A stretch of 40,286 bases of DNA from NCBI GenBank assembly GCA_025456495.1, contig JALOKO010000001.1:1-40286 (forward strand). The letters run 5' to 3'. Of this stretch, positions 1 through 40,286 are shown one piece after another. Positions within the stretch are counted from its first letter, which is position 1. The number at the start of each line of letters is the position of its first letter. A model generated the notes under the pieces. It saw only the letters and a program-made list of their open reading frames with translations. It made no database searches and was not told where the DNA came from. The position numbers were made by a program, and so were the translations under genes. The DNA is from Bryobacterales bacterium. Lineage in GTDB: Bacteria > Acidobacteriota > Terriglobia > Bryobacterales > Bryobacteraceae.

Positions 1-103
1 CGTCCCCGGCTGGACGCGGACCGTCTGCACGGCGATTGTTTTGAATGAAATGGGCCGGGCTGAACCCGGCGTTACTCCTGACCTAAGTGGAGCCGAGGAA
101 CCA

Positions 104-3100
104 ATGAATCTTCCCGCACTTTCTATTCGTCGACCGGTCACTGTGATGATGGTCACCCTGATTGCCATCCTGTTGGGCGTGGTGGCCTTCATGGGGATTC
201 CCGTGGACTTGATGCCCGCGACAGAGTATCCCACCCTGACCGTCTCAGTGGACTATCCGGGAGTTGGTCCCCAGGAAATGGAGAACCTGATTGCCCGTCC
301 GTTGGAGCAGTCACTCAGTTCCACCCCGGGCGTTGAGCAGATCACGTCCTCGGCCAGTGAGGGCAACGCGAATGTTCGCGTCTCCTTCACTTACGGGTCA
401 AACCTGGACGAGGCCGCCAACGAAGTGCGAACCCGCATCGACCGCCGCCGCGGAACGCTTCCCGAGGATTCCTCGCCGCCTGTGATCTACAAGTTCGATG
501 TCTCCCAGTTCCCCATCATGTTTCTGACGGCGGCCTCGCCCACGATGGACCAGAAGGAACTGCGCTACTTCGTGGAGAAGAACATCCAGTACCGGATTGA
601 GCGCGTGCCCGGCGTGGCCGAGGTGCGGGTCCGCGGTGGTTTGCGTCGCGAAATCCACGTGGACGTTGACCTGAAGAAGCTGCGCTCCCTCAACCTATCC
701 ATGAGCCAGTTGGTGAATACCATCCGCGCGGAGAATTTGAATCTGCCCGTGGGTCCGGTGACGGAAGGCCGGTTCGAATTGCTGGTGCGCACCCAGGGTG
801 AGTTCAAGAGCCTGGACCAGATCCGGAGTGTGGTGATTACCAGCCGTGGCGGGGTGCCGATCTACCTGAAGGACATCGCAACGGTGGAGGATTCCAACGA
901 GGATGTGCGCGCGCTGATCAGCCAGGATGGCAGTCCCGCTGTCCGCGTCTTCATCAACAAGCAGTCCGGCGCGAATACGGTGGAGGTGTCCAAAGGCGTC
1001 CGGGCGGAGATGGAGAGGATCAACCGGGATTACCCCGATTTCAAGATGGGAATCAGCGTGGATAGCGCCCAGTTCATCCAGGCATCGATCAACAACGTGA
1101 AGGACTCCGCCATCCAGGGCGCCGGCCTGGCGGTGATCGTGCTGATCTTCTTCCTGCGCAACGTCCTTAGCACCATGGTGATTGGCGTTGCGATTCCGAT
1201 TGCCGTCATCTCCACCTTTGCCTTGATGTACTTCAATGGCTTTACGTTGAACATCGTCAGCTTTGGCGGATTGGCGCTAGGCATCGGCATGTTGGTGGAT
1301 AACTCGATCGTGGTGCTGGAGAATATCTACCGCCACATGGAGATGGGCAAGACCCGCCTGCAGGCAGCGCTTGAGGGCAGCCGCGAAGTTGCGGGCGCGA
1401 TCACGTCGTCCACCCTCACTACGCTTGCCGTATTTGTCCCGGTGCTGTTCAGCCAGGGAGTTTCGGCGCAAACCTTCAAGCAGTTGGCCGTGGTGGTGAG
1501 CTTTTCGTTGTTCGCGTCGCTGCTGGTGGCGCTGACCATCGTACCCATGATGTCGTCCCGGATGCTGAGTGCGTCTACGCATCTGGAAAAAGCGAACACA
1601 TTCATGGGTAAGCTCTACCGCTTTGCGGGCCTGATTCCCGTTGGTCTTTCCAAGATGTATGGCGCGGTGCTGGTTCAGGCACTGCAGCATCGTGCTGTGG
1701 TGGTGCTGGCTGCTGCGGCGTTGTTTGGCTTCAGCATCTTCCTGGGTTCGAAGCTGGGCTTTGAGCTACAGCCGGAAGTGGACGAAGGCGAAATCGGCGT
1801 CAACGTGGAACTGGAGCCAGGGACGCAGGTGGCCGAGACCGACGCCATCATGCAGCGCTTACGCCAGATCGTGGTGGAGCGCATTCCGGAAGTGGAAGGG
1901 ATTCTTGTGGAAAGTGGCCAGTCCGGTGGCGGCTGGCGTGGTGGCGGTGGGCAGAACCAGGGCGACATGCGCATCATGCTGAAGAGCCGTGATCAGCGGA
2001 CCCGGTCCGCCAACGCGGTTACCGACGAGATTCGTCCGCTCATGCAAATTGAGCCCGGAATGCGGGTGACCACGCGGCTGCGTGGTAGCTTCATGAACCG
2101 GTTGTCCAGCGGATTTGGCGACGGCGACCGACTGGCGGTTGAGATTCGTGGTTATGACCTGGCCGTCCTCAATGACCTGGGAGTTCAGGTGCAAGGGGCG
2201 ATGGGTCAGGTAGCGGGCGTGGTGGGTCCGCGTATTGTGGTCCCGCCGGGCAACCCGGAAATGGTGGTGCGTGTGGATCGCGCCAAGGCGTCCAGCCTGG
2301 GGCTGAATGTGGCGGACGTCGCGCAGACCATGGAAACGGCCATTGGCGGTCGTCAGGCATCGATGTTCCGGCAGGAAGGTGACGAATTCAACATTCGCGT
2401 GCGCCTGCAGGAGAAGGATCGTCTGGATCTCGCCCAGCTATCGCAGATTCCCCTGACGACAGCTTCGGGCGCGGTGGTCCCGGCCGGTTCGGTGGTGAGC
2501 CTGCAACGACGGGAGGGTCCGTCGCAGATCCAGCGCAAGGATCAGCAGCGCGTGCTCACGGTCTCTGGACAACTATCGAAGCGGGATTTGGGCAGCGTGG
2601 TGCGAGACCTGGAAAAGGAGTTGCGCTCCATTGAACTTCCGGATGGCTACGCGATCGGGTTTGGGGCCGAGTATGAAGAACAGCAGGAAGCCTTCCAGCA
2701 GATGATCCTCGCGGTCATCCTGGCGATTACCTTGGTGTATATGGTGATGGCGGCGCAGTTTGAGTCTCTGCGCGACCCCTTCATCATTCTGTTCTCCATC
2801 CCAGTCTCTATCATCGGCGTCACCACCATTCTGTTGGCCACCAACACCACAGTCACCATCCAGGCCTTGCTGGGAGTGATTGTGCTGGTGGGCATCGTGG
2901 TGAATAACGGGATTGTGCTGGTGGATTACGCCAACCAGTTGCGGCGCGACCACGGCATGGAACTGCTGCCCGCCGTGATCCAGGCCGGTGAAAGCCGCTT
3001 GCGGCCGATTCTGATGACCACGGCGACTACCGTATTGGGTCTGGCCCCGATGGCCCTGGGAATTGGCGAGGGAGCGGAACTGCAAGCACCTTTGGCGCGA

Positions 3101-3265
3101 GTGGTGATTGGCGGACTCACCGCATCCACGCTCATCACCTTGGTGCTTATCCCCGTTCTGTACCTCATCTTTGAGGGCTTAGCAGAGAAGGCCCACGCCC
3201 GCAAGCAGTCCCGGATGGGTTCTGCCGGTGTGCGTCCGGAAGCCACACCGGTAGCCGGCGACTAA
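104..3265 (+). CDS. RND (AcrB/CzcA-type, HAE family) efflux transporter, inner-membrane permease subunit
   Basis: The ORF is about 1050 aa. The N-terminus MNLPALSIRRPVTVMMVTL is typical of RND pumps. It has two large periplasmic loops flanked by hydrophobic blocks (12-TM layout) and a C-terminal motif RLRPILMTTATTVLGLAPMAL. I chose the ATG at 104, preceded by gaggaa, over the TTG at 41. Confidence 0.9.
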   Translation: MNLPALSIRRPVTVMMVTLIAILLGVVAFMGIPVDLMPATEYPTLTVSVDYPGVGPQEMENLIARPLEQSLSSTPGVEQITSSASEGNANVRVSFTYGSNLDEAANEVRTRIDRRRGTLPEDSSPPVIYKFDVSQFPIMFLTAASPTMDQKELRYFVEKNIQYRIERVPGVAEVRVRGGLRREIHVDVDLKKLRSLNLSMSQLVNTIRAENLNLPVGPVTEGRFELLVRTQGEFKSLDQIRSVVITSRGGVPIYLKDIATVEDSNEDVRALISQDGSPAVRVFINKQSGANTVEVSKGVRAEMERINRDYPDFKMGISVDSAQFIQASINNVKDSAIQGAGLAVIVLIFFLRNVLSTMVIGVAIPIAVISTFALMYFNGFTLNIVSFGGLALGIGMLVDNSIVVLENIYRHMEMGKTRLQAALEGSREVAGAITSSTLTTLAVFVPVLFSQGVSAQTFKQLAVVVSFSLFASLLVALTIVPMMSSRMLSASTHLEKANTFMGKLYRFAGLIPVGLSKMYGAVLVQALQHRAVVVLAAAALFGFSIFLGSKLGFELQPEVDEGEIGVNVELEPGTQVAETDAIMQRLRQIVVERIPEVEGILVESGQSGGGWRGGGGQNQGDMRIMLKSRDQRTRSANAVTDEIRPLMQIEPGMRVTTRLRGSFMNRLSSGFGDGDRLAVEIRGYDLAVLNDLGVQVQGAMGQVAGVVGPRIVVPPGNPEMVVRVDRAKASSLGLNVADVAQTMETAIGGRQASMFRQEGDEFNIRVRLQEKDRLDLAQLSQIPLTTASGAVVPAGSVVSLQRREGPSQIQRKDQQRVLTVSGQLSKRDLGSVVRDLEKELRSIELPDGYAIGFGAEYEEQQEAFQQMILAVILAITLVYMVMAAQFESLRDPFIILFSIPVSIIGVTTILLATNTTVTIQALLGVIVLVGIVVNNGIVLVDYANQLRRDHGMELLPAVIQAGESRLRPILMTTATTVLGLAPMALGIGEGAELQAPLARVVIGGLTASTLITLVLIPVLYLIFEGLAEKAHARKQSRMGSAGVRPEATPVAGD

Positions 3266-3303
3266 CGCGCGCCGCCTGCAACTATCGCCTACTGAGCAAC
3301 GAG

Positions 3304-3339
3304 AAAGGGGGGCGAGCCGATTGGCTCGCCCCCCTTTTT
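3304..3339. terminator. Bidirectional intrinsic terminator hairpin between convergent genes
   Basis: The sequence aaaggggggcgagcc-gatt-ggctcgcccccctttt forms a perfect GC-rich stem. It is flanked by an A-run on one side and a T-run on the other. It lies between the RND stop (3265) and the stop of the minus-strand gene (3374). Confidence 0.8.
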
Positions 3340-3373
3340 CGTTCAATGCTGCCGTGTACTTGCGAACGTGGAC

Positions 3374-4336
3374 CTAACTGGGGATCTCTCCCAGGAAGAA
3401 TTCCTGCAACATCGGCACGACATGCTTGGGGTCGCGCATGTAGATGTTCATGGATCCGCCGAAGGTCTCTCCGTCGGCGCGGGTGAAGCGCACGTTATCC
3501 ATATAGAACTGTCGGTCTCCGGGACCGCCGAACGACCGCGATACCTGAATGTCGGCGATGGCGCTTTGAGGAATCCCTGCCTTGGCCAGGGTGTCGCGGA
3601 GTTGCTGCACGACAAAACTGGCAACTTCGGGATGAATCTGACTGACGGGCCCACCCAGCCACGAGCTTACCTTCGCTTCAGGGAAGACCACCTCAACGTC
3701 AAAACGATGCCGCGAGCCATCAGAAGTGACAAATTCCTGCAGCCCCCACTCGGGAACCCGGTAGAGATTGGTGGCGAATGCGGTCTTGTCCGGTCCCGCC
3801 CCTGCCAGACGGGGAGCGATGGACCCGATGACTTCATTTGGAACCACATACTCACCGGATCGGAGGTCCGGTAGCAGGCGAGCGCCCCATTCCACCTGGG
3901 ATGCCGACATGAAGGGCGTAGGCGCCTTCGGTCCCGGACGATCCGGATCCGCCAGGGCGTCCAGGCGGCTGCCTGCTGCGTCATTGGAACCGGTAACGCT
4001 ACCTGTGGCGCTACGGGCTGCGCTTACCTGCGCTGACTCTCCACGGCGGTAGGGAATGATGAGTGCAATGTTGGAGTTACGGATGGCATGGGCCTGGCTT
4101 TGAGTGGCCGCACTGGCACGGGTTCCGGCGGACAAGGCAGTACCGGAGACCCGTTGGTCGGTATCGCTGGCTTGGCCCAGCACCTGCCGAAAACCGGTGT
4201 CGGCGCCATCAGTACCGGCTGCGCGTAGGCCGCTTCGGGTTCTCCGGACGGAAGTGGCCGAGCCCGTCGCGTCTAAACGCGGACCGCCGTCTCTTCCCGT
4301 ACGCATCATCAAATCAAGGGTGTTCGTCGTTAGCAT
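3374..4336 (-). CDS. Hypothetical protein with a low-complexity Ala/Ser/Thr/Gly/Arg-rich N-terminal half and a globular C-terminal half
   Basis: The C-terminal about 170 aa look like ordinary protein sequence (..FYMDNVRFTRADGETFGGSMNIYMRDPKHVVPMLQEFF). I found no recognisable family motif. I set the start at the internal ATG (4336) because the longer ORF, which reaches 4543, would overlap the upstream gene's 3' end. The start is uncertain because there is no clear SD. Confidence 0.5.
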   Translation of the reverse strand: MLTTNTLDLMMRTGRDGGPRLDATGSATSVRRTRSGLRAAGTDGADTGFRQVLGQASDTDQRVSGTALSAGTRASAATQSQAHAIRNSNIALIIPYRRGESAQVSAARSATGSVTGSNDAAGSRLDALADPDRPGPKAPTPFMSASQVEWGARLLPDLRSGEYVVPNEVIGSIAPRLAGAGPDKTAFATNLYRVPEWGLQEFVTSDGSRHRFDVEVVFPEAKVSSWLGGPVSQIHPEVASFVVQQLRDTLAKAGIPQSAIADIQVSRSFGGPGDRQFYMDNVRFTRADGETFGGSMNIYMRDPKHVVPMLQEFFLGEIPS

Positions 4337-4496
4337 GGTGTACCCACGCCAACCGTATGCAAGCGAGGGGCCAAACGGAGGACGGCTGGGAATCCGTGCT
4401 TCACCGTCGGGCGACAGCTTCAGCGGCGAGCATCCCAATTCCGCCAACTCCTGTGGTGGGGCGACGCGATGGCGTCGGGGAAGCCCGGGCGCGTCT

Positions 4497-5375
4497 CTAG
4501 TTTTTCGGGTCTTGCGCCTGGTCTTCGTCCAGAACGAACTCAATCATCAGCGGGGTTGCGCTCCGCATGGGGCTGGTCTCCACCCACACCGCGTGCAGCC
4601 GAGGCGGCAGTGCCAGCCCGGGCGGCTCAAACTCCACCCGCACTTCCGCCGTCTCGCCGGCATTCAGTTCCTGGTGGCTGATTTCGGCGGTCAATCCATC
4701 CATGTCAACCCAGCGCAGATTCAGCTTCAGCATGCCCGGGAACGTGTTGCGCAGGACGGCTTTGCCCGCTGACTTGCCGTCGGCTTTCAGCTTCACGGCG
4801 CGAGGCTCAAAGCGGAGCGGGGCCTGCAGTTCGTTTACGGTGGGGCCCATGGTCACCCTGCCCGTGGAATCAGCAACCTGGGGAAGCTTTCCGGACGGTG
4901 CTTTGCCGGTGTTCTTCCGGATGGGGCCGAAGGGGGTTTGTACGTATTCCTCTCCGTCTTCGGCCTTCCGCTTCGGGGTGTACCACTTCCACTTGCCCTC
5001 CACCTGCTTCCATGTGGTGCTGAAAGGCATCTTCACGCGACCGCCCCCGACAGGGGTCGCCATGGCGCGTTCGCACAGCACGCCCACCGTGGCCTGGTCG
5101 TAGGAATCGTTGTAGCTGATCGTGAAGATCTCCATCGCGAAGCAATTGAACTTGTCCGACGCGATGTACGTGTCCAGGCTCTCAGAGGCAATGTAGGGAA
5201 TGGACTCGCCCCACTTCTTTTCCATTTGCAGGGTGAGGAAGTCCTGCACCGTCGCTTTCAGACCGGCTTCCACCTCAGGAGGGGCCTTGCGGAACTGGCT
5301 GGCGGCGTCCTGGGCCAGACACGCGCCGAACGCGGCCAGTAGAGCCAACGTCGTCACCCAAAATGCTCGTTTCAT
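4497..5375 (-). CDS. Secreted hypothetical protein
   Basis: The protein begins with a signal-peptide-like N-terminus, MKRAFWVTTLALLAAFGACLAQ. The rest of the sequence is well behaved. I recognised no family motif. Confidence 0.6.
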   Translation of the reverse strand: MKRAFWVTTLALLAAFGACLAQDAASQFRKAPPEVEAGLKATVQDFLTLQMEKKWGESIPYIASESLDTYIASDKFNCFAMEIFTISYNDSYDQATVGVLCERAMATPVGGGRVKMPFSTTWKQVEGKWKWYTPKRKAEDGEEYVQTPFGPIRKNTGKAPSGKLPQVADSTGRVTMGPTVNELQAPLRFEPRAVKLKADGKSAGKAVLRNTFPGMLKLNLRWVDMDGLTAEISHQELNAGETAEVRVEFEPPGLALPPRLHAVWVETSPMRSATPLMIEFVLDEDQAQDPKN

Positions 5376-5517
5376 GGAATGGGATGTCCTCATCAGGTCA
5401 ACCGTCCGTCACATCGGTTTGGACCTGCCAACTAAGACGCAACCAAGGCCAAATTCGTTTTGGCGCAAGTCCAATTCGGAAGGGTGAGGCTCCCCCGAAG
5501 GCCGGGCGGAAGAGAAG

Positions 5518-5591
5518 TGGCTGGGAGGCAGGGACTCGAACCCCGATAGGCAGAGCCAGAATCTGCAGTCCTACCGTTAGACGACCTCCCA
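5518..5591 (-). tRNA. tRNA-Gln (anticodon CUG)
   Basis: The reverse complement reads TGGGAGG TC GTCT..GAC T GCAGA TTCTGGC TCTGC CTAT CGGGG TTCGAGT CCCTG CCTCCCA G CCA. This gives a 7 bp acceptor stem, a 5 bp anticodon stem, and a 7 nt loop with CTG at positions 3-5. It also has a T-arm containing TTCGAGT and an encoded CCA end. Total length is 74 nt. Confidence 0.9.
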
Positions 5592-5787
5592 ACAAACCTC
5601 CAGTTTATCACTAACGCTGAATTCTGCGAAAGGACAGAATGCGATGGATTCCTGACTGCACGACGACAGCAAAACGCAGGGATGCCCAATCGCATCGCGG
5701 GCAAGGCGCCGGGGGCCGGATTTGCGCCGCCGACCTGGCGCGCGCGATCCACGGGAGCGCCTCCCAACAGCGGGGCACGAGGGACGT

Positions 5788-5817
5788 TTGACGAACGCGC
5801 ATCCTGTCGGTGATAAA
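5788..5817 (+). promoter_or_regulatory. Candidate sigma70-type promoter for the radical SAM gene
   Basis: There is a ttgacg (5788-5793), an 18 nt spacer, then gataaa (5812-5817). If this promoter is used, transcription would begin after the GTG at 5810, which favours the ATG at 5867 as the start codon. Confidence 0.3.
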
Positions 5818-5866
5818 CCTAACGGCAGCGCTCCGGTGTAGCCTAGATGCAAGAGGATCCCCACCG

Positions 5867-7034
5867 ATGTCGCAGATTCCCCCTGCTCGCCCCGGGCACT
5901 CGTCCACCCCATCGGCGACGCCGCATGCTGGCCACTCCGACACTGGCCACTCCGACACTGGCCACTCCAATACTGGCCACTCCAATACTGGCCACCCGCA
6001 TGCGAAGGGACACGCGCACGGTCATCACGCCGCTCGGGATTATGCCCTAACCCCACTCAACGTCTATTGGGAAATGACTCAAGCCTGTGCCCTCGCTTGC
6101 CAGCACTGTCGCGCCGAAGCGATGCCGCTTCCGCATCCAGAGCAATTGACGTACGCGGAAAGTCTGGAACTGTTGGACCAGATTCTGGAATTTGGCCAGC
6201 CGTTCCCACAACTGATCCTCACCGGCGGGGATCCCCTGGAGCGCCCTGACCTGTTCGCCCTCATCGACGCCGCGCGCGATCGCAAGATCGGCGTGTCCAT
6301 CACTCCCGCCGCCACGGCGTCGCTCACCCGTGATGTCCTTGTGAAGTTGAAAGCACATGGTATTGACGGCCTTGGCCTCAGTCTCGACGGCGGCCAGGCT
6401 TCCACGCACGACGCCATTCGCGGGGTCCCCGGTACCTTCCAGCGCACCATGCAGGCCGTCCAATGGGCTGGGGAGTTGGAAATCCCCGTTCAGGTGAACA
6501 CGCTCGCCGCGGCGGAGACCCAGCACGAAATCCCTGCCATCTTTGAACTCCTGCAATGTTTTCGTGCGCGCGGCCTGTACCATGTCGCCGTGGAGTGGCG
6601 CAGCCTCATACCCCTGTTTTTTAAGGAAGGAGGCTAAATCACCGATATCCCGCTTGCGGATGCGCGCTGAAGGGATGGCCGGTGACCAGATTCGCGGCAG
6701 TGGCGTCGCCCGCGGATTCGGAATCCGCGATGGTCACGGGATCGTATTCGTCTCCAACACCGGGGAAATCTGCCCCGCCGGGTTCCTGCCGCTGAGCGCT
6801 GGCAATGTCCGCACGCATCGGCTGGCGCAGGTCTACCGGGAAGCGCCGCTCTTCGCCAGCCTCCACGACTCCTCCAGCTTCCAGGGACGTTGCGGATTCT
6901 GCGAATACCACGCCCTGTGCGGAGGTTCGCGGGCGCGTGCATTCTCTGCCACAGGGAACCCTCTGGAGACGGATCCGCTGTGCCTCTATCAGCCCGCCGC
7001 CACCGCCCGCTCCACCCCTGCATCCGATGGATAA
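5867..7034 (+). pseudogene. Radical SAM/SPASM-domain enzyme (resembles the TIGR04053-like / NirJ-AhbD-PqqE group) with a broken reading frame
   Basis: The N-terminal ORF (frame of 5810/5867, ending 6637) carries the radical SAM cluster motif CALACQHC (CX3CX2C). It also carries the SAM-binding motif LILTGGDPLERPD. A second ORF in another frame (6543-7034) carries the SPASM-type C-terminus GHGIVFVSNTGEICPAGFLPLSAGNV...GRCGFCEYHALCGGSRARA. The two ORFs overlap at 6543-6637, and the junction contains a T6 run (6617-6622). Confidence 0.75.
5928..5995 (+). repeat. 15 bp tandem repeat of 4.5 copies (ctggccactccgaca x2, ctggccactccaata x2, partial fifth copy), in frame within the radical SAM N-terminus
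   Basis: Direct reading shows unit boundaries at 5928, 5943, 5958, 5973 and 5988. In the gene's frame it encodes GHSDT-GHSDT-GHSNT-GHSNT-GHP, followed by HAKGHAHGHH. Confidence 0.95.
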
Positions 7035-7093
7035 ATTCTTTCAATTGATTCGTTTGCGAATTGGGGATAGGCTTAGGTGTTCGGGGGTACTCC

Positions 7094-7744
7094 ATGGACC
7101 AGGTACAGCGTCAGGTATCCATTCTGCACAAGATCAGCAACGTCATCAGTTCCGGGCTAACGATTGACGAAATGCTGGATTCGCTCATCACCATTTCAGT
7201 GGACGTCACGGGCTGCGATGCCTGCCTGGTGTACTTGCTGGATGGAGATACCGGTGACATGGTGCTGCGCGCCTCCCAATTGCCCCACGACAAAGAGTTG
7301 GGACATATGCGCATCAAGATTGGCGAAGGCGTCACGGGGTGGGTGGCGGAACATCGCTCAGTGGTGGCGCTGGCGCAGCACTCTTCGGAAGATAAGCGGT
7401 TCAAGCATTTCGGCGAGCTGGTTGAGGATACCTACGAAGCGTTTCTGTCCGTACCGCTGGTAAGCGGAGGATCCCTGATTGGAGTCTTGAACGCCCATCA
7501 CCGCGACATTCATGAGTACGGCAGCACGGAAGTGGCGCTGATGACCTTCGTTGGCGAGCAAATGGGCGTCGCCATCTCAAAGAGCCAACTGGTTGAGGCT
7601 AACGCCAAGCTGATGGAAGAGGCGTTGGAACTGAAAAAGCAGTTGGAAACCCGGAAGTACGTGGAGCGTGCGAAGGGGATTCTTCAGCGCAAGTATCACC
7701 TTACGGAAGAGGAAGCTTACTTAAAGCTGGGGCGACCCTGCTGA
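7094..7744 (+). CDS. GAF domain plus ANTAR domain RNA-binding antiterminator-type regulator, with the ANTAR domain apparently truncated
   Basis: The GAF-like core reads ..ACLVYLLDGDTGDMVLRASQ...IKIGEGVTGWVAEHRSVVAL...FLSVPLVSGGSLIGVLNAHH. A coiled linker follows, then the ANTAR start TRKYVERAKGILQRKYHLTEEEAYLKL. A stop comes 4 codons later, so the final ANTAR helix is missing. Confidence 0.75.
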   Translation: MDQVQRQVSILHKISNVISSGLTIDEMLDSLITISVDVTGCDACLVYLLDGDTGDMVLRASQLPHDKELGHMRIKIGEGVTGWVAEHRSVVALAQHSSEDKRFKHFGELVEDTYEAFLSVPLVSGGSLIGVLNAHHRDIHEYGSTEVALMTFVGEQMGVAISKSQLVEANAKLMEEALELKKQLETRKYVERAKGILQRKYHLTEEEAYLKLGRPC

Positions 7745-8030
7745 GCCAGAGATGAACGACTAGCGTTAGCGGGGTTCTGGTGGTGATCGCCCTGGATTGT
7801 TGGGTGATCGTGAGGGGCAACCGGCGGTTGCCGGAAATTCCTCAAATTCATAGGACTTTCGCCGGACAGCAACGCGCCTTGCTGCATGTGCATCCCATAG
7901 ACTGAGGGGAGCGCCATCCGGCAGGGATTCCCATCCACCGCTGGTGCGCTGTACACCACGGGTGCGCCGTTCGCTGCGGATACCGCTGTGTGTTGCACTC
8001 ACTCTCCCCTAAAGGACTGGGTTGATTTCC

Positions 8031-8870
8031 ATGCGCCATACGCTCTTTCTTGCTGCGCTCCGTCGGCTTGCTGTCTGCCGTCTTGCTGTCTGCGCTTGCT
8101 TGCTGCCACTGGCGCTCAACGCTCAGGGCGTCTCTAATCCCAAGGCAGAAGCGATTCTGGCCGAAACACTGGCGGCCTTGGGCGGAGAAAAGTTCCAGAA
8201 CGTCCACACGATGGAGGAATCAGGCCGCGCCTACTCCTTCCGGCGAGGACGCCTGTCCGGGTTGGCGGTTATCCGGCAGGTCACACGATACCCTGACCCC
8301 TCTCAGTCTCCGGCGGGGGCGCCCGCTATCCAGGAGCGGCAGTACCTGGGCAAGAAGGAAGAGCTTTCGTCCCTGATCCTGTACGACCGTGGCTTTGAGA
8401 TTACCTATCGCGGGTTTACGCCGATGGATGAGGAGACTACCCAGCGCATCCGAGAAAGCCGCCTGCACAATTTTCTCTACATCGCCCGGCAACGGCTGCC
8501 CCACGAGAAGTATGTTGTGGAGTACATCGGCAGCCGCCTCCTGCGGAACCAGCAACTGGTGGGCATCCGCCTGGTGGACCCCGAGTACCGAGTGACTGAG
8601 CTGTGGGTAAATCAGAGCACCAAGTTGCCCGTGAGGCAGGAATTTGTGCGGAGGGACCCGAAATCCAACCTCCCCATCGAGGAAGTGACGGAGTGGGACA
8701 AGTATCGCGAGCTCGGCGCGGGAGTTTTCTGGCCTCAGTATGTGCTTCGCGAGTCGCGCGGGCAGAAGGTTTTTGAGATGTTCACCGATGCCGTCACCCT
8801 GAACCCCAACCTCGCTGAAAGTGTGTTTCAGCTTCCCCAGCCTGCTCCGAGAGCGCGCGATCAGAGGTAG
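8031..8870 (+). CDS. Secreted hypothetical protein (signal peptide, function unknown)
   Basis: The N-terminus MRHTLFLAALRRLAVCRLAVCACLLPLALNAQG looks like a signal peptide. The remaining sequence is protein-like. I recognised no family-specific motif. Confidence 0.6.
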   Translation: MRHTLFLAALRRLAVCRLAVCACLLPLALNAQGVSNPKAEAILAETLAALGGEKFQNVHTMEESGRAYSFRRGRLSGLAVIRQVTRYPDPSQSPAGAPAIQERQYLGKKEELSSLILYDRGFEITYRGFTPMDEETTQRIRESRLHNFLYIARQRLPHEKYVVEYIGSRLLRNQQLVGIRLVDPEYRVTELWVNQSTKLPVRQEFVRRDPKSNLPIEEVTEWDKYRELGAGVFWPQYVLRESRGQKVFEMFTDAVTLNPNLAESVFQLPQPAPRARDQR

Positions 8871-8930
8871 AGTGATGGCATCTTTGCCCCGGAGGCCCAG
8901 TGGCCAGGATGCAGGTTGAGGCCGAGAGCT

Positions 8931-8997
8931 CGAAATAGCGTAGGGCAGTTTGAAACCGAAGTAGGGCAAATCGAAACAGACGTAGGGGTGCTATAAT
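8931..8997 (+). promoter_or_regulatory. Three phased direct repeats (GAAA-N4-5-GTAGGG) abutting a consensus TATAAT box
   Basis: The repeats are cgaaatagcgtagggcag (8931-8948), tgaaaccgaagtagggcaa (8951-8969) and cgaaacagacgtaggggtg (8972-8990). The GTAGGG cores start at 8940, 8961 and 8982, giving a 21 bp period. A tataat follows at 8992-8997. Confidence 0.5.
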
Positions 8998-9224
8998 CGT
9001 GGGTTATGGAGGGTATTGCGCGTCACTAGGTATAGCGCTTGCTGTTTCCTGTGACGCCAACGAGTTGCACCTTCCGCCCACAGTGTCCGCTGGGCGCCAG
9101 TTTGCATTCGCGGCGTTGTCCTCCCCTGGTTCGCGTTTCTCCTGCCACAATGAAAGCAGCTGCACTAGTCAATCAGGTTAACTAGCAGGAGTGGCCCCTT
9201 CGGAGCCGGAAAGGGCAGCACCAC

Positions 9225-10157
9225 ATGGATCTCGACCAACTACACACGTTTCTGGAAATTGTTCGCTTGAAGAGTTTTTCGAAGGCAGCGCAAACCTGCT
9301 TTCGAACGCAGCCAGCAATTAGCGCGCAGGTACGCCAGCTTGAGCAGGAGCTCAACACGTCCTTGTTTGAGAGGTTGGGAACGCGGATTCGCCTTACGCC
9401 CGCTGGAAAAATCTTCGCCGATTACGCGGAGCAGATTTTGGACCTTCGCCGTCGCGCCCAGGACAGCATCAATGAGTTGGATCGCGTTCCGCGTGGCGAA
9501 CTGGTGATAGCGGCCAATGAGGCCACCTGCATTCACGTGCTGCCCCGCGTCTTTTCCGAGTACAAGAAGCAATTCCCCAACGTCCAGTTGCAGGTTGACC
9601 GCTCCTATGGCGCGCGGGTTGTGGAGGCCGTGGTGGACAACCTGGCTGACTTTGGCATCACGCAGTTGCCAGTGCAGGAGACGAAGGTGCAGGTGGTGCG
9701 GATCCACTCGGATGAGATCAAGGTGATTGTTCCCCCGACGCATCCCCTGGCGGACCGGACAAGCGTCAGCGCGCAGGAGGTGGCCAATCACACCGTGCTG
9801 ATGCCCAAGTACGGCACCACGCGAAAGCGGTTGACCACGTGGTTTGAGGCGGCCGGAGACAATCTGCAGATCTCCATGGAACTGGATTCCACTGAGATGA
9901 TCAAGCGCTTTTGCCTGGCGGATATGGGCGTAGGTTTTCTTGCCTACACCCACTGCCGCGAGGAAGTGGAAGCCGGACTGTTGCGCGCGATTTCGATTGA
10001 GCCCGAACCGATGATTCGGCGTCTGGGGCTGATCTACAAGAAGGACAAGGCGCTCTCGAAGGCGGCGCTCGGGTTTATCCAAGTGATTCTGGAGCATGCT
10101 GGCGACTCCTCGCGCGCACCGGAAGAACCCGTTCTTCCCGTCCCTGTCCAGAGCTGA
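9225..10157 (+). CDS. LysR-family transcriptional regulator
   Basis: The N-terminal HTH reads LHTFLEIVRLKSFSKAAQTCFRTQPAISAQVRQLEQELNTSLFER. The C-terminal part is a LysR substrate-binding type region of about 200 aa. Confidence 0.9.
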   Translation: MDLDQLHTFLEIVRLKSFSKAAQTCFRTQPAISAQVRQLEQELNTSLFERLGTRIRLTPAGKIFADYAEQILDLRRRAQDSINELDRVPRGELVIAANEATCIHVLPRVFSEYKKQFPNVQLQVDRSYGARVVEAVVDNLADFGITQLPVQETKVQVVRIHSDEIKVIVPPTHPLADRTSVSAQEVANHTVLMPKYGTTRKRLTTWFEAAGDNLQISMELDSTEMIKRFCLADMGVGFLAYTHCREEVEAGLLRAISIEPEPMIRRLGLIYKKDKALSKAALGFIQVILEHAGDSSRAPEEPVLPVPVQS

Positions 10158-10184
10158 CTCACCGGGGGGTAGGATAGGACCGGC

Positions 10185-10613
10185 ATGGAGCACTCAGGCC
10201 CAGATCGTGCACGGCGAGACCAACCGCAAGAGGTGAACCCGAGTGGCGGTGTGGCGCACGTCCCCGCCTACCGACACCGCGTGATCCTGGTGGCGGATAG
10301 CACCGGAAGCCATTGGATATCCAGCGTCGCGCCCATTCCGCGGAATACCGCCCAACGCATCCAGAGAGTGGCCGTGCAGGCAACGATGGCGCGCTTCGTG
10401 TGGGCGGACTCCCGGTTGACGGAACCAGGCCATCCCCTGTCGTATCTGCTGCCGACAAGCGTTCCACCACGAGGGCTTTCCGCACTGTGCGCCCCGGAGC
10501 CAGGGACACAACCCCCCACTCCGCAGCGGCGCTGGCGTCGCCTGCTTCCATGGGTTGCCGCGGTGGCTACGGCGGGTCTGGGGTATTTGGTGTTGCTTGT
10601 TCGCGCCGCGTGA
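10185..10613 (+). CDS. Small hypothetical protein with a C-terminal hydrophobic anchor
   Basis: Third-position GC is enriched in this frame across the central part of the ORF. An AGGA lies about 8 nt upstream of the ATG. The C-terminus is hydrophobic (LLPWVAAVATAGLGYLVLLV). I recognised no homology. Confidence 0.4.
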   Translation: MEHSGPDRARRDQPQEVNPSGGVAHVPAYRHRVILVADSTGSHWISSVAPIPRNTAQRIQRVAVQATMARFVWADSRLTEPGHPLSYLLPTSVPPRGLSALCAPEPGTQPPTPQRRWRRLLPWVAAVATAGLGYLVLLVRAA

Positions 10614-10692
10614 AGGGCTGCTTCCACTCCGCACGCCGGTTGCACCGTCTGTGTCATGCTGCCGCAATGCAATCGCGATAGGGTAAAGGTTT

Positions 10693-11586
10693 ATGGCAAA
10701 GAAGGCATTGGTATTCGGCAGTCGAGGGCAATTGGGCATCGAGATGAGCCGTGGGTTGCAGCGAGACGGCTGGGAGGTGGTGAGCTTTGATCGCCACACT
10801 GCGGACGTGCGTCAGGCGGATGTGGTCCACGGATTTATCGAGTCCGCATCGCCAGAACTGGTGGTCAATTGCGCAGCCTACAATCTGGTGGACCGCGCCG
10901 AGGCGGAACCCGCGGCAGCCTATTACGCGAATGCGCTGGCCGTTCGTAACCTGGCGACGGCCTGCCGCAAGTGTGGCGCCCGATTGCTGCACTTCTCCTC
11001 GGACTATGTGTTCGATGGCGCCAAGGGCGAGCCCTACACGGAAGCCGACAGTCCGCATCCGCGCAGCGCGTACGGCGTCTCGAAACTAAGCGGGGAGCAC
11101 TATGCCTTTGCTTATCTGGACACCGCTCTGGTGATTCGCACCTGTGGGGTATACGGTCCGGAGGGAATCCATACAGCGCACGGAAACTTTGTTGAGACGA
11201 TGTTGCGCAATGCCCATGCCGGACGGGAACTGCGTGTGGTGATGGATACCATCGCGTCCCCCACCTATGCGCCCGCGCTGGCGGAAAAGGCAATCGCGTT
11301 GGCCACGGACCGCCGCGCGGGGCTGTTTCACGTGGGGGGAGGCCAGCCGATCTCCTGGTTTCAGTTCGCCAGTGAGATCTTTGCGGTTTGCCAATTGTCG
11401 GCTGACCTCATTCCCACCACACGCGCGGAATATCCCACGCAGGCTGAGCGACCGATGTTCTCTGCGTTATCCAACGCAAAGCTGGAGGCCGAAGGTTTCG
11501 GGGCCATGCCCGGGATTCGAGAAGCGCTTACCCACTACTTTGATCGTCGCGAGGATTCGCTCCGCGAGGGCAATCGGGCGCACTAA
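10693..11586 (+). CDS. rfbD: dTDP-4-dehydrorhamnose reductase (RmlD/RfbD family, NAD(P)-binding)
   Basis: The N-terminus has the Rossmann motif ALVFGSRGQLG. Also present are VVNCAAY, HFSSDYVFDG and the catalytic YGVSKLSGE (YxxxK). The length, about 297 aa, fits the family. Confidence 0.85.
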   Translation: MAKKALVFGSRGQLGIEMSRGLQRDGWEVVSFDRHTADVRQADVVHGFIESASPELVVNCAAYNLVDRAEAEPAAAYYANALAVRNLATACRKCGARLLHFSSDYVFDGAKGEPYTEADSPHPRSAYGVSKLSGEHYAFAYLDTALVIRTCGVYGPEGIHTAHGNFVETMLRNAHAGRELRVVMDTIASPTYAPALAEKAIALATDRRAGLFHVGGGQPISWFQFASEIFAVCQLSADLIPTTRAEYPTQAERPMFSALSNAKLEAEGFGAMPGIREALTHYFDRREDSLREGNRAH

Positions 11587-11594
11587 CGCCTGCC

Positions 11595-12641
11595 CTATTT
11601 GTCCTTCACCGCGTAGTAGCCTCGACGGGTCTGCACCTTCATCCCCTTTTGCTTCACCGATAGCTCAATCCGGCGAAAGCTGCCGTCCTGCTCTGGATTG
11701 GTGGGTGTGAAGCCGATGGAATACTGATTGCGCAGCTCTTCCTGAATGGCCTCAAAGATGTCCGATAGCGGTTGGTTACGCCTGGGCTTGAACAGGGTGC
11801 CACCGGTCTCCCGCGCCATCTTCCCCAGGTCGTAGTCGGCGGTGCCCAGGCTGAAGGGTCCGTAGTAGCCCATGTCGTAGTGAAGAATACTGTAGACCAC
11901 AACGTCAGAGATGTGCGCCTCTCGCAACGCTTCCTCAATACTCACTTTGCTGCCCTGATCCATTCCATCCGTGATGAGGATGATGGCCTTGCGACCGGGA
12001 ACGGGACGCAGCATCTCCTTTGCCGCCAGGTACACCGCATCGAACAGCACGGTGCCTCTGGGGGTGCTGGTGGGGTTCGTGCCCGGGGTGACAGGGCTGT
12101 ACGAACCGCCGCGCACCTGCAGGTCTTGCAGGCTCTTGGAGAGCAGACGGCGACTGGAAGTGAGGTCCTGTTCCAAGCGGGTGTCGGGACCGAAGGTGAT
12201 GACGAAGGCGAGGTCGTTGTCGTCAATCACCTGTTCAATGAACGCTTCCGCGCTTCGCTTCTCTTCTTCAATCAGGTTTTCCTGGCTGACGCTGACGTCG
12301 ATGATCAGGCCCAGGGTGAGAGGTACGTCTGACTCCGCCGCGAAATAGCGGATGTCCTGTACTTTGCCGCTTTCCTTCAGGACAAAATCTTCCTTGGAAA
12401 GGCCCGGAACAAACCGGCCAGCCTTGTCGCGGACGCTCGCCAGAACGTTCACCACCTGGACGTCCATCGAGATCACGGCGCCCGAATCCGTAATGACGGC
12501 GTCGGCAGGCTGAGCCGCAGGTGGCTTCGCACGATCTGCCGGGTTTGGCTTCAGCGGCTTGAACTGCGCGCCAACGCCCGACGCCAACAGCGCTGTCAAA
12601 GCCAACACGCGACACGTTCGATTCCAAATCATCTGGCGCAT
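11595..12641 (-). CDS. VWA domain protein of the VWFA-related acidobacterial type, secreted
   Basis: It has a signal peptide (MRQMIWNRTCRVLALTALLASGVGAQ). Motifs VVNVLASVRDKAGRFVPGLSKEDFVLKESGKVQ, LGLIIDVSVS and AIILITDGMD are present. The C-terminus YSIGFTPTN...GYYA is characteristic of that family. Confidence 0.8.
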   Translation of the reverse strand: MRQMIWNRTCRVLALTALLASGVGAQFKPLKPNPADRAKPPAAQPADAVITDSGAVISMDVQVVNVLASVRDKAGRFVPGLSKEDFVLKESGKVQDIRYFAAESDVPLTLGLIIDVSVSQENLIEEEKRSAEAFIEQVIDDNDLAFVITFGPDTRLEQDLTSSRRLLSKSLQDLQVRGGSYSPVTPGTNPTSTPRGTVLFDAVYLAAKEMLRPVPGRKAIILITDGMDQGSKVSIEEALREAHISDVVVYSILHYDMGYYGPFSLGTADYDLGKMARETGGTLFKPRRNQPLSDIFEAIQEELRNQYSIGFTPTNPEQDGSFRRIELSVKQKGMKVQTRRGYYAVKDK

Positions 12642-12743
12642 ACGCACCCCCGTATGCCCTTGTAGATGTCTGGGCCTTGTCATCTGTTACCTTTACCCGC
12701 TGGAAATCGCCGAAGGCGCGCACAATCGCATCACCCTGACCGC

Positions 12744-14927
12744 CTAGCGACGCGGCTTCAGGATGGTGACTCCCAGCGGAGGCAAGGTCATCTGGACGCT
12801 ATAGCCGCGTCCATGCACGGGGAGAGGATCGGCCATCACCGCGCCGTTCACCACACCGCTCCCCCAGAACTCCGATGCATCGGTGTTCAGCACTTCGTCG
12901 TACCAGCCATCACCCGGCACGCCAATCCGGTACCCATGCCGCACGGCGGGAGTGAAGTTACACACAACCACAAGGTAGTCGTCCTGATCTTCACCACGCC
13001 TCAGGAACGAGATCACGGAGTTATCCACATCGTTGATATCAATCCACTCAAAACCGGTCCAGTGAAAATCCACCTGGTATAGCGCTGGTTCCTGGCGGTA
13101 CACTTCATTCAACTTCTTCAGCGCCAGTTGCAGGCCACGGTGCGGTGCATACTGCAATAGATCCCATCGAACCTGGGCACCACAAGACCATTCCTCCGGT
13201 TGTCCCACATCGCTTCCCATAAATAGCAGTTTCTTGCCGGGATGGGTGTACATATACGCCATGAATGCGCGCGCATTCGCGAATCGCTGCCATTCATCAC
13301 CAGGCATCTTGCCCAGCAAAGAACCTTTGCCATGCACCACCTCATCGTGTGAAATGGGAAGCATGAAGTTTTCAGTAAATGCATACAGCATGCTGAACGT
13401 AATATTGCTCTGGTGAAACTTCCGGAAGACAGGGTCCTTCTGAAAGTAAGCCAGCATGTCATGCATCCAGCCCATATTCCATTTGAAAGTAAAGCCAATC
13501 CCACCCAGGTAGACAGGACGGGAGATTCCAGGAAATGCCGTACTCTCCTCCGCCGCGGTGACAACACCGGGTACCTGATGCGCAAGTTCATTGAAGCGCC
13601 GAAGCACCTCCATGGCCTCCAGATTCTCGTTGCCGCCATACTGATTGGGAATCCATTGGCCCGCTTCTCGCGAGTAATCCAAATACAGCATCGAGGCCAC
13701 GGCATCCACGCGCAGCCCGTCAATGTGATACTTCCTTAGCCAGAAGAGGGCGTTTGAGACCAGGAAGGTCTTCACCTCGTTGCGGCCATAGTTGAAAATC
13801 AGCGTTCCCCAATCCTTGTGCTCGCCCATTCTTGGGTCGGCATGTTCGTACAGGTGGGTTCCATCAAAATACGCCAAGCCATGAGCGTCTTTCGGGAAAT
13901 GTCCCGGAACCCAATCCACATACACACCAATGCCCTGCTGGTGGCACTGATCGACAAAATACATGAAGTCATCCGGAGTGCCAAAGCGAGACGTTGGCGC
14001 ATAATACCCAACAACCTGATAACCCCAGGAGCCACTAAACGGATGTTCGGCTACAGGCAGCAATTCAATATGCGTGAAGCCCATCTCCTTCACATAAGGC
14101 AGCAGAGTCCTGCATAGGTCGCGATAACTTAACAAATAGCCTTCCGGGCTTCGCAGCCAGCTCTCCAGGTGTACCTCGTAAATCGAGATGGGTTCTTTCA
14201 GATAATTCTTGCGTCCTCGCTCTTCCAGCCACACTTGATCGTTCCACTCATAGCGATCCACATCCCAGACAATGGATGCCGACTTTGGGGGGACCTCCAT
14301 GTAGAAGCCATAAGGGTCAGCCTTCAGTTGGCGATGGCCCTGGAACTTGCTCCGGACAAAATACTTGTAGGCCATCCCGTTGCGAATGGCGGGAATGAAG
14401 ATTTCCCACAGTCCCCCGTCTCGCAACCGCATGGGGTGACGGCGGGTATCCCAGTCGTTGAACTCGCCCACTACACTAACGGTCTCGGCGTTGGGCGCCC
14501 ACACGACGAACGTCGCACCATCCACGCCATCCATTTGCCGCAGATGGGCGCCCATGGTGCCGTAGGTTTCCGAATGGGTTCCCTCGCCATGCAGGTGGAT
14601 ATCGAAGTCACTAAGGATGGGGGGGAAGCGATAGGCATCTTCGACATCCACCGTGCCGCCGTCATGGCGGTGAACGCGCAGACGATACGCCCCGGGTGGC
14701 TTGGCGCCCTGCCAGGCGAAGATTCCGTCTGGATGAATGCGCTCCATCGGCTCTGGAAGCCCGTCCCGCAACAGTTCCACGCGTTGGGCCTGCGGCTGAA
14801 AGGTGTTGACAACCCACACCGAGGCTGGCTTGCGACCTCGTCCCTGCTTCTCCTGGTGCGGTCCCAGCACTCCAAACGGATTGCTGTGGTACCCGCCGAC
14901 GATGGCTTCCATGACTTCTGGTTTCAT
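12744..14927 (-). CDS. glgB: 1,4-alpha-glucan branching enzyme
   Basis: The protein is 727 aa. The N-terminus contains [16 protein letters not shown]13 catalytic regions are present: [47 protein letters not shown]. The start could instead be the ATG at 14912. Confidence 0.95.
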
Positions 14928-14968
14928 TGCGCCTTATTATCTCAGTATTGGGAGTCCCGCCCCCGCGA

Positions 14969-15940
14969 ATGCCATCCACTGCCGAACGACTGGCCCAGCT
15001 ACCCAAAGCGGAACTGCATCTTCACCTGGAAGGCGCAGCGGAGCCGCACATCATCCAGCGGATCCATCCCGGCTTGAGCCTGCGCGAAATCCAGGACCAC
15101 TACCGTTATAGCGACTTCACCGGTTTCCTGCAGAGCTTCAAGTGGGTGGCCAAGCGGCTTTCCCTCCCCGAGCACTATGCCGTTGTAGCCAACAATCTGT
15201 TCGCGACGCTGCGCGCGCAGAACGTCCGCTATGCCGAGATCATGCTCTCAGTGGGCGTGCTGTTGTGGAAGGAGCAGGATGTCGACGCCACCTTTCAGGC
15301 CATCGACGCGGAGGCTGTCAACGCGGGCTTTCCGGTGCGTTGGATCTTTGACGCCATCCGGCAGTTCCCGGTGGAGGATGCCAAGCGGGTGCTGCAAATG
15401 GCCATTCGCTATCGGGACCGTGGCGTGGTCGCCTTTGGCATCGGGGGGAATGAGGAACTTGGCCCCGCGCGCAATTTCCACGCCGTCTTTCAAGAGGCAC
15501 GCGAGGCCGGGCTGCGCCTGAGTGTCCACGGTGGTGAAACCACTGGTCCCGGTTCTGTGTGGGAGGCGCTGGAAGGGGGCGCCGAGCGCATTGGACATGG
15601 CATCCGCGCCGTTGAGGACCCGCTCCTGCTGCGCCACCTCTCCGCACGTCAGATTCCCCTGGAAATCTCTGTCTCCAGCAACCTGCTTACCGGCGCCGTC
15701 GCCAGCCTGGAGGCGCATCCGTTGCGAATCCTGCATGAGGCGGGAGTCCCAATCATTCTCAACACAGACGACCCGGCGCTGTTTCGAACCTCCCTTACGC
15801 GTGAGTACCAGATTGCTCACCAACACTTTGGCTTCTCGTTGGATGAGCTTCACCAGATTGCGTTGAACGGCTTCCGCTTCGCCTTTGATGCTGACGCCGC
15901 CAGCAGAGCACTGGCAGCTGCGGGCGACGCACTGGCCTAA
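14969..15940 (+). CDS. add: Adenosine deaminase family protein
   Basis: Motifs LPKAELHLHLEG, SVHGGE, RIGHG and ILNTDDPALF are present. I preferred the ATG at 14969 to the TTG at 14927, which would abut the glgB start. Confidence 0.88.
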   Translation: MPSTAERLAQLPKAELHLHLEGAAEPHIIQRIHPGLSLREIQDHYRYSDFTGFLQSFKWVAKRLSLPEHYAVVANNLFATLRAQNVRYAEIMLSVGVLLWKEQDVDATFQAIDAEAVNAGFPVRWIFDAIRQFPVEDAKRVLQMAIRYRDRGVVAFGIGGNEELGPARNFHAVFQEAREAGLRLSVHGGETTGPGSVWEALEGGAERIGHGIRAVEDPLLLRHLSARQIPLEISVSSNLLTGAVASLEAHPLRILHEAGVPIILNTDDPALFRTSLTREYQIAHQHFGFSLDELHQIALNGFRFAFDADAASRALAAAGDALA

Positions 15941-16064
15941 GTGGGCGGCGTGTTGGCCTGGGGCCAGCAATCCTGGTAGCTCCGTATCGTGCGTAGACCC
16001 TGAGACGTGGCGCGGAGGCAAGAACGGTTTTGCGCATGTCGTTCGGGTCCTAATGATTTAGACC

Positions 16065-16093
16065 TTGACGTTTCGGTACCAGATGATTAAGCT
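16065..16093 (+). promoter_or_regulatory. Candidate promoter for the marR-efflux operon
   Basis: There is a ttgacg (16065-16070), a 17 nt spacer, then taagct (16088-16093), 13 nt upstream of the marR ATG. Immediately upstream lies an imperfect palindrome, ggtcctaatgatttagacc (16046-16064), which is a possible MarR operator. Confidence 0.35.
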
Positions 16094-16105
16094 ACGAATA
16101 GACCT

Positions 16106-16666
16106 ATGGATGCTACCGCAACTCCTCCTCCACAACTGGCGCGTCAGGATTTCTACGCGCGTACGCTTCCAGCGGTGGCGCAGCGCTTCGAGGGTTACGA
16201 CGTCGACATGGGGGAGATGTTCCTCAGCCTGGCCATGGCCTATGACACCATCACCAGTCACTTCGGCCGCCGGCTTGGGCGCTATGGCTTGACCTTCCCC
16301 GCATTCAATGTGCTGATGATTGTGAACAGCCCAAGCTACCGGGAAACCGGCTGCCCGATGTCTCAAATTGGCGAGTTGCTGTTGGTGAGCAAAGCCAATG
16401 TCACCGGGCTGGTGGATAGCCTGCAACGGAAGTCGTTCGTGAAGCGTTGCGACGCGGATTACGACCGGCGCGTCAAGCTGGTACGGCTAACCGCGAAGGG
16501 GGCCACATTGCTGGGGCGGGTGTTGCCCGGTCACCTGGCGGAGGTTTCGCGCATCCTGGGAACCGTGAGCAAACAGGATCGCATCAAGTTGCGTGACCTG
16601 CTGCGCAAGTTGCAGGCGGGCCTGGAGCACGCGATGGAGGCCGACGATGCGCAAACAACGCGGTGA
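16106..16666 (+). CDS. MarR-family transcriptional regulator
   Basis: The winged-helix region reads MSQIGELLLVSKANVTGLVDSLQRKSFVKRCDADYDRRVKLVRLTAKG. Confidence 0.88.
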   Translation: MDATATPPPQLARQDFYARTLPAVAQRFEGYDVDMGEMFLSLAMAYDTITSHFGRRLGRYGLTFPAFNVLMIVNSPSYRETGCPMSQIGELLLVSKANVTGLVDSLQRKSFVKRCDADYDRRVKLVRLTAKGATLLGRVLPGHLAEVSRILGTVSKQDRIKLRDLLRKLQAGLEHAMEADDAQTTR

Positions 16667-18092
16667 TGGGGAGTTCCCGTTCTGGCGGGTGTTTGCATTG
16701 GGACAGTGGCTGATTCTGCTGGCTCTGCTGCTGTTTATCGTGTTCACGCTACGCGGGCAAGATCGTCAATTGGCCACATCCCCCCTGGTGGATACGCCGT
16801 CACGGTCGAGCGACGCAGGGCAGAGTGGCGGTTCTGCGATTTCCTTGGCGCAGGCGATCCAGCAGGCATTGAGCCCTACCGGAAATGCGCGCGTGGCCAT
16901 CGCCCGCGAGATGGCGCTGCAAGCGAAGGCGCGCGGGCAACAGGCGAGGGCAGAGCTGCTACCTCACCTTGACGGCGCGGTGTCACAATCCAGCCAGACG
17001 CGTAATCTGCAGGCGCTAGGCATTGAGTTGTCGATTCCCCTGCCCGGGTTCCAGCCACCGCGCTTTGTCGGACCCTTCAACGTTTTCGACGCGCGGGTCT
17101 CAGTCACCCAGCAGATTTTCAGCATGAGTTCGGTACGTCGCTATCGGGCGGCACGCGAAGGCTGGACGGCCGCGCAGGCCGAGGAGCAGCACGCGCGCGA
17201 CTCTGTCGCCACGCTGGTGGCAAAAGCGTATCTCGCAGTGCAACGCGCGGAAGCGCAGGCGCAGGCGGCCTCGGCCACCCTTACCCTGGCGCGCGAGCTG
17301 GAGGACCTGGCACGCAAGCAACGGGAAGTGGGTACCGGCATTGCCTTGGACCTTACCCGCGCCCAGGTGCAGCGGAGTCAGGCCGAGCAGGCGTTACTGC
17401 AACGTGAGACCGAGCGCAGCGCCGCGCGCCTGCAATTACAGCGCCTGATGGGGATGCCTTTGGGCGAGGGGATGGTGGTGGACGCGGAGATGCCTCCACC
17501 GTTGGATGACCTTCCCGCGCTGGATGACGCGCTTGCCACCGCGCTGCGCGAACGCGAGGACCTGCGGGCGCAACAAGCGCGACAGGAAGGCGCCCGCCAA
17601 CTGCAATCCGCCGTGCGGTGGGAACGGTCACCGATGGTGGCAGCCTTCGGGGATTACGGGGCCAGCGGCAATACACCAGCAAATGCCCTTGCCACTCGCG
17701 CCGTGGGACTCACTGCCCGCCTGCCTCTGTTTGATGGCGGACGCCGGGAAGCGAGACGTTCCGAGGCAGCGGCGAAGCAACGGGAAGAAGAGCTCCGGAC
17801 GCGAGATCTGCGACAGCAGGTGGAACTCGACCTGCGCCTGGCATTGGAGTCGCTGCAGTCAACCCGAAGCCAGGTGCTTGTAGCGCTGGACGCTTTTCAA
17901 CAATCGGAACTGGAACTCACCCAAGCGCGGCGTCGCTTCCAGGCGGGTGTTTCCAACAACCTGGAAGTCACCCGTGCGCAGACCACCGTGGAGCAATCCC
18001 GCGTCGCGCGCATTGATGCACTGTTCCGCTACCACATTGCACGGATCGAGTTTGCCTTCGCCAGCGGACGCATGGATGAGGGAATGCAGTAG
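16647..18092 (+). CDS. TolC-family outer membrane efflux protein
   Basis: The protein has two tandem OEP-type repeats rich in A/Q/R/L coiled segments, with motifs such as LPLFDGGRREA and RRFQAGVSNNLEVTRAQ. It has an N-terminal hydrophobic signal. The ATG at 16647 overlaps the marR 3' end by 20 nt. Confidence 0.85.
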   Translation: MRKQRGDGEFPFWRVFALGQWLILLALLLFIVFTLRGQDRQLATSPLVDTPSRSSDAGQSGGSAISLAQAIQQALSPTGNARVAIAREMALQAKARGQQARAELLPHLDGAVSQSSQTRNLQALGIELSIPLPGFQPPRFVGPFNVFDARVSVTQQIFSMSSVRRYRAAREGWTAAQAEEQHARDSVATLVAKAYLAVQRAEAQAQAASATLTLARELEDLARKQREVGTGIALDLTRAQVQRSQAEQALLQRETERSAARLQLQRLMGMPLGEGMVVDAEMPPPLDDLPALDDALATALREREDLRAQQARQEGARQLQSAVRWERSPMVAAFGDYGASGNTPANALATRAVGLTARLPLFDGGRREARRSEAAAKQREEELRTRDLRQQVELDLRLALESLQSTRSQVLVALDAFQQSELELTQARRRFQAGVSNNLEVTRAQTTVEQSRVARIDALFRYHIARIEFAFASGRMDEGMQ

Positions 18093-18145
18093 ATCCCGTC
18101 CCGGCAGCCGGGACAGAGGCCCAAGGCCACGGGGAGAGTGAGCGA

Positions 18146-19336
18146 ATGTCGAAGCCAATACGAGTTGTTCTGGCGATTGTCCTGCTGGCGATGCTGGCGG
18201 TCGTGCTCTGGTTTGCAGTCCTGCGAAGCCAGCCCGCTGAGGCTTCCACGCGAATTGCCGGGAACATCGAACTGACTGAGGTAAACATCGCCTTCAAGAC
18301 CCCGGGCAGACTCGAGGAACTGCATGTGAAGGAGGGAGACCTGGTGAAGGCGGGCCAACTGATTGGGCGTCTCGATACCCAGCAACTGCAAAGCCAGCGA
18401 CAGATGGCTGAGGCTGCCCTCACGGCGGCGCAGAGTCGGCTGCAGCAGCTTGCCACCGCAATTCGCTTCCAGGAGGAAACCATCGCTGGCGTCACCGCGC
18501 AACGCGAAGCAGAGCTTGCGGCGGTGGGGGCCCAGTTGGAGGAGTTGGAAGAGGGTAGTCGTCCGCAAGAGCGGCAGCAAGCGCACGCCGCCTTGCAGCA
18601 GGCCGAAGCAGAGTTTGCGCGTGCCCAAGCAGACTGGCAACGAGCACAGGCGCTGCATGCGGCAGAGGACATCTCCACCGCAGAGCGTGACCGCGTGCGC
18701 GCCTACTTTGCATCCGCCCAGAGCATGCGGGACCAGGCTCGCGAACGGCTCGCGATGGTGGAGGAGGGTCCGCGTGTGACCACCATCCGCTCGGTCTCGG
18801 CACAGGTAGACCGCGCACGGGCAGCATTGCGGACCGCCCAGGCCAGCCGACTGGACCTCGAGCGACTTCGCCAGGAACTGAACACGCGGCAGCAGGAAGT
18901 GAAGCAGGCTACGGCCAACCTGGAGTTGATTGAGACGCAGATTGCAGACGCCAGCGTTCACTCTCCTGTCGATGGCATCGTACTGGTGAAGTCGGCGGAG
19001 CAGGGCGAGGTGTTGGCTGCCGGGGTGACCATCGCCACGGTTGGCAATCTGGCGTCTCCGTGGCTGCGCGGCTATCTGGCGCAGCAGCATCAGGGAAGGG
19101 TTCAGTTGGGTGCACCGGTGCGCGTTTATGTGGATTCGTATCCGGGGCGCGCCTTTGATGGACGGCTGAGCTTTATTGCGGCGGAGGCAGAGTTCACACC
19201 CAAGCAAATCCAAACCGCCGAGGAGCGCGCCAAGCTGGTTTACCGGGTGAAGGTGGACATACCGAATCCCGATGGGGCACTGAAGGCCAACATGCCCGCG
19301 GAGGCGGATTTGCCATTGCTGCCGGTGGAACGATAG
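18146..19336 (+). CDS. HlyD-family membrane fusion protein (YbhG-like)
   Basis: It has an N-terminal TM anchor and the lipoyl-like motif FKTPGRLEELHVKEGDLVKAGQLIGRLD. A long coiled coil follows. The C-terminal beta-barrel contains VHSPVDGIVL and FTPKQIQT. Confidence 0.88.
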   Translation: MSKPIRVVLAIVLLAMLAVVLWFAVLRSQPAEASTRIAGNIELTEVNIAFKTPGRLEELHVKEGDLVKAGQLIGRLDTQQLQSQRQMAEAALTAAQSRLQQLATAIRFQEETIAGVTAQREAELAAVGAQLEELEEGSRPQERQQAHAALQQAEAEFARAQADWQRAQALHAAEDISTAERDRVRAYFASAQSMRDQARERLAMVEEGPRVTTIRSVSAQVDRARAALRTAQASRLDLERLRQELNTRQQEVKQATANLELIETQIADASVHSPVDGIVLVKSAEQGEVLAAGVTIATVGNLASPWLRGYLAQQHQGRVQLGAPVRVYVDSYPGRAFDGRLSFIAAEAEFTPKQIQTAEERAKLVYRVKVDIPNPDGALKANMPAEADLPLLPVER

Positions 19337-19352
19337 GAGAACAGAGGCCATC

Positions 19353-20339
19353 ATGGCGGCGGACTACATGCTGGAAGCACGCGGGCTCACGCGCCGCTTT
19401 GGGTCGCTGACCGCCGTGCGTGATCTCACCCTGCGTATCCCCCGCGGAGAAATCTACGGGCTGGTGGGTCCCGACGGTGCTGGCAAAACCACCACCCTGC
19501 GTCTCTTCTGCGGCTTGATCGACCCGGATGATGGACAGGCGTTGGTAGATGGCATCAACCCCTCGCGCGCGGTCCATGCCGTCCGCGACCGTATCGGTTA
19601 CATGCCGCAACGCTTCGGCCTCTATACAGACCTTAGCGTTGAGGAGAATCTTTTCTTTTACGCGGATCTGTTTGGCATGCTTGGCGCGGAGCGTGATCGG
19701 CTGATGACGGATCTGCTGCGCATGACGCGGATGGAGCCCTTTCGCAAGAGACTGGCGGGCAATCTATCCGGGGGCATGAAGCAGAAGCTTGCCCTGATGT
19801 CCACGTTGCTGCATAAGCCGGAGGTGCTTTTCCTTGACGAGCCAACCAATGGCGTGGACCCGGTATCGCGTCGCGACTTCTGGGAGATCCTCTACCGGCT
19901 GGTGCGCGATGGGCTTACCGTCCTGCTTACCACAGCGTATCTGGATGAAGCTGAACGTTGCCATCGAGTGGGCTTGATGGATAGAGGTCGCCTGATTCTG
20001 GAGGACGTCCCGGGCCGTGTCCGTCATGCTTTGGCTGAGCGCTGTTATGCCGTGCGGCAGCCTGAGTTTGCGACGCTGCGCGCGCTGGGCGCGTTTCTGC
20101 GCAAGCGTCCTGGCGTGTTAAGCGCCGAGGCTTCCGGCCAGGAGATCCGCGCCTTTCTTCCGCCGGAGCAAGCCTACCTGGATGCGCTGCGGATCGACAT
20201 CGAGAAGGCAGGCTTTGATGGGGTGTCCCTCCAGGAGGCTGAGCCGTCGCTGGAGGACGTCTTCATTGCGCTTGTCCGACGTGAGGATCGGCTCCCGATA
20301 TCAGATACCGATAACACCCTCGTTGGAGGCGCCGAGTGA
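19353..20339 (+). CDS. ABC transporter ATP-binding protein (first of two, like one YbhF half)
   Basis: Walker A is GPDGAGKTT, the signature is LSGGMKQK, and Walker B is LFLDEPT. Confidence 0.92.
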   Translation: MAADYMLEARGLTRRFGSLTAVRDLTLRIPRGEIYGLVGPDGAGKTTTLRLFCGLIDPDDGQALVDGINPSRAVHAVRDRIGYMPQRFGLYTDLSVEENLFFYADLFGMLGAERDRLMTDLLRMTRMEPFRKRLAGNLSGGMKQKLALMSTLLHKPEVLFLDEPTNGVDPVSRRDFWEILYRLVRDGLTVLLTTAYLDEAERCHRVGLMDRGRLILEDVPGRVRHALAERCYAVRQPEFATLRALGAFLRKRPGVLSAEASGQEIRAFLPPEQAYLDALRIDIEKAGFDGVSLQEAEPSLEDVFIALVRREDRLPISDTDNTLVGGAE

Positions 20340-21310
20340 TGGAAGCGCCCGCACACCTGAGGGAGAACACCGTGCCAGCAAGCATCACGGTATCCATGCG
20401 TGACCTAAGCAAGCATTTCGGAAGCTTCATTGCGGTGAACAACGTATCGCTGGATGTGGCGCGCGGCGAGATCTTCGGTTTCCTGGGTCCCAACGGTGCG
20501 GGCAAGTCCACCACCATCCGTATTCTCTGTGGTCTGCTCTCGCCCACTTCCGGCAAGGCCACGGTGGCCGGTTTCGACGTTGCCGCCCAACCGGAACAAG
20601 TGAAGCAGAGCATCGGATATATGTCGCAGAAGTTCTCGCTGTACGACGACCTTACCGTGGCGGAGAACATCGATTTCTTCAGCGGCATCTATGGTGTGCC
20701 CGCGGACCTGCGAGCGGAGCGCAAGCAGTTTGCGCTGGAACTCTCCGGGCTGTCCGCGCGGCAGAACTCCCTTACCCGACTCCTGCCCGGAGGCTTCAAG
20801 CAACGGCTCGCCTTGGGCTGCGCTATTCTGCATCAACCACCCGTGCTGTTCCTGGATGAACCCACCTCAGGGGTTGACCCCATCGCGCGACGCGAGTTCT
20901 GGGAACTCATTTACCACCTCTCCGCTGAGGGCAAGACCATCTTCGTCTCCACCCACTACATGGATGAGGCGGAGTATTGCCATCGCATCGCATTGATGCA
21001 CCGGGGGTTGATGATTGCCTTGGGTTCGCCCACGCAACTGAAGCGGGAGTTGGGTGGGGCCAGCCTGCTGCGTCTGGATGCAAGTGACATCCTGCGGGCA
21101 ATGGAGGCGCTTGTCGGCGCGCCCGGCATTGAAGATGTTGCTGTCTTTGGCAGTGGGCTTCATGTGCGTGTACGAAATGTGGAGCACAGCACCCTGCTGA
21201 TTCAGGAGCGGCTGGCCGCCGGCGCCGTCACCATCCAGCGCCTGCAGCCGATTGATGCCTCAATGGAAGATGTGTTCGTAAGCCTGATTGAAGCGGAGGA
21301 GCGCAAGTGA
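20336..21310 (+). CDS. ABC transporter ATP-binding protein (second of two, like the other YbhF half)
   Basis: Walker A is GPNGAGKST, the signature is LPGGFKQR, and Walker B is LFLDEPTSG. Its start overlaps the stop of the previous gene (ATGA-type overlap at 20336-20339). Confidence 0.92.
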   Translation: MMEAPAHLRENTVPASITVSMRDLSKHFGSFIAVNNVSLDVARGEIFGFLGPNGAGKSTTIRILCGLLSPTSGKATVAGFDVAAQPEQVKQSIGYMSQKFSLYDDLTVAENIDFFSGIYGVPADLRAERKQFALELSGLSARQNSLTRLLPGGFKQRLALGCAILHQPPVLFLDEPTSGVDPIARREFWELIYHLSAEGKTIFVSTHYMDEAEYCHRIALMHRGLMIALGSPTQLKRELGGASLLRLDASDILRAMEALVGAPGIEDVAVFGSGLHVRVRNVEHSTLLIQERLAAGAVTIQRLQPIDASMEDVFVSLIEAEERK

Positions 21311-22449
21311 GCCCGCCCCTTCGCCGTACTCTTGCCATTGCACGCAAGGAGTTTTTGCACATCGTGCGCGACCCGCTGAGTCTGGCCATGGCGCTGGCGA
21401 TTCCTTTTGCCATGTTGATGCTGTTCGGGTACGCCTTGTCGCTGGACGTAGATCGCGTGCCCACGGTCGTGTTCGATGGCAGCCGCACACCACAAAGCCG
21501 CGAACTGATTGCGTATCTCGATGGCTCGCGGTACTTCGAAGTCACGGAGGTGGTTACAGACTACAAGCCTGTTGAGCAGGCCATCTTCAGCGGCCAAGCA
21601 TTGCTGGGAGTTGTCATTCCGGCTGACTTCGCGCGGCGGGTCCACCGTGGTGACGCAACGGACGTTCAGGTGATTCTGGATGGCAGTGACTCCAACACCG
21701 CCAACATCGCGGCCGGGTACGCCCAAGGGGTGCTGGGGAAGTACAGCAATCAACTACAAGCGCAGTTTGCCAATTTGCGCGGCGCGGGTCCGGTGCATCC
21801 GCCACTGGACGTGCAGGCTCGTGTCTGGTTCAACGCGGACTTGAAGTCAAAGAACTTCATCATCCCCGGCCTCATTGCCGTGATCCTGCAGATCATCGCC
21901 GCGTTGTTGACCTCGCTTACCATTGCGCGCGAGTGGGAACTGGGAAACATGGAGTTGCTGTTGTCCACTCCTATGCGTCCATGGGAACTCATCCTGGGCA
22001 AGATGGCCGCGTTCTTTGCGATTGGGGTGGCGGATACCACCTTCGCGGTATTGGTTGGGCGTACGGTTTTCGGCGTGCCGTTACGTGGAAGTCTGTGGGA
22101 CTTGAGCATTGCCATCTTCTTCTTCCTTTTCGGCGCGCTTTGCTGGGGACTGCTGATTTCTGCCCTTGCGCGCAACCAGTTGCTTGCTTATCAGATTGGC
22201 ATCCTCACTTCCTTCCTGCCCTCGTTTCTGCTGTCAGGCTTCATTTACGCCATTGAGAATATGCCTGTGCCCGTGCAGGTGGTGACGCATATTGTGCCCG
22301 CGCGCTACTTCATCGCGATCCTGAAGGGGGTCTTCCTGAAGGGCATCGGCTATGACATTCTGTGGCCCCAACTGTTGTTCCTGTTCCTGTACGCCTTGGG
22401 CGTCTTTCTGATTGCCAGCCGCCGGCTGAACCAGAAACTGGTGGACTAA
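21307..22449 (+). CDS. ABC-2 type transporter permease (YbhS/YbhR-like)
   Basis: The N-terminus reads RTLAIARKEFLHIVRDP. A large periplasmic loop is followed by about 5 TM segments. A GTGA overlap joins it to the upstream ATPase stop. Confidence 0.88.
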   Translation: MSPPLRRTLAIARKEFLHIVRDPLSLAMALAIPFAMLMLFGYALSLDVDRVPTVVFDGSRTPQSRELIAYLDGSRYFEVTEVVTDYKPVEQAIFSGQALLGVVIPADFARRVHRGDATDVQVILDGSDSNTANIAAGYAQGVLGKYSNQLQAQFANLRGAGPVHPPLDVQARVWFNADLKSKNFIIPGLIAVILQIIAALLTSLTIAREWELGNMELLLSTPMRPWELILGKMAAFFAIGVADTTFAVLVGRTVFGVPLRGSLWDLSIAIFFFLFGALCWGLLISALARNQLLAYQIGILTSFLPSFLLSGFIYAIENMPVPVQVVTHIVPARYFIAILKGVFLKGIGYDILWPQLLFLFLYALGVFLIASRRLNQKLVD

Positions 22450-23618
22450 TGCAATTTCCAAAGTGGGAACGTGTCTTCGAAATCGTGCGCAAGGAATTCC
22501 GGGTGGTTGTGCGCGACCCACGGCTGCGCATCGTACTGATTGTGCCCCCCATCCTGCAATCCATCATCTTCGGCTTCGCCGTGAACATGGATGTTGAGCA
22601 GGCGCGCATCGGCTGGCATGATGGCGATGGCACGCCGCAGAGTCGCGAACTGCGCATGGCCTTTGAGGGTAGCGGCAGCTTCCTGCTTACCCATCATCTG
22701 CAGCAGGACGCGGAAGCGAACTTACTGCTCAACCGGGGTGATGTGGACGCCATCGTTCGCGTGACGCCGGGCTTTGGCAGGGCAATCCTGCGCGGGGACA
22801 CGGCCAGCGTCCAGATGCTGATTGACGGCGCAAACTCCAACACGGCATCCATTGTGGGCGAGTATGCCCGACGCGCAATCAGTGGCTATTCGCACCAGGT
22901 GCAGGTGGTTCAACAGGGCCAGCGCATCCTTGCCCGCACCCAGGGTAAAGGCCCGCCAGTGACGCTGGCGCTGCCGAGTGTGAACGCGCAAAGCCGCGTC
23001 TGGTTCAACGAAAATCTGGTGAGCCGCAACTACTTTGTGCCCGGGGTGGTGGTGAACATCATCGCCTTGGTGACGCTGATGCTGACCGCGCTCGCGATCG
23101 TCCGAGAGAAAGAAATTGGCACGATGGAGCAACTGATCGTGACGCCCATCCAGCCCTTGGAACTGATGCTGGGCAAGACGATCCCCTTCGGCTTGGTGGG
23201 CCTTTTCCATGTCACGATGCTCACCATTCTGGCCCGCGCCTTATTTGGCGTTCCTTTCCGTGGCAGTCTGCTGGTGCTGTACATTGCGTCGGTTCTCTTT
23301 CTGCTGACTACGCTGGGCGTGGGGCTGTTCATCTCCACCATGGTGCGTACACAACAGCAGGCGATGATGGCCACGTTCTTTTTCTTCTTCCCCGTGCTGC
23401 TGTTGAGCGGTTTCGCATTCCCGATTCGCAGCATGCCGGAGATTGTGCAGTGGGCCACTTATCTGAACCCCGTCCGCTATTTCATGGAGATCGTTCGAGG
23501 GCTGTTCCTGAAGGGATGGGGCGTGATGGAGCTATGGCCACAACTGCTGGCGATGGGCGTGTTGGGCTGCACCGTGATTCTGGCCAGTGCCTCCCGGTTC
23601 CATAAGCGGCTGGACTGA
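22449..23618 (+). CDS. ABC-2 type transporter permease (YbhS/YbhR-like paralog)
   Basis: This is a paralog of the preceding gene (FEIVRKEFRVVVRDP...) with the same architecture. The ATG at 22449 overlaps the previous TAA (TAATG). Confidence 0.88.
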   Translation: MQFPKWERVFEIVRKEFRVVVRDPRLRIVLIVPPILQSIIFGFAVNMDVEQARIGWHDGDGTPQSRELRMAFEGSGSFLLTHHLQQDAEANLLLNRGDVDAIVRVTPGFGRAILRGDTASVQMLIDGANSNTASIVGEYARRAISGYSHQVQVVQQGQRILARTQGKGPPVTLALPSVNAQSRVWFNENLVSRNYFVPGVVVNIIALVTLMLTALAIVREKEIGTMEQLIVTPIQPLELMLGKTIPFGLVGLFHVTMLTILARALFGVPFRGSLLVLYIASVLFLLTTLGVGLFISTMVRTQQQAMMATFFFFFPVLLLSGFAFPIRSMPEIVQWATYLNPVRYFMEIVRGLFLKGWGVMELWPQLLAMGVLGCTVILASASRFHKRLD

Positions 23619-23670
23619 TGATGGGCTGGGGACCGGCGCTGGCGATGGGCTCCCCAGCGCTAACCCCAAG

Positions 23671-23730
23671 TGTATTGTCCCGAACGGTATTGTTCCGACC
23701 TGGGTTGTTCCAAACTGTATTGTCTTGAAC
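23671..23730. repeat. 15 bp tandem repeat of 4 copies (consensus tGTATTGTyCCrAAC), probably intergenic
   Basis: The units are tgtattgtcccgaac, ggtattgttccgacc, tgggttgttccaaac and tgtattgtcttgaac, at 23671, 23686, 23701 and 23716. They lie between the ABC operon stop (23618) and the likely methyltransferase start (23745 or 23769). Confidence 0.9.
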
Positions 23731-23744
23731 TGGGCGCCACGCGC

Positions 23745-24392
23745 ATGGAGTGCTACTCTAGCGGATTGATGAATCCTTGGATACAGGTTCCGTTGGCCGA
23801 CTACGAAGGCCACATGAGCGCGGACGGTGTGGAGCAGTTGGCTCCACTGCGGGAGTTGTTCGCCGCCGCGCTGGCCCATACGCAGCCGGAGTCCGTTGCC
23901 GTACTTGGCGTGGCCGGCGGAAACGGATTAGACGTGATTTCCCGTGAGCGTACACGGCGCGTGGTGGGCATCGATATTCACCCGGAGTATCTGCAAGCAA
24001 CTGCGGCGCGCTACGCAGAGCTTCCCGGACTGGAACTCCATCAGGCTGACCTTGCGGGGGACCTGCCAAGGATCACGCCGGTAGAGCAGGTTCACGTGGC
24101 GCTGGTGTTTGAGCACGCGGGCACCGGGCGCTGTCTGCAAAATGCGTTGTCGCTGATTGCCCCGGGCGGCTGGATGTCTGTGGTGCTGCAACTGCCCAGC
24201 AGCAGCGAACAGGGAGTAAGCCAGACGCCCTTTGCATCGCTGCAGACGTTGAAGCCCAATTTCCGTTTCGTAGAGGCGGCCGCGCTCACCCGGGAATTGG
24301 CGCTGCATGGAATGCGATTGGATGAGGAATGGCGCGTAGATCTCCCCGCCGGCAAAGCGTTCTGGCAAGGCATCTTCCGGCAGATGACCTAG
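23745..24392 (+). CDS. Class I SAM-dependent methyltransferase
   Basis: Motif I reads VAVLGVAGGNGLD. The acidic motif II reads VVGIDIHPEY. The post-motif reads LVFEHAG...LIAPGGWMSVV. The start is uncertain: ATG 23745 or 23769. The GTG at 23670 would translate the tandem repeat. Confidence 0.8.
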   Translation: MECYSSGLMNPWIQVPLADYEGHMSADGVEQLAPLRELFAAALAHTQPESVAVLGVAGGNGLDVISRERTRRVVGIDIHPEYLQATAARYAELPGLELHQADLAGDLPRITPVEQVHVALVFEHAGTGRCLQNALSLIAPGGWMSVVLQLPSSSEQGVSQTPFASLQTLKPNFRFVEAAALTRELALHGMRLDEEWRVDLPAGKAFWQGIFRQMT

Positions 24393-24421
24393 GGATGGCA
24401 ACAGTGCCTAGTGTCGCCGCC

Positions 24422-25888
24422 CTAGTCTCCAGGATTATCCAGGAAGCGCTGTACGTCCACATCCTGGAAGGGCGCGCGGCGGAACTGGTCTTTGAGTGCA
24501 TACGGCACCGTACAATCGAAGATTGCTTTGCAGGAGATCCCCGGCGCCAGGATAGAGGGGCTGAATTCCGGTGTCTGTGAGGGGTCCAGTGGATGACAGC
24601 GGACTCCGGGGATGAATACGGTACTCACATCCCCCTGATACCGGGTGGTCATCGCCCACAATACTTCGTTGGAATCGAACAGGTCGACATCGTCGTCCAC
24701 CAGAACCACGTGCTTCAGTTCCGGGAAGGCGGCAAATGCGGTGAGCGCTGCCTGACGTGGGCGGCCTTCATCTCTAGGCTCGGCTTTGCGGAATTGCAGG
24801 ATGGCCAGGTATTTTCCCCCACCCGCGGGATGGCAATAGACATTGCGCAAGCGCCCGGGCATGCTGTTCTCAACCAATTGCAGGATGCTGGCTTCGGTGG
24901 GGATGCCGGTGAGATTCGTATGCTCTTCACCAGGCCCAATGATGGTTTGCAATATGGGTTTGTGGCGATGGGTGACGGCTGTGACACGGATGACGGGAAG
25001 CGCCGCCTGCGCCTTGCCAAGGTAGCCGGGGAACTCGGGCATACAGTAGCCAGTGTTGGATTGGATGTCTTCGCGAAGTCGTTCTGCTGGGACGATCTCG
25101 CCTTCCAAGACGATCTCTGCCCGCGCCAGCGCCTTGGCTTCCACAGAGACGCAGGGTACGAGTTCGACGGGGCGCTTACGCAGTCCGCCAGCAATGGTGA
25201 GTTCGTCGAAACCCGTGGGAGTGGTGGGCGGTTCAAAGCAGGCTGCCAGATAGACCGCGGGGTCCAGCCCCATATTGATGGAGACGGGCAGCGCGCGACC
25301 CATAGCCTCTGCTTTGGCGCGGAACTGGTCAATGTGCCGGTTGGGTGCGAAGTACACGCTTAGACGATCAGCGCCCTGGACACAAAGGCGATGGATGGTA
25401 ACATCGGCCTCACCGGTCTCAGGATCTTCCGCGCGAATCAGGCCCAGGTTGAAGTAAGGCCCCGCATCCTGCAATGTGTTGGTGGGTGCGGGGAACAGGG
25501 TCCGCAGGTCAAACGGTGGCCGCAACACGATCTGCTGGCAAGGGGCTTGCGCGGCGTCCACCAGGATGGGTGGCCGCGGATGGCGTAAGGCCTCCAACAG
25601 ATGAAAGGGGAGCCGGTCTTCCGTGCTGCCCAGCAGGAGTGCGGTACGTTTGCGGCTGGCCAGCATGCCGGTCACGACAGGCACATCGTACCCGATCACA
25701 CTTTGAAAAAGCATCGCGGGACCCACGCGGGTGGGTGGCAGCACGGGCGTTCCCGCGCCAATGTGGCGGTAGACGCCGGCCAATTCCGCTACCGGATTCA
25801 CGGGCTCGCGCGTGGAAATCAACTGGCCGGGAACGGATCGCAAGAACTGAAGCGCTGTACGTAGGTCTGTGATGTCGTGGGCATCCAT
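24422..25888 (-). CDS. UbiD-family (prFMN-dependent) decarboxylase
   Basis: The protein is 488 aa. It has the family architecture and motifs such as GPYFNLGL, IHRLCV, ELTIAGGLR, YCHPAGGG, KHVVLVDDDVDLFD and VLWAMTTR. Confidence 0.88.
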   Translation of the reverse strand: MDAHDITDLRTALQFLRSVPGQLISTREPVNPVAELAGVYRHIGAGTPVLPPTRVGPAMLFQSVIGYDVPVVTGMLASRKRTALLLGSTEDRLPFHLLEALRHPRPPILVDAAQAPCQQIVLRPPFDLRTLFPAPTNTLQDAGPYFNLGLIRAEDPETGEADVTIHRLCVQGADRLSVYFAPNRHIDQFRAKAEAMGRALPVSINMGLDPAVYLAACFEPPTTPTGFDELTIAGGLRKRPVELVPCVSVEAKALARAEIVLEGEIVPAERLREDIQSNTGYCMPEFPGYLGKAQAALPVIRVTAVTHRHKPILQTIIGPGEEHTNLTGIPTEASILQLVENSMPGRLRNVYCHPAGGGKYLAILQFRKAEPRDEGRPRQAALTAFAAFPELKHVVLVDDDVDLFDSNEVLWAMTTRYQGDVSTVFIPGVRCHPLDPSQTPEFSPSILAPGISCKAIFDCTVPYALKDQFRRAPFQDVDVQRFLDNPGD

Positions 25889-25996
25889 ACAGGTTCCCCT
25901 TTGCTGCTTTGATGGTAGCGTCTGGACTCGCGAGCAGTGGCAGCATCAGAGCATGCGCTTACCTGGCAAAGCAAACACCGGGTAGGCTAACGGGAA

Positions 25997-26025
25997 AAGG
26001 GGCGGGAATCCAATGCCCGCCCCTT
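25997..26025 (-). terminator. Intrinsic terminator downstream of the 26071-27354 gene
   Basis: The hairpin is aaggggcggg / cccgcccctt, a 10 bp stem with a 9 nt loop. On the minus strand it is followed by TTTT. Confidence 0.7.
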
Positions 26026-26070
26026 GCGCGCCGTTGTTGAGATGGGCCAGCGCTTTGTCCAAACGGAACG

Positions 26071-27354
26071 TTAGCGTGGCCAGGTTTCGAAGGGCGCCTT
26101 GGGCATTTTGTGGCCCCAAGCCTCAGGCCCCCAGCAGCGCGTACCCACCAGCGGTTCGGACTTGCTGGTGTTCACCAACTTGATGCCGCCCAGCGCCTTC
26201 TGGGAAGCGTACGGAATGACGAACTCATCGTGCAGCGGCTCTCCCAAACGGATACCGGACTTCACCTCCACCCGGTGATTGCCCAGCATTCCTTCGCCAT
26301 GGCAGAAATGCAGGATGCATAGCGAAGCCGGGCCGGTGAGCGTCACCTCAGCGCCCGGCGCCAATTCGAACTGGCGCAGGCTGAAAAGCTCGTCACCATG
26401 CGGTCTGCCATAGACGCGCCACTCATCGTGGAAACCGCCATGGCTGACTTCCTGGTCCACCACGGGAAGTAACAGGTGCTTCTCCACAATGAAGGGATCC
26501 TTGTTGGCGGGAAGATCAATGTCGATCACTAGACGCTGCACGCGGTCTTCGCCTTCCAGGCCTTCGGGAAGATGGCGGAACAAAAGCTCCTCGCCCAGGA
26601 AGACTTCACCCTCGGGGGCAAGCACATGACTCTGGTAAAAGCGGAAATCGTCGCGGTCGCGCTGCGGCTCTTCGGTGTTCACGGCCGCGGGCCCGTGCAG
26701 GATGCGCGTGGGTGTCAAAAATCCCGTCCCCATGCGGACTGCCAGATTTCGGGCGTGACTGCGAATGTGGTTGTTTCTGCCAGCGATGAAGTCACGAATG
26801 GCGTCAGCCAGCATCTGTTCGGTGAAGTACTCCATCAGGCCCACGCTGGTGTGGCAATCGTTGCGATAGCGCTTGTTGCGCCAGGCGTTGAAGTTGTAGG
26901 CCTCGGGCTTGAAGGGGTGCATGTGATGCCCCAGCGGGTACAGGTTGTCGAACTCCTTGTTGTAGAAACCCGTCCCGTTCAATGTGCGGTACATGGGACC
27001 CACCATGAAGTCCGGCGACTTGTGTACGGCGGCATCCATCGGAATCAGGTATCCATCAGGGTGATGGAAGTGACATAGCCCCTCACCGTGAATCCCGTTG
27101 CCGGTGTCGGCTAGAATGGCGCTCCCGTTCCAACGCTCGTCGATGGCCCAACCCTGAGGACCCTCTGGGAAGTAGTCTTCATCCACCAGCTCCAGGTTCT
27201 TCCCCGGCAGGCAGAACTTGCGACCCACGAAGCTGGGGAAACAGCGCAGTACACCGCCCCCCGCCTCGGCCGCTTCCTGCACGCTGGATGCAGCTTCGTC
27301 TTCGACAATCGACAAGTCTGACCGATAGAGTTTGGCCTTCAGGGGAGTCCTCAT
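26071..27354 (-). CDS. Conserved-looking hypothetical protein with His-rich motifs, possibly a cupin-like metalloenzyme
   Basis: The protein is 427 aa with no signal peptide. His clusters are CHFHHPDGY and LGHHMHPF. The C-terminal segment FELAPGAEVTLTGPASLCILHFCHGEG resembles a cupin strand pattern. The family assignment is not secure. Confidence 0.55.
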   Translation of the reverse strand: MRTPLKAKLYRSDLSIVEDEAASSVQEAAEAGGGVLRCFPSFVGRKFCLPGKNLELVDEDYFPEGPQGWAIDERWNGSAILADTGNGIHGEGLCHFHHPDGYLIPMDAAVHKSPDFMVGPMYRTLNGTGFYNKEFDNLYPLGHHMHPFKPEAYNFNAWRNKRYRNDCHTSVGLMEYFTEQMLADAIRDFIAGRNNHIRSHARNLAVRMGTGFLTPTRILHGPAAVNTEEPQRDRDDFRFYQSHVLAPEGEVFLGEELLFRHLPEGLEGEDRVQRLVIDIDLPANKDPFIVEKHLLLPVVDQEVSHGGFHDEWRVYGRPHGDELFSLRQFELAPGAEVTLTGPASLCILHFCHGEGMLGNHRVEVKSGIRLGEPLHDEFVIPYASQKALGGIKLVNTSKSEPLVGTRCWGPEAWGHKMPKAPFETWPR

Positions 27355-27607
27355 GTTCGTTCACCTTTCCTTTTCGTCGCGGTCCCAACGCGTCGCTCGC
27401 GCAAGGCGCGGCCATCCTGGTTGGGCTGGAAAAGCATACTCTATCGAACCTCAGCCTACGGCGTCCACGGGCCCGGAAAATGGGTTATGACAGCGGGCCG
27501 AGGGGACCCGCGCGGCGGCAACGGTGGAGGGTCGGCGGAACCTGGGCGACCGCTTGGGACCACCGACACCGACCTTCACCGCGGGACGATCTTGATCCGT
27601 TGAGCGG

Positions 27608-29215
27608 CTAGCGAGCCGCCACGGTAATCGCCTCCACCACATCCAGGTTCTTGCCCTTGTTTGCGCCACCCAGCACCAGCACCTTGTCCCCGCTGGAAAC
27701 CAGCCGGTGGGCCACCCGGGGCAGCACTTCGCCCACTGTTTCCCAGCCATCGCCACTGGCCGTCAAGCGCAGCACGCTGCCATCGGCAACGGCCGCCAGC
27801 AGGGCTCCTTGGTGTACGCCTACCGCCGGGGAGAAGCCAAGGAACTGGCCTTCGGGCAATTCAGGGCCATTGCTCCACGACTTCGTCGCCGGGTCGTAGA
27901 TGTCCACTGAGCGGCTAACTTTCCCGTTCTTGGCAATGCCGCCCACCACCCAGATTTTGCCCTGGAAGGCAGCGGCCATCAGCGCCCGACGCTGGAAGGG
28001 TTGCGGATGCATTTGCCAACCGGCCTCGGGATTCCGCAGGTCCAACGTGAGCATCTGCTCACTCCAGGATTCCTCCTTGCCCATCAGGCGCCATCCGCCC
28101 ACCAGGTACAGCGTGTCGCCCAGCACAACCGTGTCATGGGAGGACAAGGGCTGAGGCAACGACGGCAGCGTCTTCCACTCTCCGCTCTTCAAGTCGAAGC
28201 GTGCCGCGTCCGCGACAGACTGATGATCCACGGGCTTGCCCTTGTCGTTGGCAGGAAACATTCCGCCCACACGATAGATGCTGGTTGCGTCCGCGGCCAG
28301 GTTCAACCCCTGCAGCCCAGGGCCGCCAGGAAGTGCTTCCCACTGGGCATCGCCTTGCATGCGCATGCGATGGAAGCCGCCACTGACAGATTCCTTGTGA
28401 TAGACGTGCGTTGGGGCGGTGTGCCCCCCGTATACATACAGCCAGCCGTTTGCCGCCACCGCGCCGAAGCTGGCCGCCGCCACCGGCATCCGCGCCACCA
28501 CTGGGGCTGGAGCGGCGTTCTCCGTTACCATGGGGGCGGTTTTGGTATCCACGACCAGGGTGGCGTAGTGACGGATCTGTTCGTAGCTCTTGCCGTCATG
28601 CTCGCCCTTGACGTCCTCCCAATAGCGCGCCCACACCGCATACTGCCCGGGTTCGCGGAACTCGCCTTCGGTTTCGCCCTGCGCGTCTGTCTTCACCTTG
28701 GACTCACTTCCGTCGGGCAGCAGCACCACCACTTCGCTATCCGGCAAAGGCCTGCCGTTGGCCATCAACTTGAACCGGATACCGGAGGCATCGCCTACGG
28801 CCAGCAACTCCACAGGCGCGCGCCCGCTCAACGATGTCGATGGCGCAAACGGATTTCCGGCCACCATCTTGGGGTAATACACCAGCAGGTGGGGCTTGCT
28901 CTCGCCGCGTTGCATGACGCCGAATGGAGTCTTGCCGAATACCACACGGTCTCCCTGGCCACTGAGCGCCACTGCGAAGAAGTTCTTCTCCGGCTGTGTC
29001 ATGTCCAGCGCCTGCACGGTCCCATCGGCGCGCAGTAACTGCAGCTTGGTGGACGCAATCATTTTCACGTCCAGGTCAGGCTTTACGTCTTCACTCATCA
29101 CCACGCGGGCTTCCTTGCCCCCGGGCTGCAGAGAAACGAATACAAAGTGAGCGTGGAGCGGCAGCACCAGCCCCATCAGCAGCGCGACGGTTGTCGCCAT
29201 CATTCCTAGTCGCAC
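27608..29215 (-). CDS. Secreted fusion protein: N-terminal DUF4198 (NikM/CbiM-associated periplasmic type) domain plus a C-terminal Kelch-repeat beta-propeller
   Basis: A GTG start at 29215 lies 8 nt downstream of a strong SD, GGGAGGA (29224-29230). The signal peptide ends LPLHA, followed by HFVFV, which matches the DUF4198 start pattern. The transthyretin-like segment GRPLPDSEVVVLLPDGSESKVKTDAQGE..GQYAVWA is present. About six Kelch-like blades follow (WLYVYGG, IYRVGGM, LYLVGGW, IWVVGGI, VLVLGGA). Confidence 0.75.
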   Translation of the reverse strand: MRLGMMATTVALLMGLVLPLHAHFVFVSLQPGGKEARVVMSEDVKPDLDVKMIASTKLQLLRADGTVQALDMTQPEKNFFAVALSGQGDRVVFGKTPFGVMQRGESKPHLLVYYPKMVAGNPFAPSTSLSGRAPVELLAVGDASGIRFKLMANGRPLPDSEVVVLLPDGSESKVKTDAQGETEGEFREPGQYAVWARYWEDVKGEHDGKSYEQIRHYATLVVDTKTAPMVTENAAPAPVVARMPVAAASFGAVAANGWLYVYGGHTAPTHVYHKESVSGGFHRMRMQGDAQWEALPGGPGLQGLNLAADATSIYRVGGMFPANDKGKPVDHQSVADAARFDLKSGEWKTLPSLPQPLSSHDTVVLGDTLYLVGGWRLMGKEESWSEQMLTLDLRNPEAGWQMHPQPFQRRALMAAAFQGKIWVVGGIAKNGKVSRSVDIYDPATKSWSNGPELPEGQFLGFSPAVGVHQGALLAAVADGSVLRLTASGDGWETVGEVLPRVAHRLVSSGDKVLVLGGANKGKNLDVVEAITVAAR

Positions 29216-29851
29216 GTTCTCATTCCTCCCAGAAGTTGTTTGCGGTTGAATTGCCTAGCAGAATCTCTTGCCCTTGGCGCTGCCCGGCGTCCCGTCAACG
29301 GCGACCCATGGAGCCCCTGCTCATGGCCTGCAATCACCTCCGGATTCCCTCTATGCCTAGGCTTGGAGATTTTCCGGCAGGCGCGGATTAGAGCGAGGCA
29401 GTCACCTGTCGACGGCTCAAAACGGGGGCTACCCAACAAGGACCGTTCTAGTCCATTATGCCCATCGATTTCATCAACTGCAACTGCTTTGCTGCAATCA
29501 GCACTGCGGAGCGCATCCTCGCGCGAGAAAGACCCTACCTCCCGGGGCGGCGAAGTCACGTGAATAGGCCTATGGCAGCATTTTTGGCAGCATCGTGAAA
29601 AAAAAGTACGGATTCCACTTGCACTCTCGCCAATCGCGGACGAAAATGGTCTTGTTCTCAGTTGCAACTGAGTGGCATGTAAGGCCCGGGCCAATGGTGC
29701 AGCCAGGATTCGGTTTCCAATCGAATCCGATTCCAACAAGCGCCTCCCCTCGCGACTCGGGAAGGACTGCAAGGAAGACGCCAGTTCGCAGGGAACCGGT
29801 CGCCATTTCCAGTTCCGCCGAGCCAACCACACACTACTGAAGGAGTAAACC

Positions 29852-32164
29852 ATGCGATTCACTCAATATCCCGCCTTGACACGCACCTCGTTGCTGGGCG
29901 CCCTGCTGACCTTCTGCCTGTTGGGCAGTGCAGTGCTTTCCGCCCAGCAGGCGCCCGCCACTTCCTGCGCCGAAGAACTGCGCCTATCTGGTACGGCGCG
30001 TGACGAGGGCGGCGGCACGCTGGTGGGTGCGGTGGTTGTGGTTCGCCGCGCAGTCACCAATGATGTCCTGGAAACCAAGACCGACGATGAGGGCGAGTTC
30101 CGTGTGTGCTTGCCCGCGCGGGGCCGCTACCGGGTGGAGGTACGCGCCGCGCAACTGCAGCCGTCCGTGCAGTTCATCGATGTCGCCTCCACCGGGTCAT
30201 CCACGGTGCATGCTGTACTCGCAGTCAACAGCCTGCGCAACAGCGTGACGGTGGTATCCGCATCGCGCCTTGAAGAGCTGCAAGCGGAGACCCCCGTGCG
30301 GGTAGAAGCAGTGACCAGAGAAGACATACAGCGCACGGGGTACGAGCGCGTCAGTGACGTCCTGGCCGAGATCCCGGGCGTGGTGACGCGAGCCGGATCA
30401 ATGGGTGGTGTCGCGGGGCAACAGATTCAGGGGCTGGACTCCCGGCAGGTGCTGGTGCTACAGGACGGCATGCCGGTGATTGGCGCACGCGGCATCAAGA
30501 GGGGCATCGTCAACATGAACCGGCAGTCCGTTGGCCGTTTGGAGAGTGTGGAAGTGGTGAAGGGCGCCGGCTCCGCCATGTACGGTAGCGATGCCATTGG
30601 CGGCGTCATCAACATGCGCACCCGCGAAATCCCTGACCGCTTGGACATCAACGCCCAGATCTCAGGTGGAAGCTTGGGGGCCGTGGACGGGCGCTTTGAT
30701 ATCGGTGGCCGATATAAGAACCTGTGGACGTTCCTAAACCTGGAAACGCATCGCATGGATTCCTATTCCCTGGTGCCGGGCAGTCCCATCACTGTAGGGC
30801 CCCAAATGCAACGCAACGACCTTCTGTACAAGTCCCGCTGGATGGCCACTGACCGTGCGGCACTCGGTGTGGTCGCCAATGTGTACCGCAATGATGAGCA
30901 GGGAGTGAACCTCGCGGAAGGAGGCGGCGTCGCCAGCGGCAACACCATTGACAGCGCCCAGAACTATACCCTCACCGGCGACTTTACGTTGTCACCATCC
31001 ACTGTGCTGCAGGCCCGCGCCTATGCTGCCCGCTATGACGAGAATGCCCGCACCGTTGCATTGGGGGCGGCGCTGGACGTGCCCGCCGTTGCCAATCTCA
31101 ACGAACGATTGGGACGTCTGGACGCTACCATCAGTCACCAGTGGGGCTCGCGGCACTACGTGCAAGCAGGCGGCGAGTGGAACCAGAACCTGTACCGTGG
31201 CGCCAACCGGCTGGTGGGGGACAACACAGGGCAACAGATCAGGACCAACGATGTCTGGGTTCAGGATCGCGTCCGGCTGAATGCTCGGGCTACGCTTACT
31301 GTGGGCGGGCGTGTCCATCAGCACTCGATGTATGGATCCCGATTTGTCCCGCGCGCCGGTCTGGTGTGGGGACTATCAGACCGGTGGGCAGTCCGCGCCG
31401 CCTACTCGGAAGGTTTTCGCGCGCCCGACCTGGGCCAGTTGTTCTTCCGCTTCGCCAACCCCACCGCCTTCTATCAGGTGATTGGCAACCCCAACCTGCA
31501 GCCGGAAAACTCACGGTCCTATTCCACCGGAGTGCAGTACACCAGCCGCCGCTTCACGGCGAATGTGGGGGTATTCCGCAATCAGGTGAATGATCTGATT
31601 GACTCCTTCAACGTGGGCTTTCTGGCCAGCCCCGGACAGCTTACCGGATTCTTGAATGAATACGGGATTCCTGGTGACTTTCGTCCGCTGCCCGGGCGCC
31701 TTACCTTTGTCTATCGAAACCTTGCTCAGATCTATACCCAAGGTATTGAGGCGGATACGCGCATCCTGTTGCCATTGGGTTTTCGCGCCAACCTCGGCTA
31801 TGCCTTCCTGGATGCCATCAACCGCCAGAACGGGCAGCAGCTACCACAGCGTCATCGCCACCAGGGTCTATTTCGGCTGGATTATCTACGCCAAAAAGAC
31901 GGATTTTTCGCCAGCCTCCGTGGCGCTTATTTTAGCCGCTGGCCCATTAACCCCGCACAGGGCACCTTCGGCTTTGGCTACCAAATGTGGGACGCCTATA
32001 CCGAAAAGAACCTGCCCAAGCGTCTAACCGTGTTCGGGGCGGTGGATAACCTGATGGATAGCCGCGACCGCAAGCTGGATAATCCCCAGCCCACCTTTGA
32101 CCGGCCCGACTTCGGAAGGACCTTCCGTGTGGGTATGCGCTTCCGTCTCAGCGCAGAGAACTAA
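29852..32164 (+). CDS. TonB-dependent receptor with an N-terminal carboxypeptidase-regulatory-like domain
   Basis: An SD (aaggag) lies 7 nt upstream of the ATG, and a signal peptide is present. The CarboxypepD_reg-like segment reads LSGTARDEGGGTLVGAVVVV..TDDEGEFRV. The plug region reads VEAVTREDIQRTGYERVSDVLAEIPGV and YGSDAIGGVINM. The C-terminal beta-strand reads RTFRVGMRFRL. Confidence 0.9.
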   Translation: MRFTQYPALTRTSLLGALLTFCLLGSAVLSAQQAPATSCAEELRLSGTARDEGGGTLVGAVVVVRRAVTNDVLETKTDDEGEFRVCLPARGRYRVEVRAAQLQPSVQFIDVASTGSSTVHAVLAVNSLRNSVTVVSASRLEELQAETPVRVEAVTREDIQRTGYERVSDVLAEIPGVVTRAGSMGGVAGQQIQGLDSRQVLVLQDGMPVIGARGIKRGIVNMNRQSVGRLESVEVVKGAGSAMYGSDAIGGVINMRTREIPDRLDINAQISGGSLGAVDGRFDIGGRYKNLWTFLNLETHRMDSYSLVPGSPITVGPQMQRNDLLYKSRWMATDRAALGVVANVYRNDEQGVNLAEGGGVASGNTIDSAQNYTLTGDFTLSPSTVLQARAYAARYDENARTVALGAALDVPAVANLNERLGRLDATISHQWGSRHYVQAGGEWNQNLYRGANRLVGDNTGQQIRTNDVWVQDRVRLNARATLTVGGRVHQHSMYGSRFVPRAGLVWGLSDRWAVRAAYSEGFRAPDLGQLFFRFANPTAFYQVIGNPNLQPENSRSYSTGVQYTSRRFTANVGVFRNQVNDLIDSFNVGFLASPGQLTGFLNEYGIPGDFRPLPGRLTFVYRNLAQIYTQGIEADTRILLPLGFRANLGYAFLDAINRQNGQQLPQRHRHQGLFRLDYLRQKDGFFASLRGAYFSRWPINPAQGTFGFGYQMWDAYTEKNLPKRLTVFGAVDNLMDSRDRKLDNPQPTFDRPDFGRTFRVGMRFRLSAEN

Positions 32165-32286
32165 TACCGCATTCACCCGGCGGAGGTGTCCGGGGGCGGC
32201 CGCTCGCCCCGCGCTGGCTTCATCCAGTGACTCTCCGCCGGATGCACGCATGGCCGCAGTCCCCCTGCTTCTGTTTGCCCGTTGCT

Positions 32287-33363
32287 TCACGGCCGACAGG
32301 TATCGATGGATTCGAATCGTCCTCCGAAGTATCGGGTATTCATCCACAAGGCCACGTTTACCAGGCCAATCAGCACCGGCACTTCCACCAGGGGGCCGAT
32401 GACCGCCGCAAAGGCAGCTCCGTGGTGGATACCGAAGGTTGCAATCGCCACCGCGATAGCCAATTCAAAGTTGTTGGACGCCGCCGTAAAAGAGAGTGTC
32501 GTTGCTTCCGCATACCGGGCGCCTACCTTCCTGCTCATCCAGAAGGATACTCCAAACATCAACAGGAAATAGATTGTTAGCGGGATCGCGACACGCACAA
32601 CATCGAAGGGGAGTTGGATGATCATCTCCCCTTTCAGAGAAAACATCACAATGATGGTGAAAAGCAGCGCCACCAAAGTAATGGGACTGATACGCGGAAT
32701 CAATGTCTGCTCGTACCAGACTTTGCCTTTCGCCCGCACAAGCAGGAACCGGGTGATCATCCCAGCAAGGAACGGAATACCCAGATAGATGAATACGCTC
32801 TCAGCGATCGCCGCCATTGATATGTCCACTTCAACGGCCTTCAAGCCTAACCATGCGGGAAGGGTAGCCAGGAAAAAGTAAGAATACGCGGAAAAGAAAA
32901 GCACCTGAAAAATCGAATTCAGGGCGACTAATCCAGCCGCATACTCACGGTCGCCGCCTGCCAGGTCGTTCCAGACAATTACCATGGCGATACAGCGGGC
33001 AAGCCCGATGAGTATGAGTCCCGTCATGTACTCGGGCTTGTCGCGAAGAAACAGTATCGCCAAACCGAACATGAGCAGCGGGCCAACAATCCAGTTCTGA
33101 ATCAACGAAAGGATGAGTACGCGGCGGTGTTGGAACACGTTTCCAAGCTCCTCATACTTTACCTTCGCCAGCGGTGGGTACATCATCAGAATCAGGCCCG
33201 CCGCGATGGGTAGCGAGGTTGTGCCGACACTGAACGAGTCCAGAAACGGCACGATGCCGGGCAGGAAGAAGCCCGCTGCTACCCCGAACGCCATGGCGAC
33301 GAAGATCCATAGCGTAAGAAACCTGTCCAGGAAGGAGAGTCGGCTGGATGTTGAACTAGCCAT
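32287..33363 (-). CDS. acr3: ACR3-family arsenite efflux permease
   Basis: The N-terminus reads [23 protein letters not shown]. The motifs [14 protein letters not shown] and [21 protein letters not shown] include the conserved Cys of ACR3. The layout has about 10 TM segments. Confidence 0.93.
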
Positions 33364-33525
33364 TAGATCCTCTTATTTCTAAGATACTCGAACCATCGAA
33401 GCACAGGAGCGTCGAAACACCGATTGGCGGAGCCGTTGGCGCAGCCGCGCAAGCAGCGGGGTGAGCGGGCGGGAATTTGCCATGGCGCCACTTCGCGGAC
33501 CGGGTGCAATGTGCTGACGCAAGCC

Positions 33526-33939
33526 CTACCGCTGCTGGAGGTAGAAATCCTTCACGTGAGCATGGATTTCGTCCCGAATGCGACGAAAGGCGGCAAGCCG
33601 CTCATCATCGGAGCCCTCCACCGCCGCGGGGTCCTCAAAACTCCAGTGGATACGCTGGGTATCCGCGGGGAACACAGGACAGTTGTCCCTGGCGTTGTCG
33701 CAGACACTCACCACGTAGTCAAAATGCTGTCCTTCGAACTCATCGATCGCCTTGGAACGATGGGCGGAAAGATCGATGCCAATTTCTTCCATCACCTGGA
33801 TGGCTTCCGGGCGCACGAAAGTGGCCCGAGTGCCCGCGCTGGCGACCTGGAATTGTCCAGCGCCTTCGTGGCGGAACAACCCCTCGCCCATCTGGCTGCG
33901 GGCAGAGTTCGCGGTGCAAAGAACGAGAATGCGCTTCAT
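33526..33939 (-). CDS. arsC: Arsenate reductase, LMW-PTPase (thioredoxin-coupled) type
   Basis: The P-loop is VLCTANSARS (CX5R-S). The downstream Cys pair is VCDNARDNC. An ATG at 33939 is preceded by GAGG. Confidence 0.88.
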   Translation of the reverse strand: MKRILVLCTANSARSQMGEGLFRHEGAGQFQVASAGTRATFVRPEAIQVMEEIGIDLSAHRSKAIDEFEGQHFDYVVSVCDNARDNCPVFPADTQRIHWSFEDPAAVEGSDDERLAAFRRIRDEIHAHVKDFYLQQR

Positions 33940-33988
33940 CGGTGACCTCTCCAAACTGGGTCCGGCGTCGTGATGGGTCCGGCCGCGG

Positions 33989-34339
33989 CTAATGGCAAAC
34001 GTTCACCAGACTTTGCCCTGTTCCTGCCGCGCTACTGCGAGTGCAGCACTCGGCATAGAGGAAGTTGACGAGTTCCTGAAGGCCATCCAGATTCACTGAG
34101 TACCACAGGAAAGTTCCCTCGCGTCTGGAGACAATCAGCCCCTCGTGGCGCAGCTTCTCCAGATGATGCGACAGCGTGGATGGGGCAATGCCCAGTTCCG
34201 CCTGGATGGACCCAGCGATCAGCCCCTCCGGATGCGCCGCCAGCAGCAGCCGGACAATCCGCAATCTGGACTCAGAGCCCAGCGCGCTCAACATATCAGC
34301 GAAGCGAAGCGTCGGGTCTTCTTTCTTCTTGCGGGGCAT
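33989..34339 (-). CDS. arsR: ArsR/SmtB-family metalloregulator with C-terminal Cys cluster
   Basis: The wHTH reads LSALGSESRLRIVRLLL...AGSIQAELGIAPSTLSHHLEKLRHEGLI. There is no CVC motif in helix 3. Instead the C-terminus contains AECC...VNVCH. Confidence 0.88.
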   Translation of the reverse strand: MPRKKKEDPTLRFADMLSALGSESRLRIVRLLLAAHPEGLIAGSIQAELGIAPSTLSHHLEKLRHEGLIVSRREGTFLWYSVNLDGLQELVNFLYAECCTRSSAAGTGQSLVNVCH

Positions 34340-34348
34340 AGGGCTACC

Positions 34349-34368
34349 ATTTCGATGATACCCGAAAT
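34349..34368. promoter_or_regulatory. Inverted repeat ATTTCG-N8-CGAAAT immediately upstream of arsR, a candidate ArsR operator
   Basis: The half-sites are atttcg (34349-34354) and cgaaat (34363-34368). The repeat lies 10 nt upstream of the arsR start codon. Confidence 0.4.
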
Positions 34369-34490
34369 ATGGAAGGGCCAGGGAACCAGTCTCCGTGTCC
34401 TATGGATCAGTATGCACGTGCTGGCGCTTCGCTGGCCGGAAGCTTCAGCCGGACTTCCGCGCGGGTCGGCCACCATCTATCCCGCTTCCT

Positions 34491-36866
34491 CTACGAGGGG
34501 TTGGCGACGGATGGGGCGTCGATGCGTTCACCGGGTGACTGCTGCCGGGTGGCCTCTCCCAGTCTTTTGAGTTGCAGTGGCTGTGGCGTGGATTGCAGTA
34601 GCTGCGGTGTGGATACGTCGTTCGCCATTGGAGCGTTGGTGGTTGTCTTTGCCCCAAGCGCCAGCGGCGCTCCGATTTGCTGGTTGGGGCCTCGGGGCTT
34701 CGGGTGAACGGGCAATTCCAGCGTGAATGCTGACCCGTTTCCAGGCCCGGCACTCCAGCCGGCGAGGCTGCCCCCCAGTTCTCGCGCGGCATTCGCTCCA
34801 GAGTGCAACCCAAAGCCATGCCCCTCTGGCTTGGTGGTGAAGCCGTGACGGAAGAGCTTGCCAATGAGTTCCTCGCTCATGCCGACGCCGTTGTCCAACA
34901 CCACAATGCGAATGCGGTTCTCATCAACGCCCTCGGCGCGGACGGTGATCTGCTTGTGCTTGGACGTGGATTGTTTCAGGGCGTCCTTGGCGTTCTGCAG
35001 CAGGTTCAAGATGATCTGCAAGACCTTGTGCTTGTCGGTGAAGATCACCATGTCGTCGGGCACATCCGCCATCACGCCAATGCCGTGTCGCTCCATCCCC
35101 TCATGGGAGAGCGATAGCGCATCCTGCACCACCTTCTTGATTTCAAGGCTCTGGACGAAGCCCGCGGTGGTGGCATAGTTCTGCTGGGCCGCGACGATTT
35201 CCTTGATGTGGCCCACGTGGCGGCTCATGTTGGTGAGTTCCTTCAGAATCTGCTCGCGCTCCTCAAGGAGAAATCCTGAAAGCTTCGAGAGATACGGCAG
35301 CACATGCATGCCTTTGGAATCTGAACGCACGTACTCGTCCAGTTGCCCCTGATGTTCCACCAGCATCTTTGTGACCGAGTCAAGTCTCTCCAATTTGGAT
35401 TGCTGCACCCGGTCGCACACCACCGTTGCGGCCACGTTCAAGCTGTTCAGCACATTGCCCACGTTATGCAACACGCCGGTGGCCACTTCGGCCATGCCGG
35501 CACGCCGGGAGAGATCAACCATGCTCTGCTGGACTTCTTCCAACTGTTGGCGCGCGGCCTCCTTTTGCAGCACCTGCTCGTTCAGTTCCTGAGTGCGCTC
35601 CATCACGCGGCGCTCCAACATATTGTTTGCGTCCAATAGAGCTTCCTGCGCCTGGCGACGTAGGATGGCTGCCCCCAGCATGTGAGCCACCGCGCGCAGG
35701 CTCTCCAACTCAATACCTTCGCGGTTCGTCACCACGTGGCGGGTCTCCAGGCACAGCGCACCCCACAGTGCGTCACCGACAACAACGGGCGCCATGCGCA
35801 GCATGCGGGCTGTCTCCGGCGTGAGCGGGTCTTCGACGCGGAGCATCCGCCCACGCAGGGTGCTGAAGATCTCATGTTGCTCAAGGGTGTTCACGGCATC
35901 GGATGGCACGCCGGTTGTCCAATCCACCATCCTCCATGGAATCGTGCTGGAGGGAAGCTCAGGGGCCTGCCATGCACATTCCAACTCGCATGCGAAGTGA
36001 ATCTGCTGCGGGTCCCTGCGCAGGACGTACACGCAGCACCCGCCCAAGGCGAGGCCAAGCGATTGCAGGACGTTGCCCACCACATCCTGCCAGCAGTTGG
36101 CCAACACCAACTGTTGGGCGCTATCGCCAATACACTCCAGCGCCCTGTTGCGGGTAAGGATTGCTGCGGTCATGCCGTTGAAGGCCTCAGCCAGTTCGCC
36201 AATCTCGTCCTTGTTCTTCAAGTCGGCGCGGGTGTTCAGGTTCCCTTCGGAGACCTGTTCCATGGCCGTATGCAGGACGCGCACCGGCTGCATCAACCGT
36301 TGTGCGTATAGCGCCGAGACCAGCAGACTGAGGGCAATACAAACCAGGGCAATGATCAGCGTGGTGCTAAGGTTGCGCTGGACGCTGGCGTCGTAGGTTT
36401 CCAGTGAGAGGCCGATGTGAATCCAGCCCCATTCCAGACCGCTGTAGTCAAACGGCGCCGAGAAGTGGAACACGCGCCGACCGGCAATGGTGACCTCCCG
36501 GATGCCAGCGGTCTCCATCCTCTTTTGCGGTCGCCAGGATTGGTCAAGGGTCTCAATCGTCCACTGATCGCGCTGGGTGAGGATGGAGTAGCCGTCGTTC
36601 TTCGTGATCACCAGGTACTCGATGGCTGCGTCTCCTTCCAGCACCTGGATTGTGTGGTCAACCACGGAAGAGTAATCCTCCGATACGGCCGCCCCTGCCA
36701 CGGTTGCGCGGATGGATGCCGCCACGCCACGCGCTTTCGACTGCAGGTTCGTTTGAAACTCACGGCTCTGCTGCGGCAGACTTACCACCAGAAATACGGC
36801 CAGAGTGATGCTGGAGAGCAGCCAACTCAGCATCGCCACGCGAAATGCCATTCCATGCCGACGCAT
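34491..36866 (-). CDS. Membrane sensor histidine kinase: periplasmic loop, HAMP, GAF-like region, DHp, HATPase_c, and no receiver domain
   Basis: Two TM segments flank a loop of about 150 aa. The HAMP region reads [39 protein letters not shown]. The H-box region reads [18 protein letters not shown]. The N-box reads [13 protein letters not shown]. The G-boxes are DNGVGM and GHGFGLH. The start is either ATG 36866 or GTG 36869, and either one overlaps the upstream stop. Confidence 0.88.
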
Positions 36867-37876
36867 CACGCACCTCCCTGCTTTCCCTTGGAGCTTTGCA
36901 GTGCGCGGTACCGCCTCCAGAATTCCCTGCTGGTTCGCAGGTGCTTGTCCTCCGCAAGAGCATGGCCCGCTGACCGAAACACTGTCAGCAACTGCTTTCC
37001 ATGGGTGGATTGACTCAACTCCACAATCGCCTTGACGAGGTCAGCCCGATAGCGGTGAGGCTTGATGGGAGTAGAAGTGACCCGATCCAACAATGGCGCC
37101 GACCGCGCAATCACGCGAAGCCTTTTCAATTGAGCATTCATCTCGCCTAGCAGTTGGAAGCTATGCTCATCCACCAGACAGGCATCGCCCTTCTTGAAGT
37201 AGACCGGCAGCACACAATCCTGCGGACGGTTTACCCGCTGCACACCGGCAAAGTGCTGCGTCATCTCCGCGAGGGATTGGTCAACCAGTTCCATCGTCAA
37301 CCACGCTACAGCGGTTCCAGACTGGAGCTTCGGATACAGCAGCAGCCGGGACTGTTGCAGATCCGCGAGGCTGTTTGCGGCGGACTCCGGATGGACCACG
37401 ACAATGTAGGAAGTTCGCGGGTCGTCTGTGCCGGAGAGCAGGTCCAGCACCAACGGCGCCACCATGCGTCTCTCTTCCAGCTCAAAGTACTCCGATACTT
37501 CCAGCAGCAAAACGTCTGCTTCGTCGCGCTCCAGCATCTGTCGCACTTCCCGCGTGCTGGAGGTTGGACGTACGCTGGATCGAATCGAGAAGCCGTATTC
37601 TTTGCCGATATAGTCAGCCCAGGTGGTGACGGCGGCGATGGCGTCGTTCCGGGATAAGGTCCCCAACATGCCGTCACTGATGATGACGTTCAGTCTGGTG
37701 CTCCGCAGGTTGGCGGCGGCGCTCGATTCCGCTGCGTGGGTTGCGTCGCCGATTCGCGTGGCGGATTGACCAAGGCCGAGCTGGGTAGTCATCGCCACCA
37801 ACAGGCTGAGCATTGGCAGCCAGCGCCACGCGCGCACCGCCCAGGCGGTCCTGGATTGTTGTCCGCTCATGGTCAT
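36866..37876 (-). CDS. PhnD-like (type 2 periplasmic binding fold) substrate-binding protein, paralog 3
   Basis: It has a Sec-type signal. Blocks shared with the two upstream paralogs include LNVIISDGMLGTLSRNDAIAAV, SLADLQQSRLLL, PQDCVLPVYFKKGDACLV, and LLGEMNAQLKRLRVIARS, which corresponds to L(G/T)ELNP(Q/K)LS in the other two. The ATG at 37876 overlaps the upstream TGA (ATGA). Confidence 0.65.
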   Translation of the reverse strand: MTMSGQQSRTAWAVRAWRWLPMLSLLVAMTTQLGLGQSATRIGDATHAAESSAAANLRSTRLNVIISDGMLGTLSRNDAIAAVTTWADYIGKEYGFSIRSSVRPTSSTREVRQMLERDEADVLLLEVSEYFELEERRMVAPLVLDLLSGTDDPRTSYIVVVHPESAANSLADLQQSRLLLYPKLQSGTAVAWLTMELVDQSLAEMTQHFAGVQRVNRPQDCVLPVYFKKGDACLVDEHSFQLLGEMNAQLKRLRVIARSAPLLDRVTSTPIKPHRYRADLVKAIVELSQSTHGKQLLTVFRSAGHALAEDKHLRTSREFWRRYRALQSSKGKQGGA

Positions 37877-38844
37877 GAAGTTGCTCCGCGCACGATGCCA
37901 TGCTCATCCTGCCAGCCCTTCGCTACTGCTTTGTCGATCAGGTCCATGGTTGGGTACATATGTGATGCATTGCGGATTCTCAGGTCCTGTAATTGGAATA
38001 GGCTGAGGACCTGCCTACCCGAGACGCTTTCGGCCATCAGGCTCATTGAACCGGCAAGAATCTGCTTGGCCTTGGGATGGGTTTGCTTGCTGAGTGCATA
38101 AGCGCCAGCCACCAGCTCCGGCGACGTTTCTATGGCAACCAGTTGTTTGGAGAGTTGGGGATTCAGTTCCCCCAAGGGAGACACCACGGGAGCGAGGATC
38201 AAGCATGCTTCGGCCTTGCGAAAAAACACGGAAAGGACGACCTGCTGGGGACGCGATGCGTGTTGGATGTCAGCGAAGAAGCGTGCTCCAACCGGCCCAC
38301 CATGAGGTACGGTGAGCAAATGGAGCCACGCCATGGCCGTGCTCATCCTGGGACTCTGGTGCACCATCAGCCGCTTGTTCTTCAGGTCGGCGATGCTCTG
38401 ATACCCCGCATCACGCCGCACAAGCACCTGTAACTGCTGGGTGCCGGTATAGGTTGGGCAGGCAAGGATGGACGGATCGAACATCGGGCGCAGCCTCCAA
38501 TACTCCACCGCGTTCAGAGCTGCGCTATCCAACGCTCCTGACTCCAGTTTGTGGGCGATCACCTCGAACCGTTCGAAGAACTCCGCGTTGATGTCCACAC
38601 GCGCCTGCACGTCCTGCATCACGCGGCTGATCCACACCTTCATGGCGGCCCGGGCGTCGTTCAGATTGGCTTCCCCCAACAGCGAGTCACTGATGGACAA
38701 TCTCAGGAAAGGCGCCGATGCCGCCACCTCTCTCCGTGCGATGCCCAAGCCCAACAGGGAGCGCATCAGCCAGGCTCTGCGGGAGGGGCTAGCAAGGCCA
38801 GCGACCGACGCTGTGTGATGTGGATTCCCGGCAAGCAGGCTCAT
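37873..38844 (-). CDS. PhnD-like substrate-binding protein, paralog 2
   Basis: Conserved blocks are LRLSISDSLLGEANLNDARAAMKVW, SIADLKNKRLMV, PQQVVLSVFFRKAEACLI and LGELNPQLSKQLVAIETSP. An RR-containing N-terminus (SRRAWLMRSLLGLG) is present. The ATG at 38844 overlaps the upstream TGA (ATGA). Confidence 0.65.
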   Translation of the reverse strand: MSLLAGNPHHTASVAGLASPSRRAWLMRSLLGLGIARREVAASAPFLRLSISDSLLGEANLNDARAAMKVWISRVMQDVQARVDINAEFFERFEVIAHKLESGALDSAALNAVEYWRLRPMFDPSILACPTYTGTQQLQVLVRRDAGYQSIADLKNKRLMVHQSPRMSTAMAWLHLLTVPHGGPVGARFFADIQHASRPQQVVLSVFFRKAEACLILAPVVSPLGELNPQLSKQLVAIETSPELVAGAYALSKQTHPKAKQILAGSMSLMAESVSGRQVLSLFQLQDLRIRNASHMYPTMDLIDKAVAKGWQDEHGIVRGATS

Positions 38845-39788
38845 GCGCTGCCCTCCTTGAGGATGCCTGCCTCGTCCGTCCAACCCAATCGGACGGCCTC
38901 GTCGATCAGCTTCATGGCCCCGTTCAGAACAGAAGTGTGTTGCTGCCGAAATCCCCGAACCTGGAACAGCGAGAGCACCAGCTTTCCCGATTCATGCGCC
39001 GACAGGGCGGCAAGCGCGTTGGCCAGGGCGTCGCGATACGCTCTCGGGCAGGCCACGCCGAACGCATATGCGCCGGGTTCCAGTGGCGGTGAAGTGGCGA
39101 CGATCAGCAGGTCGCGAGAGAGCTTCGGATTCAGCTCCGTCAGCGACTGCATTGCCGATTCCAGCACCAGGCCGCAGTCTGCCTGTCCGAAGTACACCGG
39201 CAGTACCACTTGCTGCGGCCGCTTCCAAAGACTGACTTCACCAAAGAACTTTCCGGCGGTGCGCTGCCGCAATGGCTGCGTAAGGATATGCAGCCACGGC
39301 GCGGCAAGACAGGTTTGCGGATTGCTCTGGACAAGCAATCGTTTCCCCATGAGATCCGCCAACGACTCCACGCCCTTGCCTCGGCGCGAAATCAGGAGAT
39401 AGCGCGGTTCCTCCTGATGCTCGGCCACCACCACGGTCGTGGGATCCAGCAGGGGACGAAGCTTCCAGTACTCCACGGCGCTGATGGCAACCGATTGCGC
39501 GATGCCGCTTCGCAACTGCGCTGAGATTGAGGGAAATGTAACGAACAGGTCCGCTTCCAGGTCGGCGGGAAGGAACAGTTGCTCCTTCAGACGCCGAATC
39601 CACACGCTCATTGCCGCTCGCGCGTCATTCTGATTGACATCACCAAACAGAGACTCTGAAATCGCGACGCGGATGTTGTGCCTTGCAGGCTCCGGCGCCG
39701 CCATCGCGGGAAGAGCAACGGCAAGACTGAGCAACTGCCGACGGTTCAGCACTGTGCCAGGCGGGCGAGTTGGAGCCAAGAGTGTCAT
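38841..39788 (-). CDS. PhnD-like substrate-binding protein, paralog 1
   Basis: Conserved blocks are IRVAISESLFGDVNQNDARAAMSVW, SLADLMGKRLLV, PQQVVLPVYFGQADCGLV and LTELNPKLSRDLLIVATSP. The N-terminus is Tat-like (NRRQLLSLAVALPAMAA). Confidence 0.65.
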   Translation of the reverse strand: MTLLAPTRPPGTVLNRRQLLSLAVALPAMAAPEPARHNIRVAISESLFGDVNQNDARAAMSVWIRRLKEQLFLPADLEADLFVTFPSISAQLRSGIAQSVAISAVEYWKLRPLLDPTTVVVAEHQEEPRYLLISRRGKGVESLADLMGKRLLVQSNPQTCLAAPWLHILTQPLRQRTAGKFFGEVSLWKRPQQVVLPVYFGQADCGLVLESAMQSLTELNPKLSRDLLIVATSPPLEPGAYAFGVACPRAYRDALANALAALSAHESGKLVLSLFQVRGFRQQHTSVLNGAMKLIDEAVRLGWTDEAGILKEGSA

Positions 39789-39821
39789 TGCGTTACCCGT
39801 TGCTGCGAGCGCCTGCGCGCC

Positions 39822-40286
39822 TTAGTCCAACAGCCCCAGCGCCTTCTGAAATTGCTTGCCAATCACCAGGGACATGCGCGATTCCACGGACAGCCGGTCA
39901 TAGCGCGTCTTCCAGTACTGCGCCGCGGCCAGTGATTCATATATTTGGGCGCGAATCACCTTTTCTGTCTCCACCAGTTCGCTTTCGTAGGCGCGCGCCG
40001 CCAGTTCACGGTTCTCCACAGCGGCCTCCATTGCACGCTGCGTTGCCTGCAAGGATTGCGTGACCGCGTCCAACTCCAGGAACAGATCGCGTACCTGCAG
40101 GCCAATGCCTTCCTTCAGCAGTACGCGCTCCTCCTTCAGCTTGTTGAGGCGGGCCCTTGCCTCAGCCACCTTATACTTCGTCAGGTTGCCATTGAAGAGA
40201 GGGATTTCCGCTCCCGCGCCCACCATCCAGCCCGCGCGGTTGGCCTGCGTAGAGGCACCGGCGTCGTAGCTGTTCCACCAGCGATG
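39822..40286 (-). CDS. TolC-family outer membrane protein, C-terminal part (the gene continues beyond the window end)
   Basis: The frame is open to position 40286. The sequence ..NRAGWMVGAGAEIPLFNGNLTKYKVAEARARLNKLKEE..ATQRAMEAAVENRELAARAYESELVE matches the OEP repeat pattern. The stop lies 33 nt upstream of paralog 1's start. Confidence 0.7.
   Translation of the reverse strand, partial: HRWWNSYDAGASTQANRAGWMVGAGAEIPLFNGNLTKYKVAEARARLNKLKEERVLLKEGIGLQVRDLFLELDAVTQSLQATQRAMEAAVENRELAARAYESELVETEKVIRAQIYESLAAAQYWKTRYDRLSVESRMSLVIGKQFQKALGLLD

Follow-up and report, generated by a model that had tools for sequence, protein, structure and literature searches.

The question raised by this locus is what three periplasmic binding proteins do when their genes stand between that of an outer-membrane channel and that of a sensor histidine kinase. 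The window, as the whole analysed stretch of 40,286 nucleotides is called here, ends with these five genes, all on the minus strand; an earlier note had claimed that they run in one direction, and re-reading of the sequence together with Pfam searches gave the same picture. The TolC-family outer-membrane protein (OEP) gene at the head is present as its 3′ end (39822–40286, encoding the C-terminal 154 amino acids; PF02321 OEP, E 4.7e-13), and 33 bp separate its stop from the start of SBP1 (38841–39788), a PhnD-fold periplasmic binding protein of 315 amino acids. Next come its paralog SBP2 (37873–38844; 323 amino acids from an ATG overlapping the SBP1 stop), the most divergent paralog SBP3 (36866–37876; 336 amino acids, with a longer linker) and HK1 (34491–36869), a membrane sensor histidine kinase of 792 amino acids. 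The last four genes are chained by stop/start overlaps, namely ATGA at 38841–38844 (SBP1/SBP2), ATGA at 37873–37876 (SBP2/SBP3) and GTGATG at 36864–36869 (SBP3/HK1), read directly from the sequence where the note had placed them. It is considered fairly probable that the locus is one copy of a conserved, multi-phylum sensory operon in which the SBPs are co-receptors of HK1 that feed a two-kinase phosphorelay. Most likely the module is a multi-receptor sensor of the conditions in the cell envelope or around it.

With a profile of the SBPs, 80 genome loci were gathered, which represent about eight phyla. The order OEP, SBP(s) and kinase with an orthologous sensor domain was found in about 60 of them, most of the others being interrupted by contig ends, and the synteny reaches far beyond the Acidobacteria. 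Between OEP and HK1 there is one SBP gene in 9 modules, two in 13, three in 19, four in 8, five in 4 and six in 1, so that the three copies of the window are the commonest number. Junctions were counted as operon-like when the genes overlapped by 4 or 1 bases or were spaced by at most 30 nt; this held for 54 of 71 OEP-SBP, 123 of 138 SBP-SBP, 48 of 66 SBP-HK1 and 23 of 27 HK1-HK2 junctions. The recurrence of the same order with tight spacing in independent genomes is more than chance.

HK2 is a hybrid kinase that usually comes next after HK1 in other loci. The sequence beyond position 40286 can be followed in the near-identical contig L001, where the hybrid histidine kinase lies directly upstream of the OEP gene, and no permease or ATPase gene is found upstream of the OEP. 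HK2 is cytoplasmic, with the order REC-(PAS)-HisKA-HATPase-REC, that is, with a REC domain on either side of the kinase core, and this second kinase belongs to the module. In 14 of 60 orthologs a REC domain is fused to HK1 itself; no DNA-binding response regulator is encoded near the module. The flanks of the 80 loci hold no recurrent permease, ATPase or MFP family, the sole recurrent flanking family being HDOD or REC-GGDEF-EAL proteins, encoded downstream (19 ORFs in 16 loci). The earlier statement that the window lacks an ABC permease or ATPase has to be narrowed: ABC ATPases and permeases are encoded at 19353–23618 on the plus strand, though none is tied to these genes. They are part of an operon for an OEP-HlyD-ABC-2 exporter on the opposite strand, at a distance of about 13 kb, and exporters of this class work without binding proteins.

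All three SBPs score well above the PF12974 (Phosphonate-bd) gathering cut-off of 27 bits, with 70.3, 63.6 and 67.7 bits for SBP1, SBP2 and SBP3, in line with the family assignment made before. The AF2 model of SBP1 (pLDDT 83.6) has the class II binding-protein fold, and its top Foldseek matches were ArrX, XAC2383 (second, E 5e-16), PtxB and AioX; BstB was also matched by fold. When the SBP profile was compared with PDB sequences, ArrX was again best (E 2.5e-9) and BstB (7T1M) second (E 2.5e-7), while the match to XAC2383 was not significant (E 0.76). Identity is 40% between SBP1 and SBP2 and about 30% between SBP3 and either of the other two, so the three are old paralogs. Across genomes the SBPs are diverse (26% mean column identity; clustering of 217 SBPs at 50% identity gave 116 clusters), and the nearest relative of 150 of 194 SBPs lies in another locus. 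The first SBP of a module had its match in another first SBP in 31 of 62 cases, and the last SBP in another last one in 34 of 62, which points to position-specific orthology. The SBP family profile gave 3,696 matches among 1.84 billion representatives at E ≤ 0.001, and this count, which covers the SBP profile only, suggests a subfamily set apart from the bulk of PhnD proteins.

The oxyanion pocket is lost. Seven pocket residues define the AioX/ArxX/ArrX group, namely Y88, C106, Y131, S161, S163, H192 and D210 (PMC5908839), and none of the seven is kept in SBP1, SBP2 or SBP3. Across the family (220 members), five of these residues are missing from the common ones, and the equivalents of S163 and D210 persist only in a minority. 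W165, N220 and an ELNPQ motif are invariant family-wide, in paralogs of every position. Within an ortholog group the cleft positions are conserved (0.77–0.89 for 6 of 7), and between groups they differ; a test for specificity-determining pocket positions was weakly positive (63rd–87th percentile).

In HK1, a first transmembrane helix (residues 11–29) is followed by a periplasmic sCache-like domain, a second helix (171–189), HAMP (4.7e-15), a GAF-like region (0.0049), a DHp region with His468, HATPase_c (3.8e-16) and a Pro/Gln/Thr-rich C-terminal tail of about 65 amino acids. Because Pfam HisKA found no match in HK1, His468 (codon at 35466–35468, located in the H-box by motif search) is presumed to be the phospho-acceptor from its position and motif. 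The periplasmic loop of about 150 residues that had been attributed to the kinase corresponds to a domain of about 140 residues between the helices (approximately residues 30–170, 36360–36782), matched by PF17203 sCache_3_2 (3.3e-4); the same family was matched by 31 of 62 HK1 orthologs. Its AF2 model (pLDDT 80.8) was matched by Foldseek to WalK (TMq 0.81) and then to the Cache/PDC domains of Tlp3, DctB and CitA; the domain is a single Cache fold. The mean column identity of this sensor domain is 55% (62 orthologs, several phyla), far above that of the SBPs.

The proposal in the earlier note that the binding proteins are co-sensors of the kinase rather than transport components is supported by the absence of an upstream importer, the PF12974 matches and the conserved order, and further by the closest solved relatives, which act in signalling only (ArrX, AioX, XAC2383), the Cache sensor and the conservation of the kinase sensor. 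In the proposed mechanism, each SBP would be exported to the periplasm and capture its own ligand in the cleft between its lobes. The loaded SBP would then dock on HK1, at its highly conserved sCache domain, the change would be relayed through HAMP and GAF, and HK1 would autophosphorylate at His468. From there the phosphate would pass to the REC domains of HK2 and on to the outputs, which in many genomes may be REC-GGDEF-EAL or HDOD proteins.

The OEP is part of the same device; it may be the gate in the outer membrane by which ligands arrive at the SBPs, or may form the outer end of a complex that spans the envelope. The full-length protein, read from contig L001, has 501 amino acids and two OEP repeats (E 1.1e-35), and in the PDB CusC, SilC and OprM are remotely related to the OEP (E about 2e-7). 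When the OEPs of the modules at 61 loci were compared with that at 39822–40286, the median identity was 54.6%, whereas a second OEP of the window (16593–18092) is only 26% identical; the module OEPs form a well-conserved subgroup of their own, distinct from the efflux OEP of the same window. The position at the operon head is unusual, as had been remarked, and the OEP is moreover conserved as a component dedicated to the module, and is its novel element. To our knowledge, OEPs have no established role in sensory systems.

In the literature searched, the module is nowhere described; it is a widespread, undescribed bacterial operon that belongs with the known binding-protein-dependent sensor kinases. 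In the XAC2383 system, a single PhnD-fold periplasmic receptor is reportedly paired with a transmembrane signalling protein, a diguanylate cyclase, and we know of no OEP there; the receptor fold is shared, and many loci have c-di-GMP enzymes encoded downstream of the module, although the partner in the module is a histidine kinase. WalK (YycG), which matched the N-terminus of HK1 best by structure, has the same TM-sCache-TM-HAMP order and is controlled by the accessory extracytoplasmic proteins YycH and YycI. It is, however, a Gram-positive kinase with no outer membrane around it, and YycH/YycI are anchored in the membrane and do not have the fold of binding proteins. AioX is listed among the PF12974 proteins that serve signalling only, with AioS as its partner; the sensor of AioS is sCache-like, a review table placing it in the same Cache fold class as that of HK1 (PMC8050422; PMC5908839). 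The AioX/ArxX/ArrX-AioS/ArxS/ArrS systems (XSR; PDB 6ESK, 6X6B) resemble the module in placing a transporter-less PF12974 protein beside an sCache-like kinase, and ArrX is the best match to the window SBPs. They differ in having one binding protein instead of 1–6, in lacking an OEP gene and a second hybrid kinase, in their sigma-54-type regulator AioR, which is missing from the module, and in their seven conserved pocket residues. In TtrS/ThsS-type sensor kinases, a PhnD-like periplasmic domain is fused into the kinase (PMC5408782); it likewise serves as input to a two-component kinase, whereas the module SBPs are separate, multiple polypeptides and HK1 retains its own Cache domain.

Another explanation, considered unlikely, is that the OEP is the exit duct of an efflux or shuttle system, to which the SBPs carry hydrophobic or toxic cargo, the kinases only regulating expression in response to that cargo. 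The match of the SBPs to BstB in sequence and fold is relevant here, since BstB (MCA1014) is the sterol-binding PF12974 protein of BstABC and a proposed sterol carrier, with a hydrophobic cavity lined by an N/RDAxxA helix and a GxxxLxxF motif (PMC10942540). Both motifs, N-terminal and C-terminal respectively, are shared by the SBPs, and BstB too has departed from oxyanion binding, but its partners are BstC and the RND-type inner-membrane protein BstA, without a kinase (PMC10942540), and the NCBIfam BstB scores of the window SBPs are 14–16 bits against a cut-off of 350. The OEP belongs to the outer-membrane factor family, with two OEP repeats, that serves CusCFBA, MexAB-OprM and MacAB-TolC, and its nearest solved relatives are efflux ducts. 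In the distant lineage L004, a MacB-type (ABC-FtsX) exporter, an efflux pump and not an importer, and an MFP are encoded directly upstream of the OEP, and because of this efflux may be the function of the OEP, with the kinase simply as its regulator. CusCFBA also has a small periplasmic binding protein encoded beside its OEP. The module, in contrast to tripartite efflux systems, has no MFP or inner-membrane pump outside L004, and we know of no TolC-family duct that opens without an adaptor. The very high conservation of the HK1 sensor, and the coupling of the kinase to the last of the SBP genes, are also better explained if HK1 is a sensory partner than if it is a regulator and a neighbour by chance.

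It is rather improbable that the kinase reports the status of the outer membrane or periplasm independently of any ligand, with SBP-like structural adaptors that link the HK1 Cache domain to the OEP at its periplasmic tip; NlpE-CpxA and RcsF-IgaA offer the comparison. A ligand-free scaffold role is possible because the canonical pocket residues are replaced, and the invariance of W165, N220 and ELNPQ whatever the position of the paralog, the high conservation and co-inheritance of OEP and HK1 sensor, and a position-specific orthology that fits a fixed hetero-assembly all speak for it. A range of one to six copies is, however, hard to square with a fixed structural bridge; the cleft is conserved within and divergent between ortholog groups, as real binding sites would be; and some loci (L026 and L039) have the SBP-kinase core entirely without OEP.

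That the SBPs are AioX/ArrX-like sensors of arsenic oxyanions, controlling the directly downstream arsR-arsC-acr3 through the kinase, is very unlikely, even though ArrX is the top match by sequence and fold, arsR starts 151 bp past the kinase stop in the same orientation, nothing like a terminator lying between them, and the Verrucomicrobiota locus L049 also has arsR-arsC-acr3 adjoining the module. Against it stand the replacement of all seven pocket residues, the closest module relative (L092, 65% identical sensor), which has no ars genes, the absence of an AioR-type regulator and of aio, arr and arx enzyme genes, and the operon's own repressor, ArsR. Beyond the window and its near-duplicate contig L002, the full ars set occurs beside the module at one locus only, L049, against a rough chance expectation of about 0.5 loci; arsRC-acr3 is adjacent here but is not a conserved neighbour of the module.

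An ordinary role, in which the SBPs would be orphan components of an ABC importer for phosphonate, phosphite or phosphate with permease and ATPase encoded elsewhere, is hardly credible, since the PF12974 family name and PhnD-like fold are set against TIGR01098 scores of 26 bits (SBP1) and 22 bits (SBP2), with no hit for SBP3 (cut-off 112), the lost oxyanion-binding residues, the lack of phnC or phnE-type genes at about 60 conserved loci, the profile counts that suggest a separate subfamily, and the exporter type of the window's ABC genes.

The N-termini of the SBPs and the starts of their genes call for a last remark. By inspection, the RR pair that had been noted is present in SBP1 (NRRQLL) and SBP2 (SRRAWL), and SBP3 has a Sec-like N-terminus; the RR motif is not a family-wide trait, being found in 65 of 217 members. 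The public gene call starts SBP1 at a GTG 12 codons further downstream and SBP2 at a later ATG, at 38766. The upstream ATG of SBP2, and hence its overlap with SBP1, is supported because the SRRAxL motif is conserved in the ortholog P0002.

The last five genes of the window run in one direction on the minus strand, as an earlier note had read from the sequence, and this was borne out by the ORF listing and by direct reading. They comprise a gene for a TolC-family outer-membrane protein (OEP) that is cut by the window end (39822-40286, recognized by its OEP match), three paralogous binding-protein genes with PF12974 matches, SBP1 (38841-39788), SBP2 (37873-38844) and SBP3 (36866-37876), and a gene for a sensor kinase of 792 aa with HAMP and HATPase_c domains (34491-36869). 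The stop/start overlaps claimed for the last four genes are present, as ATGA at 38841-38844, ATGA at 37873-37876 and GTGATG at 36864-36869; the OEP stop codon is separated from the SBP1 start by a gap of 33 bp. Public gene calls start SBP1 later than the 315-aa version. Identity is 40% between SBP1 and SBP2 and about 30% between SBP3 and either of them. A near-identical metagenome contig (L001) adds 2.9 kb upstream, so that the region beyond position 40286 could be inspected; it holds a hybrid histidine kinase (HisKA-HATPase_c-REC), 112 bp upstream of the OEP gene and in the same direction, and no permease, ATPase or membrane-fusion protein (MFP).

The conservation of this gene order, on which the earlier reading had been made to depend, was found in relatives from about eight phyla. 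Genomes, one per species, were scanned with a profile; of the 105 relatives returned, 80 loci were kept and annotated with phmmer seeds. In about 60 of the 80, an OEP gene is followed by at least one SBP gene and then by a kinase with an N-terminal sensor orthologous to that of the window kinase, the exceptions being mostly truncations at contig ends. By record title, the carriers include Acidobacteriota (Bryobacterales, Solibacter, Paludibaculum), Verrucomicrobiota and Kiritimatiellia, Desulfobacterota, Nitrospirota, Eisenbacteria, Calditrichaceae, Synergistaceae and one alphaproteobacterium. In the 54 modules bounded by OEP and kinase, the number of SBP genes is one (9 modules), two (13), three (19), four (8), five (4) or six (1). 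Junctions that overlap or span at most 30 nt account for 54 of 71 between OEP and SBP, 123 of 138 between SBPs, 48 of 66 between SBP and kinase, and 23 of 27 between kinase and hybrid kinase. A second kinase follows the first in 36 of 60 modules, with the architecture REC-PAS-HisKA-HATPase-REC where checked; it precedes the OEP gene, as in the window lineage, in 7 modules, and in 14 a REC domain is part of the first kinase. Clustering of all other flanking ORFs of these loci gave a single recurrent family, a downstream HDOD or REC-GGDEF-EAL protein (19 ORFs at 16 loci), and no recurrent transporter component. At one locus (L012, 12899-14158), a Mu-type transposase/integrase gene (rve, Mu-transpos_C_2) lies directly after the sensor kinase, in the place that the hybrid kinase takes at other loci.

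The closest relative by kinase sensor (L092, 65% identity) has the order hybrid kinase (REC-HisKA-HATPase-REC), OEP, four SBP genes and kinase. One of its SBP genes is just 168 aa long (7562-8068) and its kinase is split into two ORFs of 355 and 407 aa (10001-12231), which suggests frameshifts, decay or assembly errors in this copy. A further locus, 42% identical (L003), has retained orthologs of SBP1, SBP2 and SBP3 and the kinase in an unchanged order and with overlapping genes. In several genomes the module or its SBP genes occur more than once (L087, L057/L086, L055/L059, L039/L072 and L077/L083), which points to expansion of the whole system by paralogy within genomes; in L087 two modules lie side by side (70-12160).

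The components differ in how strongly they are conserved. Across 62 kinase orthologs, the region from the first transmembrane helix through the periplasmic domain and second helix to HAMP has a mean column identity of 55%, with many invariant periplasmic residues, D65, G93, W103 and W147 of the Cache domain among them, and the module OEPs have a median identity of 54.6% to that of the window lineage. The SBPs, 217 proteins falling into 116 clusters at 50% identity, have a mean column identity of 26%. The nearest relative of an SBP was found in another locus in 150 of 194 cases; first genes matched first genes in 31 of 62 cases and last genes matched last genes in 34 of 62, against about 18 expected. 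Judged by these comparisons, the SBP paralogs are old and positionally stable. Hence, with a conserved kinase sensor and OEP and diverse SBPs, the pattern is that of a conserved chassis with differentiated receptors.

The three proteins match the binding-protein family to which the earlier note had assigned them, with PF12974 scores of 70.3 (SBP1), 63.6 (SBP2) and 67.7 bits (SBP3) against a gathering cut-off of 27, and with coverage of model positions ~6-241 of 242. An AF2 model, made for SBP1 only, has a two-lobed PhnD-like fold (pLDDT 83.6), and Foldseek retrieved with it the solved relatives ArrX, XAC2383, PtxB, AioX, PhnD and BstB at E 1e-12 to 2e-16. Single-sequence searches of the PDB with SBP1 and SBP3 gave nothing at E ≤ 1; a family profile retrieved ArrX (E 2.5e-9) and BstB (E 2.5e-7). 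The same profile recovered 1,450 representative clusters (50% identity) at E ≤ 1e-30 and 3,696 representatives at E ≤ 0.001. Since the latter are just 3,696 among 1.84 billion in a count made with this profile alone, the SBPs may form a subfamily of their own, of moderate size, and not be generic PhnD proteins.

In the kinase, Pfam recognized HATPase_c (3.8e-16) and HAMP (4.7e-15), with weaker GAF and sCache_3_2 matches, and transmembrane helices were located at residues 11-29 and 171-189. HisKA was not matched; an H-box-like motif, GVLHNVGN, is present at His468, at the expected position. The sCache model PF17203 scored 21-25 bits in the window kinase, under the gathering score of 28.4; among 62 orthologs, 31 gave a match, at best with E 2e-7. 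An AF2 model of the periplasmic part, built on an alignment shallower than the 62-sequence ortholog set, matches the sensor domains of WalK (TMq 0.81), Tlp3, DctB and CitA. By profiles and model, the periplasmic domain is a single Cache domain. After HATPase_c, the protein ends in a low-complexity tail of ~65 aa rich in Pro, Gln, Thr and Ala (residues ~726-792; window 34491-34690, minus strand), in which no domain match was found; the tail may have a function or may be mere read-through to a late stop codon.

The earlier proposal, in which the binding proteins are co-sensors of the kinase and not transport components, is in extended form the best-supported explanation of the module. The SBPs would act as periplasmic co-receptors of the Cache kinase, which would start a two-kinase phosphorelay whose outputs may often be c-di-GMP enzymes, and the dedicated OEP would be an integral component. 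Direct, ligand-dependent binding of the SBPs to the periplasmic domain of the kinase is suggested by the genomic coupling and the conservation pattern; docking, ligand binding, the route of phosphotransfer and the role of the OEP are parts of the scheme that we infer.

Outer-membrane factors work with an MFP and an inner-membrane pump, which are usually co-encoded. The partial TolC-like gene seen earlier was recognized as a true member of the OEP family; only its last 154 aa lie inside the window, and the full-length protein in L001 (501 aa) begins with a hydrophobic leader that ends in AKA and contains two PF02321 OEP stretches (E 1.1e-35). The first rival to co-sensing is that the OEP and the SBPs serve in efflux or as a shuttle. 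No MFP or pump adjoins the module OEP in L001, L092 or the genome loci, with the exception of a distant lineage of ~30% identity (L004), where a MacB-like ABC-FtsX pump and an MFP lie directly upstream. There (3-5478) the module OEP comes after a fragmentary ABC ATPase gene, the gene for an FtsX (MacB-like) permease of 794 aa and one for an MFP, and the sensory genes are attached to a complete tripartite efflux pump. In the other cases a pump encoded elsewhere may serve the OEP. A second rival is a bridge that serves envelope integrity and binds no ligand. Cleft columns of the SBPs are conserved within ortholog groups and different between groups, but just modestly above average columns, and a specificity-determining-position test on the seven cleft columns was only weakly positive and carries little weight here.

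A bolder form of the co-sensor reading would make the module a hitherto unrecognised type of trans-envelope signalling device, in which a dedicated, pump-free TolC-family protein serves as the outer-membrane entry or contact and interchangeable PhnD-fold receptors couple this protein across the periplasm to the Cache kinase and the two-kinase phosphorelay; we hold this to be unlikely. By analogy, and just as doubtfully, such a device might resemble TonB-dependent transducers (FecA-FecR) in function but be built on a TolC scaffold. It would then be conserved from Acidobacteriota to Verrucomicrobiota, Desulfobacterota and Nitrospirota.

The idea that the SBPs sense arsenic was prompted by the similarity to ArrX and by the adjacent ars genes. 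On the same strand as the kinase and 151 bp from its end lies arsR (33989-34339), followed by a low-molecular-weight phosphatase-type arsC (33526-33954) and acr3 (32287-33363); a promoter/terminator scan between kinase and arsR found nothing either way and no terminator-like site. AioX, ArxX and ArrX are signalling-only PF12974 proteins whose kinase partner has an sCache-like sensor (PMC8050422, PMC5908839), and their group is defined by the pocket residues Y88, C106, Y131, S161, S163, H192 and D210 in AioX numbering (PMC5908839). None of the seven is kept in SBP1, SBP2 or SBP3, where the equivalent columns read F/S/P/Q/C/P/L, F/N/Q/R/S/P/L and T/E/T/Q/G/P/D, respectively. They are replaced in most of 220 family members, in which the commonest residues are T/V, T/N, E, R/K, S/C, P/L and T. 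The context is also incomplete: the kinase is present, but an AioR-type response regulator and genes for an arsenite-oxidase or arsenate-reductase Mo-enzyme are absent, and just the resistance genes arsR-arsC-acr3 adjoin. A Verrucomicrobiota locus (L049) likewise has arsR-arsC-acr3 beside the module, but no ars genes were found beside the module of L092, the closest relative. Arsenic-sensor identity was therefore rejected because the pocket residues are replaced and synteny with ars genes is not conserved.

The oxyanion-binding residues common to PhnD-type proteins and AioX (Tyr, Ser/Thr, His, Asp) are not conserved in SBP1-3. The TIGR01098 model (PhnD/PtxB/HtxB; cut-off 112.05) gave 26.0 bits for SBP1, 22.1 for SBP2 and no match for SBP3, and the BstB equivalog model NF045601 (cut-off 350) gave 14.5 bits for SBP1 and 15.6 for SBP3. 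Because of these low scores and the replaced pocket residues, the ligands are probably neither phosphonate nor arsenic oxyanions. That the SBPs are orphans of an ABC importer was likewise rejected by these tests, given the low TIGR01098 scores, the lost oxyanion residues, the exporter type of the window's ABC genes and the lack of a cognate phnC/phnE-type permease and ATPase in the operon, in the 2.9 kb further upstream (L001) or in the ~60 conserved loci. The earlier statement that there is no ABC permease, ATPase or response regulator for these genes holds for importer genes and response regulators at the operon but not to the letter, since ABC genes do exist in the window, in an unrelated ABC-2 exporter operon on the other strand.

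Co-sensing by a binding protein and a kinase is known from AioX-AioS, TorT-TorS and LuxP-LuxQ, and ChvE-VirA is of the same type. XAC2383-XAC2382 is reportedly a similar pair, except that the receptor has a diguanylate cyclase as its partner there and a kinase in the window module. To our knowledge, just a handful of binding-protein-dependent sensor kinases have been described, all of them working with a single binding protein. In the searchable literature, which omits most subscription journals, no description was found of an SBP-kinase system in which a TolC-family gene is conserved, or of tandem PhnD-fold receptor arrays before one kinase. If the co-sensor reading is true, the module would represent a large natural family of binding-protein-dependent sensor kinases, extending over ~1,450 SBP clusters and about eight phyla, with many carriers in poorly studied soil, sediment and anaerobic lineages. 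With its conserved chassis of OEP and Cache kinase and its swappable receptor arrays, it would be a candidate source of new ligand sensors and a test case for one kinase integrating several periplasmic receptors. With a TolC-family gene as an obligatory member, the module also poses the question, open to experiment, whether outer-membrane factors take part in perceiving signals apart from any role in efflux. Genetic tests are within reach, since one of the carriers, Paludibaculum fermentans (L023), is in culture.

The exporter operon elsewhere in the window is complete (16593-23618, plus strand), with genes for an OEP (16593-18092; 26% identical to the module OEP), an HlyD-type MFP (18146-19336), two ABC ATPases (19353-21310) and two ABC-2 permeases (21307-23618). 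The window opens with a full-length gene (41-3265, plus strand) for an RND pump of the AcrB/AcrD/AcrF type (E 8.9e-268), whose MFP partner is presumably encoded upstream of the window. A gene for a TonB-dependent receptor with an N-terminal CarboxypepD_reg domain (29852-32164, plus strand) is convergent with acr3; its plug and barrel are taken from the public annotation of another near-identical contig (L002). A tRNA-Gln(CTG) gene (5518-5591, minus strand) is located near a gene for a GAF-ANTAR RNA-binding regulator (7061-7744, plus strand).
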